Assembly (NCBI GenBank): GCA_963729715.1
Contig: CAVSPA010000004.1
Span: 288,001-352,000 of the forward strand
Source of the DNA: an uncultured delta proteobacterium
GTDB lineage: Bacteria > Desulfobacterota > Syntrophia > Syntrophales > UBA2185
Direction of reading: 5' to 3'
Length of the DNA stretch: 64,000 nt
Part shown: one piece after another, positions 1-64,000 of the stretch
Layout: the number at the start of each line of letters is the position of its first letter
Numbering within the stretch: the stretch's first letter is position 1
The notes under the pieces: generated by a model
The model's input: the letters and a program-made list of their open reading frames with translations, nothing else
Database searches by the model: none
Told to the model about the DNA's origin: nothing
Program-made: the position numbers and the translations under genes

Positions 1-863
1 CTCTTGTCAGAGGGAACGCCTCCGGGAAACTGGATACGCAGCCTGTCCCTTATAAGGCCTTTGCCGAGCTTGAAGAAATCCGGGTCCGTCGACGTCCACG
101 TGCCGAGGAATACGGGGTTATAATTTATACGGTCCGCGCTCTTAAAGGCCGTGACAATGGCCGCAGGAAGCATTTGCATGAATATGTATTCCGCACCTTT
201 TCTCTGCAAACGGAGCAACTCAGTGGTCAAATCCACAGTCTTGGGAGGAAATTCTTCGATGGCCACAATATTCATATTGATCTTCTTTGCGTATTCTCTA
301 CAGGGCTCGTGAATGGAGCGGCCATAGGCATTATTGTATGTAAGAAGACCCACCTTGGGCGCCTCCTTTCCTTTGTGGATGGCGCGTATATATTCCAGTA
401 TGGCATAACTGTCCATCCGATAGCTCCCAAAGGGGAGATACATATAACTCACCGGGGGTTCAAGGAGTTCCCAGCTTGTCGAGTAATTGATGGTGGGGAT
501 CCTGTATTGCTGAATGATCGGTTTGACTGCCAGGCCTTCTCCGGCTCCCCACGTGGCCATCATATCCACGCGATCCTGGATGGCAAATCTCTTGGCGGCG
601 GCAACGGCCTCCGGAACCTTGTATTCCGTATCGACGAGGATCATTTCAATCCTGTTTCCACCGACGCCCCCCTTCACCTCGTTCACGTAACGGAAATAAT
701 CCTGCTGTCCCCTTGCATGGAACTGTCCCCACGAGGATGCAGGACCGGTCATGTTTATTGCCGCACCAACCTTTATTGTATTGGCGTGAAGAGCTGTATT
801 AGAGAGACAGACAGCGAGACCTATTATGGCTGAGCAGATACTTACGGTAGATCCTGTTTTCAT
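1..863 (-). CDS. LivJ/LivK-family ABC transporter substrate-binding protein (3' end outside window)
   Basis: Manual translation from ATG at 863: MKTGSTVSICSAIIGLAVCLSNTALHANTIKVGAAINMTGPASSWG...; signal peptide plus IKVG..MTGP start typical of Peripla_BP_6; GGAG RBS at ~871-874; not in the ORF track because it runs off the window. Confidence 0.9.
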   Translation of the reverse strand, partial: MKTGSTVSICSAIIGLAVCLSNTALHANTIKVGAAINMTGPASSWGQFHARGQQDYFRYVNEVKGGVGGNRIEMILVDTEYKVPEAVAAAKRFAIQDRVDMMATWGAGEGLAVKPIIQQYRIPTINYSTSWELLEPPVSYMYLPFGSYRMDSYAILEYIRAIHKGKEAPKVGLLTYNNAYGRSIHEPCREYAKKINMNIVAIEEFPPKTVDLTTELLRLQRKGAEYIFMQMLPAAIVTAFKSADRINYNPVFLGTWTSTDPDFFKLGKGLIRDRLRIQFPGGVPSDK

Positions 864-882
864 ACGTGTCCTCCATCAAAAT

Positions 883-953
883 AAAAAAGGCCTGGAAAAT
901 TCACGGCCTTTCGCAAAAAAAAGCCGTCGGCAGTATTTGGTCTGCCCACGGCT
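883..953 (-). terminator. Attenuator terminator (915-953) plus second hairpin (883-911) upstream of the ABC binding-protein gene
   Basis: Minus strand AGCCGTGGGCAG-accaaata-CTGCCGACGGCT followed by a T-run; then AAGGCC...GGCCTT followed by a T-run. Confidence 0.85.
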
Positions 954-973
954 ACATTTAAGAAAATCTCAGG

Positions 974-1048
974 TCATGAGCGCGGCAGGCAGACCTCACT
1001 AAAGAAACCAAAAAAGACAAAAAAACTTTCTGCCTGCATGTGCGTCAT
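974..1048 (-). CDS. Phe-rich attenuator leader peptide MTHMQAESFFVFFGFFSEVCLPRS
   Basis: 24 codons, 6 Phe within 8 codons; AAAGGA just upstream; sits between a sigma70 promoter and a terminator; leader GGTCTGCC is complementary to GGCAGACC in the terminator. Confidence 0.8.
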   Translation of the reverse strand: MTHMQAESFFVFFGFFSEVCLPRS

Positions 1049-1086
1049 ATCCTTTATTCCGAGTGCTTATCTACAGTATACTCAGC

Positions 1087-1115
1087 CTTATAAAGCCAAT
1101 TGAGACCTGTGTCAA
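1087..1115 (-). promoter_or_regulatory. sigma70-type promoter for the Phe leader/ABC operon
   Basis: TTGACA-17 nt-TATAAG on minus strand. Confidence 0.65.
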
Positions 1116-1134
1116 GAAAAAATCTTCACTAATT

Positions 1135-2499
1135 TCATTCTGCCCCAAGCTTTTCTATCCTGTAACGCAGTGAATCAAAACTCACTTGGAGAATCTCAGC
1201 AGCCTTGGTCTTGGAGCCCTTCGCTTTCTTAAGAGCTTTTTCTATGAGATGCTTTTCGTACTTTGCCACTTCTTCGTTGAGGTTCAAGCCGTCATCGGGT
1301 ATATCAGTATCAGCAAACCCTCTCACATCCTGGAGGCTGCCTGCCAGATGAAGGTTCTCCGGGAGGATTATGTTAGATGTCTCGAGGGCAACACTTCGTT
1401 CAATAATATTTTCAAGCTCCCTCACGTTTCCTGGAAAAGGATATTTCATCAGAAGCTCCAGTGCATACGAAGATATTGTCCTGACTTCTTTACCGAACTC
1501 CTTAGAACATTTTTCGATGAAATGCCTTGTTAAGACCGGTATATCCTCTCTCCTCTCTTTCAAGGGCGGAATGTTTATAGGTATGACATTTAGGCGAAAA
1601 TATAGATCTTCCCTGAAGGAACCGTCTCTAACTTTTTCTTCGAGATTCTTGTTCGTCGCCGAGATGATTCTGACATCGATCTTCTTCTCTTCCGCCCCCC
1701 CTACCCTTCGAAATGTCTTTTCCTGAACGACTCTGAGAAGTTTTACTTGAAGAAGCGGCGGTAAGTCACCTATCTCGTCGAGAAATATAGTGCCGCCGCG
1801 TGCGATCTCAAAGAGCCCTGATTTATCTCCGTAGGCGCCTGTAAATGCGCCTTTCACGTAGCCGAACAATTCGCTCTCGAGGAGGCTTTCGGGAACGCCG
1901 CCGCAATTAATCACTTCAAAAGGCATATTCTTTCTCGGACTATTTTCATGGATGGCCCTCGCTACAAGCTCTTTGCCTGTTCCGCTCTCCCCCAAAATCA
2001 GGACATTGGTGGGCGTTTCCGCCACCTTCTTAATGAGTGAATACACCTTAAGCATTCCCTTGCTCTTGCCGATCATATTTCCGAAAGATACCGCATCTTC
2101 CACTTCTTTAATGAATAAAGCATCTTCTCTTTTTACACCTTTTTTATCGAGGGCACTGCTGATAATGGTCTTTATATCTTCGATGTTGAAGCCCTTCTCG
2201 ATATAGTCATAGGCACCTTCCTTCATGGCCGAGACAGCCGTCTCAGGAGATGCGTAAGCGGTAATTAATATTACCATCGCCTCTTGGGTAATCTCTTTGA
2301 CCGCTTTCAAAAATTCTATGCCGTCTACCTTAGGCATCTTCAAGTCAGTGAGGATAAGATCAAATTTCTCTTTTTTGCAACGGTTCAGCGCTTTTGTTGC
2401 GTCAGGTGCGGTTGTCACATCATACCCTTCCCTGGTGAGCATGATCTCGAGAAATTCCCTTATTCCCTCATCGTCATCCACTACTAAAATTTTTGCCAC
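1135..2499 (-). CDS. pilR: sigma-54-dependent response regulator, PilR/NtrC family
   Basis: Receiver domain, GESGTGKE, GAFTGA, C-terminal HTH; downstream of PilS-like kinase. Confidence 0.85.
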   Translation of the reverse strand: MAKILVVDDDEGIREFLEIMLTREGYDVTTAPDATKALNRCKKEKFDLILTDLKMPKVDGIEFLKAVKEITQEAMVILITAYASPETAVSAMKEGAYDYIEKGFNIEDIKTIISSALDKKGVKREDALFIKEVEDAVSFGNMIGKSKGMLKVYSLIKKVAETPTNVLILGESGTGKELVARAIHENSPRKNMPFEVINCGGVPESLLESELFGYVKGAFTGAYGDKSGLFEIARGGTIFLDEIGDLPPLLQVKLLRVVQEKTFRRVGGAEEKKIDVRIISATNKNLEEKVRDGSFREDLYFRLNVIPINIPPLKERREDIPVLTRHFIEKCSKEFGKEVRTISSYALELLMKYPFPGNVRELENIIERSVALETSNIILPENLHLAGSLQDVRGFADTDIPDDGLNLNEEVAKYEKHLIEKALKKAKGSKTKAAEILQVSFDSLRYRIEKLGAE

Positions 2500-2538
2500 G
2501 TACTCTCTCCTTGTGAAGAAAACCGATGATCACGGAAT

Positions 2539-4221
2539 TTAACTGCTTCCTCCAATCAAGGGCAAAGATACCATACAGATTGTCCCTTTTCCGACGCCCT
2601 TTCTAATCAAAATTCTTCCCGTGTATCCTTCGATGATTCTATTGACTATTGCAAGACCAAGGCCTGTTCCTCTCTCCCTCGTCGTGAAAAACGGTTCAAA
2701 TATCTTGTCCAGATATTTATCATCAATGCCATAACCCGTGTCACTCACCCGTATCTCCAGGGATTCACCGAGTGCACCGTCATATATCTTTCGCGTTTCT
2801 ACAGAGAGCTCGCCTCCTTCAGGCATAGATTGAACGGCATTCATGACAAGGTTCCATATAACTTCTCTTATTTCCGTCCTGTTGGCATAAACACCGAGAT
2901 TATCCGAGAATTCAAGACGAACCTTAATATCATCGTTCCAATCAGGCAGATACTGAATAGATTCTATCACGCCTTCGATGATTTCTTTCATGAAAACCGT
3001 CTCGCGTTCACCCGGCGCAGGTCTTGCGAGCAATAGAAAATCCTTTATGACGTGATCCAGCTGATCCTTGCCCCTGAGAATGATCTGCATGAGCTTTTCA
3101 TCTACCTCGGATAATTGCAGATCCCTCTTCAAAATCTGGATCGATCCGCTCAGAGAGGCAAGGGGATTTCTCATCTCATGTGCAAGACCAGCCGCCATTT
3201 CACCGATAATGGCCAGTCTCTTACTCTTTTCCAAGGCCTCTTCCATTTCTATCAGAGAAGTGATGTCCTGGAAAATTACAATGTCGCCTATCCTTTTTCC
3301 CTTGCTGTCTTTGAGAGTCGAAACCAGGCAGCTCAATATAAGCCGATTGTTCTTTTCACGGATAAATTCTATATTATATCTGTTTTTCGATGATCGTTTG
3401 TCATCATCTTCTTTGGTCTTCTCACGCACTTCGGCGAATCCGGGAAATACTTCGACGATATTTCTATTTTCGACGTCGGCAAAAGCAAATCCGGAGATTT
3501 CCTCAGCGGCTCTGTTAAAGGATTTTATTCTCCCCTGACGGTTGATCGTCATGATACCGGTCTCAACTGACTCGATGATACTCCTGTGCAATAAATCAAG
3601 TTGATCGAATGCAGTCTCTTTTTCGGCAAGAAGCGTCCGCACCTTTCTTTCCTGCTCAACTACGAAGCTCGCAAGGAGGCCGATAATGTAAAAAGACAGC
3701 AGGTGGACAAATATTCGCGAAAAGACATATCCGGCACCCATATCATAGTCATGAACAGCCAGCGCGTTTATGGGATGGATGACACCGTAATACTCCAAAT
3801 CCAGCAGCAAACCATATAGAATGCCCGAGGCTGAGGCGATGATGAGTCCGCCCCGCCTTTCCAAGAACAAGACCGAATATATGATGACCAAAGGATAGAA
3901 AACAGAATATATACTGCTAATTCCACCCGTTATGTACACAAGGAATGTTATTAAGGCTGCATCGGTGAGGGCCTGGATATATATGTTTAATCTATTCTTC
4001 TTGACGAACTTCAGAAGGAGAACATAAATTAAGGAAAGGAAGTAGGTTATCGCGCAAAGTGCGTAAAGCGATGTCAGCGCTTTCTCGGGAAATATTTCCG
4101 TTTTTTGGAACTTGATGAATGTTGTTACCATTAACAGGAAGGTAACGATTGCCACCCTCGACAGCATCAACCAGCGAAGTCTCGTTTCTATACCTTCTTC
4201 CTGCAATAATTGCTCACTCAT
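2539..4221 (-). CDS. pilS: PilS-type membrane PAS histidine kinase
   Basis: N-terminal TM helices, PAS, AHEMRNPL H-box, GTGLGL G2 box. Confidence 0.85.
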   Translation of the reverse strand: MSEQLLQEEGIETRLRWLMLSRVAIVTFLLMVTTFIKFQKTEIFPEKALTSLYALCAITYFLSLIYVLLLKFVKKNRLNIYIQALTDAALITFLVYITGGISSIYSVFYPLVIIYSVLFLERRGGLIIASASGILYGLLLDLEYYGVIHPINALAVHDYDMGAGYVFSRIFVHLLSFYIIGLLASFVVEQERKVRTLLAEKETAFDQLDLLHRSIIESVETGIMTINRQGRIKSFNRAAEEISGFAFADVENRNIVEVFPGFAEVREKTKEDDDKRSSKNRYNIEFIREKNNRLILSCLVSTLKDSKGKRIGDIVIFQDITSLIEMEEALEKSKRLAIIGEMAAGLAHEMRNPLASLSGSIQILKRDLQLSEVDEKLMQIILRGKDQLDHVIKDFLLLARPAPGERETVFMKEIIEGVIESIQYLPDWNDDIKVRLEFSDNLGVYANRTEIREVIWNLVMNAVQSMPEGGELSVETRKIYDGALGESLEIRVSDTGYGIDDKYLDKIFEPFFTTRERGTGLGLAIVNRIIEGYTGRILIRKGVGKGTICMVSLPLIGGSS

Positions 4222-4443
4222 TTTATGACAACACCTGTGTCCGATCCATCCTGCGGACTGCTTTTTTTGAAGTAAGAAATGCGGGACAGATGCAAGGTCT
4301 GCTGTATCTGTCGTTCATGGTAAGCTATAACATTTCAAAAAATTAATCTAACGAAATTACAATGTTTATTAACTAATATCCCTGTCCCTAGACCCATTGC
4401 TCGAGAGCAGTTTAGCAAATATTCAGTCATTTTTAACCCCGAA

Positions 4444-4598
4444 GTAAAGAACCCCGTGCTTCCGCACGGGGCATTAAAACTCAAAATCTAACTGCTTGGG
4501 AGCTTTTCTTCATGCTTATGATACTCAATTCCTAAAGAACGGAAACCCTTTCCTCCCCGTGCTTCCGCACGGGGTATCCAGGGTTTGATTTTCATGAA
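4444..4598 (+). mobile_element. Putative non-autonomous IS200/IS605-type mini element with two identical subterminal palindromes
   Basis: CCCCGTGCTTCCGCACGGGG at 4452-4471 and 4555-4574, no coding capacity between them; context resembles IS605-group hairpin ends. Confidence 0.55.
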
Positions 4599-4627
4599 TC
4601 TTTTAACGAGCCGCTTTGGTCTATACC

Positions 4628-5351
4628 ATGGAGCAGCTATTAATTCCCCTTCTCTGTGCATTTGTCGCCGTGATTGCCATTGGTCATTTTTGGCGCATCG
4701 CCGACCTCCCGTTATTGATATCCCTCCTTCTCGTCTTGCTGCTTCTCCTTGCGGCATCAATAAAGAAATCGGCAAAACTGATTGCCATCCTCGTCATCCT
4801 TAATCAGTATCTTTAGCGGGAACATATAAGGACTTCATGAGGATCATAAAGGAGAAGAAGAGGACCTACAGGCTCGTGTCTGAAAGGGCGGGCGACATTA
4901 GACTCAATAATGTTAAGATCAGTATATTGAATCCGGGAGGCATGATTGAGTTGAAAGACGACCTTCCCAGGCGGTTCGATAAGACAAACAACGATGCTAT
5001 TGTCATGAAGATAGAAATGGGAAATGTGAGCGTTCTTCTGCCTGCCGATATCTCTGAGCCATCGGAGATGCGCATTGTCGATGCGCATAGGGATATCAGG
5101 AGCCAGGTTATGTTTGCCCCTCATCATGGGGGATTCACTTCGAGCACCGTAGCATTTCTAAAGAGAGTACAACCAGAAATTGCAGTGATAAGCTGCGGCA
5201 GAGAAAACGTATATAACGACCCCACCCGGACGTTCTTAGGAAATACTTCCGGCGAGGAACGAGGGTACTGAGAACCTACATAGACGGCGCCATCAACATA
5301 ACGATAGACGGCACTGATGTGACATACAATGTCTATGAAGACGGCTTATAG
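4628..5351 (+). pseudogene. comEC: ComEC/Rec2 remnant with large internal deletion and frameshift
   Basis: Hydrophobic N-terminal piece (MEQLLIPLL...) joined to metallo-beta-lactamase C-terminus (NNDAIV, LLPADI, PHHG, AVISCG); frameshift ~5222 continues HPDVLRKY...RTYIDGAI to TAG 5351. Confidence 0.8.
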
Positions 5352-5542
5352 ATCAAGTAAGCGCCCGCTTAACATAAGCTCCGCCGCCTTTTCGCACATG
5401 CCAAGAGCGAATTAATTATTGCACTTCAAGGCTTTATGTGTTATCGAACAACTCCTTTTAGCATAATTAAGAATACTGTTAAATGCATCTTGCATCGGCA
5501 AGAATAAACATCATGATGAGCAGGAGTGAACGGCCAGAAATT

Positions 5543-6808
5543 ATGGAAATTATCACCGCCGTAAGAGGATTTAAGGATATCCTTCCCGCGGAAGCGGGAA
5601 AATGGCAACAGATCGAGAAAATAGCGCGCGAAGTCCTTGCTAATTTCGGTTTCCGGGAAATAAGGGTTCCCATCCTCGAGAAGACAGAACTTTTCAAAAG
5701 AAGCATTGGTGAATCCACGGATATAGTCGAGAAAGAGATGTACACATTTCTCGATCGCGGGGATGAATATCTGACCCTGCGTCCTGAGGCGACGGCTTCC
5801 ATCGTGCGTGCATACCTTGAACATGTCATGTATGCACAGGATCCCGTGGCGAGGCTTTTTACCATCGGCCCGATGTTCAGGCGTGAAAGGCCGCAAAGCG
5901 GGAGATTTAGGCAGTTTCACCAGATCAACGCCGAACTTCTCGGACTCGATGATCCCCGCACAGACGCCGAAGTGATTCTCATGCTCATGCAGTTTCTCAT
6001 GCGCATAGAGATATCCGATCTGCATCTCATGATAAATTCCCTCGGATGCAGGGAATGCCGTCCTGCATTTAGAAAGGCACTGAGCAGCTTCTTGGCTGGA
6101 AAAGAAGAGCAGCTTTGCAGCGACTGTCGGAGGCGCCTTTCCATAAACCCCTTGCGGGTTTTCGATTGCAAGACGGCAAACTGCATTGAGGTCATCAATC
6201 ATGCCCCACGAATCCTCGACTTTCTATGCCCGGGCTGTATGGATCATTTTACAAAGGTAAAAGAGGCCCTGCGCACGTTTGCGATAGCTTTTGAAGTGAA
6301 TCCAAAGATGGTTCGCGGTCTCGACTACTACGCAAAAACGACCTTCGAAGTGGTGACAGAGCATCTCGGTGCGCAGAACGCGGTCGCTGGCGGAGGTCGC
6401 TATGATGGCCTCATTAAGGACCTGGGCGGCCCGGATGCGCCCGGAATCGGATTCGCCGTCGGATTGGAAAGGCTGATATCAATTTCACCTTTTGTGGATG
6501 CGAATTTCTTGATATCACCACAATTGTTCATTGCGGCCCTCGGAGATAGAGCGCAGGAAATGGCCTTCTCTCTTTGCAACCGCTTGCGCACGCGCGGAAT
6601 TCAAACAGAGATGGATTATTCAGGGAAGAGCCTCAAGAGCCAGATGAAAAGAGCGGACAAGCTCTCTTCCCGTTACGCTCTTATCCTCGGTGAAAGAGAA
6701 ATAACGGAAAACAAGGCCGAGTTCAGGGACATGCAAAAGGGCACGCAGGAAACCATAGGCCTTGATGATCCGGAAAAAACCATAATGAAGATCCTCAAAG
6801 GGAGTTGA
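5543..6808 (+). CDS. hisS: Histidine--tRNA ligase
   Basis: [38 protein letters not shown] motifs; start placed at MEIITAVRG. Confidence 0.97.
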
Positions 6809-6815
6809 TAGCACC

Positions 6816-8591
6816 GTGTCTGATTTTGTGACGGTTAAAAAAAGAACGCATTATTGCGGAAATCTGACGATTTCCAATGTCGGTGAGGAAGTAATCCTCA
6901 TGGGTTGGGTAAACAGAAGGAGAGATCATGGAGGCGTCATATTCATTGACCTTCGTGATCGCGAGGGCCTTGCCCAGATCGTCTTCAACCCCGATATCAG
7001 TCCTGAGAGCCACAGGGGCGCACAGGCTATCAGAAGCGAATTTGTCCTCTCTGTGCGCGGCACGGTGCAAGGAAGACCGGCGGGAATGGAAAATCCTGAT
7101 TTGGAAAGCGGCGCAATTGAAGTTACGGTTACGGAGCTCGAGATTCTGAGCGAAGCCAAGACGCCGCCGTTTGTCCTGAACGAAGACGCGGAGGTGTCTG
7201 AAACAGTCCGTTTGAGGTACCGCTATCTTGATCTGAGACGCCCGGAGATACAGAAGAATCTTATCCTCCGGAGTAAGATCGCAGCCGAAACGCGCCGCTA
7301 TTATCAAGAGAACGGATTCATTGAAGTGGAAACGCCGTTTCTTACGAAAAGCACTCCGGAGGGCGCACGGGACTATCTCGTTCCGAGCCGGGTTAATCCG
7401 GGCATGTTCTACGCCCTGCCCCAGTCGCCGCAGCTCTTTAAACAGCTTCTGATGATTTCGGGATTCGACAGGTATTACCAGATTGTCAAGTGTTTCCGGG
7501 ACGAAGATCTGAGGGCCGACAGGCAACCTGAATTTACGCAGATTGATGTTGAGATGTCATTTATAGCAGAGGATGATATCTATCGAATCACTGAAGGGCT
7601 GATTGCTCATCTCTTCGGGACCTGTCTCAATGCGGAATTGCAAATCCCGTTTCCTAAACTGTCCTATGCGGATGCCATGGAGATGTACGGCCGGGACAAC
7701 CCCGATATCCGTTTTGCCCTCGAATTAAAAGACCTCACAGACATCGTCAGAAACTCGGCGCTAAAGGTGTTTCAGGAAGTTGCCAGCACAGGCGGTGTGA
7801 TCAAGGCGATTAAGATAGAGGACGGGAAGAGTCTCACCCGGAAAGACCTCGATGGTCTTACTGACTATGTGAGCACCTATGGAGCAAAGGGTCTTGCGTG
7901 GGCGAGAGTTAATCCTGACGGATGGACATCGCCGATCTTTAAATTTCTGACGCCGTCTGAAGTCAAGGATATCAATGACAGAATGGATGTAAAAGAAGGA
8001 AATGTAATTGTTTTTCTTGCCGACTCGCCGTCCATCGTCAATGACGCGATGGGCAATCTAAGGAACCACCTTGCGAGAAAATTGAATCTCGTTAACCACA
8101 AACAGTATTCGTTCACATGGGTAAATAAATTTCCCCTGTTTGAGTATAGTGAGGCGGAAAAGAGATACGTATCCAAGCACCACCCCTTCACCTCCCCTGT
8201 CACGGAAGATATTCCCCTTCTTGGAACAGACCCCGGCAAGGTGAGAGCGAGGGCCTATGACCTCGTTCTCAATGGGATCGAGATAGGGGGGGGGAGCATC
8301 CGTATACACAGGCAGGATATCCAGTCCCTGATTTTCCGGACCCTCGGCATGGGAGACGAGGAAGCGAGGAGGAAGTTCGGCTTCCTGCTTGAAGCACTCG
8401 AATACGGCACGCCGCCGCATGGAGGCATCGCGATAGGTTTTGACAGGCTGGTTATGATAATGTCGGGCGTCGAGAGCATCAGAGATGTAATTGCATTTCC
8501 GAAGACGCAGAAGGCGACATGTCTCCTGACGGATGCCCCATCCGAAGTAAGTATCGAGCAGCTTATGGAACTTTCCCTGAAAATTGTGTGA
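6816..8591 (+). CDS. aspS: Aspartate--tRNA ligase
   Basis: [37 protein letters not shown] motifs. Confidence 0.97.
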
Positions 8592-8715
8592 TCTTCCAAG
8601 ATAATTTCTGTTGACAAGGCAATCCTTTTTTTATTAATCTGAAGTATAAGAAAGACAACGTCTGATTGGTTCTTGCTGACTTGCTAGGCGATAATAGAGG
8701 CGTGAGGAAAAGAAC

Positions 8716-9231
8716 ATGGTAAACTATCGAGGTAACGGCGCCTTCATAAATGCGTCCCTTACTCTTGTCCTTATTTTTGTTTTTTCGGCGTGCGCGACGG
8801 CGCCTACGAAAACTGCGGAACCCGAACAAGGGGTTGCCGCCGAGCAGAGAGTGGGGGTGCCGGCCCACGAAGCCAAGACTTCTGCACCGACGGAAAGACC
8901 GTTTGTCGGGAAACGTGATAACGTAGCAGCAAGAGAAAGTGCGGAGGAAGGGGCTGTTGCCTGTCTTTGCGAACAATACACCGTGAGAAAAGGCGATTCC
9001 CTGTGGTGGATAGCCAGATACAAAGACATATACAATGATCCGTTACTCTGGCCCATCATTTATGAGGCTAATAAGGAAATTATTAAAGACCCCAAACTGC
9101 TGTATCCGGGCCAGGAACTGGGCATACCGAGGGAAGGATACGGGATGGAGCAGATCAAGAACATAAGGAAGAAGGCAGGCGCAGCTAAGCCGTATCTGCC
9201 TCCACAGCAGGCAAATTTGCCGGTGGACTGA
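8716..9231 (+). CDS. LysM-domain lipoprotein
   Basis: Lipobox FSAC; YTVRKGDSLWWIA...IYEANK...LYPGQEL LysM signature. Confidence 0.85.
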   Translation: MVNYRGNGAFINASLTLVLIFVFSACATAPTKTAEPEQGVAAEQRVGVPAHEAKTSAPTERPFVGKRDNVAARESAEEGAVACLCEQYTVRKGDSLWWIARYKDIYNDPLLWPIIYEANKEIIKDPKLLYPGQELGIPREGYGMEQIKNIRKKAGAAKPYLPPQQANLPVD

Positions 9232-9253
9232 AACCCGTGGCATATTCCCAACG

Positions 9254-9287
9254 AGGGCACAACTGGTTTCAGCGTGCCCTTTTTTTT
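9254..9287 (+). terminator. Intrinsic terminator after the LysM gene
   Basis: AGGGCAC...GTGCCCT followed by T7. Confidence 0.7.
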
Positions 9288-9310
9288 AGGATAAAATCGG
9301 AGCTATCACT

Positions 9311-11200
9311 ATGGCAAAATGGAACAAAGAAAAGAGAGTCCTCGACCACGAACATACAAGCTTTTGGAGACATGAACTGAGGGAAGTCGAGGAGCCAAAT
9401 TTACAGAAAGGTGTTTTCCCTTATGACGAGGTGAGCAGGATTGACTTCGATCATAAGATTATCCCGATAACACCGGCGGAAGAAATTATTATTACGGATA
9501 CAACATTCAGGGACGGGCAGCAGGCAAGACCGCCGTACACGGTAAAGCAGATTGTCGACTTATACGCCTTGATGAGCAGGCTGGGGGGGCCGAACGGCGT
9601 CATCAGACAGGCCGAATTTTTTCTCTACAGCAAGAAAGACCGGGATGCCGTGGACAAATGTCTCGAGATGGGACTGAAGTACCCGGAGATTACCGGCTGG
9701 ATAAGGGCGCAGAAGGAAGATGTCAAGCTCGTGAAAGAGTCCGGGCTGAAGGAAACAGGAATACTGACATCGGTCTCCGATTACCATATTTTCCTGAAGC
9801 TTAATACGACGAGGAAGAAGGCTCTCGATTCTTACCTTGAAATCGTAAGAGCTATTCTCGATGAGGGCATCGTGCCGAGATGTCACTTTGAAGATCTCAC
9901 AAGAGGGGAGATTTATGGATTTTGCGTTCCCTTTGCCGTTGAGCTGATGAAGCTCCGTGAAGAAAGCGGCATCGACATCAAGATCAGGCTTTGTGACACC
10001 ATGGGCTATGGGGTGACCTATCCCGGCGCGTCACTGCCCCGCAGTGTTGATAAATTGATCAGAGCCTTTATTGATGATGCAGGCGTGCCCGGTCATTTGC
10101 TGGAATGGCACGGCCATAACGATTTCCATAAGGCCCTGATAAATGCCACGACGGCCTGGCTCTACGGCTGTGGCGGCGCAAACGGTACAATGCTCGGACT
10201 GGGAGAAAGGACCGGCAATGCCCCGATAGAAGGTCTCATTATCGAGTATATAGGACTCAAGGGTACGAACAACGGCATCGACACTACCGCTATCACGGAT
10301 ATAGCCGACTATTTTGAACATGAAATAGGGGTGAAAATTCCCGCCAATTATCCGCTCGTGGGTGCGGAATTCAACATTACCAAGGCCGGCATCCATGCCG
10401 ACGGGTTGATCAAGAACGAAGAGATATATAATATCTTCGACACGACGAAGATATTGAACAGGCCCATCGTAACAATGATTACCGATAAGTCCGGGAAGGC
10501 CGGCATCGCCCACTGGGTCAATACACGTCTCAGCGCGAAGGGGGAGGCTGTAATCGATAAGAAACACCCCGGCGTTTCCAAGATCCATAAATGGGTTACG
10601 GAACAGTACGATGCGGGGAGGGCGACCGGCATATCCCACGAAGAACTCGAGAAATTGGTCCGCAAATACCTTCCTGAACTGTTCATGTCTGATCTCGAGA
10701 AGATCAAGTACATGGCTACGCATGCGGCCATGGACGTCGTGAAACGGGTGACAGAGCACCCCGTCATGAAGTCCATGAAACCGGAGCTCCAGGAACCGAT
10801 CATGCAACAGACGATCGAAGAAAACCCGTCCATACAGTTTTCCTACGTCGTAGATATGAACGGGAAGAAGACAACGAGAAACATCACCAATATCGGAGAC
10901 AGGGCAAAATATGAAAATTACGGAATCGGCACCGATCAGTCAGACCGCGAGTGGTTCATCAAGCCCCTGCAGAGCGGCAAGATGTATGTTACCAATTTCT
11001 ATATATCGAAAATGACGGGGGCCCTGTGCATAACCGTGTCGGCTCCGATCATCGATGACGACGAGGAGATGGTGGGCATCTTCGGAGTGGACATAAAGTT
11101 TGAAGACTGGGTAAAAAGCGTTGAGCAAATGGCAGAAGCGACCCAAATCGCGCTCCGGGAAGAGTATGATGCGAAAAGCAAGTCGGACCGCTGGGTCTAA
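9311..11200 (+). CDS. Re-citrate synthase-like DRE-TIM enzyme with C-terminal Cache domain
   Basis: DTTFRDGQQ, HGHND, GERTGN (HMGL-like/DRE-TIM); C-terminal DREWF...YISKMTG..CITVSAPI...GIFGVDI is Cache-like. Confidence 0.75.
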   Translation: MAKWNKEKRVLDHEHTSFWRHELREVEEPNLQKGVFPYDEVSRIDFDHKIIPITPAEEIIITDTTFRDGQQARPPYTVKQIVDLYALMSRLGGPNGVIRQAEFFLYSKKDRDAVDKCLEMGLKYPEITGWIRAQKEDVKLVKESGLKETGILTSVSDYHIFLKLNTTRKKALDSYLEIVRAILDEGIVPRCHFEDLTRGEIYGFCVPFAVELMKLREESGIDIKIRLCDTMGYGVTYPGASLPRSVDKLIRAFIDDAGVPGHLLEWHGHNDFHKALINATTAWLYGCGGANGTMLGLGERTGNAPIEGLIIEYIGLKGTNNGIDTTAITDIADYFEHEIGVKIPANYPLVGAEFNITKAGIHADGLIKNEEIYNIFDTTKILNRPIVTMITDKSGKAGIAHWVNTRLSAKGEAVIDKKHPGVSKIHKWVTEQYDAGRATGISHEELEKLVRKYLPELFMSDLEKIKYMATHAAMDVVKRVTEHPVMKSMKPELQEPIMQQTIEENPSIQFSYVVDMNGKKTTRNITNIGDRAKYENYGIGTDQSDREWFIKPLQSGKMYVTNFYISKMTGALCITVSAPIIDDDEEMVGIFGVDIKFEDWVKSVEQMAEATQIALREEYDAKSKSDRWV

Positions 11201-13197
11201 TAACTGCTGTCTTCGTCTATCATCCACTGATCATACGGGCATGCCTCCCTATGCCGCGAAGACGGGGATACTTCCCTGATAAATCTCGATGGGATCTGGT
11301 TTACGCTGCCGATCCCCCTTGCGTAGCTCACCTGCGGATAGCAAAGATAAAGCTGATCTTTTGCCCTGGTTGTCGCTACGTAAAAAAGTCTTCTTTCCTC
11401 TTCCTCGCCCTCCTCGTCCTTCAGGCTGCGGGCCAGGGGCAGCATCCCGTCTGCGCACCAGATCATCAGGACGACTGACCATTCGAGCCCCTTCGCCTGA
11501 TGAATCGAGCTGAGTATGACCTTGTCTCCATCTGTGTCACCCGGTTTGGCTTCATTCGTTTCCGTCATGTTTGTCATCAGCGACAGTTCGCTTAGAAAAT
11601 CCTCCATGGAATGATACCTGGCGGAGAAATTCGCGAATTGTTCGAGATCATCTACCCGTAAAGCAGCGTCAGTATATTTCTCCTGTAAATAATCTTGATA
11701 TCCGCTCTCTAGGAGAATCTCGATAATCGCGGCCGGACTCGCACCGGGAAGAGAATCGATGATTCTCGAAAGCGTTTGACGGCACAGAGCAAGGGACTCT
11801 TTTTGCGCTTTTGTGACCACCTTGGCAAAATCATCGCCCATGGCCGCTTCGAGGGGGTTTTTCCTTTGCACAAGAAACTTCCATAATTTATCCGACGTTG
11901 CTTTTCCTATCTTGCTGTAAAGTCCGAGCACCCTCTTCCAGGCCAGTTCGTCGAAAGGATTCACGATGACTCTCATGTAGGCGGTTACATCTTTGATATG
12001 GGCCTGTTCGAAGAAGCGAATGCCGGAACGGATTTCAAAAGGGATTCCTCTGCGCACCATCTCCATTTGCAGCTCCATAGAGTGATAGTGCGCGCGGTAA
12101 AGGACCGCTATTTCATTGATAGGTACACCTTCACCGAGCAGTTCAAGTATTCTCTGGGCTACAAAATTGGCCTGCTGAATAACGTCGCGGAGCGGTATGA
12201 GGACGGGTCTTATTCCCGTCATACGCACGGAGCGCAGATTCTTCTGATACTGTCTGTAATTATTTTCTATACTCACGTTCGCAAGATGCAGGATCTCCGG
12301 CGTGCTGCGGTAGTTTGTCTCAAGCTTGAAGACCTTGCAGCCGGGATGCCTTTCGGGAAACATGATTATGTTGGCGAAATTAGCTCCTCGAAAGGCGTAA
12401 ATGCTCTGAGAATCGTCTCCGACAGCGAGAACGTTCATATGGGTCGAGGCCAGAAGATCGACAATTTGAGCCTGTATTACATTCGTGTCCTGATATTCAT
12501 CGACAAGCACATGTGAAAACTTCTCTGCATACCGCTGCAATACCGGGGGATGATCCATGAGAAGCTTTCTTGTGTTGATGAGAAGATCATCGAAGTCCAT
12601 GACGTTCAGGATTTTCTTGCGCTGTTCATACTGCGCTGCCGCTGACATTATTTCGTCGAGGCGATTGCAGAAATACGGGTACCTTGTCCGTACGACATCT
12701 TCAAAGGTTGTTTCCGTATTAAAAGAGAAACTGATTATATCACGGAGCACATCCCCTTTCGGAAATTTCTCGCTTTTGGTATCGATGCCGATCTCGGAGA
12801 TGCATGTATTGATGAGTTGCGTTGAATCCTCGCTGTCGAGAATGGAAAAGTTCCGTTCGTAACCCAAGAGAAGGGAATTTGCCCGTAGAATGCGGTGGGC
12901 AATATGATGGAAGGTGCCGCCCCACATGCCGCCTATATCGAATTCGGTAAGGGACGTAACCCGCGAAAGCATCGTGCGCGCGGCCTTGTTGGTGAAGGTT
13001 GCTAGCAGAATCCTGTCAGGACTCATGCCGGATTCTATCAAGCGCGCCACACGGTAAGTCAGTGTCCGTGTCTTGCCGCTCCCGGCGCCAGCAATAACAA
13101 GAACCGGGCCATCACCCTCCATCACTACACGCAGTTGTTCCGGATTAAGTTCTCTTTCGTAATGGATCATGGGGATAGAATCCCGTTTCCCTCGCAT
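11197..13197 (-). CDS. UvrD/PcrA-family ATP-dependent DNA helicase
   Basis: AGAGSGKT, VDEYQD, GDDSQSIYAFRGA, NYRS, HQAKGLEW, EERRLFYVA. Confidence 0.93.
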   Translation of the reverse strand: MRGKRDSIPMIHYERELNPEQLRVVMEGDGPVLVIAGAGSGKTRTLTYRVARLIESGMSPDRILLATFTNKAARTMLSRVTSLTEFDIGGMWGGTFHHIAHRILRANSLLLGYERNFSILDSEDSTQLINTCISEIGIDTKSEKFPKGDVLRDIISFSFNTETTFEDVVRTRYPYFCNRLDEIMSAAAQYEQRKKILNVMDFDDLLINTRKLLMDHPPVLQRYAEKFSHVLVDEYQDTNVIQAQIVDLLASTHMNVLAVGDDSQSIYAFRGANFANIIMFPERHPGCKVFKLETNYRSTPEILHLANVSIENNYRQYQKNLRSVRMTGIRPVLIPLRDVIQQANFVAQRILELLGEGVPINEIAVLYRAHYHSMELQMEMVRRGIPFEIRSGIRFFEQAHIKDVTAYMRVIVNPFDELAWKRVLGLYSKIGKATSDKLWKFLVQRKNPLEAAMGDDFAKVVTKAQKESLALCRQTLSRIIDSLPGASPAAIIEILLESGYQDYLQEKYTDAALRVDDLEQFANFSARYHSMEDFLSELSLMTNMTETNEAKPGDTDGDKVILSSIHQAKGLEWSVVLMIWCADGMLPLARSLKDEEGEEEERRLFYVATTRAKDQLYLCYPQVSYARGIGSVNQIPSRFIREVSPSSRHREACPYDQWMIDEDSSY

Positions 13198-14245
13198 ATT
13201 CGAATTGTCTCTGCCAGGGAATATTCGGATGAGCCCTATCGAACGCTTCTGCGCCTATTAGATTCAGAGATTCAGCATCGATCCTCACCGGATGATATCC
13301 GCCCATGAAACCAAGATCGGGGGACATCATGGGATGCTCTCCGGGCAGACAATCGCACTCTGTGGCTATGTTAATCAAGGCGTTTATCAATAAGGTCCTG
13401 CCGGCAATGCGCTTCCATACGGCTGCCGCTGTTTCGATCAATTTCTCCTGGAAAATCTTATCTTCTATATTCCACAATATCTTCAGCGCCATTTCCGGAC
13501 AGAGAGCAATGCATTGCGCACAGCCGATACATGTGTCGTGATCATAGATGGGATATCCTTCATCGTCAAGCCGCGCTGCCCCCGACGGACACACTTCAAT
13601 GCACGTGCCGCAGCGTGTGCACACCTCCCTTTTCATGTACGGGCGCACTTCCGAATGCATACGCTGCTTCTGCGCCCGGGAAGCGAAACCCATGGATATG
13701 TTCTTGATGGCTCCGCCGAAAACTGCGGCCATATGCCCTTTGAAATGAGAAAAGATTACGAAGCCGTCTGTTTTCTCCACAAGGGAGGCGACTTGGACTG
13801 TCTTAAAATGCTTGAAGCCGGCGGGTATATCTGCAATGTCCCTGCCTTCGGGACCGTCCGCTATCATCACCGGGCAGCCGAGGAACTTTTCCGTATAGCC
13901 GTGTTCGTGGGCCGTCTTTAAGGAATCGCCTGCGATGCGGCGGCCTCCCGAGTAAAGCGCCGTTGTATCGAAGACAAAGGGCTTCGTACCTTGTATCTGG
14001 AGCCACTGTGTAATCTCCCTTGCATAATCGGGTGGCAGGAAGCTGTGATTGCCTTTCTCTCCCCAGTGAAGTTTGATCCCCACTTTATCCCCTTTTTTGA
14101 ACGGGCTTTTCAACTGCTCAAGCAGGGAGCAGAGTTCCCTTGCATAGAGATCAGCCGAGCCCTTAACCTTACGAAACAGAATATCAGCCATGATGCTTCT
14201 CCTCATATCAATTAAAATGGATGGACTGTATAATAGACTTAACAC
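13145..14245 (-). CDS. DUF362-domain Fe-S protein with 2x[4Fe-4S] ferredoxin insert
   Basis: KLHWGE, SHFKGH..GGAIKN, CTRCGTC..CP and CIGCAQC..CP, ECDC; true start may be MADILF. Confidence 0.85.
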   Translation of the reverse strand: MLSLLYSPSILIDMRRSIMADILFRKVKGSADLYARELCSLLEQLKSPFKKGDKVGIKLHWGEKGNHSFLPPDYAREITQWLQIQGTKPFVFDTTALYSGGRRIAGDSLKTAHEHGYTEKFLGCPVMIADGPEGRDIADIPAGFKHFKTVQVASLVEKTDGFVIFSHFKGHMAAVFGGAIKNISMGFASRAQKQRMHSEVRPYMKREVCTRCGTCIEVCPSGAARLDDEGYPIYDHDTCIGCAQCIALCPEMALKILWNIEDKIFQEKLIETAAAVWKRIAGRTLLINALINIATECDCLPGEHPMMSPDLGFMGGYHPVRIDAESLNLIGAEAFDRAHPNIPWQRQFEYARETGFYPHDPLRKRT

Positions 14246-14303
14246 ACCCTGTCAAGTGTGATGCAGCACAGAGATTTCTCGTCCGGGAGCAATCGTCATG
14301 ATG

Positions 14304-15341
14304 TCAGGAAGGCTTTCCCTTCATGTATATCGCTCTTGCAGGATACGGAATCTCAATCCCTTCCTCCCTATAGCGCTTATGCAGCTTTTTTATCAACTTA
14401 TGCTTGAGCGTATTGACCGACAAATGCCCTTCCACGAAGAGCAACACTGAATTGGACACCCGACTTACCAAACTTGTAAAAACTGACGGCCGGCTCAAAA
14501 TCTGCGACGCCTCCTTGCACATCCTTCATGACTCCACGGGCCACTTCAACCGTCACTCCTTCAACCTTGTCAAGGTCGCTCTCATAGCTTACACCGACAT
14601 CTACGGATGTCGATATTTCCTCGCTCAGTATGTTGTAATTCGTAACAATTGCCGATGCCAGTTTGGCATTGGGAACAATTACTGTGTTATTCTCCAGCGT
14701 CATGATCGTCGTATACCGCCATGTTATGTCCTGACATAACCTTCTTCACCGCTTCCGAGTTTCAGATAGTGCCCCGGCTTCACTTTACCGGAGGCTATTA
14801 CGTGAATCCCGGCAAAGAGATTGGAAAGCCTATCCTGAAGGGCAAGAGCTACGGCGAGTCCGCCTACGCCCAATGCCGTCAATATCGGTGTGATTGATAT
14901 TCCGAGAGACTCAAGAATGATGAGCATGCCGATAACGAGAACCAGAACTCTCGTCAAATTCGTAAACATCGACGTCGATACGAAAGTCCCGCCCGCCTTC
15001 CTGCTATACTGGTTGACAAAGCCGACACAAATGCGTGAAATGATCAAGGTAACGGAAAAAATGACGATGACGAGGAGAAGCATATTGAGGAAAACGAGGG
15101 TATCGTGGCCTATGTCGGTGCTTTCCAATGCCCCGTAGATACCTGCGGCAAGGAAGAGGAGCGTGGTAGTCCCATGGAGTGCCCGAACAAATATGTCATC
15201 ACTCTCCCATTTTGTTCTGGCAGCCACACTCTTGATTTCCCGGAGAATAATTCTTTCGAATATGAACCCGAGAAGAAATCCTCCCGCGATGAACATAAAA
15301 GGGAGAATCATCTTCTTGGCCGCCAGGATGTAAGTGATCAT
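14304..15341 (-). pseudogene. MscS mechanosensitive channel, split by two frameshifts
   Basis: LGVGGLAVALALQD, VIVPNAKL, VGVSYESD, GIEIPYP motifs lie in three successive ORFs; shifts at ~14731 and ~14410. Confidence 0.85.
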
Positions 15342-15511
15342 CTGTTTCTACCCCGCGAGAAGAAAATGTCCTGAATATGATTTCTATGTGCTACACTTTA
15401 ACAGTACAAATTGTTTGGAAGAAAATCAATGAACAAATTCGGAAATCTTATCAATAAATCATAAAGAACTAATGATTTTGGGCCGTGGTAAACGGTAGTG
15501 AGAAAATAATA

Positions 15512-15540
15512 TTGACAAGACATCCATGCACTGGTATAAA
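15512..15540 (+). promoter_or_regulatory. sigma70 promoter of the trp operon
   Basis: TTGACA-17 nt-TATAAA with extended -10 TG. Confidence 0.75.
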
Positions 15541-15570
15541 AGCACAAAATATCGGAAGGACAGTCTATAA

Positions 15571-15642
15571 TTGAACTACTTATTTTTAACAATCATCAAC
15601 TGGTGGTGGCAGAATCCAATGCAGGGGTTTGTCCACCGCTGA
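15571..15642 (+). CDS. trpL: trp operon leader peptide (M)NYLFLTIINWWWQNPMQGFVHR
   Basis: TTG start after GGAAGGA; TGGTGGTGG at 15601-15609 in frame; upstream of a terminator and trpE. Confidence 0.85.
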   Translation: MNYLFLTIINWWWQNPMQGFVHR

Positions 15643-15664
15643 TTTATTTCGTTGACTAAAGCAT

Positions 15665-15750
15665 AGCCGTGGAGACCTCGTCGGACTCCGCGGCTTTTTT
15701 GTTATTGGAGCACAAGAAAGGCCGCAATTGTAAGCGGCCTTTCTTATTTT
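15665..15750 (+). terminator. trp attenuator terminator plus second hairpin
   Basis: AGCCGTGGAG...CTCCGCGGCT followed by a T-run (15665-15700); AAGAAAGGCCGC...GCGGCCTTTCTT (15714-15745). Confidence 0.85.
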
Positions 15751-15789
15751 AGCTGAAGCACAAAAGTAGAACGGAAGGAACTTTCGAGA

Positions 15790-17286
15790 ATGTACTACCC
15801 GGCCTTTGACCAGTTTGTGAAATTTGCCGAAGAGGGAAACCTCATCCCCGTGTACAGGGAGATACTCGCCGACATAGATACGCCGGTCTCCGCCCTCATG
15901 AAGCTCAGTACGAAAGCCCATGTCTTTCTTCTGGAGAGCGTAGAGGGGGGCGAGAAATGGGGGCGCTATACATTTCTCGGTTCAGACCCGCGCATTGTCT
16001 TCAAGGTCAGGGGTGACGATGTGCTGATATCTGAAAACAGCAAGAGCAGAGTCCAGAGACACGAAGGGAATCCTCTCAGATATCTGAAGGATTTATTGAA
16101 CTCCTATCGGCCTGTTCTCGTGGATGGGCTGCCGCGGTTTTACGGCGGCGCCGTGGGATTTCTCGGCTACGATATGGTTCGCTATTTTGAAAAAATCCCT
16201 GCCCGTGCTTTGAACGACGTGAAGATGGACGATGCAGTCTTCCTCATCACGGATACGCTGATTGTCTTTGACAATATCAGGCACACGATCAAAGTGGTCT
16301 CATGCGCGGCAACCGAAGGCACCGCGTCCCTCAAAGATGTTTACGACGAGACCATCGATAAGATAGACAGGCTGATAGCAATCATCAGAGCGCCTGTTGA
16401 AGCAACGGAGCGCTACAGAAAGGTGGAAAACGAGGTACCCCTCGGGTCTAATATGTCGGCGGAAGACTTTAAGGCAACGGTCGAGAAGGCCAAGGAATAC
16501 ATCGTCGCCGGCGACATCATACAGGTCGTTCTGTCCCAGCGTTTTCAGGCGAAGAACGGGATAGACCCGCTCGACCTCTACAGGGCGCTCCGTTATGTGA
16601 ACCCCTCCCCTTACCTCTTCTTTCTCAAGCTTGATGAGACGTTTTTGATAGGCTCCTCGCCTGAGGTCATGGTCAGGCTTGACGAAGGAGTCGCGGAACT
16701 CCGGCCCATTGCAGGAACTCGCAGAAGAGGAAGAAACGAGCAGGAAGACAGGCAGTTTGCCCATGAGCTCCTCGAGGATCCGAAAGAAAGGGCCGAACAC
16801 GTGATGCTTGTTGACCTAGGGAGAAATGACCTGGGAAGAATAGCACGGACAGGCAGTGTGCAGGTCAATCAGCTTATGGTCGTGGAGCGGTATTCACACG
16901 TCATGCATCTTGTCACGAACATCCAGGCGCAATTGGCCCCCGGAAAAGATTGTTTTGATCTCCTTGCGGCATCGTTTCCCGCCGGCACACTATCCGGTGC
17001 GCCTAAGGTCAGGGCCATGGAGATCATCGATGAACTGGAGCCGACCAGACGCGGCATTTACGGGGGAGCCGTCGGTTACTTCAGTTACACGGGCAATATG
17101 GACCTCTGCATAACCATCCGAACCATGCTGGTCAAAGACGGAAAGATTTTCATACAGGTGGGCGCCGGCATCGTAGCCGATTCCGACCCGGAGAAGGAAT
17201 ATCAGGAAACGGTAAATAAGGGCGAAGCGATGATGCAGGCCATACGCCTTGCCGCGTCCGGTTTCGAACTGAGAAAGAATATCTGA
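15790..17286 (+). CDS. trpE: Anthranilate synthase component I
   Basis: LLESV, NPSPY, PIAGTR, EHVMLVDLGRND, PAGTLSGAPK. Confidence 0.96.
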   Translation: MYYPAFDQFVKFAEEGNLIPVYREILADIDTPVSALMKLSTKAHVFLLESVEGGEKWGRYTFLGSDPRIVFKVRGDDVLISENSKSRVQRHEGNPLRYLKDLLNSYRPVLVDGLPRFYGGAVGFLGYDMVRYFEKIPARALNDVKMDDAVFLITDTLIVFDNIRHTIKVVSCAATEGTASLKDVYDETIDKIDRLIAIIRAPVEATERYRKVENEVPLGSNMSAEDFKATVEKAKEYIVAGDIIQVVLSQRFQAKNGIDPLDLYRALRYVNPSPYLFFLKLDETFLIGSSPEVMVRLDEGVAELRPIAGTRRRGRNEQEDRQFAHELLEDPKERAEHVMLVDLGRNDLGRIARTGSVQVNQLMVVERYSHVMHLVTNIQAQLAPGKDCFDLLAASFPAGTLSGAPKVRAMEIIDELEPTRRGIYGGAVGYFSYTGNMDLCITIRTMLVKDGKIFIQVGAGIVADSDPEKEYQETVNKGEAMMQAIRLAASGFELRKNI

Positions 17287-17297
17287 GGGAGCAACGC

Positions 17298-17885
17298 ATG
17301 ATTCTGATGATCGACAATTATGATTCCTTTACATACAACCTCGTTCAATATCTCGGCCAACTCGACCAGGCGGTTGCAGTCTATCGCAATGACGAGATAA
17401 CCCTAAATGACATAAGAAACATCGCCCCCGAAGCCATCTTTCTCTCCCCCGGCCCGTGTACGCCGAAAGAGGCGGGGATCACTGTCGATGTCATCAGGGA
17501 ATTTCATAAATCAATACCTATCATGGGGGTATGTCTCGGGCACCAGGCCATCGGCTATGCCTTCGGAGGCAATGTGGTCAGGGCAGACAGGCTCATGCAC
17601 GGGCAGACCTCCCCCATCATCAACGATGGAAAGACGATCTTCAAAGGCCTCCCCAATCCCTTCATCGCCGGTCGCTACCACTCCCTGCTGATTGAGCAAG
17701 CCTCGCTGCCCTCATGTCTCATGATCAGTGCGAGGACAGAGGAAGGAGAAATAATGGGCGTGAGGCATCAGGAGTATGCTGTGGAGGGGATACAGTTCCA
17801 TCCTGAATCCATCCTGACACCGCAGGGAAAACGGATATTGAGGAATTTTTTGGAGTTAATTATAAAAAAGGAGAGACTGCAATGA
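17298..17885 (+). CDS. trpG: Anthranilate synthase component II (glutamine amidotransferase)
   Basis: IDNYDSF, GVCLGHQ, QFHPES. Confidence 0.96.
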
Positions 17886-18892
17886 TTAAGGAAGCAATTG
17901 CCAAGGTAGTAAACCGCGAAGACCTCAATGAGCCTAAAATGATGGAGGTCATGGATGAAGTCATGGACGGCAAAGCGACGCCCGCGCAGATAGCCGCTTT
18001 TATGACCGGCCTCAGGGTCAAGGGTGAAACCGTTGCCGAGGTTACAGGCGCTACCCGCATCATGCGCAGAAAAGCCACGAGGATAGACGCCCGGTCCTCG
18101 ATCATTGTGGATACCTGCGGGACCGGCGGCGACGGCATGCAGACTTTCAATATCTCCACTACCGCCGCCTTCGTCGTGTCTGCTGCAGGCTTGACGGTTG
18201 CCAAGCACGGGAATCGTGCTGTCTCGAGCGGGTGTGGGAGCGCCGACGTTCTGGAAGCATTGGGCGTCAAGATCGATGCCCAGCCGGAGATTGTCGAAGA
18301 GTGCATCCATCAGATCGGCATTGGTTTTCTCTTCGCGCCTAAACTACACAGTGCGATGAAATATGCCATCGGCCCACGCAGGGAGATCGGGATACGGACG
18401 ATATTCAACATGCTTGGACCTTTGACAAATCCCGCCGGCGCTACATCTCAGCTCATCGGCGTCTATGATGCAAGACTTACGGAGATGTTTGCCGGCGTTC
18501 TTAAGAACCTTGGCACAAAGGCGGCCTTCGTGGTTCATGGCTCGGACGGTCTGGATGAGGCAACCGTAACCGGGAAGACACGCGTCACGGAACTAAGGGG
18601 CGGTCTTATCACCACCTATGATATCGATCCGCAGTTCTTCTTCGGCGACATTTTTCCAGGCGAGGCGCTTCTCGGTGGTGACGCATCGGTGAATGCAGAG
18701 ATTACAAAGAGTGTATTGACCGGTGCCGCCGGGGCCTGCAGAAACATTGTTCTTCTCAACGCGGCTTTGGCAATTATGGCGGGCGAAAGGGCCAAAACCA
18801 TCAAGGATGGAATCGAGATAGCCAGGGAATGCATAGACGGCGGCGCCGCCGTAAAAAAACTACAGGCCTTGATCGAGCTCAGCAACAGTTGA
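17882..18892 (+). CDS. trpD: Anthranilate phosphoribosyltransferase
   Basis: [21 protein letters not shown]. Confidence 0.96.
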
Positions 18893-18905
18893 ACGGATTG
18901 TCAAC

Positions 18906-19682
18906 ATGATTTTAGAAAGGATTATCGAAGTAAAGAAGGATGAAATCGCTGATCTGAAAAGGAGAAGGCCGCTTCAGGAGTTGAAACATGCTATTGCCGA
19001 CATCCCTTGCCCTCGCAATTTCTCTGAAGCCATAAGCGGACGGCAATGCGCTATCGTTGCGGAAATCAAGAGGCGCTCGCCCTCAAAGGGAATCTTGAGA
19101 AAGGATTTTGATCCTGTCCGGTTTGCCCTCATCTACGAAGAGAGCGGCGCTGCGGCTGCCTCCGTCCTCACCGATAAGGCATTCTTTGGCGGTGATGAAG
19201 CTAATCTCGCTGATATAAGAATATGCGTCGGTCTGCCTCTCCTGAGAAAAGATTTCATCATCGACCTCTATCAGATTTATGAGACCCGTTATCTCCAGGC
19301 GGATGCAATCCTGCTCATTGCAGGAATCCTCGAAAGGGAGCAGCTGAGAGAATACGCCGGTATTGCACAATCTCTCGGTCTTTCGGTACTCTGCGAGGTG
19401 CACTCTGAGGAAGAGTTGGACAAGGCGCTCGCCTCCCGGGCCAGGATCATAGGGATTAATAACAGGGATCTCACAACCTTTTCGGTGGATTTGAATACCA
19501 GCATAAGTCTCGCTGTCTCCGTTCCCGCGGACAGGATCATCGTAAGCGAAAGCGGGATCCGGTCCAGAAGCGACATTGAGACCTTAATGAATGCCGGCAT
19601 TCATGCATTTCTGATCGGCGAGACACTGATGACGTCTGACGATATGGGGAAGAAGTTGCAAGAGCTTCTGGGCAACATATAA
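18906..19682 (+). CDS. trpC: Indole-3-glycerol phosphate synthase
   Basis: EIKRRSPSKG, LRKDF, GINNRDL, SESGI. Confidence 0.96.
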   Translation: MILERIIEVKKDEIADLKRRRPLQELKHAIADIPCPRNFSEAISGRQCAIVAEIKRRSPSKGILRKDFDPVRFALIYEESGAAAASVLTDKAFFGGDEANLADIRICVGLPLLRKDFIIDLYQIYETRYLQADAILLIAGILEREQLREYAGIAQSLGLSVLCEVHSEEELDKALASRARIIGINNRDLTTFSVDLNTSISLAVSVPADRIIVSESGIRSRSDIETLMNAGIHAFLIGETLMTSDDMGKKLQELLGNI

Positions 19683-19701
19683 AGAACAGAAAGAACGAAT
19701 A

Positions 19702-20370
19702 ATGGAAATAAAGATCTGCGGGATTACAAATATGGAAGACGCAGTCATGGCCTTTGCATACGGTGCGGATGCACTGGGCTTTATCTTTTATGAGAAGAGC
19801 CCGCGATACGTGAGCCCGGAAACAGCGATGTGCGTCATACGGAATCTCCCGGACGATATTTCAAAAGTAGGCGTCTTTGTGAATCATGATAGCCACGCCG
19901 TGAGAGAAATATATGACTTCTGCGGGCTTGACATGATTCAGCTTCACGGTGATGAATCACCTGCCTACTGCCGCGAATTCCCGCAATCCATCCTCATCAA
20001 GGCAATCTCTCCCGGTAGCGAAGAAAACCTCGGCAGCGTAAAGCAATACCGCGTCAAAGCGATCATAATAGACACGCGTGAACTTGGACTCTACGGGGGA
20101 ACTGGGAAGAAATCCAATTGGAAACTTGCAGCCAAATTGAAGGAAATGCACCCGCTCGTCCTCTCGGGGGGATTGAACGCTGGCAATGTTCGGGAGGCAA
20201 TCAGAACAGTTTCACCGCATGCCGTAGATGTCAACAGCGGCGTTGAACTATCTGCCGGGAAAAAGGATCCCGAGAAAGTTCAGAGCATCATTGAGACTGT
20301 CCGCACTGCCGGGAACGAGAGCGCCATAAAAATATTTACGAGGAGAAATCATGCACAAGTCACTCCCTGA
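19702..20370 (+). CDS. trpF: Phosphoribosylanthranilate isomerase
   Basis: KICGIT, QLHGDE, GGTG, DVNSGVE. Confidence 0.95.
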
Positions 20371-21544
20371 TAAGAAAGGACACTTCGGAATCTTCGGCGG
20401 CCGCTATGTAGCGGAAACTCTTATGCCTGCTCTCATACAGCTTGAGGAGGTCTATAAGGCAGCGAGAAAAGACAGACAGTTCAGGGACGAAATCGCCTAT
20501 TACCTTAGTGAATACGCAGGCAGGGAGACCCCGCTCTATTATGCAAAACGTCTCACGGAAGAGCTGGGTGGGGCAAGGATTTACCTCAAGCGCGAGGACC
20601 TCAGTCATACGGGCTCGCACAAGATAAACAATACTCTCGGCCAGGGACTTCTTGCGAGGCGTATGGGCAAAAAGAGGGTCATCGCGGAGACAGGCGCCGG
20701 TCAGCATGGCGTAGCCACGGCGACGGTGGCGGCTCTTTTCGGCATGGAATGCATGATCTTTATGGGAGAGGAGGATATCAGACGGCAGGCCCCCAATGTA
20801 TTTCGTATGAAAATACTCGGCGCCGAGGTCGTGCCTGTGTCATCGGGAACGGCGACCCTCAAAGACGCCATGAATGAGGCGATGCGGCACTGGGTGGCTA
20901 GGGTAAGGGATACCTTCTATGTGATAGGCACTACGGCAGGGCCTCATCCTTACCCGATGATGGTCCGTGAATTTCAAAGTGTCATCGGGAAGGAGACAAA
21001 AAGGCAGATCATGAAGATTGAAGGCCGGCTTCCCGACGTCCTGATTGCCTGCATAGGCGGCGGCAGCAATGCCATGGGACTCTTCTATCCCTTTAAAGAC
21101 GCGACCAATGTTGAGATGATAGGAGTAGAAGCGGCGGGAAAGGGCATTACGACACGATACCATGCGGCAAGCATATCCGCCGGTAGCATCGGCGTCCTTC
21201 ATGGCAACAAGACCTACCTTCTTCAGGATGCAAATGGCCAGATTCGGGATGCCTACTCCATTGCCGCGGGACTCGACTATCCCGGAGTCGGCCCCGAGCA
21301 CGGCCATTTCCGCGATACAGGAAGGGCAACTTACGTGAGCGCTGACGACGATGAGGCAATCGCGGCCTTTATGCTCGTCTCCAGACTGGAAGGCATTATC
21401 CCCGCCATGGAGAGCGCCCACGCATTGGCGCACGCTTTTAAGCTCGCCCCCGCACTCGGCAAGAATAAGATCATCGTTGTGAACCTCTCCGGTAGGGGAG
21501 ATAAGGATGCGGAGATAATCTCACAGATCATCGACAAAAAATAG
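20351..21544 (+). CDS. trpB: Tryptophan synthase beta
   Basis: [39 protein letters not shown]. Confidence 0.97.
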
Positions 21545-21570
21545 TTCGTTCAAAATGGGGAGATGCTATT

Positions 21571-22368
21571 ATGACACGAAGAATCGAACGAAAGTTCCGA
21601 GACCTCAAGCAAAAAAAGGAGAAGGGGCTGGTTGTATATCTCACGGCCGGGGATCCCGACATGCAGACTACCCGCGGCCTTATACTCGCTCTTGAAGAAT
21701 CGGGTGTGGACATCATCGAAATCGGCGTTCCCTTTTCCGATCCAACTGCGGACGGCCCAGTGATCCAGGCTGCTTCGCAGAGGTCTCTCGATAAGGGAAC
21801 AACGCTCACCTGCATCCTTGATATGATAGAATCCCTAAGAACAGTCAGTGAGATTCCCGTTGTCCTCTTCGGTTATTATAATCCCATTTATTCGTTCGGC
21901 AATGAACGATTCGCGGCAAGGGCGAAGCGGGCGGGTGTGGACGGCATTCTTGTCATTGATCTGCCGCCGGAGGAATCGCATGAACTGAGGCGACACACTG
22001 ACCGGGCGGGTCTCGATTTCATTTCTCTCATCGCGCCCACAACCAGCGACAATCGCATCGCAGGAATTGCAGACAGTGCGTCCGGGTTTCTCTACTATAT
22101 CTCCATTACGGGAGTTACAGGAACGGCGCAGCCCCTGATGCAGAATATTGGAGTCGACGTAGAGCGCATCCGCAAAATAAGCGTCCTGCCCCTCGTGATC
22201 GGCTTCGGTATTTCAGTACCGCTGCAGGCCGCAGAGATCGCCTCCTGCGCTGATGGCGTCGTTATCGGGAGCGCTTTTGTGCGTCTCATTGAGGAATACG
22301 GCACCAAAGACGGCCTGATGCGTGTCGCATCGTCCTTCGTAAGGGATATCAAAAAAGCGCTTTCATAG
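21571..22368 (+). CDS. trpA: Tryptophan synthase alpha
   Basis: [30 protein letters not shown]. Confidence 0.97.
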
Positions 22369-22390
22369 GCGAGGACGCTCGCTTAAACAC

Positions 22391-22693
22391 TCAAGAAGCG
22401 CCGGCGCTCTTTTTCTCGGTCTGCTCCCTGGCACAGAAATCCAGCGCCTTACTGACCTTCTCTTTACTTTCGTTGTAAAATTCGTTCTAAAATTCCTTGC
22501 CGCGGCTGGCAAACTCATCCATCTTAGTACACGTTTCATCAAGTTGATGCCTGGCTTTGTCCCGCAGTTCCTGAAATGATTTTGCAATTTCCTCACGAGT
22601 TTCTTCTCCGCGTCTTGGGGCGTAGAGTATTCCAAGAGCCGCACCGACGAGACCTCCCACTACAAATCCCTTTATCCAGTCTTCTGCCGCCAT
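22391..22693 (-). pseudogene. YtxH-domain protein interrupted by an in-frame TAG at 22487-22489 (or a truncated product)
   Basis: GFVVGGLVGAALGILYAPRRGEETR YtxH signature; frame continues past TAG as NEFYNESKEKVSKAL... to TGA at 22391. Confidence 0.65.
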
Positions 22694-22795
22694 TTGATCT
22701 TTACCTCCAATCATTAGAATAAGGCCTTAACTGAGGCCATAATTTTTAAAAATAGCGACCTATGCAGCGATTCGCAATCAGGGATGTCCTCACGA

Positions 22796-24111
22796 ATTGC
22801 CTCACATTAAATGTTACCCAAGGTTGTGAATAAAAGAGATCGTTGACTCATAATTCGATGTTACCGAACATCGACTTCCGAAAGGAGGGTAATCGATGAG
22901 TCCACGATCGAAAAAAGAGTACACCAGGGCAATCCATTTACGCTATAAAAATGCTTCCCGCCATGAAAAAACAATTATCCTGAACGAGTTCTGCACAACG
23001 TGCGGATACCATAGGAAACATGCCATACGCCTTCTCAGGAGATTTAAACGCTTCACAAAGCCAAGACCGAAGAAGCGAGGGAAGCCTCCCGTTTATCAAA
23101 ATGAGGAGATTCTGAAGCCCTTAAAACAGATATGGCTGGCAGCGAATCTCCCCTGTTCAAAACGCCTAAAAGCTATTTTACCGCTCTGGCTGCCAAGCTA
23201 TGTCCAACTCTTTGGTAAACTTCCTCCCACGGTTGTTGAAGCCCTGGTGAAAATCTCCCCGGCCACCATAGACAGGCTCCTTCAACCTACCCGTATACAA
23301 TACAAGAAACGTGGCAGATCCACTACAAAGCCAGGGACCCTCCTGAGAAAACAAATCCCTATACAAACAAACCAGTGGGATGAATCAAAACCGGGATTCC
23401 TTGAAGCCGATACCGTAGCCCATTGTGGCGAGTCATTGCTGGGAATGTACGCATATACCATAGACTGCGTGGACATCGCCACCGGATGGACAGAACAAAG
23501 AGCTGTGTGGGGTAAAGGAGAAACAGGTGTCCTTCAACAAATCAAAGACATAGAAAAAACGCTCCCCTTCCCACTCCTTGGCTTCGATTGCGATAACGGA
23601 TCAGAGTTCTTAAATTATCACCTCGTGAGGCATTTTACCCAACGAAAACACCCCGTAAAATTCACCCGCAGCAGACCGTACCACAAAGATGACAACGCAC
23701 ATGTAGAACAGAAGAACTGGACCCATGTGCGTCAATGGCTCGGCTACCAGAGATTAGATAATCCACGGGCCGTACCCCTTCTTAATAACCTCTACCGTAA
23801 CGAATGGAGGCTCTTCCATAACTTCTTCTGCCCCTCCGTGAAACTCATTGCCAAAGAACGTATCGGTTCTAAAACTGTCAAACAACATGACAAACCGAAA
23901 ACACCTTATCAGAGAGTCATGGACTCTCCTCATTTGCCTGAAACAGTAAAACTCTCACTCTCTAAACAACTTGAAAATCTTAACCCCTTTCTGCTAAGAA
24001 AAACCATGGAAACAAAACTTAAAAAAATCTCCTCCCTCTGAGTAACATATATTATGAGTCAACGTTCCTCACATGAAGCTATCCTTCGGTAACATTTATT
24101 TATGAGGCAAT
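22796..24111 (+). mobile_element. Insertion sequence with bipartite terminal inverted repeats
   Basis: Left ATTGCCTCACATTAAATGTTACC (22796-22818) and CGTTGACTCATAATTCGATGTTACC (22841-22865) mirror right GTAACATATATTATGAGTCAACG (24042-24064) and GGTAACATTTATTTATGAGGCAAT (24088-24111). Confidence 0.8.
22896..24041 (+). CDS. DDE integrase-core (rve) transposase; IS family not assigned
   Basis: EADTVAHCG, DCDNGSEF, RSRPYHKDDNAHVEQKN; N-terminal HTH-like region; AAGGAGG RBS. Confidence 0.9.
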   Translation: MSPRSKKEYTRAIHLRYKNASRHEKTIILNEFCTTCGYHRKHAIRLLRRFKRFTKPRPKKRGKPPVYQNEEILKPLKQIWLAANLPCSKRLKAILPLWLPSYVQLFGKLPPTVVEALVKISPATIDRLLQPTRIQYKKRGRSTTKPGTLLRKQIPIQTNQWDESKPGFLEADTVAHCGESLLGMYAYTIDCVDIATGWTEQRAVWGKGETGVLQQIKDIEKTLPFPLLGFDCDNGSEFLNYHLVRHFTQRKHPVKFTRSRPYHKDDNAHVEQKNWTHVRQWLGYQRLDNPRAVPLLNNLYRNEWRLFHNFFCPSVKLIAKERIGSKTVKQHDKPKTPYQRVMDSPHLPETVKLSLSKQLENLNPFLLRKTMETKLKKISSL

Positions 24112-24242
24112 AGGCTCACTTCATGCTTCGAAAATCCTGATCTACAGGTCGCCACTGCGCTTGATATGAACAATGTCCTTGACTGAAATGCTGCTGCGTG
24201 GTTATTAAGCAATCAGATCGAGACAAACACATCAAAGGGTTC

Positions 24243-24848
24243 ATGCGGTATACCATCTTCGACATCCCAATCTTACGCAATGTGCTGCAGGTCCTTGCCA
24301 TAATTGCTCTCTGGATCTTCGGATGGCGGAGAGCAGGCCGGATGCCGGACGCACCCAAATTCGTCACGATAGCCGCTCCCCATACGTCAAACTGGGACTT
24401 ACCCGTGGGACTCGCCATAATCCTGGCATTCAAGGCCAAGATATACTGGCTCGGCAAGGAGCGTATTTTTAAGTGGCCTTTCGCCACCTTTTTCAAATGG
24501 CTGGGAGGTATTCCCGTAAATCGTTCAATATCGGGTGATGTGGTCGCGCAAACCATCCAGGCCTTTAGGGAACAGGAGAGAATGATAATGGTGGTTGCTC
24601 CCGAAGGAACACGGAAGAAGGCCAACCATTGGAAGACCGGATTCTATTACATTGCCACGGGCGCTAATGTCCCTCTTGTGATGGGTTTTATTGATTATGC
24701 GCGAAAGGAGGGAGGTTTCGGCCCAATGCTGATGCCTACCGGGGATATCGAGGCAGATATGGAAAAGATTCGGGCCTTCTATCAGAATATAACGGGCAAG
24801 ATGCCCGGCAAAGCAACCCCTGTAATGATCTCGCCCCGGGACAAGTGA
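24243..24848 (+). CDS. Lysophospholipid acyltransferase (PlsC family)
   Basis: APHTSNWD and APEGTR motifs; start uncertain (24198 or 24243). Confidence 0.88.
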   Translation: MRYTIFDIPILRNVLQVLAIIALWIFGWRRAGRMPDAPKFVTIAAPHTSNWDLPVGLAIILAFKAKIYWLGKERIFKWPFATFFKWLGGIPVNRSISGDVVAQTIQAFREQERMIMVVAPEGTRKKANHWKTGFYYIATGANVPLVMGFIDYARKEGGFGPMLMPTGDIEADMEKIRAFYQNITGKMPGKATPVMISPRDK

Positions 24849-24923
24849 GCGCTGATAATAAAGGCTGGCAGTGTCTCTGCGCATGCGTCTCTTGCAGAGA
24901 GGCAAATATAGACGTCTTATAAT

Positions 24924-25316
24924 TCATTCTCCGTAGACGCCGCTGCAAATGACAAGGTCATCCACCTTTCTGAAATAGGTTGTCTTGGGCCATACTTCTT
25001 TGGTAACCGGGTTATACCATTTGTAAGTTACCCAGCCGCTCCCTTCGCTATTTGCCGCATCGAGAATCTCCCGGATAAAGCTTTTTCCGTCTGCGTCCTT
25101 GAGTTCACTGAAATCCTCTCCGACGAATCTTTCATTCACCCCGTGTGCAAGCATGGTTCCCCTCGGGTTCAAGACGTATATATACATTTCGTCCTGGACG
25201 AACTGTCCGCTCGGATTCGTATATTCAGCCAAGGCGATTCTCTTACCCGATGTCTTATAGAAGGCGGCGGCCTTCTCCACCCAGCGCTTGGCATCCTCTT
25301 TTGACCTCTTGCTCAT
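24924..25316 (-). CDS. Stand-alone single-Cache domain protein
   Basis: YIYV..GTMLAHG..LKDADGK..GSGWVTYKW..PK..Y; no signal or TM segment. Confidence 0.85.
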   Translation of the reverse strand: MSKRSKEDAKRWVEKAAAFYKTSGKRIALAEYTNPSGQFVQDEMYIYVLNPRGTMLAHGVNERFVGEDFSELKDADGKSFIREILDAANSEGSGWVTYKWYNPVTKEVWPKTTYFRKVDDLVICSGVYGE

Positions 25317-25393
25317 GGTGTACCTCCCCTATCAAGCTCTTGCATCAACAAAAAAAATAAATATTCGTAATGAGGCAACGCCTCAAATACTAT

Positions 25394-26560
25394 CTAACCC
25401 TCTTTCAGCCATTGTTTGATGATTTTCGCGCAGTCATCACCGGCATTATCGTACAGGCCGATGATCTTTCTTTCATGAATGGCTCGCTGAACGGAATCTG
25501 ATGCGTGCGCGGCGTTCTGCAGAATATTCTGCCCGTAGTCCGAACGAATAGTACCTGCGGCTGCTTTGGCGGGGTCGGATTCGCCCAATCTACTGCGGAT
25601 CTTCCCTACTGCGCTATATCCCCGATAAAGAAGCGCCAGCGATGGGTTTATGCCGGGCTTTTCGCGATCTTCGGGCGCCACGCTCGCGGGATCAACCCCC
25701 GTCAGATATTGCACGGTCTGGGTAAACTCATATTGGGCATTCGTTTCGTTGATTATGGCCGCCATGGCATTGTATTCTTCATCCGTAATATCAAACCCAA
25801 AGAGACCGCATATCCGTTCTTTTATTTTTTCAGCTATGTGTTTCTTCAGCTTTCGTTTGAATGTGCCTCTCAGGAAGCCATAGAATGCCTCGCCTTGCGC
25901 CGCGCTCATCTGGACAACTCTGGCTCCAACTATCCTGAGGCCTGTCTTTGAAAACATGTCGATCATATTACCGGTATGAACGGAATGCTTGAAAAAATTA
26001 TCCGGCTTCAAAATGACCAGCGTCGTTTCCCCTTCAGCGGAGTCTTCGTAAATACCCGAGTCATTGAATCCGAGCTCTGCAAACAGCTCCAGGTTGTTTT
26101 TTGCATATTTAAGATTCGTGGGCACAAGAACAGCCGGCTCGAAATACCTGATCGTGCCGTCGGGATTGGTTATGAAATCGCAGTAAGTGCCGCGAATCGT
26201 CCCAAGCCTGGCTTCAGATTCTGCTTCCGTCGTGAGTTTTCCGACTACATCGTAGACGCGCTCCACGGCATTATCGCCCTCAAACAAAAGAAACAGACAG
26301 CGGTTAGTCTGACGGTGAATATTTTCACGACGCAGATTCTGATCGATATAATCAACGAGCGCCTTCTCTATCTTGGGTTCGATGCCGAGACTTTTCACCC
26401 GCCGCATGTATTCATCCACAAACTCATCCGATGGCCGCATCATCCTGACGCCCACCAGATCGCAGCCTGAGAACGACATGAGTCTGGCAATGATATTTCC
26501 CGTACGCGACTTCATGAGACTGTATGGCGTTATTAGCACATATGTCAGTTCTGTTGCCAT
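25394..26560 (-). CDS. ndk: Long, two-domain nucleoside diphosphate kinase
   Basis: C-terminal ILKPD, GTIRSDYG, NAAHASDS; N-terminal degenerate NDK copy (GTIRGTY). Confidence 0.8.
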   Translation of the reverse strand: MATELTYVLITPYSLMKSRTGNIIARLMSFSGCDLVGVRMMRPSDEFVDEYMRRVKSLGIEPKIEKALVDYIDQNLRRENIHRQTNRCLFLLFEGDNAVERVYDVVGKLTTEAESEARLGTIRGTYCDFITNPDGTIRYFEPAVLVPTNLKYAKNNLELFAELGFNDSGIYEDSAEGETTLVILKPDNFFKHSVHTGNMIDMFSKTGLRIVGARVVQMSAAQGEAFYGFLRGTFKRKLKKHIAEKIKERICGLFGFDITDEEYNAMAAIINETNAQYEFTQTVQYLTGVDPASVAPEDREKPGINPSLALLYRGYSAVGKIRSRLGESDPAKAAAGTIRSDYGQNILQNAAHASDSVQRAIHERKIIGLYDNAGDDCAKIIKQWLKEG

Positions 26561-26896
26561 TTGTTGTGCCCCTATTCTCCAGCGGTAAGGATACCTATTA
26601 TCTTTAATATCATTTTCACCATTATTTCACAAGAGCACATAAGAAGATTCTCGGCGCTCTAGACATTATTTATGCTTCGTCACTCATCCTCTCTTCCTCG
26701 CAATCGGCAGGCGCACTTTAAGACAATTGACGGTTTACCGATTCAGATAAAAGAATATTGAACCCCACGGTGATCTAAGGTATTTAGTAAACATAAATCG
26801 GTCTTATGATGAATTGCGGAATATCCCTAAGATTAATATAATTCTTTTTTAGAGAATATGAATGTTGCGACTTTCTCAGGAACAGGAGGGATTAAA

Positions 26897-27457
26897 ATGA
26901 AGACAAAATTTAGAGGTAAGATGACTTTGGCCGTATTTATGCTCGGGATTATCGTAAGCGTGCCTCTCCATACAGCTTTTGCTGCCACAGCGAAGGAGAT
27001 CAACACGAGTGTCGATGTGGCTCTCGAGCGTTTTACCAAAGAGGTGAAAGGGGCGAATGAATTTCTCAAGGCAGCCAAGGGTGTTCTTGTCATACCGAAT
27101 GTCATCCAGGCCGGATTAATTATCGGCGGCGAGTATGGTGAAGGCGCCCTCCGGATCGGCGGACAAGCCGTAGATTACTATAATTTAACAACCGCCTCTT
27201 TCGGCTATCAGATAGGGGCCCAGCGAAAGGATGTCGTCCTTATTTTCATGGACGAAACGGCCCTGAAAAAATTCCGCAACAGCGACAACTGGCAGGCCGG
27301 TGTCGACGGCACGGTAACGGTTATGGAATATGGCGCCGAGGGTTCGATAGACACGACAAAATTCAAGCAGCCCATCGTCGCGTTCGTAGTCGGTCAGAAA
27401 GGACTGATGGCGGGCGCCACGATACAAGGCTCGAAATTTACCAAGCTGAAGAAATAG
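26897..27457 (+). CDS. YSC84/SYLF lipid-binding family secreted protein
   Basis: Signal peptide; AKGVLVIP, GGEYGEG, SFGYQIG, KGLMAG; AGGAGG RBS. Confidence 0.88.
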   Translation: MKTKFRGKMTLAVFMLGIIVSVPLHTAFAATAKEINTSVDVALERFTKEVKGANEFLKAAKGVLVIPNVIQAGLIIGGEYGEGALRIGGQAVDYYNLTTASFGYQIGAQRKDVVLIFMDETALKKFRNSDNWQAGVDGTVTVMEYGAEGSIDTTKFKQPIVAFVVGQKGLMAGATIQGSKFTKLKK

Positions 27458-27861
27458 GAATCAGAACTGGTGTTCTCATTGCCGGACTTGTGGGGACCGC
27501 GGCGATTTCGGACATTGCGGCATCCGGCTGTGATCCTCCCCGCAATTAAATATCATGGGCGGTCTGTAAGAATATATATCAGGCTTCGTTCTTGAGAATC
27601 TATTTGAACAGAACGTTGACTTGCATATATTCGATGAGGAGGTAGCGCGTCATGGCGCCCAGTCAATTCACCCGGCTCAATGCCTGCGGTCTCCAGGGAG
27701 AAACTCTCCGACAAGGAAATCAAAGAGATTTAAAAATACATTATCGATTCACTGGCAACGAAGCGATCCTGATCTTTCATTTTTTGATTGTAGAGTTACT
27801 ATAGGATGCGTTTCTTTGGCGTGTCTCCAAGGCAATTATGAAAGGATGCATTCCATCGCTG

Positions 27862-28356
27862 TCAATGGGAGAATATACTTAGGAAAGATTTTTCTTCTGA
27901 CGTCCAGAAGCGCCTCTTGGACTTAAAGGTGATGGATGATTTTATCGTGTCGTAACGATACCTGCTCTTGACGTGGAAATTCATTCCGTCTATCTTGATT
28001 ACAAATATATCAAAACCTTGCTCGAAGGTAACATCTTTTACCTTCTCGTAGGGGATGTGATAAGTCTTTCTCTCCCCGATGAAGGGGTTCTTCTCTATCA
28101 CAAATTCATTTCGAAGAACATAGAGTTTGTCTGTATTAAACCATACACCTCCCCAGAATGTCTTTGCTTCAGTCAGGATAATGTCATAGTTTGGAGTAAA
28201 ATCGACACGCTCAAGGTAATCTTTTTGGGAGAATAAGTGCATTAGAAAGAAAACAACGCCGTTCACAAGCACGATCAGGATAGTGAAAGACAAAATGGTA
28301 CGAGGGGACACCTTGACGCGAACTGAATTATCTCTTCCGGATTTTCGACTGGGCAT
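27862..28356 (-). CDS. Hypothetical single-pass membrane protein
   Basis: One TM segment followed by a beta-rich domain (IPYEKVKDV). Confidence 0.5.
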   Translation of the reverse strand: MPSRKSGRDNSVRVKVSPRTILSFTILIVLVNGVVFFLMHLFSQKDYLERVDFTPNYDIILTEAKTFWGGVWFNTDKLYVLRNEFVIEKNPFIGERKTYHIPYEKVKDVTFEQGFDIFVIKIDGMNFHVKSRYRYDTIKSSITFKSKRRFWTSEEKSFLSIFSH

Positions 28357-28661
28357 TATTCCGGACCTCTGTTCATGGGTTTCATCTGCATTTCACTTGG
28401 CGATGGAGCCAATTGTACCACATGTCCAAGCAAAATATCAAAGTATTGGATGCCGCCCCGCCTGAGCTGCGCTTCATACGTCAAGAAAAATGAATAGGGC
28501 CACTAAGAGAAGCTTGTACAGAAAAGATAAGACTTCATTTTGCATTGCGGACTTTACGAGTTCCAACATGTCCTTCTATTCGGCACGTCCGACGCTATAC
28601 TTTAGAAGTTTGCAGCATGAAGTGGAAAGATATTTCTCTTCACGAATTGGATGGAAGATGA

Positions 28662-29555
28662 CTATTTGAATTCGACTGTAACAGGATTATTTGTTTCGAC
28701 CTTCAATCCATCGACATTTTTGAACAACGCCCTCGTTTCTCCGACGGACAGCGGGTTCGCAACGAGCACCTGCTTGAAGAGTGTGCCAGTAGTCATGAGC
28801 TTACCGATATCCATCTCGACGAGAGTGACGGTTGAGCCATCCCTGTAGGTAGCATTCGTATTTATGATAGTCCCTTCGAACTGGAGGGAGATTTTCACTT
28901 TCATATCCTGAAAAATGTTTTTCATCATCTCCGGCGACTGGGCGGATGCTCCCTTACCTGATTTACCTTCAACAGTTTTGCCGTTATCCGGTGCACCTGA
29001 CTTATCGCCTGACATCACTTTTTGCGCCGGCAGTGTAATGATAAGCTTCGTGGGGAGGCCTTTCGTGAACTTGAACAGCAGATATTCCGCTTTTTACGAA
29101 TCTCTCCTTTCCAGCTTCGTGCCTCGATCCTGATCTACCCTCACCTCGCTGATATCCTGAAAGGCATAAACGGCATTGCAACCGCTGGCTGTATCCGTCT
29201 TGACCGGTTTGGCCGATACAAACGTCACTGTGGCGCCAAAAGTGTCAGCCTGCTTTTCCGTGTCCTTCACCATCTTCGCGATGAGATCATCGCGCGTTTC
29301 CGTCGTCTCTCTCTTGGAGACGCCTTTGGCCGCATCTTTATTATCTTGAGCGCCCTCCTCTTTTCTATGGGCTGCCATTGTGCCTGCAATCGATTCCATA
29401 ATATCGAACATGCTGCTTGATAACAGAAAGGTCTCTTCAATAGTTCCGCTCCCATCCGTCTTTACATGAATGACAATCGTGTCCTGAATACAACCGGATA
29501 TGGATAAAATCATCAGCATGGGAATCCCTGCATAAAAAAAACGTTTCATGAGCAT
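28662..29555 (-). pseudogene. Hypothetical lipoprotein with in-frame TAA at 29094-29096
   Basis: Lipobox ISGC; VKTDGSGT; ORFs 29094-29555 and 28662-29018 share a frame and the intervening sequence reads through (KAEYLLFKFTKG). Confidence 0.7.
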
Positions 29556-29712
29556 CTCCTCTTCCCGGAATCGATATAACGCCGGATAACTTCTTCGACG
29601 ATAACCATGCCGGCAAATATTTTCTCATCTCCGCATCACCCATTATTCCGCTAAACAGGTGATATCTTTATCGCTGTAATTAAACGCTCTCCAACTCTCT
29701 GAATTTAATCCC

Positions 29713-29741
29713 TTGACAAATCGGACGCAAAGCCGTATGTT
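29713..29741 (+). promoter_or_regulatory. sigma70 promoter of ychF
   Basis: TTGACA-17 nt-TATGTT. Confidence 0.6.
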
Positions 29742-29785
29742 TCACGCATTTTGCAGAACCATATATAAGGAGAAAGAGACATCGT

Positions 29786-30853
29786 ATGAAAATGGGAATC
29801 ATAGGTTTGCCTAATTCCGGCAAGACCACAATCTTTAATGCCCTCACGAAAATGGAGGCGAACGTCAGTACTTACTCAGATGCAAAGGCGGAACCCAATG
29901 TGGCCGTCGTTTCGGTCGACGACGATCGGCTCCATAGCCTCAGCGATATGTATAAACCGAAGAAGACTACCGGCGCCACGATTGAAATGATCGATTTTCC
30001 CGGACTCAAGGAAGGTGCCGCCAAGAACGGCCTTTTTACCGGCAGCTCCATGGGATGGATCAAGAGTATCGACGCCCTAGCCCTGGTTGTCCGTAACTTT
30101 TATAATGATTTAAATGGCGATCCGAGACCGCTTCGTGATATTGACGAGATCGCGACGGAGCTTCTGCTCGCCGATCTAATACTTCTCGAAAACAGGCTTG
30201 AGAAAATTGCCTGGTACCAGAAGCGGGGGCAAAAAACCAATGCCCTTGCTCTCGAAGAAAAAGCCCTCCAAAACATTGCAGAGCACCTCAACAACAATGA
30301 ACCCATACGGAACATCGATCTCGATGAGGACGAGGAAACTATAATACGCGGATTTCAATTTCTCACGAAGAAGCCGATCCTTCTTATTCTGAATTCGGAT
30401 GAGGCGGTCTTCGGGCGCAATGAGAATCTAACCACCGAAATCGAAGCAGGCTACAACGTCATTGAATTCGCCGGTCGCTTCGAAATGGAATTATCCCGCC
30501 TCAATGATGAAGAAGCTAAAATCTTCATGCAAGATATGGGCATAAGAAAGTCGGCACGCGAGAGATTGACGCAATTCGCCTACAAGACGCTCGGCTACGT
30601 GAGCTTTTTCACCGTCGGCGAGGATGAAGTCCGGGCATGGAGTATCTGCGGCGGAGATACGGCGGTGAATGCAGCCGGCGCCATCCATACCGATCTCGCA
30701 CGCGGATTTATCCGTGCCGAGTGCTTTACCTATGACGAATTAATCGAATGCGGATCGGAAAAGCGAGTGCGCGAGAACGGTCACTTCCGACTCGAAGGAA
30801 AAGATTACATCGTCCGGGACGGCGACATCCTCAGTATTCGCTTCAGCGTTTGA
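29786..30853 (+). CDS. ychF: Obg-like ATPase YchF
   Basis: GIIGLPNSGKTT, FFTVGEDEVRAW, IHTDLARGFIRAE, EGKDYIVRDGD. Confidence 0.93.
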   Translation: MKMGIIGLPNSGKTTIFNALTKMEANVSTYSDAKAEPNVAVVSVDDDRLHSLSDMYKPKKTTGATIEMIDFPGLKEGAAKNGLFTGSSMGWIKSIDALALVVRNFYNDLNGDPRPLRDIDEIATELLLADLILLENRLEKIAWYQKRGQKTNALALEEKALQNIAEHLNNNEPIRNIDLDEDEETIIRGFQFLTKKPILLILNSDEAVFGRNENLTTEIEAGYNVIEFAGRFEMELSRLNDEEAKIFMQDMGIRKSARERLTQFAYKTLGYVSFFTVGEDEVRAWSICGGDTAVNAAGAIHTDLARGFIRAECFTYDELIECGSEKRVRENGHFRLEGKDYIVRDGDILSIRFSV

Positions 30854-31049
30854 TAAAGCAACACCGGGACGGAAGGCACGTCGTTAACGAGTCCACCTAC
30901 CTATACGTGAGTGGCATCAAGATATCAATATTCAGCATTTCCCTTTGAAAGCTTGAATCTTTCAAAGAGGCGATATGCCAGCTTAGTCCAGAGGACAAAA
31001 TTAAAATCCGGACTCGTTTTTCGAGAGGCAGGTTTAGTAGGAATCTTGC

Positions 31050-32243
31050 CTATTCAGCCAAGAAGGATTTAATCCTCGCCTCCGCCTTCACTATATCGGT
31101 TAATCCGCCAATATGACCCTCGAAAGACGGCAATTCGAAGAGAGACGCACTGCCTCCGGCCTTATTCAGGGCTTCGGTAAATTCCCGCGAATAGTAGGGG
31201 TAGATGAGAACATCTGTGCTGCTCGGAACCATCAAGATCTTCGATTTAATCCGCTTTAGGGCTTCTTCATAGGAACCATAGCCGTACCCGATATCATGCA
31301 GTTCATTGGCTTTAGCTAGGTAGATTAATGAATTCGCATCAGCCGATTTCGCCCTGGCAAAGCTGGTCTTATCCAGTGCATCTTCTACGAGAAACTTATT
31401 TCCCATCGCAGCGTAAGGATCCTTTTTAGCGTCTGCTGTTTTTCGACCGAAGGCCCTATCTGCCCACCACGGGCTTCGAGCTATCAGGGTAATTATTTTC
31501 AGAGAATAGGCAACTCCATCTATAGGCTCTTCCTTTCCATAATAGTCGCCTTTGTTCCATTTAGGATCGAGCATAACGGCGTCGGCCCACACCTTCACCC
31601 AAGCCAGTGTCCAGGCATACGCCTTGGGAGTTGCAATAACTGGAATAATTTTCTCGACAACGTCCGGATAGGACACTGCCCATTCCACGGACTGAATACC
31701 GCCCATGGATGCCCCTGCCACGCCTTTAAGCTTTGCAATACCGAGAGACTTTATCAGCTCATATTGAATTCTTACCATGTCCCTGATACTGATAACGGGA
31801 AAGGACATTCCGTAAGGTTTTCCAGTCATTGGATTGATTGAGGCCGGACCGGTGGTTGTCACCATGGGGTCTTTTGTATTGATGTTGCAAAGCGTGTCTG
31901 TGCTTATAATGAAATATTTGTCCGTATCGAACGCTTTTCCGGGACCAATAACGCTGTCCCAGTAACCGGGGACCATTTCGGCTAGCGAATATTTCCCGGC
32001 GGCGTGTGACGTGCCGGAAAAGTGATGGCATATAAGAATGACGTTATCTCTGTTCTTGTTTAGAGTCCCGTAGGTTTCATATCCGACACGAACCGGTGCT
32101 ATTTTCTGTCCGGAAACAGTCGTGTAGGCCTTCATTTCAAATACCTTTTTTACCACCAACTGATCATAGGCGAATAAAACATTAGGACATCCAATAAGAA
32201 ATATAGCAATAAAGAGCATCGCAACTGTTCCTTTCTTTTTCAT
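31050..32243 (-). CDS. Exported MetX-like alpha/beta hydrolase/acyltransferase
   Basis: Signal peptide; YETYGTLN, ICHHFSG, GASMGG nucleophile elbow, C-terminal GHIGG. Confidence 0.85.
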   Translation of the reverse strand: MKKKGTVAMLFIAIFLIGCPNVLFAYDQLVVKKVFEMKAYTTVSGQKIAPVRVGYETYGTLNKNRDNVILICHHFSGTSHAAGKYSLAEMVPGYWDSVIGPGKAFDTDKYFIISTDTLCNINTKDPMVTTTGPASINPMTGKPYGMSFPVISIRDMVRIQYELIKSLGIAKLKGVAGASMGGIQSVEWAVSYPDVVEKIIPVIATPKAYAWTLAWVKVWADAVMLDPKWNKGDYYGKEEPIDGVAYSLKIITLIARSPWWADRAFGRKTADAKKDPYAAMGNKFLVEDALDKTSFARAKSADANSLIYLAKANELHDIGYGYGSYEEALKRIKSKILMVPSSTDVLIYPYYSREFTEALNKAGGSASLFELPSFEGHIGGLTDIVKAEARIKSFLAE

Positions 32244-32699
32244 GGTTCCCTCCCTTTATGAGAATTTGATAAGAGTTCCTTTTATATTAGGCGGAATATA
32301 TGGAAAAATGTTTCTGCATGTCAAGACAATTCGACCACAAAATATAGTGTGTGCCGCTGTTTGATTTAGTGGGCATAGTTAGGAGATATTCTTAGGGGTT
32401 AATGAAGGAGTTTAATGAGAATTTATTTACCGGTATTACTATGGGCAGTAGCCATTTTTTAGTAATAAACTGGGCACACCTTCGTACGCCCAATTGTTAT
32501 TCTTTCAGGATTATGACTGATATAGGCATCCTAGGATTAATCGGGGTCTCACAATAACCATGAGCATTGCGCATCGAAATCATGTATCCATGCAAGAAAG
32601 GCAGTTCTATTGAGTACAGGAATAAGCGGAGCGCTTCTCTCAACTGCAACCACACAACTATCAGTTTTAAGGTGGGGTGAGGATTGCCATCTGATAATT

Positions 32700-34064
32700 C
32701 TACGGATTGCACGCTTTCGACTGATGGCTCAATCTAATAAGTTTCCTCCGCACCAAATCAACGTGCTCTTGAAGCTTATAAGCCTCCTCAAAAAAAGCGA
32801 GAGGCACCGGTATTATATTGATCGATGCCTCGATCCGGTCAATCTCTTCATGATAACGCGCTATCTCTTCCGGTTCGGAACTTTCCATCACTTCCAATTC
32901 CAGATTTTTGAGTTCTCTATACCAGTGATAGAATTTACGCCGGTGCCGCCAGGAGTACAACCAGGGTATGCTTCTGATTAAAGGGATAAGGATTATGGCC
33001 ACCGGGACCATGATTAAAATCGTGCGGTCAACAAACGCAGCTATCCCAAAGGGAAGATAGTCTAGCAGGAAAGGCCGTCCCGATTTATAAAATTTCTCCG
33101 CATATTTGGACGCGGGGAAACTCAGATCTCTTGGCGAAGGGAATTCCCCCTTCTTATGCACCCAGCCTGCGCTGCTGTGAATCTCCACGGCAGCGTCGAG
33201 CAGCAGATACACTAAAGCAGGATTCAGGTCTTTGCGAACGACGAGGCTTGTCGTCACAGCCAAAAGATGAACATCCTGTGAGGGTGTCCTCTTTGAAATG
33301 TCCAGTATACCTTGGGGTAACACAACATGCGATAAGGCGGGGATAAGCCGGGTGTAAGCCTCAGCCTGCCGGAAAGTCATCAACTTCAGATTCGGGTTAT
33401 ACAGAAGTTCCTTAACCAGGGGATTATCCTCTGTGCCGATTATCACTACGGCATCTACCCTCCCTTCCAATAAAGCTTTATTAGCAGGAGCGCCGGCAAG
33501 GTCAAGCAGCACGGTTGGTGGAGCTGCACTATGATTCAGTTTAAGCAATTTGGTCGCAAATATGCGCACCCCGCTCCCTTCCGGTCCGATCGCAATTCTC
33601 TTTCCCTTAAGTTCGGATAGGTAATCAAAGGTCTCGTAGCTTCGATAAAAGACCCAAAGAGGCAAGTAGCCTATGGCGCCGAGGGAAACAATATCCTTTG
33701 CCTCTGCGGGCGAACTCATTCCATCCTGGACAAAACCCGCATCCACCCGGTGCGATTTATCGTTAAGGCGCTTGAGGTTTTCTACGGAACCTGAGGAGGG
33801 AAGTAACTCAAGACGAATCCTGTCACGCGCCAGTATCTCCCGGTAGCGCTCACCAAAGATTTGGTAAGACCCGCTTTCAAAACCGGTGGTCATAATTAAA
33901 TGGTCGGGAGCCTTGAAATGATAGGCGATTATAATCGATATCAGTACGACCAGTAGAACCGAGGCGAGGATCGCCAGAAGGCTGTGGTTAGCTATTGAAG
34001 AAAGGATTCTGCGTCTAATATTTGTTTCCTGAAACATTCTATCACTCGTGGAGGCGGACCTCAT
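32700..34064 (-). CDS. TAXI-family TRAP solute receptor with C-terminal membrane extension
   Basis: GSY, GSVENL, GFVQ, LKGKRIAIGPEGSG; C-terminal TM plus helical tail. Confidence 0.85.
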   Translation of the reverse strand: MRSASTSDRMFQETNIRRRILSSIANHSLLAILASVLLVVLISIIIAYHFKAPDHLIMTTGFESGSYQIFGERYREILARDRIRLELLPSSGSVENLKRLNDKSHRVDAGFVQDGMSSPAEAKDIVSLGAIGYLPLWVFYRSYETFDYLSELKGKRIAIGPEGSGVRIFATKLLKLNHSAAPPTVLLDLAGAPANKALLEGRVDAVVIIGTEDNPLVKELLYNPNLKLMTFRQAEAYTRLIPALSHVVLPQGILDISKRTPSQDVHLLAVTTSLVVRKDLNPALVYLLLDAAVEIHSSAGWVHKKGEFPSPRDLSFPASKYAEKFYKSGRPFLLDYLPFGIAAFVDRTILIMVPVAIILIPLIRSIPWLYSWRHRRKFYHWYRELKNLELEVMESSEPEEIARYHEEIDRIEASINIIPVPLAFFEEAYKLQEHVDLVRRKLIRLSHQSKACNP

Positions 34065-34321
34065 GAAATATCAAAGAAATATCTATGTCAAGCGAAATGA
34101 ATTAATCGAATATGGTCGGAGACCTTAAGCTCATATCGCATGTTTTACAGAGCATGCCTACCCGCAGTCACCAATCAGATTTTCCGAAGTCAATAATAAT
34201 AGTTTGAGTACGCACAAATCAGTATATGACCGATTGCAAATAGATGAGCCAACTCTATATTCTGATATCAAACTTGGTTTAATTTGCGTAGGATAATAAT
34301 TAACTACCATATAGGAGGTCT

Positions 34322-34948
34322 ATGTCCATGATAAAATATTTAAAACTCTTTGCTTTGGCCATCGTAATCGTGACCATTTCCGCGTCGCTTTGCGCCGCCG
34401 CCGAGGTAGCTTCCAAAGAATCGGTGGAGCAGAACTTTCAGAAGGCGCGGCAGGATTATCTGCAGAAAGACATGAAGGCCGCTGCCGATGAAGTTCGTAA
34501 GGGGGCCGCCTATGTCAAGTCCGAGGCCTCTGCCGCCAAGGGCAAAGCCAAGGAAGCTCTGACGGCATCCTACCATGAGCTTGTGAAGCTGTCAGGGGAA
34601 TTAGAAAAAGGAACTGTGAAGTCTGTAAAAAAAATGGAGACGGCCTTTGCCCGCACCTACAAGGCCCTCGCAACGAATTCGCATGTGAAGTCAACGGAAG
34701 CATGGTCGAAGAAGGAATTCAAGAATGCGGGAGATGACCTTGAGGCTGCCGTTGACGAGTTGGAAAAAGGATTTGCCTGGGCTGGGCAGAAAGCACAAGC
34801 CGGCACACAGAAGGCGATCAGTGAATCGAGGGAGCTATCCAAAAAGCTGAAGGAAGGTGCCAGCTCGGCCTCCGCAGAAGCTAAGAAGGCCATGAAAGGC
34901 ATGGGGGATGAGATCAAGACATTCGGTCAAAAAATCTCCTCAAAATAG
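34322..34948 (+). CDS. Secreted alpha-helical hypothetical protein
   Basis: AGGAGG RBS, signal peptide, Lys/Ala/Glu-rich helices. Confidence 0.75.
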   Translation: MSMIKYLKLFALAIVIVTISASLCAAAEVASKESVEQNFQKARQDYLQKDMKAAADEVRKGAAYVKSEASAAKGKAKEALTASYHELVKLSGELEKGTVKSVKKMETAFARTYKALATNSHVKSTEAWSKKEFKNAGDDLEAAVDELEKGFAWAGQKAQAGTQKAISESRELSKKLKEGASSASAEAKKAMKGMGDEIKTFGQKISSK

Positions 34949-35159
34949 TAATAGATGACGAGTCGTCCGGGACAGCGATATCCTCGGTATTCGCTTCAGG
35001 GTTTGATAAGCAATAAAGGAGCGGCATAATGCTGTTAACGAGTATACCTATAAGTCCCACATCATCAAGATAAGTTGGAATAAACAGAAAAGCAGGATTA
35101 TTTCTACCCCTGCTTCCTGTTGTCGATAAGGGAATGTGGTTTTGCCTGAATAGTTGTTC

Positions 35160-35645
35160 TTATTTCTTTTTCATGTCCCACGTTCCATTGCAGATCTCTT
35201 CATCGTGTACGCTGGTATAAGTACCTTTCCCGGCCCACTCGCCACCTTTCATACACAGAATCCCCTGGTATTTCGTTTCCTATCCGGCTCTCTTCATCAC
35301 GCCCTGGATATTGCAACATCCTCCCGGACCCGGTGTCACAGTACCCGTAAATTCCTGGCTGCCTCCCGGCGCAGCGGCTTTTGCATCCGTTACCTTCCCC
35401 CATATCTTCGAATCACATCCTGGCCCCTGGTTAATCTCCATAATTGACGTTTTACCTTTGTCCGGTTTCGGGCAGGTCTTTGATGCCACTGAGCTGTGAA
35501 ACACCTCATAGGTCCCGGCAACGCAGCAGGCCTTTGATGGTTTTCTCGGCGGCTGCTTTACCTGGGCGAACGCAAACCCAACATACATAAACACGGACAA
35601 AAGAATAGCCAAACCTATAAATGCTAATAATCTCTCATGCATCAC
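35160..35645 (-). pseudogene. Cys-rich secreted hypothetical protein with in-frame TAG at 35280-35282
   Basis: AGGAGG RBS, AFA signal cleavage site; frame continues ETKYQGILCMKGGEWAGKGTY...ICNGTWDMKKK to TAA at 35160. Confidence 0.6.
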
Positions 35646-35971
35646 ACCTCCTTCTTTTTACATGGATTGATAATTGAGTTGATAAGAAGCCCTTGTTGAG
35701 TGTGTGAAGTATGGGGAAAAATGCATCATGATGTCAAGGCAATTAGACTGCATGATGTGTGGACACTATTTAATACATAAACCAGTAAGGAAGTACAATA
35801 TGCGTTGTATCCACGGACGGAAACAACGACACTCTCTTACAGTAAGGGCTAAATAAAAAATTCGTTTGCCGATTTTCCAAGATCGCCAAACGGGTAAAAT
35901 CTTAGACTACGAATCAATGATTTTCATGTTGGTATTGGAGTGAGTATTACTGTTTGAAATCGAGATAAGGA

Positions 35972-38900
35972 TTAATTGCCTCCCGGATCACCAACGATAA
36001 TAAACGGCGCCCAGAACAGAGGATGAGCATAGCTGGCAATGATCTTGCCTGACGCTTCATTCTTCAAATTTGCTTCATCAATGATGTTAAGGATAGATTG
36101 GCGCAAGGCCTGCGCACGGGATAATGTTTTATCCCCCTCCTGTTTTTGAAATATTCCGGTTACCAGTTTTTGCGCAGAGGTTGTCTCCACCGGCCACATG
36201 GTAACTAACAGGGCTCTCGTTCCGGCGTAAAAGAACGATTTACCAATGCCGGAAATTGCTTCCGCGCCCTGGCCTTCTGCAGCGCCGGTATTGCAGGCGG
36301 AAAGAACAACCCAGTCGGCATTGAGCTTCAGTTTTAAAATTTCTTCCATTGTGATGAGTCCGTCTCCTACCTCGCCGATAACAGCGGGAGAGGAGGCGGC
36401 AAGCGCCGGTTGATCCAGACCGTCCAGATCACCGGGAATCAAGGCATGTGTCGCAAAGGCAATAACTTTTCTATCCGATAGATTCATAGTTTTGACGCGG
36501 GATTCGGAAAATGCTTTGCCCAGGAAGACGTCTTCACTTGGATTGGCGCCCAGGACTTTCGCGATGTTGTTGAGTTCTTCAGATGTGTCCGGAAGCCTCT
36601 CCAACTTATCCAATTGCATCGAAGAAAGATTGCTGTCATCTAATTTGCCTTTAGATGTTATGCGCACTCCCCGCACCTGAATGTTGCCCTCCCTGCCAGC
36701 AAGTTGGGTTTTTCCCGCCGTAATTTCTTTTTCCTTTTTGGCTAACTGTTCCAGATTAAAGATCGGGTCGCCAAAACCGACAAAGGCTTTTCTTTTCACA
36801 TCTCCTTCCGGCAGTGAACGCAATGTTACAAGGGCGCTCGCGGCGGGTAGCATAGTGATGGAGACTTTTCTAATGAGCCAGGGAACCTTCCGGTAATTGG
36901 CAAAGAGCTCTCCTTTTTCATTTGCCAGTGTAACCGGCTGAGTGGGAAGCAGTGAAAAGGGCAACTGTCCTAAAGGTCCGTGAATTGTCACCAGGAGATC
37001 TTTTGTCTTGCTCCATGCCGACTCGGCAGGTTTAAAAAGCATGCTGTATAATTTATAAGCGGCAGCCAAATCAAACTCCGGAATATCACCAAATGTGTTG
37101 GGACTGGGATCGAGCGCTTGCCGCAGATGATTGACAATCGCGGCCTGTTCTTTTTTCCCAAGAGGTGCAGTAATGAATCTTATTTCCCCCTGTTGGGGTA
37201 TTACCCAAACGTACGTTTTTTCATCCGTTGTAAAAATGGACACCAGCGCCTCGCCTCGGTGGAGATTGTTTTGCAATTTCTCTGCGGTTATTGGCTGGGG
37301 ACGAGTAAAATTAGCGTACTTGGGAAAACGCTTGACGATTTCATCTAAGATGGAGTTTCTCGCCTTCGTCAGTGACTCTATGCTTGCTCTCATTGTTTTT
37401 ATGGCATTGGCGTTTTGCTGGTCTGCCGGAGCCATGAGCGCGTTGGATAACACTGCCTGTATCGCGGTAATTTGCTTATTAGCGTCCTGCTCTTTCCTCG
37501 CTAAATCGGCTAATTCCGGGTCATATGCTGCGGCTGCGCGGACGCTGCTTTCACCAATTGCGGTCTGGATGGTTTGCCCTCCCAAGTAACTGGCTATGCG
37601 GAAGGATTCGGCCAGAGCGTTGACGCCAAATTCTTTTTCCTGAGGCGTGTTGTAAATGCTGCCTAAAAAATCAATGTAAGCTTCCAGGATGATGTGCTGA
37701 AATTTATTGGCAACTTCGCTATCTTTAATTCCCCGTCCAATGAGGGCCGGCGCAGCGGCTGCAAAATTATAATAGGCCCCTTTGTTGTTACCACTCATCA
37801 CATTAGCCATACCGAGCAATCCTAATGTCCGAATAGTTGCCAAATGTTTTTCACCAAACCGCTTGCGATTCATATTGTAAGTATCCGAGATAATCTTTAT
37901 TGCTTCATCTTTCCGGCCGGTTTTCAGAAGGGTTAGCATCAAATTGATATTGCGGATAAATTTGGTTTCGTAAAGATAGCGGTTTTCTTTCATCCCGGCC
38001 CGCGCCAGATCATACTGCTTCAGTGCGCCAGCGTAATCTCCCTTTTGGCTGAGAACATCACCCAGGAACATTCCGGCATTGCACACTAAATTGGAATCAG
38101 GTGAAACTCCTGAAGCTTCCAGAATACGAAGGCCGGCACGTGCGAGTTGCTCAGCGTCGCTAAGGCGTCCTTGGGCAAGCATCAATCTGGCCAGATTTTC
38201 AACCGCCTTTCCGGTTATATCCGACTCTACTCCTGCATGTCCCAATGCTTCGAGCAGTGCCTCACGTGCTTCAATTTCCGCTTCCATGCGCCTTCCCTGG
38301 TTAGATAAATTTTTAGAGAGACTGATCCGACCGTTTATTTCCCCGCGAGGGAAGTCTTTCAGCGAATGATAGAGAGCGAGTGCGCTCCGTTCGTGAGGTT
38401 CTGCTTCCACATATTTGCCTTGCGCCTCCAGAACGAGGTATATGATCCTTTCCATATTAGCGTCCCGGGAGATATTTTTATTTTTCTTCGTTTTATACCG
38501 GAAGGCACTCTCACGACTGATTTTTTCAGCCTTTTCGAAATCGCCCAACTGGAGATAGGCATTAATCAGGTGATCATCGGTGCCAAATGTATCTCTGATT
38601 TCGCGAGCCCTGTTTAACATATCAAGAGCTGTTTGAAAATTACCGGCATTCTGCTCAACAATGGCCAGATGACGTAAAACGTCGTCGTTTTCCGAGCCTG
38701 CTTTCCGGTAATACGCGAGTGCCTTGCGCAGATCGTCAATTGCCTGCTTTATTTGGCCAAGCTGCCGAGCTGCTTCTCCCCGATCATGGTAGAATACAGC
38801 CATAGTACGGTCATCTGCTTTGACCGGAGGAAGCGCCGCCGCCCTGGCTTTAAACTGCTCCGTGATTTTAGCATCAAATTGTCCCGGCTGATTAAGCACT

Positions 38901-39070
38901 TCCAAAATATCACTTATCCGGCGAGATGGTTTGGTGAATGTTTTATCATCCATGGCAATGGAAACTCTTTTCGCTTCCTCCAGGGACATTTTTGTTGCGC
39001 AGCATGGAAAGAAGATCAGTGTCACAAGGGCAAAAATGAAAATGTTCAGCTCATTCTTGCTTTTAGCCAT
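35972..39070 (-). CDS. Exported TPR-CHAT (caspase-superfamily) protease
   Basis: Hydrophobic N-terminus with Cys, TPR-like repeats, AFATHA and LSACNTG catalytic motifs, HPLFWAPF end. Confidence 0.9.
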   Translation of the reverse strand: MAKSKNELNIFIFALVTLIFFPCCATKMSLEEAKRVSIAMDDKTFTKPSRRISDILEVLNQPGQFDAKITEQFKARAAALPPVKADDRTMAVFYHDRGEAARQLGQIKQAIDDLRKALAYYRKAGSENDDVLRHLAIVEQNAGNFQTALDMLNRAREIRDTFGTDDHLINAYLQLGDFEKAEKISRESAFRYKTKKNKNISRDANMERIIYLVLEAQGKYVEAEPHERSALALYHSLKDFPRGEINGRISLSKNLSNQGRRMEAEIEAREALLEALGHAGVESDITGKAVENLARLMLAQGRLSDAEQLARAGLRILEASGVSPDSNLVCNAGMFLGDVLSQKGDYAGALKQYDLARAGMKENRYLYETKFIRNINLMLTLLKTGRKDEAIKIISDTYNMNRKRFGEKHLATIRTLGLLGMANVMSGNNKGAYYNFAAAAPALIGRGIKDSEVANKFQHIILEAYIDFLGSIYNTPQEKEFGVNALAESFRIASYLGGQTIQTAIGESSVRAAAAYDPELADLARKEQDANKQITAIQAVLSNALMAPADQQNANAIKTMRASIESLTKARNSILDEIVKRFPKYANFTRPQPITAEKLQNNLHRGEALVSIFTTDEKTYVWVIPQQGEIRFITAPLGKKEQAAIVNHLRQALDPSPNTFGDIPEFDLAAAYKLYSMLFKPAESAWSKTKDLLVTIHGPLGQLPFSLLPTQPVTLANEKGELFANYRKVPWLIRKVSITMLPAASALVTLRSLPEGDVKRKAFVGFGDPIFNLEQLAKKEKEITAGKTQLAGREGNIQVRGVRITSKGKLDDSNLSSMQLDKLERLPDTSEELNNIAKVLGANPSEDVFLGKAFSESRVKTMNLSDRKVIAFATHALIPGDLDGLDQPALAASSPAVIGEVGDGLITMEEILKLKLNADWVVLSACNTGAAEGQGAEAISGIGKSFFYAGTRALLVTMWPVETTSAQKLVTGIFQKQEGDKTLSRAQALRQSILNIIDEANLKNEASGKIIASYAHPLFWAPFIIVGDPGGN

Positions 39071-39340
39071 TTGTGATCCTCCAATGAGATTTTTTGTCTT
39101 TACCTCGAAAAATTATATTGGCTCAATCAAGTGTGGTTAATTATATCACATTTTAAATCGAAGTTCCCTTTAATATACTATACATTATTGCAGATTATTT
39201 TTTGGCAGAAAATGTTTTGTCTATTTACAATTGAAATCTTGTATGGACGAGCGAAATTGGGGAAACAACAAGGAAGAAGCAAATGTTTATCAACCTACGA
39301 ACCATCTCCGCCGCTCTATAGCGAAAGAAGAAGCAATCAG

Positions 39341-41674
39341 TTACTTCGCATTTCCCGTGAGCTGAAATGAGGCCCAGTAATAAGGATGGGTGTATTTCTT
39401 CTTAGTCTCTAACTGGGCTGTTCTCAAGGCTTCACGCTTATCAGTCCTGTCCATCTCCTTGTAGAAGCGTGTCATCAGTTGTGCCGTGGCAACGTCGTCC
39501 ACCTTCCAGAGGCTGGCTACGATTGAGCTGGAACCGGCATAAAGAAATCCCCTCGTGAGCCCGACGAGATCATCACCGTTGGCGATCTTGCTCAATCCTG
39601 TTTCACAGGCGCTCAAGGTCACCATCTCCGCAGTCAGGTTTAGTGAATAGATTTTATTCACTGAAAGCATCCCATTGTAGTGGGAATCGGGAGTCAGGAG
39701 CAGCGCCGATTGCAATGGGAATTCCGGATTGAACTGGCCATGCGTGGCGAAATGCAGGTAAGTGTAGTCGCTGCCATACTTGCGGAGTGCCTCTTCTGTC
39801 GCCTCCTTGCGGATGAATACTTTGGACCGAGGCCGGATACCGGCAATATCTCTCGCCTCCTGTTCGGCATATGAGAGATCAAGCTTGGCGTCGCCAAGGT
39901 CCGGATTGCCGAAAATCAATACTCCTCCACCCTTCCCCGCCTTCCTCTTCCTCAGGTACCTCAGGGCGCTCGCGCTGGGCATCATGCTTATACTGTAACG
40001 GTCGATGATATAACTCTGACCATCATTCAGGGCATTCATAGGCACGTAGTGCAATACCCCGTGGGGGACGATGATAAGAGAATGTTTGCCGATTGAGCCT
40101 TCGATTGGCTGGAAGAGTCGTTCATAAAGTTTTCGCGAAGCATCCATAAACCCAGGAGAGCCCGGCGTCTCTATGAGCTGACGGAAGGCCGTGACGTCAT
40201 CTATGAGACCCGCACCATTCAGTTTAACGGTCTGGAGCTTGCCGTCGGCAAGCACAAAAGCATACATGTCGCTGTCGCGGTAATAGTATTCGATTAAGGC
40301 TTCATTCGCCGCGATCTCCGACAACAGCTCGGAGACAGGCTGGTAAGTTACTGTGACAAGCGAAGCCAGCTCCGGAGCCTTATTCCTCAAGTCTTCCCTG
40401 ACTTTGACCTGCACGCTCCGGGTCTTTGCACCGTTAGTCGATGCAATCTGCATGGCAATTCTTCTTTCCGTGGAATCCTGAGCGGCAAGGAGTGTGCGGA
40501 TTTCCTTTTCATCCCCGCCTCTGAATGCAAAGTCTTCTTTCGAAGCGAGAAGATCGACCAGCGCCCGGGACTTCGAGCGCTCGACATATTCAAAAGCCTT
40601 TTCGTATTGTCTGTCTTCATATAAGACCCTTATCAAATCATGGTAGACGGCCTGCTTGTCGCCAACAAAACCTATTTTGCTCCCCTCAGAAGAGATGCTC
40701 TTTCTCTGATTCTCAATGATCTCCGTAGCTTGTTCTAAATACTTAATGCTTTCCTTCAATCTGCCTTCTTTCATATATATCAAAGCCAGGTCGGCCAGCG
40801 ATGTCCAATGGAGACGTTCGTAATTTGCGGCCATCTTCTGAGAGAGAAGTTTTTCATAGCCGCTTTTTGCCTCGTCAAGACTCCCCGTTTCAAACAGAAT
40901 CTTTGCTACCATAAACTCACTTAAGAACGTGCCGCGTTCTGTCCACGCACCGATGCTCGTATCTGTCCCAACGTCCGCGTAATGCACGAGCATTGGGAAA
41001 ACCATCATTACCTCGACGGCCTGGGCGAAAGCATAAAAGGCGCTTCCCGAGTATTCCTGGATAACTCTCTTGGCATTTGCATAGTCCTTCATTATGAAAT
41101 AAATTCCGGCTACGGCGGCGTTCTTGATCGGCCGAAGCTGAAATTCAGCCATCGATGTGACTGTCTTGATCTTGCCGATGTAATCCAATGCAGTTTTCTT
41201 ATCCCCCCTTATTGCTGCAAAAATGCCAGCGGTTTCATAGACATGGATTTCAGCAATCTTGTAACCGTTATGAAAATTCGGTGACGCCTTTTTCAGGAGG
41301 AGAACTGAATAATCAACTTCCTTTTCTATATCGTCGGGATCGGCGCCGAGATCGATCATGTTCCTCGCCTTGAAGGAATGGATCTCCGCAAGTAAAGCAT
41401 CCCGGGAGGTTCTGTTGATTGTGTCAGCCTTTCCCGTTCTTGCAAAAAAAGCATCATGGCAGTTGGCGAATTTTTCATAATTTTTTATCTCATATAGAGA
41501 TAGGCAATAGTAATACAAATCGTTGAGATCGGCTTTGTCGGTAGACATGTTCTTCTCAAAATATTGTGTCGACTGGTGGAACTGGCTGTTCAACCAATAT
41601 TTTTGCATCGGGGTTGTGCAACCTGAGAAAGCCAATGCCAAAAGAAGAATGACCAAGGCGGATGTTTTTCGCAT
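39341..41674 (-). CDS. Lipoprotein TPR-CHAT protease
   Basis: Lipobox FSGC, TPRs, ERSKSRAL, HFATHG, LSACETG, HPYYWASF. Confidence 0.9.
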   Translation of the reverse strand: MRKTSALVILLLALAFSGCTTPMQKYWLNSQFHQSTQYFEKNMSTDKADLNDLYYYCLSLYEIKNYEKFANCHDAFFARTGKADTINRTSRDALLAEIHSFKARNMIDLGADPDDIEKEVDYSVLLLKKASPNFHNGYKIAEIHVYETAGIFAAIRGDKKTALDYIGKIKTVTSMAEFQLRPIKNAAVAGIYFIMKDYANAKRVIQEYSGSAFYAFAQAVEVMMVFPMLVHYADVGTDTSIGAWTERGTFLSEFMVAKILFETGSLDEAKSGYEKLLSQKMAANYERLHWTSLADLALIYMKEGRLKESIKYLEQATEIIENQRKSISSEGSKIGFVGDKQAVYHDLIRVLYEDRQYEKAFEYVERSKSRALVDLLASKEDFAFRGGDEKEIRTLLAAQDSTERRIAMQIASTNGAKTRSVQVKVREDLRNKAPELASLVTVTYQPVSELLSEIAANEALIEYYYRDSDMYAFVLADGKLQTVKLNGAGLIDDVTAFRQLIETPGSPGFMDASRKLYERLFQPIEGSIGKHSLIIVPHGVLHYVPMNALNDGQSYIIDRYSISMMPSASALRYLRKRKAGKGGGVLIFGNPDLGDAKLDLSYAEQEARDIAGIRPRSKVFIRKEATEEALRKYGSDYTYLHFATHGQFNPEFPLQSALLLTPDSHYNGMLSVNKIYSLNLTAEMVTLSACETGLSKIANGDDLVGLTRGFLYAGSSSIVASLWKVDDVATAQLMTRFYKEMDRTDKREALRTAQLETKKKYTHPYYWASFQLTGNAK

Positions 41675-41931
41675 AGAGTAATATCCTTTTCTAAGAAATT
41701 GGTCTTGACGATCTTCCATGACTATTCGATAGAGAATATCTCTACCATATTTTAAATGGTGTTTCTATCTGTTCCACGCATCAATGCTGTTTATGCCATT
41801 TGCGAGAGCTGCCCCAAAAATAAAAAGGCGATTGAAGAATGGCTCCAACCGCCTCAACAAGCCAAGGCTCAAGGGAAATAGCAGCGCAGAAAGAAATTAA
41901 GTGAGAGATCGTGAAATACCATAGCTCAATA

Positions 41932-43146
41932 TTAAATCAAGAATCGGCCAGCGGTCAGTGTATATATCTTTACCGCTTGAACCAGTTTTTCAATTACAAT
42001 ATTTTCATTCGGCTGGTGGGCAAGCTTGGGATCACCCGGGCCGCAAATAATCATCGGCGCCTTAAATGCCGGTGCGAGTGCAGTCGCGTCCGTATAGTAC
42101 TTGACGCCTTTTGGCGTAGGACGCTCCCCGAGCACCTCCCCGACAACACCGGCAAAGAGTCCAACAACAGCCTCTTTAGGCGATGTCTCAACAGGAGGGC
42201 GGTCATTCGTTACCTTTACCGATGCCCTGAAAGTCTGATTCCGTCGACTCAATCCCGCAATCATTTCCTTTATCCGCATGAGGATTGCTTCGTGACTCTG
42301 CCCCGGCACCGTACGCATGTCCACCGTCACCACACAGCCATCGGGAACTACATTCGTCTTCATGCCGCCTTGTATCGTGTTCACACTCATACTGAAGCCG
42401 CCCAGCATGGCATGTTCTTTAAACGGGATTTGCAGCTTCCGCAGTTCAGTTATAAGGTCTACCATCATCAGGACGGCATTTTCACCGAGCTCCGGCATCG
42501 CCCCGTGAGCAGTCTTTCCGTGGGTGCTCAACTCCAACCACAGAGCCCCTTTCTCCGCGATATAGATATCGTTGTCACTGGGTTCGGGTATAATCACCGC
42601 CTGAGCAGGCCCCAGTTCCGTCCGCGATGCAATGACAGTCGCGCCGAGCGAATCAACTTCTTCTCCGGCAGTGAGCGCGAGAATGAGATCTCCCCTCAAT
42701 TGCAACCCGGAGCGTGCCAGCTCTGTTGCTGCAACGATCAGAGCGGCCATCCCTCCTTTCATATCAGCGGCGCCCCGGCCCCATATCCTTCCTTCCGAAA
42801 TAACCGCGTCGAATGGTTCATGAATCCACTTTTCAACGCCTAACGGAACTGTGTCGAGATGTGCGCTATATAGGAGCGGTGGAATCTTGCGGCTGCCCTT
42901 TAGTACCGCAAGCAGACTCGCCCTCCCGGGATCGTGAGGGATGATTTCTACCTCCAAACCTGCCTTGACGAGGATCCCCCCCACGTATTCGGCGATCCGG
43001 AGTTCGTCTCCGGGAGGGTTTACACTTATGATTCTTATCAGCTCCTGACATAGAGCTACGACCTCTGCCTCTCGTATCGAGTCAACAACTTTTCTGATAT
43101 CCATGATCTTTTTCCTCTGAGGTATTGTGCGGTCATTCATAGGCAA
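41932..43146 (-). CDS. M20 metallo-amidohydrolase (ArgE/DapE family)
   Basis: AHLDTVP, GRGAADMKGG, GEE, EP, AHQPNE metal ligands. Confidence 0.9.
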   Translation of the reverse strand: MPMNDRTIPQRKKIMDIRKVVDSIREAEVVALCQELIRIISVNPPGDELRIAEYVGGILVKAGLEVEIIPHDPGRASLLAVLKGSRKIPPLLYSAHLDTVPLGVEKWIHEPFDAVISEGRIWGRGAADMKGGMAALIVAATELARSGLQLRGDLILALTAGEEVDSLGATVIASRTELGPAQAVIIPEPSDNDIYIAEKGALWLELSTHGKTAHGAMPELGENAVLMMVDLITELRKLQIPFKEHAMLGGFSMSVNTIQGGMKTNVVPDGCVVTVDMRTVPGQSHEAILMRIKEMIAGLSRRNQTFRASVKVTNDRPPVETSPKEAVVGLFAGVVGEVLGERPTPKGVKYYTDATALAPAFKAPMIICGPGDPKLAHQPNENIVIEKLVQAVKIYTLTAGRFLI

Positions 43147-43293
43147 TTGCGTTCATGGCCGCGCGGAGAATAGCATAAAAAAATTGAAAATGGAAAAAGG
43201 ATCCGCAGTCCCTTTGCAACGAACCGCAAATCCTTTTTCCTGTTTGCCAATGAATCCCGGAGCCTTGTATTATCCTCCCGGTTTCACCGAATG

Positions 43294-44628
43294 TTATTTC
43301 TTCTCCATTGCGCCGCCTTTCTGCGACTCGAAGCTGCCGAAGTCGACGATCGATTGCTCTCTGAGGAAAGTGATCGCGATCGCGCCTACAAAGGCAAGCA
43401 TTGACCAGAACAGGAACACGTTGCCGAAATCGTATGTATTATCCGGAAGTGTAACAACCAGATATCCGGCAATCATGGGAGAAACAAAGGCGCCGAATTG
43501 TCCCACGCCATTCGATACACCAACAGCCCGGCCGACAAGTTCCTTGGGATAGCGCAGAGACGGGAAGGAATACATCATACCCCAGCACAGGTTGACAAAG
43601 AATCCGCCGACCGCCAACCCCAGCAGAAGCATATTAGTATCGCCCTTGGAAACATGCCCGATGAAATAAAGGGCCGGGATGCAACCGATGAAAGATATGA
43701 TCGTGACAACCTTGGGTCTGCCGTGAAACCATTTGTCTGCCATCCATCCGCCTATGTACATCGCAAAGAAGGCCACTACATAAGGCAGGGATGCATAAAA
43801 TCCCATGGTCTTCAGATTCATGCCGTGCTGCTTGACGAGGAAGGTGCTGATCCATGTGGTCATCCCCCAGTAAATCATCAACATGATTACGAGGCCGATT
43901 GTGTAAAGATAGAATTGAATATCCGTCGCATACATTTTGCTGCTGTATGTCTTTCCATGCTCACTTGATTGCACATCTATAGAAGATACGATCATGTCAT
44001 GCTCTTCTTTTGACACTTTCCCCATTTCAAACATCGCCTTTGGGGAATCGTGCACATATTTTTTCAGCAACCAGATGCACAGAAAACCCGGGACTGCCAG
44101 GATGAAGAATACGGGACGCCAGGCACCGTCGAAGAAGCCTGCCGCCAGTTGGGTAACAAGAATGGGAACTATGGCAGGGGCCACAGCCCATGTGGTTGAG
44201 AAGAATCCCGTCGCCCTTCCTTTTTCGCTCCGCGGGAACCAGTTTGCAATCATCCGCATGGAGGGCGCAAAATGCTGCCCTTCGCCGACGGCAAGGCTGA
44301 GACGGAGGATAATAAATTGCCAGAAATTCTGTACGACTCCCGTTATTCCCGTGACGATCGTGAAGACCCAGACGGCAACGTTCATCGTTTTCTTGGGACC
44401 GATCCTGTCCGCCAAGTACCCCGCGAGAAACTGGGCCAGAGAGTAGCCAAAGAAAAATATGGAACCCAGCCATCCGAGTTGAACGGCCGTCAACATAAGA
44501 TCCTTCTGGATGAACGGTAGGAATGTTAATACAGAAATCCGGTCAAAGTAATTAATAAGGTAAATAAACCAGATGATAATCAATATCACGTGGCGATATC
44601 CCCATGCCTTTTTTACACCGTTAGTCAT
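43294..44628 (-). CDS. MFS transporter (anion:cation symporter-like)
   Basis: INYFDR, GYLADRIG, NWFPRSEKGRA, about 12 TM segments. Confidence 0.9.
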   Translation of the reverse strand: MTNGVKKAWGYRHVILIIIWFIYLINYFDRISVLTFLPFIQKDLMLTAVQLGWLGSIFFFGYSLAQFLAGYLADRIGPKKTMNVAVWVFTIVTGITGVVQNFWQFIILRLSLAVGEGQHFAPSMRMIANWFPRSEKGRATGFFSTTWAVAPAIVPILVTQLAAGFFDGAWRPVFFILAVPGFLCIWLLKKYVHDSPKAMFEMGKVSKEEHDMIVSSIDVQSSEHGKTYSSKMYATDIQFYLYTIGLVIMLMIYWGMTTWISTFLVKQHGMNLKTMGFYASLPYVVAFFAMYIGGWMADKWFHGRPKVVTIISFIGCIPALYFIGHVSKGDTNMLLLGLAVGGFFVNLCWGMMYSFPSLRYPKELVGRAVGVSNGVGQFGAFVSPMIAGYLVVTLPDNTYDFGNVFLFWSMLAFVGAIAITFLREQSIVDFGSFESQKGGAMEKK

Positions 44629-44852
44629 TATTGTTTATACCCCCTTTATTTTTTCTTTATCACCCCAACATAGCGACATGTGCAAGGATCATATCCGGCG
44701 CCCATCGATACAGCCGGCATTGCTACTCTGTATACGTTCACCTGATCTTATCAGCCCCGACATCCCCCCTCTCCCCTCAAGTATAATTTTAGCTGCAGTA
44801 ATTCCTAAAATTACCTGCCCTGCTCAATTCGTACAGGCATTAAGGGCAGACC

Positions 44853-46307
44853 TTATTCGTCGATCTTGGCGATCTTTTTCGCCATCTTCATTTTCTGGCC
44901 CAATTTTCCGAGCCGCTGATACATAATTCTCTGGCTCTGCGGCGAACCCGCGCCGTGCATGCTTTCCACGAGTGCAGTGCCACCGGTCATGTTCTCGAGG
45001 AGTCTCACGATCTTCATTCTTGTCTCCGTGGAAACGCCCTCGACGCCTTTCATATACTTTTCGACGTACTTGCCCACCACCGGACTCCTTAGATCCTTGT
45101 CGAAGGGAAGCGTCGCCATGATGCCCCCACCGATGTCATGAGCAAGCCTCGAGATATCGTAAATAAACCGGGTGATATTGTGCTTCGTGCAGTTTGCGAG
45201 GAGCGGATCAGGATAGTATGCCCCGCTTTTCGTTTTCGAACCCATTGCTGAACAGGCTACGGAGCCCGAATAAACGGTCTCCGCCAGATGCAGCATCTCG
45301 ACAAGCTTATCTTTGATATGTGACGCATCCAATGTTCCTTGATATTGCGCCGCGAGCGCGCTTGCGCCGATGACGATATCTGAAACGCCTCCCTTGCATC
45401 CTCCGTAATTCTGGCGATGCAAAGTGGCAAACCGCTCGACAAGCATTCCCGTAAAATCAATTTCACCGCACATGAAGACTCTCTCCCACGGAACAAATAC
45501 GTCTTCGAATACGACGAGCGCTTCCCCTCCGACCATTCCGAATTCACAATTGCCGGCATCTATACCGCATTCAAATTTCCTTTCTTCGTTGGTCTGACGG
45601 CCAAAGATCAAAGTAACACCCTTGGCGTCAAGAGGAATCGCGGCGACTATGGCATAAGCCTCGTCTCCTTCCCCCATGGCCTGAGTAGGCATGATCATAA
45701 TCTCGTGACTGTTGACGGCGCCCGTCTGATGCGCTTTGGCACCCCTTACCACCACGCCGTCCTTGCGTTTCTCAACGACGCGCGTGAATACGTCGGGATC
45801 TGCCTGCTGGCTGGGCCGCTTGGAGCGATCCCCTTTCGGATCGGTCATCCCGCCCACAAGCATAAAGTTTTCTTCCTGGATCTTCTTGAGGTATTCCACA
45901 AACCGTTCGAAATATTTCGTCTTGTGCTTCTCGTCGATTTCATACGTCGTCATGTAAAGCGAATTCAAGGCGTCAAATCCGACGCAGCGCTGAAAGCAGC
46001 TCGCAGTTTCGTGTGCAATAAGCCTCAGCATCTGAACCTTTTTTATCAGATCATCCACAGACTGATGGATATGCGTGAACCGGTTTATTTTTTTCCCCGT
46101 GACGTTGCTCGTAGCAGTTAAGAGGTCCTCGTTTTCCGGGAGCAGGGCCAGTTCATAGGTTTTTGCAGCAGAATTTATGTGGGGGACAAAAGCCGGAAAG
46201 GTTGTACGATCTTCAACCAACTCACCTTTATAATATATGACTACTTTTTGATCTTTGAGACTCTTTATATAATCTTCCTTAGTTCTAATCATCATTTCTT
46301 TCCTCAC
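44853..46307 (-). CDS. abfD: 4-hydroxybutyryl-CoA dehydratase (canonical type)
   Basis: CFQRCVG, GAKAHQTG, GGEAL, HRQNYGGCK, ESMHGAGSPQ match AbfD Fe-S ligands and catalytic residues. Confidence 0.88.
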   Translation of the reverse strand: MRKEMMIRTKEDYIKSLKDQKVVIYYKGELVEDRTTFPAFVPHINSAAKTYELALLPENEDLLTATSNVTGKKINRFTHIHQSVDDLIKKVQMLRLIAHETASCFQRCVGFDALNSLYMTTYEIDEKHKTKYFERFVEYLKKIQEENFMLVGGMTDPKGDRSKRPSQQADPDVFTRVVEKRKDGVVVRGAKAHQTGAVNSHEIMIMPTQAMGEGDEAYAIVAAIPLDAKGVTLIFGRQTNEERKFECGIDAGNCEFGMVGGEALVVFEDVFVPWERVFMCGEIDFTGMLVERFATLHRQNYGGCKGGVSDIVIGASALAAQYQGTLDASHIKDKLVEMLHLAETVYSGSVACSAMGSKTKSGAYYPDPLLANCTKHNITRFIYDISRLAHDIGGGIMATLPFDKDLRSPVVGKYVEKYMKGVEGVSTETRMKIVRLLENMTGGTALVESMHGAGSPQSQRIMYQRLGKLGQKMKMAKKIAKIDE

Positions 46308-46644
46308 TTTCCAACAGAATTTTCACTAAATCCTTCGGAGATACTTTGTCATTCTTAATGGCTACGGTTTGCTTGTACTTACCGAAATCAACGCTCCGCA
46401 GCGGGCAGGCCGTCTCGCAGCCAACCACCAGCAAGACAGCATCGAATCTCTTGTCATCAAGTGTAACCCATTCTACATCAGGACCCGCCGCCGATTTTAT
46501 CTTCCCTACGTAAGCTACGCGGTCGTAACCCGGATTGCATCCTCCGCAATATTTCAACGCCACTTTCTTGATGCGTGTCTTAGCTCCGTTTTTCAGATTT
46601 CTCTTGTCCACAATGAGGCCATTGCCGGCCCGCCGCCTACGCAT
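46285..46644 (-). CDS. Small Cys-motif protein (KYCGGCN...GCETAC); start uncertain
   Basis: Four Cys in two CxxC/CxxxC motifs; overlaps the thiolase end and the abfD start. Confidence 0.75.
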   Translation of the reverse strand: MRRRRAGNGLIVDKRNLKNGAKTRIKKVALKYCGGCNPGYDRVAYVGKIKSAAGPDVEWVTLDDKRFDAVLLVVGCETACPLRSVDFGKYKQTVAIKNDKVSPKDLVKILLESEERNDD

Positions 46645-47798
46645 AAGGAGGCTCCGCCGAGCGTCAAACCTAATCTCTCCATCTCATAATACATCGTAAC
46701 GATGATGCGGAGACCCGTGCTCCCCACAGGATGCCCGAGCGCGATGCCCGAACCGTTGTGATTGATCTTCTCAATATCGAGCACCATCCCGAAATCTTCC
46801 TTCAGCTTCCTCCCTGCACCCAGCCACTGCGCTGCAAAGGCCTCATGAAATTCCCAGTATTCGATGTCCTCGAATTTCATTCCCGCCTGCTTGAGACACT
46901 TGGGAGTGGCAACGGCAGGACCGAGACCCATAACCACCGGGTCTACTCCCTCGCCGCAGATATTGATCAGCTTCATGAGGGGCTTGATACCTAGTTCCGC
47001 CGCCTTTTCCTTAGACATGATTACCGCGGCGGAGGCACCATCATTGATGCCGGAGGCATTGGCGGCGGTGACGACACCGCCTTTCTTGAAAACCGTGGGC
47101 AGCTGAGCCATGGTTTCCATGCTGGCATTCCTTATGGGATGCTCGTCCGTAGCGAAGACCTTAACGCCTTTCCTGGTCTTTATCTCCACAGGAACGACCT
47201 CCCGATTAAACCTCCCCTCGTCAATCGCCTGGACAGCACGCGTATGACTCAACAAGGCATGTTCATCGCATTCCCTGCGCGTGAGCCCATATTTCTCCGC
47301 AACATTCTCTGCTGTCACACCCATGTGACCCGGAACAAGCTCATCTACTAAACCGTCATGCAGCATGCTGTCCTCAATAGTCCCCTGGCCCATGCGATAA
47401 CCCATCCTCGCCTTCGGTATCAGATACGGCGCATTTGTCATACTCTCGACACCCACGGCGAGGCCGACCTCCGTTTTCCCAAGCATGATATTGTGGCAGG
47501 CAATCTCCAACGCCCGCATCGCGGAAGTGCAGTTCTGATTAACAGTCACGGCGCCGCTTCTGTGTGGAAGACCTATCCTCATACCCACCTGCCTCGCAGG
47601 CAAAGACCCCTGCATTCCCGTATAAAGCTGGCCCATGCAGATCTCGTCTATGATGTCTGCAGAGATCCCCGCCCTCTCTATCGCCGCCTTCCCCGCCGTA
47701 ATCGCCAAATGACGGGCCGGCACATCCTTCAGCGCACCAAGAAAATCGCCGATCGCCGTCCTACACGCACTTACCATCACTACATCTTTCATTTTCAT
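46593..47798 (-). CDS. Thiolase (acetyl-CoA C-acyltransferase)
   Basis: NQNCTS nucleophile, HEAFA, GHPVG, CVGGG. Confidence 0.93.
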   Translation of the reverse strand: MKMKDVVMVSACRTAIGDFLGALKDVPARHLAITAGKAAIERAGISADIIDEICMGQLYTGMQGSLPARQVGMRIGLPHRSGAVTVNQNCTSAMRALEIACHNIMLGKTEVGLAVGVESMTNAPYLIPKARMGYRMGQGTIEDSMLHDGLVDELVPGHMGVTAENVAEKYGLTRRECDEHALLSHTRAVQAIDEGRFNREVVPVEIKTRKGVKVFATDEHPIRNASMETMAQLPTVFKKGGVVTAANASGINDGASAAVIMSKEKAAELGIKPLMKLINICGEGVDPVVMGLGPAVATPKCLKQAGMKFEDIEYWEFHEAFAAQWLGAGRKLKEDFGMVLDIEKINHNGSGIALGHPVGSTGLRIIVTMYYEMERLGLTLGGASLCVGGGPAMASLWTREI

Positions 47799-47831
47799 TT
47801 TACTCCCTAACGTTAATTTATGCGTTAAATG

Positions 47832-48611
47832 TTAAACAATCGTATGGCCGCCATCGATGTAAATTTCCGTTCCCGTCATGAAGGAAGGGCAGGTGGCCAT
47901 GTAAAGCGCTGTTGACTGTAATTCATCCAACCGCCCTACCCGGTTCAAAGGAATCATCTTCTTGACAAGCCCCTTCCCCACGTCCGAATCGAAGAAATTA
48001 CGATTAAAGTCGGTCAGGATATATCCGGGACAGAGGGCATTGACCTGCACGTTATCGCGCATCAACTCCAGGGCCATCACCCTGGTTAATTGGATGACCG
48101 CAGCCTTGCTCGCACAATATCCCGCCATGTTGCGGGCGGAAATTTTTCCCAGAATAGAGGCAACATTGATAATCCTGCCGCTCTTTTGCTTCACCATTAC
48201 TTGTCCCACAGCTCTCGAAACCAGGAACGTTCCCCGAAAATCAACACCCATGACCTCATCCATATCCTCATCGGTCATTCTCAAAACAGGTTTTTCGCTT
48301 CCCGGAATTCCGGCGCTGTTTACGAGGATATCAATACGGCCAAATTCGGTGAAAATTTCCTGGATCACCCGGTCAACCGATTTCGAGTGGCGGACGTCCA
48401 TAGATTTACCGGCCGTCTTGACATCGAATTTCTTTTTTATTTTTTCCGCTGTCTCCTGGCATGCGGATAGATTTCGTGCAACCAATACGACATTTGCCCC
48501 CGCTTCGGCATAGGTTTCCGCGATCGCCAGACCTATCCCCCTGTATCCACCGGTAACAACGGCCGTCTTCCCATTTATAGAAAAAAGTCTTTCAACCAGG
48601 TCTTTCGTCAT
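47832..48611 (-). CDS. SDR oxidoreductase
   Basis: TGGYRGIG, NSAG, YCASK. Confidence 0.92.
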   Translation of the reverse strand: MTKDLVERLFSINGKTAVVTGGYRGIGLAIAETYAEAGANVVLVARNLSACQETAEKIKKKFDVKTAGKSMDVRHSKSVDRVIQEIFTEFGRIDILVNSAGIPGSEKPVLRMTDEDMDEVMGVDFRGTFLVSRAVGQVMVKQKSGRIINVASILGKISARNMAGYCASKAAVIQLTRVMALELMRDNVQVNALCPGYILTDFNRNFFDSDVGKGLVKKMIPLNRVGRLDELQSTALYMATCPSFMTGTEIYIDGGHTIV

Positions 48612-48677
48612 ATAGATATTGTCTCCTGTGCCTTTATAGTCTTAATCACTTCACTGCGTGCCAGTCCAACGGCAATA

Positions 48678-49550
48678 TCACCCGAACATCCTTTTGATCT
48701 TCGCATGCGAAGAATTCAGCATCTTGATGTAGTTCTCGAATGTAAGACCTTTCAATCCGCCTCCGGTGTAAAGCTTTAGGGAGTCCAGTGTCCGGATTAT
48801 ATCTGCCTCCTCCTTTGTCGGCGGCGGGGTCGTCTTCAAGTCGGGCGACACTCTCAGGTCCCATGAAACTTCCTTCCTTACCGCCTCAGCAGTTACTCCC
48901 GGATGCACGGAATCAAGGTAAGCCTCTTTCGTATTTTCATCAAATCTGAAGATCGCCATGTTCGAAATGATGACGGCGGGACCGCCTCCCGGATATCCGT
49001 ATTTCTCACGACAACCGGGACCATCCAGATAACCCGGCGAGGTAATAAAATCCACCTTCTCCAGGAAGCGGCGTTTCTGCTGGTTCATCATGATCAACGT
49101 TCTCTTGGCAGAAATCGCAATATCATTGGCACCGCCGCTTCCCGGTAGACGCGTCTTGGGCTTCTCATAAGTGCCGGCGCCAAATATCGCGGTACTGTTT
49201 AAGTTGCCGTATTTATCAACCTGCGCGCCGCCCAGCATGCCCATGTCGAAATATCCACGTTGCTGATCGGAGAATGCCCTCCACAGGGAAGTTACACAGA
49301 TTGCGTTTTCCCCACATGCATTGTCTCCTATTCCGAGCATCAAACGGTAAGGTGTCGGACCGATGCATCCCGACTCAACTGCCAGGATGACATCTGGTGC
49401 ATGCGTCAACTTGGCGACGAGCGCTCCCAGGCACGGTATGCCTACTCCAACGAAGACGACCTCCCTGTCCCTGATCTCTCTTCCGGCTGCGGCGACCAGC
49501 AATTCCTGAAGAGTATAATCCTCAGCATATTTCTTTTCAGTTGTGCTCAT
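48678..49550 (-). CDS. Family I CoA-transferase beta subunit (GctB-like)
   Basis: VESG catalytic Glu, GGAQVDKYGNLN, LPGSGGAND. Confidence 0.9.
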   Translation of the reverse strand: MSTTEKKYAEDYTLQELLVAAAGREIRDREVVFVGVGIPCLGALVAKLTHAPDVILAVESGCIGPTPYRLMLGIGDNACGENAICVTSLWRAFSDQQRGYFDMGMLGGAQVDKYGNLNSTAIFGAGTYEKPKTRLPGSGGANDIAISAKRTLIMMNQQKRRFLEKVDFITSPGYLDGPGCREKYGYPGGGPAVIISNMAIFRFDENTKEAYLDSVHPGVTAEAVRKEVSWDLRVSPDLKTTPPPTKEEADIIRTLDSLKLYTGGGLKGLTFENYIKMLNSSHAKIKRMFG

Positions 49551-49599
49551 AAATCATTCCCTTCCCCTGTTCGGATATCTTCATTTATCGGATCTGAGC

Positions 49600-50550
49600 T
49601 CACAACGTGCTCTTGCAGAACTTGCGTTCAATCTGCGCCAGCTTCTTCAAACGGGCCCATCCTACCTTCTCGCAATATTCCTCATGGTCCTTACAACCGA
49701 ACGCCCACTCATCTATCCAGCTCTTGAAACCATCTGCCGTATCTATCTCGGCCATCATCTTCATGTGAAACGGTAAATCGTACGCATATGCATAGGGCAT
49801 GTTCCACGGATGGCTGCAAAACGGGAGCTCAACAACGGCGTCCACTACATACTGTGGTACGGTCGTAAGCGTGGGAGCCTTCTTGATCTCGTCGGTTGAG
49901 ACTATTTTCTCACATGTGACGATCGTCCTCGTCGCCGCCCTGGCGATGTTTTCCGCATTTGATGAAAAACCGATGAACTGAGTATTCCCCAATAGGTCGG
50001 CCCTGTTCGCGTGCACGATTGCTACATCCGGCCTTGCGGCAGGCACCAGCGCGACTTTCTTGCCCTCGTAAGGGTCATCTATGACCTTGATCATATCGTT
50101 GTACTTTCCAACGGAGGTCCCCGCGAGGGATTTCGTCACCATGAAGGGAAGACCCATGGCGCCGGCCAGGAATCTGAGGCCCATGGTATAGTTCGAAAAT
50201 TCCCGCACCTCTATTTTATGAGGGAGACCCTCTTCCACTGCGCGCCTGTAATTCGGGCTTACACCCGCCACTGCAAAGGCGAGCCAGGCAACCTCGATTC
50301 TGTTTATCTGGCCCGTGCCAACAAGGTAATCACCGACCTCGCAGGGACTGTCTCCCATCAGTGTTAAATTCATCTGCCCCTGCCTCACGATCTCATAGGT
50401 TGGGGCGACAACCTGCTCCCCGCCCATGCCGCTGAAGGCGATTGAACATCCGTCAAATACGTACTTGGATATTGCCTCCTTAAGAGTCGTCCGCTTGTCC
50501 AATGATTTCTTCGTATCCTCTTCTTTCATCAGTGATACTCCCTCTTTCAT
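49600..50550 (-). CDS. Family I CoA-transferase alpha subunit (GctA-like)
   Basis: EIVRQG, AGAMGLPF, PDVAIVHA..AD..GN. Confidence 0.9.
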   Translation of the reverse strand: MKEGVSLMKEEDTKKSLDKRTTLKEAISKYVFDGCSIAFSGMGGEQVVAPTYEIVRQGQMNLTLMGDSPCEVGDYLVGTGQINRIEVAWLAFAVAGVSPNYRRAVEEGLPHKIEVREFSNYTMGLRFLAGAMGLPFMVTKSLAGTSVGKYNDMIKVIDDPYEGKKVALVPAARPDVAIVHANRADLLGNTQFIGFSSNAENIARAATRTIVTCEKIVSTDEIKKAPTLTTVPQYVVDAVVELPFCSHPWNMPYAYAYDLPFHMKMMAEIDTADGFKSWIDEWAFGCKDHEEYCEKVGWARLKKLAQIERKFCKSTL

Positions 50551-50577
50551 TTTATTCTGCCACTAATGCCAGCATTC

Positions 50578-52095
50578 TCATTTTTTCAGTTGTTGCCCAT
50601 CATTACTCGCCAAACTTGTCCCGAAGGTCGGCTCCAACCCCAGCGCCCTCGAATCATCGAATGTCTCATCAATGCCAGACAGGTATCTCCCGAGGCGCTT
50701 TTTCTCATCGAAATCATAATCCAGGTTAAGGGCAATCGTTTCCATGATGGGAGATCCTCCGCCATGCACGCCTGCAATTTCATACCAAGACGACATGGGT
50801 GATGCGCCGATGTTCTCAACAAATTTCCAGATTTTGAGAGATATTTCCGGAGAAAGTTTTGGATTTCTTACAATAAACTTATCAAGATATTTCTTCGTAC
50901 TTTCCGCATGGAAATCTTCTTCAAAAGGCAGCGTAACTGCAATGCCGCCGGCGATTTCCGTCAGCAGGTTATATTCGTGATAGATCAGTTCCCCCGTGAG
51001 TCTCCGGCCGACATTGGCGTAAATCTTGTTCGGGAAGAAAACGCCGCTCGATGTTTTTTCCCCGTAGATGGCGGAAGCCACGCCTGCCGCATAGGCAAGT
51101 TCGGCAGCACCGGCATAATTCGAAAGCTTCTCGCGAATGTGGGATATTTTTTGAATATTGTTTGCCTCCGCCGCGAGCATGGCGGCGCCGCAAAGCACGT
51201 CAGACATGCCGGGCTTGCAGCCGCTGTAGCTGTGGCGGTGGGAGTCCGCAAAGAGAAGGGCAAGCCGGCGCCCAAATTCCCATTCCCGGCACATAAAGAC
51301 CCTTTCTTTGGGAACGAATACATTGTCGAAAACTACAACTGAATCCGATACCCCGTATTTGCAGAAGGGCGCTGCGGCAGGGTCGTCCTTCTCGCGCAGC
51401 CACACAGGGCGTGTTATCAATGTGATCCCATCCCAATCCGCAGGGAGTGCAAAGGCCACGGCAAAGTCGCGGTCGTCTTCCATCAATGCTCTCGTGGGCA
51501 GCACGAATATCTCATCGGCATAGGCCACCTGAGTAATGGACATCTTGACACCGCTCACTACAATCCCGTCCTTACGTTCTTCCACGATGTGAACATATGC
51601 ATCAGGGTTTGGCTGTTCGCTCGGCCGTTTCGTGCGGTCTCCCTTGCTGTCTGTCTGCGCACAGCAGCCATCGCCATCCTTCATCTGGTATAGCCGAAGG
51701 TAGGTCATAAACCTTCTATAATAGTCTGTTCCCTTGGCCTCATCTATTTCTTTCGTGCAGATTGCCAATGCGCTGATAGCATCGTGTCCCATGCATCTCT
51801 GTATGCAGCCTCCGACCCGGCGTGCAACACAGCGGATCATTTTTTGTTTCTGCAAGAGATCGTAGGGATTCTGAGGCAAATGGGACCATCGGTTTATCTC
51901 CTCGCCGGTTATGGATGACATCGCTGTTATCAACCCTTGCCATTTCGACTCCCGTGCGAGATCGAAAGTTACATCGAGAACATTAATGCCTGGCCGGAGG
52001 CGATGGTCATCTCTGCCAACCTTTTCACCGCCTATGAATACGTTCGTTTTCATTTTGAAGAGATCTTCATGGTATTGCTCTTTAGTCCTCAGCAC
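50578..52095 (-). CDS. Divergent 4-hydroxybutyryl-CoA dehydratase/HpaB-family paralog
   Basis: CIQRCMG, QTDSKGDR, HRHSYSGCK, HGGGSP; GTG start. Confidence 0.85.
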   Translation of the reverse strand: MLRTKEQYHEDLFKMKTNVFIGGEKVGRDDHRLRPGINVLDVTFDLARESKWQGLITAMSSITGEEINRWSHLPQNPYDLLQKQKMIRCVARRVGGCIQRCMGHDAISALAICTKEIDEAKGTDYYRRFMTYLRLYQMKDGDGCCAQTDSKGDRTKRPSEQPNPDAYVHIVEERKDGIVVSGVKMSITQVAYADEIFVLPTRALMEDDRDFAVAFALPADWDGITLITRPVWLREKDDPAAAPFCKYGVSDSVVVFDNVFVPKERVFMCREWEFGRRLALLFADSHRHSYSGCKPGMSDVLCGAAMLAAEANNIQKISHIREKLSNYAGAAELAYAAGVASAIYGEKTSSGVFFPNKIYANVGRRLTGELIYHEYNLLTEIAGGIAVTLPFEEDFHAESTKKYLDKFIVRNPKLSPEISLKIWKFVENIGASPMSSWYEIAGVHGGGSPIMETIALNLDYDFDEKKRLGRYLSGIDETFDDSRALGLEPTFGTSLASNDGQQLKK

Positions 52096-52164
52096 TGTTT
52101 GACTCCTTTTCTTTTCAATTTTAAGCCGATACTCTTTTTGCCGGTATAGCTTTCAGTACGATGA

Positions 52165-52180
52165 AGCAGACGCTGTGCCA
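52165..52180 (-). promoter_or_regulatory. sigma-54 (-24/-12) promoter of the dehydratase operon
   Basis: Minus strand TGGCAC-AGCGT-CTGCT, ~70 nt upstream of the start codon. Confidence 0.75.
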
Positions 52181-52280
52181 CTCTGAAATACATTACCGAA
52201 TGAAGAGACGAACCATGCGTAATCATAGTGTATTATTAAAATAATCTTGCAATTATCAGTGAATCATGCTTTGATTTTAC

Positions 52281-52337
52281 TGTCCCATTATAGGCCACCT
52301 GGGACATTTCGGGACACAATGAGACACCGTGAGACAT
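52281..52337. promoter_or_regulatory. Candidate upstream activator sites for the adjacent sigma-54 activator
   Basis: TGTCCCA...TGGGACA inverted pair, then GGGACA/GAGACA/GAGACA at 10 nt spacing. Confidence 0.65.
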
Positions 52338-52425
52338 TTGCATCTATCTTCAACTGACGAACGTTTCCCGGGCGGAGCTGCTCTCCCAAAGAGAAAACCA
52401 AAGAACGAGCAAGAGGAAAATATGT

Positions 52426-54381
52426 ATGGACTTTGCTGAAAAATATGATGTGCTTTATGAGGAATGGAACAAATATATACGAGGAGTGCCGGTAAGCGAG
52501 TTTATAATATCCTCTACTATACTGGATTCATGGGACAGATGCAGGGAAAAAAATGTCAACCCTCATCTGACGAGGGTTCCCGTGGTTCTTGATGATGATG
52601 AACTGGCAGAGATCTTGAAAAAAAATGAAGAGCTTATAGACATAAGTCTTCCGTTCATGAAGAACCTCTATGGTCTTGTCGTAGGGTCGGGCTTCTTAGT
52701 TGCCCTCTTTGATGCTGATGGATACATGTTGAAGCTCGTAGGGGATAATGATGTGATGGAGAGGGTGAAACGGGGAAATTTCATTGTGGGCAGTTGCTGG
52801 TCTGAAGAAGTCGCAGGGACCAATGGCGCAGGAACAGTGATAAAATTGGGAAAGCCTTTTCAAGTCTATGCCAGTGAACATTATTGCGTCAACTCCCATA
52901 AATGGACATGTTCTGGAGCCCCGGTTCATGATCTAAGCGGCAAATTGATCGGCGTCATTGATATGACAGGGCCATATCAAAAAGCCAATCCACATACGTT
53001 GGGGATGGTTGCAGCCGCGGCGCATGCGATAGAGAACGAAATACGGCTGCGAAAAGCATTGACCGAATACAGGATTGCGCACAGCTTTCAAAAGACGGTT
53101 ATCTCCTCTATTCCCGAAATTATAATGACTGTCGATAATGACGGATGTATTTCGATGATGAACAAGAACGCAAGAAAAGCTTTTGGAGAGGATGCGGACA
53201 GATTTCTCGGAAAAAATACGGCCGAAGTCTGGAGCAAATATAATAAGAACCTGCTCAATCTGATAAACAACAATAACACTCTCACCGATATGGAGGTGAG
53301 AATCGCCTGCAAGAGCGTCCATGGTGATTATACTTTATCCTGCTACCCCATAATGTCCATGGACGATATCATCGGCAAGGTTATCATTCTTGATGAGATC
53401 AAGAGGGCTCGCACGCTGGCAACAAGAATGATGGGAGCGAAGGCGAAATTTCGCTTTGAGGAGATCATCGGTCAGAATGCGAACTTTGTGGAGACAGTCA
53501 GGCAGGCCAAAATAGCATCCCAGATCAAGTCCAACGTTCTGCTCCTGGGAGAAAGCGGCACGGGGAAAGATGTTTTCGCGCAGGCCATTCACAACAGCAG
53601 CGGGCGCAGCGACGGGCCGTACGTCGCCATTAACTGTACAACAATTCCTCGGGACCTGATAACGAGTGAACTTTTTGGCTACTCCGAGGGGGCATTTACA
53701 GGATCAAGGAAAGGCGGCAGTCCGGGTAAGTTTGAGCTTGCAGACAGTGGCACAATCTTTTTGGACGAGGTAGGGGAAACCCCCCTGGAGCTGCAGACCG
53801 CACTCCTGCGGGTCATAGAAGACAAATCGATAATCAGGATCGGTGGGACCAGGGTAACAACGATAGACGTAAGGATCATAGCGGCAACCAATAAGAATCT
53901 GAAGGAAGAAGTTCGAAAGGGCAAATTCCGAGAGGATCTATATTATCGATCAAACGTATTTACTATTCGTCTCATACCGCTTAGGGAACGAAAGGACGAT
54001 ATTCCCCTCTTAGTCGATTGCTTTGTCGGCAATATTGGCAAGACGATGGGCAAGAAAATCGAGAAAATTGAACAAGAAGTTTTCGAGAGATTCATGAATT
54101 ACAACTGGCCGGGAAATGTGAGAGAATTGCAGAACGTCCTCGAAAGAATGATCAATATCGCACATACGAACATACTTACTGCTGACCTCCTGCCGTCAGA
54201 AATTACGGATTTGAGAGCAAGTGACGACATTACTAAAATTGAGCCGGTAAACAAGATAGAGCGTGAATTGATAATGAAGATGATCAAATCGAATATGCCC
54301 AAGAGAGAGATCGCAAAGAAATTGGGGATAGCCAGAAGTACATTATATCGGAAATTGAATGAAATCCCTGCAGCAGAATAA
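52426..54381 (+). CDS. AcoR-type GAF-PAS-AAA+ sigma-54 transcriptional activator
   Basis: SWDRC, WSEEVAGTNG, GESGTGKD, GAFTGS, C-terminal HTH. Confidence 0.92.
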   Translation: MDFAEKYDVLYEEWNKYIRGVPVSEFIISSTILDSWDRCREKNVNPHLTRVPVVLDDDELAEILKKNEELIDISLPFMKNLYGLVVGSGFLVALFDADGYMLKLVGDNDVMERVKRGNFIVGSCWSEEVAGTNGAGTVIKLGKPFQVYASEHYCVNSHKWTCSGAPVHDLSGKLIGVIDMTGPYQKANPHTLGMVAAAAHAIENEIRLRKALTEYRIAHSFQKTVISSIPEIIMTVDNDGCISMMNKNARKAFGEDADRFLGKNTAEVWSKYNKNLLNLINNNNTLTDMEVRIACKSVHGDYTLSCYPIMSMDDIIGKVIILDEIKRARTLATRMMGAKAKFRFEEIIGQNANFVETVRQAKIASQIKSNVLLLGESGTGKDVFAQAIHNSSGRSDGPYVAINCTTIPRDLITSELFGYSEGAFTGSRKGGSPGKFELADSGTIFLDEVGETPLELQTALLRVIEDKSIIRIGGTRVTTIDVRIIAATNKNLKEEVRKGKFREDLYYRSNVFTIRLIPLRERKDDIPLLVDCFVGNIGKTMGKKIEKIEQEVFERFMNYNWPGNVRELQNVLERMINIAHTNILTADLLPSEITDLRASDDITKIEPVNKIERELIMKMIKSNMPKREIAKKLGIARSTLYRKLNEIPAAE

Positions 54382-54614
54382 ATAATTAAAGAGACAAGAT
54401 TCCGCAATTTAGTATTTATTCCGGGCACGGATTCAGGAAACTACCCTTTTTGGAGTTCGAAGAAGGCAAGGTCTATTTTATCTCATTTCGACAAGACTTA
54501 GCGGAAAAGCGCTCCTGTCCCTTTTCGCTAAAGGGATAGTTCATGCTATACATGCGAGGAGTTTGATTGCACTCAATAATTACTTAATCTGAGTCCAGAC
54601 AACCATCCCTTGCT

Positions 54615-56153
54615 TCATTTTATTCCCGAGTATGTTTTTTTTACTTCCTCGCGGTTGATTTCGCCGCTTGCCGTCTTCGGCAGGTTCTCGACAAAAAGGA
54701 CGTGCTTCGGCTTCTTATAGCGGGCAATTTTAGAAGCCACGAATTCGATCAATTCCGCCGCATCTACCTCGTTTCCCTTTTTGAGGACACAGATAGCCTG
54801 GACGGCTTCGCCCCACTCGGAGTCGGGAACACCAATGACTACGACCTCCTCAACAGAGCCATGACTAAGAAGCACTTTTTCCACTTCCGCCGGATAGACA
54901 TTTTCACCACCCGGTTTGATGAGCTCCTTTTCCGGATTTCGCCCGCCATAATAAAGATAGCCTTCCTCATCCATCCTACCCCGGTCGCCCGTGTGATGCC
55001 AGCGGTTGCGAAAGGTGTAGGCTGTATCTGCTTCCAGATTCCAATAGCCGAGGAACACAGAAGGTGAACGGACACATATCTCACCCTGCCCTCCCAGGGG
55101 AACTTCCCGATCCAGATCGTCAAGGATTGCCACGCGCGTCATGATTGCCGGCACCCCTATGCTCCGCTCTTTTTCCGCAATATCGCAGCCTGAGACCGGC
55201 ATCGCCTCGGTTTGACCGTAGAGACTGTAAAAGGCGGCCTGAGGATTATTCTTTAAAAATCGTTGAATCGTCTCCGGGCTGTCCATCCCCGTGACCACCC
55301 TTAAGCTCGATGTATCAACGGGCTGTTTATCCTCGGCATCCAGAATAGCTGCCAGCATCGGCGGAAATGCACCGAAAAATGTGCCGTGTTCCTTGTCAGT
55401 CAATTTCAGAACAAGCAGGGGATCGAAACGGTCCATTATCACATTCTTTCCTCCCTGATGCATCATTGCTATGGAAAAGGAAAATCCGCCGATATGGAAG
55501 AGGGGCAATGTGCCTATGTGGCAGTCACTGCTCATAAGTTTAAACATGTGGGCCATCTGAAGGCCTACAGCCAGCATATTCGCCTGGCTCAATACGCAGC
55601 CCCGTGGCTTTCCGCCCACCGCGGCGGTGTGAATGATCATGTATGCGTGGCTACCCGAGACCACTCCTGACTCTGTTACTTTCCCGTTGAGCAGAAGTGT
55701 ACCAAACGGGATGAAATCACCCTCTTTCTTATCTGCCTTAAAGACGTAGTGCTTCCGGATAGAGCCCACTGACAGCGAGGCTTCACGGGCCAGATCCGTA
55801 TATTCCCTGCTGATGAAGATATATTTCGGTCCCGAATCCTTGAGGATGTATTCGACCTCTCCCTGGCCCAGCCTGTAATTCACAGGAACCACAACGGCGC
55901 CAATTTTGGCTGCGGCGCCGCAGAGTGTCAGAAAGTCGTCATTGTTGCTCGATAAGACGGCAATCCGGTCACCAAAGTCAATGCCCTCCTTCATGAGGCC
56001 GGCTGCACATTGATCGCACAGGTTTTGATAGGCACTGAAAGATATCCGGTTATGACCGTACACGATCGCGCTTTTTTCCGGATATAAAACGGCATTGCGG
56101 GCAATCATATCGTAAATCGTGAAATCGCAGCAATACATGGTTCCACCTCGCAA
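54615..56153 (-). CDS. Acyl-CoA synthetase (AMP-binding)
   Basis: YGQTE, HTGD, KPGGENVYPAEVE; variant P-loop HTAAVGGKPRG. Confidence 0.9.
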   Translation of the reverse strand: MRGGTMYCCDFTIYDMIARNAVLYPEKSAIVYGHNRISFSAYQNLCDQCAAGLMKEGIDFGDRIAVLSSNNDDFLTLCGAAAKIGAVVVPVNYRLGQGEVEYILKDSGPKYIFISREYTDLAREASLSVGSIRKHYVFKADKKEGDFIPFGTLLLNGKVTESGVVSGSHAYMIIHTAAVGGKPRGCVLSQANMLAVGLQMAHMFKLMSSDCHIGTLPLFHIGGFSFSIAMMHQGGKNVIMDRFDPLLVLKLTDKEHGTFFGAFPPMLAAILDAEDKQPVDTSSLRVVTGMDSPETIQRFLKNNPQAAFYSLYGQTEAMPVSGCDIAEKERSIGVPAIMTRVAILDDLDREVPLGGQGEICVRSPSVFLGYWNLEADTAYTFRNRWHHTGDRGRMDEEGYLYYGGRNPEKELIKPGGENVYPAEVEKVLLSHGSVEEVVVIGVPDSEWGEAVQAICVLKKGNEVDAAELIEFVASKIARYKKPKHVLFVENLPKTASGEINREEVKKTYSGIK

Positions 56154-56186
56154 GGATCAATGTTGAAAAAATGTGGCCTTCCTTTC

Positions 56187-56981
56187 TTACAGCCAGCGTT
56201 TGCGTCGCTTATAATGCTTGATATCGCGATAGCTCTTCCTCTTACCGATCGTCGACATTCCCAGGTAAAATTCTTTGATATCTTCATTTTCACTAAGCTG
56301 CTCCGCTGTCCCATCAAGGACGACACGTCCATTTTCAATCACATACCCGTAACTGGCCACGGATAATGCAGCCCTTGCATTCTGCTCCACCAATAGCACC
56401 GAGGTCTTCTGGACTTCATTGATCTTTTTTATGATCTCAAAAATCGTATTGACCAAAATGGGCGCCAGCCCCAGGGAGGGCTCATCTAGCAATATCAGTT
56501 TCGGATGCGCCATCAGGGCGCGGCCGATACCGAGCATCTGTCGTTCTCCTCCCGAAATATATCCGCTGGTTGCCTTGCGCAGCATTTTCAGCTTCGGGAA
56601 ATAGCCATAAACCACATCCAAATCCTGTTTCATTATCTTGCGGGATGGAATTACGGCCGCCCCGGCCATCAAATTCTCTTCAACAGTCAGGTGTTCCAGA
56701 GAGCGGCCACTTTCCATCACCTGAATGATTCCTTTGCGGGCGATGTTTTCCGGATTCATTCTATGAATCAGCTCCCCGTTAAATTCAATCTCACCGTCTG
56801 TTACTTCGCCTTCCTCCGTCTTCAGCAAACCGGAGATCGCTTTCAGAGTGGTGGTCTTGCCTGCACCGTTGCCGCCAAGCATCGCTATAATCGATCCGTC
56901 GGGAACTTCCAGGCTGATTCCTTTTAGTACCAGAATAACTCTCGAATACCTGACCTCTATATTATTCAGCTTTAGCATCAC
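56187..56981 (-). CDS. LivF-type ABC ATPase
   Basis: GGNGAGKTT, SGGERQM, LLDEPSLGLAP. Confidence 0.92.
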   Translation of the reverse strand: MMLKLNNIEVRYSRVILVLKGISLEVPDGSIIAMLGGNGAGKTTTLKAISGLLKTEEGEVTDGEIEFNGELIHRMNPENIARKGIIQVMESGRSLEHLTVEENLMAGAAVIPSRKIMKQDLDVVYGYFPKLKMLRKATSGYISGGERQMLGIGRALMAHPKLILLDEPSLGLAPILVNTIFEIIKKINEVQKTSVLLVEQNARAALSVASYGYVIENGRVVLDGTAEQLSENEDIKEFYLGMSTIGKRKSYRDIKHYKRRKRWL

Positions 56982-57210
56982 TCTTCTCTTTTCATGTACT
57001 ATATTGGCACCATGTCTCCGTGATATTCGCTATACAGCATGAGTCGCCGCGCCACGGGATCCTTGGGCCCTAAGCCACCCCTCGAGATACTATATGCTCT
57101 CGCGGGGATAGCCACTACTTGTACCCCTTTATAACTCTCGCCTGCCCGATCGCTGCACCCAGCCAAACATTCATCCTATCAAGGAAAAAGCCGGCTTGTG
57201 CAGTTGCGTG

Positions 57211-59139
57211 CTACACTTTCAACCCTGCCCGGAATCCGCTTTCAACGGCTTCAGCAATTCTGCAAACCTTATCGCAGTCTCCTACAGCCTCGACGGATAC
57301 GCCTGCCTTCCCTTCAATTTCCCTGAGCAGTTTGTTGTATGATTCATAGCCTACGGCAATGACCACAGTGTCTGCCTCGAAGGTTTCGGCAGCTCCGCCG
57401 CAGACGCTCTTTACACCTTTGGCAGTTATCTCCGAGACCCTTGCGTTTGTCTCTATTCTTATCTTGAACTCATTAAGACGTTTGCGGACGACCCACCTTA
57501 AGGTAGGGCCAACGTCTATGGCTACCTTGGGCAGCATCTCAAGAATGGCTATGTCGGTCTTGCCCTTTTCCTCGTGAAGGAAGTCGGCCACCTCGCAGCC
57601 CACCATCCCGCCGCCCACGATGACGATCTTCTTACCGACGGATTTCTTGCCGGTCAGGACGTCTGCAGCGAACACAACATTCTTGCCGGTGACGCCGGGA
57701 ATGTCAGGGATGATGGGAGTCGCGCCCACCGCCACGATCACTGCATCGGGATGTTCCTTCTCTATGATGGCGTTGTCAACTTCGGTATTGAGTCTTACCT
57801 TAATGCCTTCCTTCTTCATCTGCTTGATCAGGTAATCACGGAAATATACGATGCCGTCTTTCACTGAGGGAGCGCCGGCCGCACTGAGGGCGCCGCCGAG
57901 CTTGTCAGATTTTTCAAACAATGTTACTTCGTGCCCTCTCAGTCCGGCGACCCTTGCGGCTTCCATGCCTCCGGGCCCGCCACCTACTACAAAAACCTTT
58001 TTGGGCTTCTTGGCCGGCACGATATTAAGCTCAAGCTCCCTCCCCGCCCGGGCATTTACCTGGCAGTATATCGGCTCCGTTCTCGACCACGCGTCAAAAC
58101 ACAGGCAGCATGAAGTACAGGGAACTATATCGTCGAATCTGCCTTCTGTTGCTTTGTTCACCAAATCCGCATCGGCAATCAGCGGCCTGGCTAAATAGAT
58201 CATGTCGGCCCTGCCGTCACCGATTATCTTATCAGCCATTATCGGATCAACAATTCTGGTGCCCACGATGACCGGAATATTGATACCCTTTTTTATACGC
58301 TCTCCCATGAATATCCAGTTCGCCTTCGGCACGAAATACTGAATGAAAGGTTGGCCTGAATCATGCCAGCCCGTTGTAACATTTATCACCTGAACTCCCT
58401 GCTTTTCCAGCCACTGCGCTATCTTCACGGAATCCTCTAAGGTGTTCCCGCCGGGCATGAAATCCTGACCTCCCATCCTCCAGGATATGATCGCGTCTTT
58501 CCCCGCCTTCTTCTTCATCGACTGAATAATCTCGGCATGGAGACGCAGCCTCTTCTCGAAACTCCCGCCGTATTTGTCAGTACGCCTGTTGGTGAGCGGT
58601 GAAGCAAACTGCGCTATCGGATAACCGGCAGAACCAAGGATATGGATCAAATCGAATCCCCCTTCTATGGCCCTCCGCGCCGCTTCGCCAAACTGCTCCA
58701 CGATCTCCTCAACCTCAGCGGTTGTAAGGGGACGCGGTCTTTGCTTTCCTGCCCTCGTCGCAACATCAGAAGGACCGATATATTCAAACGGCCCGCCGCG
58801 CTTCTTGGCATAATTCTCCTCAAACGCGAGCTCTACGCCCACCTTCGCGCCATAGGCATGACATGCATCCGTAAGTTTACGGATCCCAGGAATGAACTTG
58901 TCATCATACATTCCGATCCCGAGGGGGTTGTGGGGATAGTTCACGGTAAAGTACCCTATATTTATTAAACCTACGCCTCCCTTTGCACGCTCCTCATAAA
59001 ACTTAATCATGCGGTCGGTAACATAATCGTCAATACCGAAATTGTCCGTGACAGGGGCAAATTCCACCCGGTTCTTGAGCTCCATCCTTCCTATCTTGAT
59101 AGGACTGAGAAGATGTTTTAACTTTGGCATATATGACAT
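57211..59139 (-). CDS. FadH-like NAD(P)H:flavin oxidoreductase (OYE barrel + Fe-S + FAD domain)
   Basis: GSAGY, NRRTDKYGGS, GWHD, CTSCCLC..C, GGGPGG, GGGMVG. Confidence 0.9.
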   Translation of the reverse strand: MSYMPKLKHLLSPIKIGRMELKNRVEFAPVTDNFGIDDYVTDRMIKFYEERAKGGVGLINIGYFTVNYPHNPLGIGMYDDKFIPGIRKLTDACHAYGAKVGVELAFEENYAKKRGGPFEYIGPSDVATRAGKQRPRPLTTAEVEEIVEQFGEAARRAIEGGFDLIHILGSAGYPIAQFASPLTNRRTDKYGGSFEKRLRLHAEIIQSMKKKAGKDAIISWRMGGQDFMPGGNTLEDSVKIAQWLEKQGVQVINVTTGWHDSGQPFIQYFVPKANWIFMGERIKKGINIPVIVGTRIVDPIMADKIIGDGRADMIYLARPLIADADLVNKATEGRFDDIVPCTSCCLCFDAWSRTEPIYCQVNARAGRELELNIVPAKKPKKVFVVGGGPGGMEAARVAGLRGHEVTLFEKSDKLGGALSAAGAPSVKDGIVYFRDYLIKQMKKEGIKVRLNTEVDNAIIEKEHPDAVIVAVGATPIIPDIPGVTGKNVVFAADVLTGKKSVGKKIVIVGGGMVGCEVADFLHEEKGKTDIAILEMLPKVAIDVGPTLRWVVRKRLNEFKIRIETNARVSEITAKGVKSVCGGAAETFEADTVVIAVGYESYNKLLREIEGKAGVSVEAVGDCDKVCRIAEAVESGFRAGLKV

Positions 59140-59193
59140 TGACCTCCTAAGTTTTCTTGTTTATGCTCGTTCACAACCGTGGCTTGAAATATC

Positions 59194-59216
59194 CTGGGGG
59201 GCACATTGCCCCCCAG
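59194..59216. repeat. Perfect 10 bp GC-rich intergenic hairpin
   Basis: CTGGGGGGCA-CAT-TGCCCCCCAG. Confidence 0.7.
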
Positions 59217-59235
59217 TAACAGCGACAAATATCTT

Positions 59236-59835
59236 TCAGTCATTAAGTGCCCTGATACCTTTCAGGAACTTTCTAATTTCATCTCTGGTCCGGGGCAAAA
59301 TCAACGCCAAAATCCACGTAGCCTTCAACACATTCTTCTCATTGTAGTAATCAATGGCATATTTAAGATAATATTTTCCCCTCTTCTCGTAACGGTCATA
59401 GGGCCGAAGCTTTATGTGAATGGTCTCTCCGACTTTGAAATTTTCATATATCTCGATTTGCTGTCCGGGATTGCGCGCCCCCGGAGTTCGTATCCAGTTG
59501 CCTCTGCCCTTCACCCCTATGCACCAGAATCCCAGAGTCGTTACGAATATCGGATGAGGCACGAGCCCGCCATAGGGCGATTTCTTCGCAAATTCCTCGT
59601 CCGTCATATAGGGATTGTCATCCAGACAACCCTCAGCATAAAATTTCAAATCCTCGGCCTTTATCGTAAACGTGTTTTCTCCATCCGCCTCTTTCAGATT
59701 AGCAAAGTCAACCTCGTCCCACACCTCGTAACTTTCGGCATCGATATAGAAGTCCGTATCAAACTGATGGTGCTTCTCCGTGGTAAAGTATTTTGCCAAA
59801 TTTTTATGATACGGTGGTAAAGTTTTTTGAGCCAT
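59236..59835 (-). CDS. Hot-dog fold MaoC-like dehydratase subunit
   Basis: DDNPY..DEEFAKKSPYGGLVPHP. Confidence 0.8.
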   Translation of the reverse strand: MAQKTLPPYHKNLAKYFTTEKHHQFDTDFYIDAESYEVWDEVDFANLKEADGENTFTIKAEDLKFYAEGCLDDNPYMTDEEFAKKSPYGGLVPHPIFVTTLGFWCIGVKGRGNWIRTPGARNPGQQIEIYENFKVGETIHIKLRPYDRYEKRGKYYLKYAIDYYNEKNVLKATWILALILPRTRDEIRKFLKGIRALND

Positions 59836-59887
59836 ATCTATTTCTCCTCACTTATGAAATGTTATGATGTACATCAATCATATTTGA

Positions 59888-60325
59888 TCAATCCGGAAAT
59901 ACAACTTCTACCTGGCACAATGCCACAAGCTCTTTCTTCTGATTTTCCGCCTTTAGATCAACCACGACAAAATTCTTCCCCTTCTCAATGTGATGCTTCT
60001 CCGAGATTACCCCGGTACATGTTATCGTCCACTCCTGTTCAACCGGCTTTGTAAATTTCGCCGTGATCTTTGAAACTCGCAGCATGGCCGGAACGGCCCA
60101 ATTGGTGACTACGGATGTCATAAACGACATCGTCATCATTCCATGGCCAACCGTCTTGGGAATCTTGAAAGGCATGGCTGTCTTTACCCACTCCGGATCA
60201 TTGTGAACCGGATTGTAATCAAAAGAAGCAACAGAATTCTTCCAGAAGGTTTCCTGATTGACCTTGTGAACTACAGGGGCCAGAGTTGTCCCTGTTTTCA
60301 CAGATGCAAAACTGATCTTTTCCAT
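59888..60325 (-). CDS. MaoC-family (R)-hydratase/dehydratase subunit
   Basis: DYNPVHND and HGM hydratase-2 motif. Confidence 0.88.
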   Translation of the reverse strand: MEKISFASVKTGTTLAPVVHKVNQETFWKNSVASFDYNPVHNDPEWVKTAMPFKIPKTVGHGMMTMSFMTSVVTNWAVPAMLRVSKITAKFTKPVEQEWTITCTGVISEKHHIEKGKNFVVVDLKAENQKKELVALCQVEVVFPD

Positions 60326-60424
60326 ACTTTCTCCCTCTTCATTTTATTTTTGCAATTGCGTCCTATTAATCTCCATATCACGAGATCAGACTTCGCCCGT
60401 TATCTCTCCGAACGGCGACCTCGG

Positions 60425-61636
60425 CTATTTGCCCTCTTTCGCCTTAAGTTTCAGATTATGCGGGGCCTCCATCCAGCCCGTCACATTTGATATACTTCCA
60501 TCGTTGTTGAATTTACATATCTTCAACCATTTCGATCCGCGGGCATCGTCCGGATAGAAAGACATTTCTTTATAGATCCCCATCGCCGTGAAATTTCTGA
60601 TCTGCATATATCCATCGTATATTGCCTGGCCATCGAGCTTTTCATATCCTACTTTATTAATGGCATTTTTAACGGCTTCCACCCAAGCCATAACTCCACC
60701 AAGAGAAAAGATATATGTCGAGTTGGGAATGGGACCGCGGTGTTTATATAACTTATATGCAAATTTCACCCCCGGGACGTCCTTTTCCCACCAGGAAGCA
60801 CTGCACTGTAGACCCATGTAACCAGCATAGGCCTCAAGGGGCACCGTCGCTTTGATCAAATCGGAGTTGAAGATGAAATTGGCCTGAGGGATCTTTATTC
60901 CCAGCCTGTAGCGGTCTCTTAGAACAACCTTTATCTGATCAGGCATCATTGTATCGTAAACGAAGTCCGGCTTCTTGTCCCTCATGCGAACCAACAGGTC
61001 GCTCGTGTCCGTCGGCAGCATGGGAACGTATTCGACAGAAACAATGTCAATGCCTATTTTTTCACAGTACCATTTGGCCTGCTCAGGCGACCGTCCTGAT
61101 GCATAATCCCCAAGGAGTAACGCCAGGCGCGGCTTACGCTTTTCTTTCCAATTTGCCTTGATCCAGTTTGCATAAGTTGCCAATGTGTCGTCGTAAGGAG
61201 GCATACAAGCCATTACCCATCCCGGCGGATAGAGTGCAGGCCCATGACCGGTATACATTGACACTGGTATCTTGTCCTTTATGAACTGTGCTTTCAAAGC
61301 TTCGATCCCGCCAGACAATGCATCAAACGATATGGTCGTGTACTTCCTGTCTTTGTTTCTCGCATACGCGGTTCTAATGAGCGGCAGTTGATATTTCGTA
61401 TCAATGACTTCTATGGTGAGCGGATGGCCGCTTATTCCTCCATTCTTGTTGAGCCAATTAATATAATCCTCAGCAGCCCATCCTTCAGGTGCAACCTGCG
61501 AGTGAACCGGTCCTGTTAGGTCCGTAAGCATCACAAAGTGGATAGGCCCCTTTTCAGCAGCCAGCACGTTGCCGCACCAAAAGACCAGTGCCAGAAGCGA
61601 TAATGCAACAACACCTGCCAATTTCTTTGCCTTCAT
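60425..61636 (-). CDS. Liv-type ABC substrate-binding protein, copy 2
   Basis: Signal peptide, LTDLTGP, INKNGG-like motif, DTKY. Confidence 0.9.
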   Translation of the reverse strand: MKAKKLAGVVALSLLALVFWCGNVLAAEKGPIHFVMLTDLTGPVHSQVAPEGWAAEDYINWLNKNGGISGHPLTIEVIDTKYQLPLIRTAYARNKDRKYTTISFDALSGGIEALKAQFIKDKIPVSMYTGHGPALYPPGWVMACMPPYDDTLATYANWIKANWKEKRKPRLALLLGDYASGRSPEQAKWYCEKIGIDIVSVEYVPMLPTDTSDLLVRMRDKKPDFVYDTMMPDQIKVVLRDRYRLGIKIPQANFIFNSDLIKATVPLEAYAGYMGLQCSASWWEKDVPGVKFAYKLYKHRGPIPNSTYIFSLGGVMAWVEAVKNAINKVGYEKLDGQAIYDGYMQIRNFTAMGIYKEMSFYPDDARGSKWLKICKFNNDGSISNVTGWMEAPHNLKLKAKEGK

Positions 61637-61777
61637 AAGATGCCTCCTTTTTTTCCCATACTTTCAGTCATTAAGTGTCCTTTCTCCTTCTTCGTTGTAT
61701 TTTTACAAATGCGTCCTATTAATCTCCATATCACGAGATCAGGCTTCGCCCATTATCTCTCCGAACGGCGACCTCGA

Positions 61778-62989
61778 CTACTTGCCCTCCTTGGCCTTAA
61801 GTTTCAGATTATGCGGGGCCTCCATCCAGCCTGTCACATTTGATATACTTCCATCTTTGTTGAATTTACATATCTTCAACCATTTCGATCCACGCAAATC
61901 GTCCGGATAGTAAGCTACTTCCTTTAAGAGTCCCATGGCCGTAAAATTCTTGATCTGCAAATACCCATCGCGTATTGCCGGTCCGTCAAGGTTGTCATAT
62001 CCCACTTTGTTGAGGGCATTCTTCACGGCTTCCACCCAGACCATAACTCCACTCATGCCCCAGACATACATATAGTTGGGAATTGGTCCCCGGTGCTGGT
62101 ACAATTTGTACGCGAGTTTGACCCCCGGGACATCCTTTTCCCACCAGGAAGCAGAACACTGAAACCCCATATAACCGGCATAGGCCTCAAGGGGCACCGT
62201 CGCTTTGATCAAATCGGAGTTGAAGACAAAATTGACTTGAGGGATCTTTATTCCGAGCTTATGGCGGTCTTTCAAAACTACCTTCACCTGATCCGGCATT
62301 AGCGTATCGAAAACAAAGTCAGGCTTCTTGTCCCTCATGCGAGCCAACAGGTCGCTTGTGTCGGTCGGCAGCACAGGAACATATTCGACAGAAACGATTT
62401 CCACGCCTATTTTTTCACAGTACCATTTGGCCTGCTCGGGTGCCCGTCCCGATGCATAATCCCCAAGGAGTAACGCCAGGCGCGGCTTACGCTTTTCTTT
62501 CCAATTTGCCTTGATCCAGTTTGCATAAGTGCACAGGGTGTCGTCATACGGCGGCAGAGTGGCAAAGACCCATGAAGACGGATAAAGCGCCGGTCCATGG
62601 CCGGTATTCATCGCCACGGGAATCTTATCTATCGCAAACTGACCTTTCATCGCTTCAATGCCGCCGGAAAAACAGTCAAACGACATGGTCATTGCCTTTC
62701 TCCCCTTATTTCTTGCATATGCGGTTCTTGCGAGAGGCAGTTGGTATTTCGTATCAATGATTTCTATGGTGAGCGGATGGCCGTTTATTCCTCCATTCTT
62801 GTTGAGCCACTTGATGTAGTCTTCAGCAGCCCATCCGTTCGGAGCGACCTGTGCGTGAGCAGGTCCTGTTAGATCAGTAAGCATTACAAAGTGTATAGGC
62901 CCCTTTTCAGCAGCCAGCACGTTGCCGCAGCAAAAGGCCATTGCCAGAAGCCATAATGCAATAACACCTGCCAATTTCTTTGCCTTCAT
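61778..62989 (-). CDS. Liv-type ABC substrate-binding protein, copy 1
   Basis: Same length (403 aa) and largely identical to the neighbour. Confidence 0.9.
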   Translation of the reverse strand: MKAKKLAGVIALWLLAMAFCCGNVLAAEKGPIHFVMLTDLTGPAHAQVAPNGWAAEDYIKWLNKNGGINGHPLTIEIIDTKYQLPLARTAYARNKGRKAMTMSFDCFSGGIEAMKGQFAIDKIPVAMNTGHGPALYPSSWVFATLPPYDDTLCTYANWIKANWKEKRKPRLALLLGDYASGRAPEQAKWYCEKIGVEIVSVEYVPVLPTDTSDLLARMRDKKPDFVFDTLMPDQVKVVLKDRHKLGIKIPQVNFVFNSDLIKATVPLEAYAGYMGFQCSASWWEKDVPGVKLAYKLYQHRGPIPNYMYVWGMSGVMVWVEAVKNALNKVGYDNLDGPAIRDGYLQIKNFTAMGLLKEVAYYPDDLRGSKWLKICKFNKDGSISNVTGWMEAPHNLKLKAKEGK

Positions 62990-63015
62990 AAGATGCCTCC
63001 TTTAATTTTCTTGCT

Positions 63016-64000
63016 TCAGTATGAGAAAGGCCACAGACGATAAGACTCTTTCAATATCTCCCATCTGTGGCTTATGCCACGCGGTTCAAATACCAGGAAT
63101 AGTATAATGGCGATACCGAACGTCATTTCAACAAGCGATGCCGAAATTTGAGCTCCCATCTCAGGAACAACTGACGTGACCCATGGACCGCAGACGACGC
63201 AGATCTCGCTGAGGGCGCCTATAAAGACGGCTCCGAAAAAGGGGCCCATGGTGTTACCCAGTCCGCCGATAATCAACATCCCTATCTGCCAGATTGAACC
63301 CATGAGTGTGAAATCGTCGGGAGAAATCACGTGAACGTAGAAAGCCCATACGGAGCCGGCAATGCCGGCATAAAAGCAACCTATAAAAAATGCCAGCAAT
63401 TTATATTTGTACAGGCTGATGCCCATGGCTTCAGAAGCAATATCGTTGTCCCGAATGGCGACAAAGGCGCGGCCGAAATGGCTCCGCATAAGACTCTTGG
63501 AAAAGAATGTCATAAGGATGAGCATCATTACTATGAAATAGTAAAAGTGAGTTTCCGTACTCAGTACAAAACTGCCCAACTTTGCCTCCGGGACATTTAG
63601 AGCAATCGCGCCGCCGGTAACATCCGGAAAGGGTGTCTTGATCATGTAGATGATGAGGTACTGTGCGGCGATAGTGGTCAGCGCCAGATAATATCCCTTG
63701 ACCCGAAGTGACGGCAGGCCGAACAGCATCCCTGTGATGCCTGCCCCGAGTCCGCCGCAAGGCAAGCAGAGCCAGAATGGCAGATCGAACTGAGCCGCGA
63801 GAATAGTCGATGTGTACGCACCCACTGCCATGAATGCCGTGTGCCCGATCGATATCTGTCCGCAGTATCCGGTAAGTATGTTCAGTCCCTGGAGGGCAAT
63901 CACCGTTACGGCCGTCGAACTTATGAAAGTGAGCCAGAATTCACTGCCGTACGCAGGCAGGATTAAGAAGAAGAGAATCAATATGACCATTCCCGCGGTA
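63016..64000 (-). CDS. LivM-type ABC permease (5' end probably outside window)
   Basis: GLNILTGYCGQISIGH, YLALTT, AIRDND, IIGGLG. Confidence 0.92.
   Translation of the reverse strand, partial: TAGMVILILFFLILPAYGSEFWLTFISSTAVTVIALQGLNILTGYCGQISIGHTAFMAVGAYTSTILAAQFDLPFWLCLPCGGLGAGITGMLFGLPSLRVKGYYLALTTIAAQYLIIYMIKTPFPDVTGGAIALNVPEAKLGSFVLSTETHFYYFIVMMLILMTFFSKSLMRSHFGRAFVAIRDNDIASEAMGISLYKYKLLAFFIGCFYAGIAGSVWAFYVHVISPDDFTLMGSIWQIGMLIIGGLGNTMGPFFGAVFIGALSEICVVCGPWVTSVVPEMGAQISASLVEMTFGIAIILFLVFEPRGISHRWEILKESYRLWPFSY

Follow-up and report, generated by a model that had tools for sequence, protein, structure and literature searches.

The window analyzed here, a 64,000-nucleotide stretch of the genome of an uncultured delta proteobacterium of the Syntrophales (GenBank assembly GCA_963729715.1, contig CAVSPA010000004.1, positions 288,001 to 352,000 of the forward strand), contains nine minus-strand genes that, lying behind a -24/-12 site, form a putative operon. 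A first-pass annotation had described this run together with a divergent plus-strand gene for a GAF-PAS activator; all of these open reading frames are present, and their families were assigned with Pfam and NCBIfam. From first to last, the nine genes specify a divergent AbfD (50578-52095), the alpha (49600-50550) and beta (48678-49550) subunits of a family I CoA-transferase, an SDR (47832-48611), a thiolase (46593-47798), a small CxGGCN protein (46285-46644), a second, canonical AbfD (44853-46307), an MFS transporter (43294-44628), and an M20 ArgE/DapE-family deacylase (41932-43146, likely start 43104). Gaps among the first seven genes are at most 66 bp, and the MFS and M20 genes are set off from those preceding them by 224 bp and 147 bp, respectively. 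A hairpin scan places a terminator-like hairpin 3' of the M20 gene (41825-41855, minus strand), one of 21 such sites found versus 13.9 expected.

The plus-strand gene (52426-54381) encodes an AcoR/DhaR-like sigma-54 enhancer-binding protein with GAF, PAS, AAA+, and HTH domains and an intact GAFTG motif. It is likely the operon's activator, and its divergent upstream position is retained among relatives. Repeated TGTCYC motifs that end in TGGGACA (52280-52340, minus strand) align across orthologous intergenic regions and are likely the activator's binding sites, as predicted from their sequence. The candidate -24/-12 sigma-54 promoter TGGCACAGCGTCTGCT (52165-52180, minus strand) precedes the first gene by roughly 70 bases. 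The pattern by itself is not above chance, with one match versus 2.0 expected. Conservation in activator-bearing relatives bears out the promoter that had been claimed: of 22 related loci that have an activator upstream, 10 show the strict pattern, each of them at 88% identity or more, and none of 119 loci lacking the activator does.

Pfam, alignment, and structure matches assign the CoA-transferase to the GctAB type: both subunits are present, and the beta subunit keeps the catalytic Glu. We take alpha S78 and beta S68 of GctAB to be the positions that bind a second carboxylate. In the window enzyme they align to Phe and Gly, which hints at a monocarboxylate substrate and disfavors a dicarboxylate, for example, 2-hydroxyglutarate. 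Pantothenate was dropped as a substrate because pantoate has no beta-hydrogen. The SDR is predicted, from its family, gene neighbors, and trees, to be a 4-oxoacyl-CoA reductase with an LvaD-like role. The MFS protein, whose best match is the anion:cation symporter model TIGR00893 at a score below the cut-off, likely takes up an organic acid. The M20 protein exceeds the TIGR01910 cut-off (285.7 versus 217.6 bits). The thiolase, identified by NCBIfam and a structure-database match, is close to S. wolfei Act2 (7N7Z; 575 bits), an ordinary beta-oxidation thiolase and the most abundant thiolase paralog in the study concerned (PMC9676460). We considered a polar thiolase pocket for hydroxylated acyl groups, suggested by NQNC and HEAF motifs, and dropped it, as Act2 shares the QNC motif. 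Neither a hydratase nor a 3-hydroxyacyl-CoA dehydrogenase exists among the operon genes.

The two AbfDs are of distinct types, as had been proposed: they are 38% identical, and only the canonical copy keeps E455, E257, and M149 (1u8v numbering). That copy possesses all of the Fe-S ligands along with T190 and Y296, and it matches the C. aminobutyricum 4-hydroxybutyryl-CoA dehydratase (4HBD; 1u8v) with 549 bits, versus 333 bits for the divergent enzyme. The window genome harbors about ten AbfD paralogs, and three E455-keeping copies have the full canonical residue set. The small Cys protein, whose true start is probably downstream of 46644, has no match in Pfam or NCBIfam; an Atlas match (score 0.94) places it in the AF_0334 family, a recurring companion of E455-type AbfDs.

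A structure search with the model of the divergent AbfD returns 1u8v and 6vjr as first matches. The enzyme keeps C99, C103, C299, H292, T190, and Y296, and it carries the changes E257D, E455A, M149Q, and A460G. An identity as an HpaB flavin monooxygenase was rejected: TIGR02309 and TIGR02310 score 113 and 161 bits versus a cut-off of 480, and the Fe-S cysteines are present. The four [4Fe-4S] ligands, T190, and Y296 occur in all 120 homologs compared, with Ala at position 455 in 119. These enzymes belong to a single clade, defined by the motif HGGGSP[IV]ME, with members in Syntrophales, Desulfobacterales, Dehalococcoidia, and Bathyarchaeia. Across 159 clade loci, position 455 is Ala in 151, Ser in 3, Gly in 2, and uncovered in 3; none of the 156 covered loci has Glu. 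Position 257 is Asp in the window enzyme and in 118 of its 120 closest homologs, Glu257 returns in 29 of 88 loci less than 70% identical to the window enzyme, and the Met149-to-Gln change is nearly always present in the clade. We take the role of E455 in 4HBD to be C4 protonation. Its complete absence from the covered loci points to selection for another reaction. The residue is reported to be important in 4HBD in the available part of one preprint (bioRxiv 2020.02.05.935528). The AlphaFold model of the divergent enzyme has low confidence at 326-388 and 431-458 and is unreliable around residue 441 (pLDDT <50), so it shows no larger pocket that could be judged. From its residues, alignment, and genomic context, the divergent AbfD is a predicted dehydratase for 4-hydroxyacyl-CoAs of C5 and longer. 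The open papers, without supplements, that our literature search covered contain nothing on the HGGGSP clade or on anaerobic 4-hydroxyvaleryl-CoA dehydration; the clade is apparently a widespread, unstudied branch of AbfD enzymes.

The first-pass reading is supported in that the operon goes beyond plain use of 4-hydroxybutyrate and has two kinds of AbfD; it falls with respect to conservation of the whole gene set. All eight partner genes accompany the divergent AbfD in just 5 of 159 loci, of which one has only a thiolase fragment and two are apparently the same sequence; whole-operon conservation beyond close relatives of the window is rejected. The unit conserved across loci is the divergent AbfD, often with an SDR alongside. 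Within the window SDR's subfamily, an AbfD gene lies within 1.5 kb in 20 of 30 loci, and 6 more are window-type operons. One could argue that both AbfDs act on C4 substrates only: the divergent one would be a 4-hydroxybutyryl-CoA dehydratase/isomerase that is redundant or forms heteromers, and the SDR would reduce 4-oxobutyryl-CoA. Window-type SDRs do pair with an E455-type AbfD alone (C9 of the window genome, L183, L188, L189), and divergent and E455-type genes, the latter of varied canonical subtypes, co-occur at 23 of 159 loci. We nonetheless deem this proposal improbable given the loss of Glu455, the three fully canonical copies that the genome already holds, and the absence of a canonical partner from 53 of 67 loci with at least 8 kb of downstream sequence.

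Alternatively, in line with the first-pass suggestion of dihydroxy acids, the divergent AbfD could convert a 3,4-dihydroxyacyl-CoA directly to the enol of a 3-oxoacyl-CoA, which requires no C4 protonation, and the thiolase would cleave it. That scheme explains the Glu455 loss, the polar Met149-to-Gln change, and an operon devoid of hydratase and dehydrogenase, and a thiolase gene does directly follow the divergent gene at L014 and L025. Yet the thiolase is of an ordinary kind and frequently missing, including from several close relatives of the window locus, and elsewhere genes for 3-hydroxyacyl-CoA dehydrogenase and for crotonase are common neighbors (17 and 14 loci, respectively). The scheme also accounts neither for the SDR nor for the exchange, described next, of clade members with kinase and ACAD10/11 genes, and we hold it quite unlikely. 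A polyhydroxy acid that is dehydrated twice in succession is likewise a weaker rival.

The chief new line of evidence is genomic position: clade members exchange with kinase and ACAD10/11-type genes at matching sites. Specifically, the window genome also encodes an SDR on C3, within a kinase plus ACAD10/11-type cluster. Among the 30 best orthologs of that SDR, 17 adjoin a phosphotransferase gene, 6 an HGGGSP-clade AbfD gene, 7 neither, and none both. An ACAD10/11-type gene is visible in 6 flanks of the 17 kinase-state loci and in both congener regions mapped. The AbfD state occurs at three separate places on the C3-type SDR tree, once nested among congeners; the nested genome (G158), which is 100% complete, has no phosphotransferase match at 1e-30. 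The six AbfDs are 42-46% identical to the window enzyme and belong to the same clade (SH-aLRT 100) on a different sub-branch. The HCMR motif and catalytic Asp, which define ACAD10/11/LvaC (PMC12440821, in part), occur in all five checked dehydrogenases from kinase clusters; the motif is absent from four others.

A second instance involves an acetoin-dehydrogenase-like island present in 16 of 301 class genomes. Thirteen of the 16 have an HGGGSP-clade AbfD (10 at E<=1e-200, one partial, two at 46%). The remaining three, from one genus, possess the kinase and ACAD10/11 genes, at the island's end in two, and their best AbfD matches are just 34-40%. At L040 and L057, a 68-69% homolog of the window AbfD directly precedes the island's first gene. 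In IQ-TREE analyses, the window SDR groups with the island SDR (99/97), clade-adjacent SDRs of Dehalococcoidia with the kinase-associated C3 type (100/99), and two other clade-adjacent SDRs with the SDR of a Cytobacillus kinase-ACAD cluster (100/98). Thus, three SDR types link the AbfD clade to the kinase/ACAD system. Moreover, the best plasmid homolog of the window SDR (44%) resides in an SDR-ACAD-phosphotransferase-DUF6285-histidine phosphatase cluster, and 5 of 10 fetched regions contain kinase and ACAD10/11-type genes. Against such a link, an LvaC-type neighbor accompanies only 7 of 26 top SDR matches in a proteobacterial sample, and IQ-TREE does not confirm the grouping, supported at 0.79 in FastTree, that makes lva-context SDRs sisters of the window SDR. 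We give little weight to an SDR 3.2 kb from kinase and ACAD11 genes in G266 (L244), since the corresponding SDR block in G219 lacks them.

The C3 cluster shows that one genome can carry both routes, and strict exclusion is rejected; a count of kinase plus ACAD10/11 pairs (5 of 301) missed the C3 type. Because the genomes are related, the exchange counts overstate independence. According to the available parts of two reports (PMC11342911, PMC12440821), the kinase/ACAD pair converts 4-hydroxyacyl-CoA to enoyl-CoA. The pair also meets 4-hydroxybutyryl-CoA (PMC11342911, in part), which favors a C4-only function, so exchange alone is no proof of a C5 or longer substrate. For the ACAD10 kinase, activity on alkylglycerols has also been reported (PMC13596139, in part).

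One further proposal is that the clade comprises no dehydratases at all, and that its members either are dehydrogenases or isomerases that make 4-oxoacyl-CoA for the SDR, or eliminate some other C4 leaving group, for example, an amine freed by the M20 enzyme, as BbuA would. The order divergent AbfD, SDR, canonical AbfD fits such a succession of steps, three subtypes of M20 hydrolase turn up repeatedly near clade genes, and BbuA eliminates a C4 amine (bioRxiv 2021.01.25.428109, in part). Against this, the clade occupies the slot of a pair that eliminates a 4-hydroxyl group, none of the six slot-exchange loci has a canonical AbfD within 1.5 kb of the SDR, and the window M20 is matched in just 9 of 159 loci. 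We consider the proposal very unlikely.

On balance, we slightly favor an operon that imports an acid, transfers CoA to it, reduces 4-oxoacyl-CoA by means of the SDR, dehydrates a C5 or longer 4-hydroxyacyl-CoA by ATP-free radical chemistry, and feeds the product into beta-oxidation. The 4-hydroxyvalerate/levulinate class, among the candidates originally offered, is the best supported; that levulinate itself is the substrate strikes us as doubtful. The notion is that the activator would sense the small substrate and switch on the sigma-54 promoter, the MFS transporter would bring in the acid, and the GctAB-like transferase would make its CoA ester with acetyl-CoA as donor. The SDR would then reduce 4-oxoacyl-CoA to 4-hydroxyacyl-CoA, and the divergent AbfD would remove the 4-hydroxyl group by FAD/[4Fe-4S] radical chemistry, consuming no ATP, a task that the kinase LvaAB and LvaC (ACAD10/11 in mammals) accomplish by way of a phosphate ester. 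Loss of Glu455 may allow chains longer than C4 to fit or cause the reaction to stop at 3-enoyl-CoA. The canonical AbfD could dehydrate 4-hydroxybutyryl-CoA and/or shift the Delta3 bond to Delta2. A hydratase and a 3-hydroxyacyl-CoA dehydrogenase encoded elsewhere, acting with the thiolase, would yield acetyl-CoA and propionyl-CoA. The weakest step is the M20 enzyme, which might free the acid from an N-acyl conjugate. More broadly, and with confidence that falls somewhat short of even, we speculate that HGGGSP-clade enzymes act generally as anaerobic, ATP-free 4-hydroxyacyl-CoA dehydratases for secondary alcohols, a radical counterpart of LvaABC/ACAD10/11, and that, lacking Glu455, they release 3-enoyl-CoA for isomerization by a partner AbfD.

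If so, natural radical dehydration in the AbfD family would for the first time extend beyond C4. Syntrophs, sulfate reducers, Dehalococcoidia, and Bathyarchaeia could bypass the 4-hydroxy/4-oxo block posed by levulinate, by gamma-lactones, and by mid-chain hydroxy or oxo fatty acids. Our literature search found only the ATP-consuming phosphate route (lva operon, ACAD10/11) for 4-hydroxy acids above C4. Since syntrophs operate close to what thermodynamics permits, a route that costs no ATP would explain how they use levulinate, lactones, and hydroxy fatty acids in habitats such as peat, sediments, and digesters. The proposal assigns a function that can be tested to one large clade of the many unexplained AbfD paralogs, whose database label is aromatic ring hydroxylases, cautions against treating such homologs as markers of the 4-hydroxybutyrate cycle, and offers a candidate enzyme for ATP-sparing levulinate upgrading.

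Among known systems, glutaconate CoA-transferase GctAB (1poi) is the best structural-database match for both transferase subunits and shares the catalytic Glu, and it differs at the two serine positions, alpha S78 and beta S68. [quoted passage not shown] Both window AbfDs share with 4HBD the fold, the Fe-S ligands, T190, Y296, R90, and K300, and the second additionally shares E257, E455, and M149. The divergent enzyme, 37% identical to 4HBD by structural alignment, forms its own clade with its four substitutions and travels with SDRs rather than with an AbfT-type transferase. The Pseudomonas lva operon for levulinate (LvaR, LvaA, B, C, D, E) is alike in its sigma-54 activator, acid transporter, CoA activation, SDR, and predicted 4-hydroxyacyl-CoA-to-enoyl-CoA step, with LvaD reducing levulinyl-CoA (PMC6692424, in part). 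In contrast, the operon has radical dehydratases and a CoA-transferase in place of a ligase, and Pfam and NCBIfam reveal no LvaA kinase, LvaB, or LvaC among the ten genes described here. Finally, the mammalian ACAD10/ACAD11 pathway for 4-hydroxy acids carries out the same net reaction as that predicted for the divergent AbfD (PMC11342911, PMC12440821, both in part), and bacterial HCMR-type homologs plus a kinase are the genes that the AbfD clade displaces. ACAD10/11 spend ATP via a 4-phospho intermediate, whereas the AbfD clade, which has no kinase, possesses an Fe-S cluster site.

All ten genes that the first-pass annotation assigned to the minus-strand operon (41932-52095) and its divergent plus-strand activator (52426-54381) are present in the window, as judged by open reading frames and family assignment. 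The closest relatives of the locus lie in Syntrophales/Syntrophaceae genomes. The small Cys protein belongs to the AF_0334 family, the M20 protein scores above the ArgE/DapE cut-off, and the thiolase, which several close relatives lack or hold only as a fragment, closely resembles S. wolfei Act2; PMC9676460 describes Act2 as that organism's most abundant thiolase paralogue. The operon contains neither a hydratase nor a 3-hydroxyacyl-CoA dehydrogenase gene. The suggested -24/-12 promoter (52165-52180) is by itself not above chance, but of the related loci, 10 of the 22 that carry an activator upstream retain it, versus 0 of the 119 that do not, and alignment reveals GG/GC with correct spacing at this position in four further loci. 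On one side of the operon lie two large tandem TPR-rich proteins (35972-41719); Pfam finds a CHAT (caspase-like) domain in the second, and by eye the first resembles it. Beyond the activator (57211-62989), a BaiCD-like Fe-S flavoenzyme is encoded together with a pair of MaoC-like hot-dog proteins; two periplasmic binding proteins there are near-duplicates, and the sequence flanking them is similar as well.

The expectation that the whole gene set would travel together fails beyond close relatives. Specifically, all eight partner genes accompany the divergent AbfD in just 5 of 159 loci, a sample in which contig ends cut loci and genome and metagenome sets overlap. An SDR is present in 80 of these loci, 42 of which have it within 400 bp. 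An E455-type AbfD is found in 23 and a window-type M20 in nine; other M20 subtypes occur repeatedly near the clade to which the divergent AbfD belongs. Among 301 class genomes, 33 carry the divergent AbfD and 35 the SDR subfamily. An AbfD gene lies within 1.5 kb at 20 of 30 SDR-subfamily loci, and six more have a window-type operon.

The canonical AbfD (44853-46307) retains every residue on the 4HBD importance list of bioRxiv 2020.02.05.935528. The divergent AbfD (50578-52095) is 38% identical to it, and its fold first matches 1u8v and 6vjr, with a poor model around residue 441. Its 120 best homologues, 73-95% identical, all keep the Fe-S ligands, T190, Y296, R90, and K300, whereas Gln replaces M149 in 120, Ala replaces E455 in 119, and Asp replaces E257 in 118. 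Widening the set to 159 loci (as low as 46% identity) turns up no Glu455; the position holds Ala in 151, Ser in 3, and Gly in 2, and is uncovered in 3. In a tree of 37 rows, drawn from 65 representatives and both window proteins, a branch with an SH-aLRT of 100 separates the 23 rows that bear an HGGGSP motif from the rest. Hosts of this clade include Syntrophales, Desulfobacterales, Dehalococcoidia, Actinomycetota, and Bathyarchaeia.

The window's genome encodes about ten AbfD paralogues. A 98% twin of the canonical AbfD, in a cluster on contig C9 (6782-11765) with an activator (56%), SDR (58%), and Cys protein (74%), lies near two transposase-like ORFs, as if recently duplicated or converted. 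Five others (L162, L163, L164, L165, L161:7714) show H292 to Q or Y, Y296 to T/S/I/C, and E257 to G/T/Q; one adjoins a BKACE gene and a flavoenzyme, and each may be a separate enzyme. Elsewhere in the clade, a TetR protein with a degenerate SDR domain fused to it (L023:267-1673; about 19 loci), possibly a ligand-sensing regulator, often sits directly 5' of the divergent AbfD in Desulfobacterales. Loci L026, L032, L035, L037, and L109 hold a parallel cluster of non-orthologous parts: TetR-SDR, divergent AbfD, TRAP transporter, SDR, CoA ligase, and M20D amidohydrolase, with a canonical AbfD in three of the five. At the Dehalococcoidia-type loci L043, L044, L046, L121, and L124, an AbfD-SDR pair is convergent with genes for a phosphotriesterase-like protein, possibly a lactonase, and for glycerate kinase, enolase, and a UxaA-like dehydratase.

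The window SDR offers a suggestive tie to 4-oxo/4-hydroxy acids. Its best match among 1436 matching plasmid records is an Azospirillum gene, clustered with an acyl-CoA dehydrogenase (ACAD), a phosphotransferase, DUF6285 (which we take to be LvaB), and a histidine phosphatase. Such gene content is that of lva clusters (PMC6692424). Ten plasmid regions inspected of the 30 best hold a kinase plus ACAD10/11-type dehydrogenase (5), the dehydrogenase alone (2), or neither (3), and the dehydrogenase neighbors 7 of the 26 best SDR places in a 401-genome sample from the phylum of G301. FastTree sets the window SDR clade beside one in which 13 of 14 SDRs have an lva context (0.79). The link is only suggestive because IQ-TREE (64 rows) did not recover this placement.

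Two cases place the HGGGSP-type AbfD in the position of the kinase pair. First, contig C3 of the window's genome (66312-70889) carries a histidine phosphatase-ACAD-TetR-phosphotransferase-SDR cluster, whose ACAD bears an HCMR motif and the catalytic Asp, the marks of ACAD10/11/LvaC (PMC12440821). The C3 SDR is matched in 101 of 301 class genomes, and therefore an ATP-dependent 4-hydroxy acid route seems common among these anaerobes. Of the best 30 matches, 17 adjoin the phosphotransferase, six an AbfD, seven neither, and none both. Five of these six AbfDs lie directly upstream and one is divergent; M149Q occurs in 6/6, and E257D, E455G, and HGGGSP in 5/5 covered. They are 42-46% identical to the window's divergent AbfD and fall into three distinct parts of the SDR tree. 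In one case, G158, the SDR nests among kinase-bearing congeners, and a search of that genome for a kinase match at 1e-30 found none. Closer homologues of the window AbfD (nine rows, 50-69%, Dehalococcoidia where named) have adjacent SDRs that group with the C3 type (100/99).

Second, an acetoin-dehydrogenase-like island (L266:390-18335; also L240, L242, L301, L303, L310, L312) is found in 16 of 301 class genomes. It encodes E1-alpha/beta, a butanediol-dehydrogenase-like enzyme, an SDR that is sister to the window SDR clade (99/97, IQ-TREE), a crotonase, E2, E3, two ACADs, a family III CoA-transferase, and LipB and LipA. The island is undescribed, and its enzymes may split a vicinal diol or acyloin, yielding an oxo-acyl-CoA. 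In genomes G273 and G116, the island ends in a kinase and ACAD10/11; at L040 and L057, its first gene directly follows a homologue (68-69%) of the window's divergent AbfD; and in G052, G054, G215, and G230, it abuts an activator-divergent AbfD-SDR-Cys-AbfD-MFS cassette. HGGGSP-clade members occur in 13 of the 16 genomes, seven of them from one genus. The remaining three, all of a single genus, have the kinase pair and yielded no AbfD match above 40%.

For LvaAB/LvaC and ACAD10/11, a 4-phospho ester is the intermediate on the way from 4-hydroxyacyl-CoA to 2-enoyl-CoA (PMC11342911, PMC12440821). Because the HGGGSP-type AbfD retains the radical machinery and occupies the kinase/ACAD place, it is most simply predicted to run the same net reaction without ATP. 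Loss of Glu455, presumably the acid that protonates C4, would either make room for carbons past C4 or yield a 3-enoyl product on which the isomerase activity of the canonical paralogue could act; the co-recurrence of the two AbfDs would then follow. The GctAB-like transferase and anion-type MFS suggest that this operon's substrate is a short, free acid, levulinate/4-hydroxyvalerate being the simplest candidate, if a tentative one. There are, however, counterpoints to the ATP-free reading: the window's genome holds both routes, the kinase pair also meets a C4 substrate (PMC11342911) and the mammalian pair alkylglycerols (PMC13596139), and hydratase and 3-hydroxyacyl-CoA dehydrogenase genes are missing from the operon. 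Simple redundancy, with both AbfDs confined to C4 substrates, is unlikely; so are a 3,4-diol dehydratase and, least likely of the three, a non-dehydratase role for the divergent AbfD.

In the literature covered, we found no description of the HGGGSP clade. The type of radical chemistry is known, as is the pathway logic; what appears new is their combination, together with the genomic evidence of displacement.
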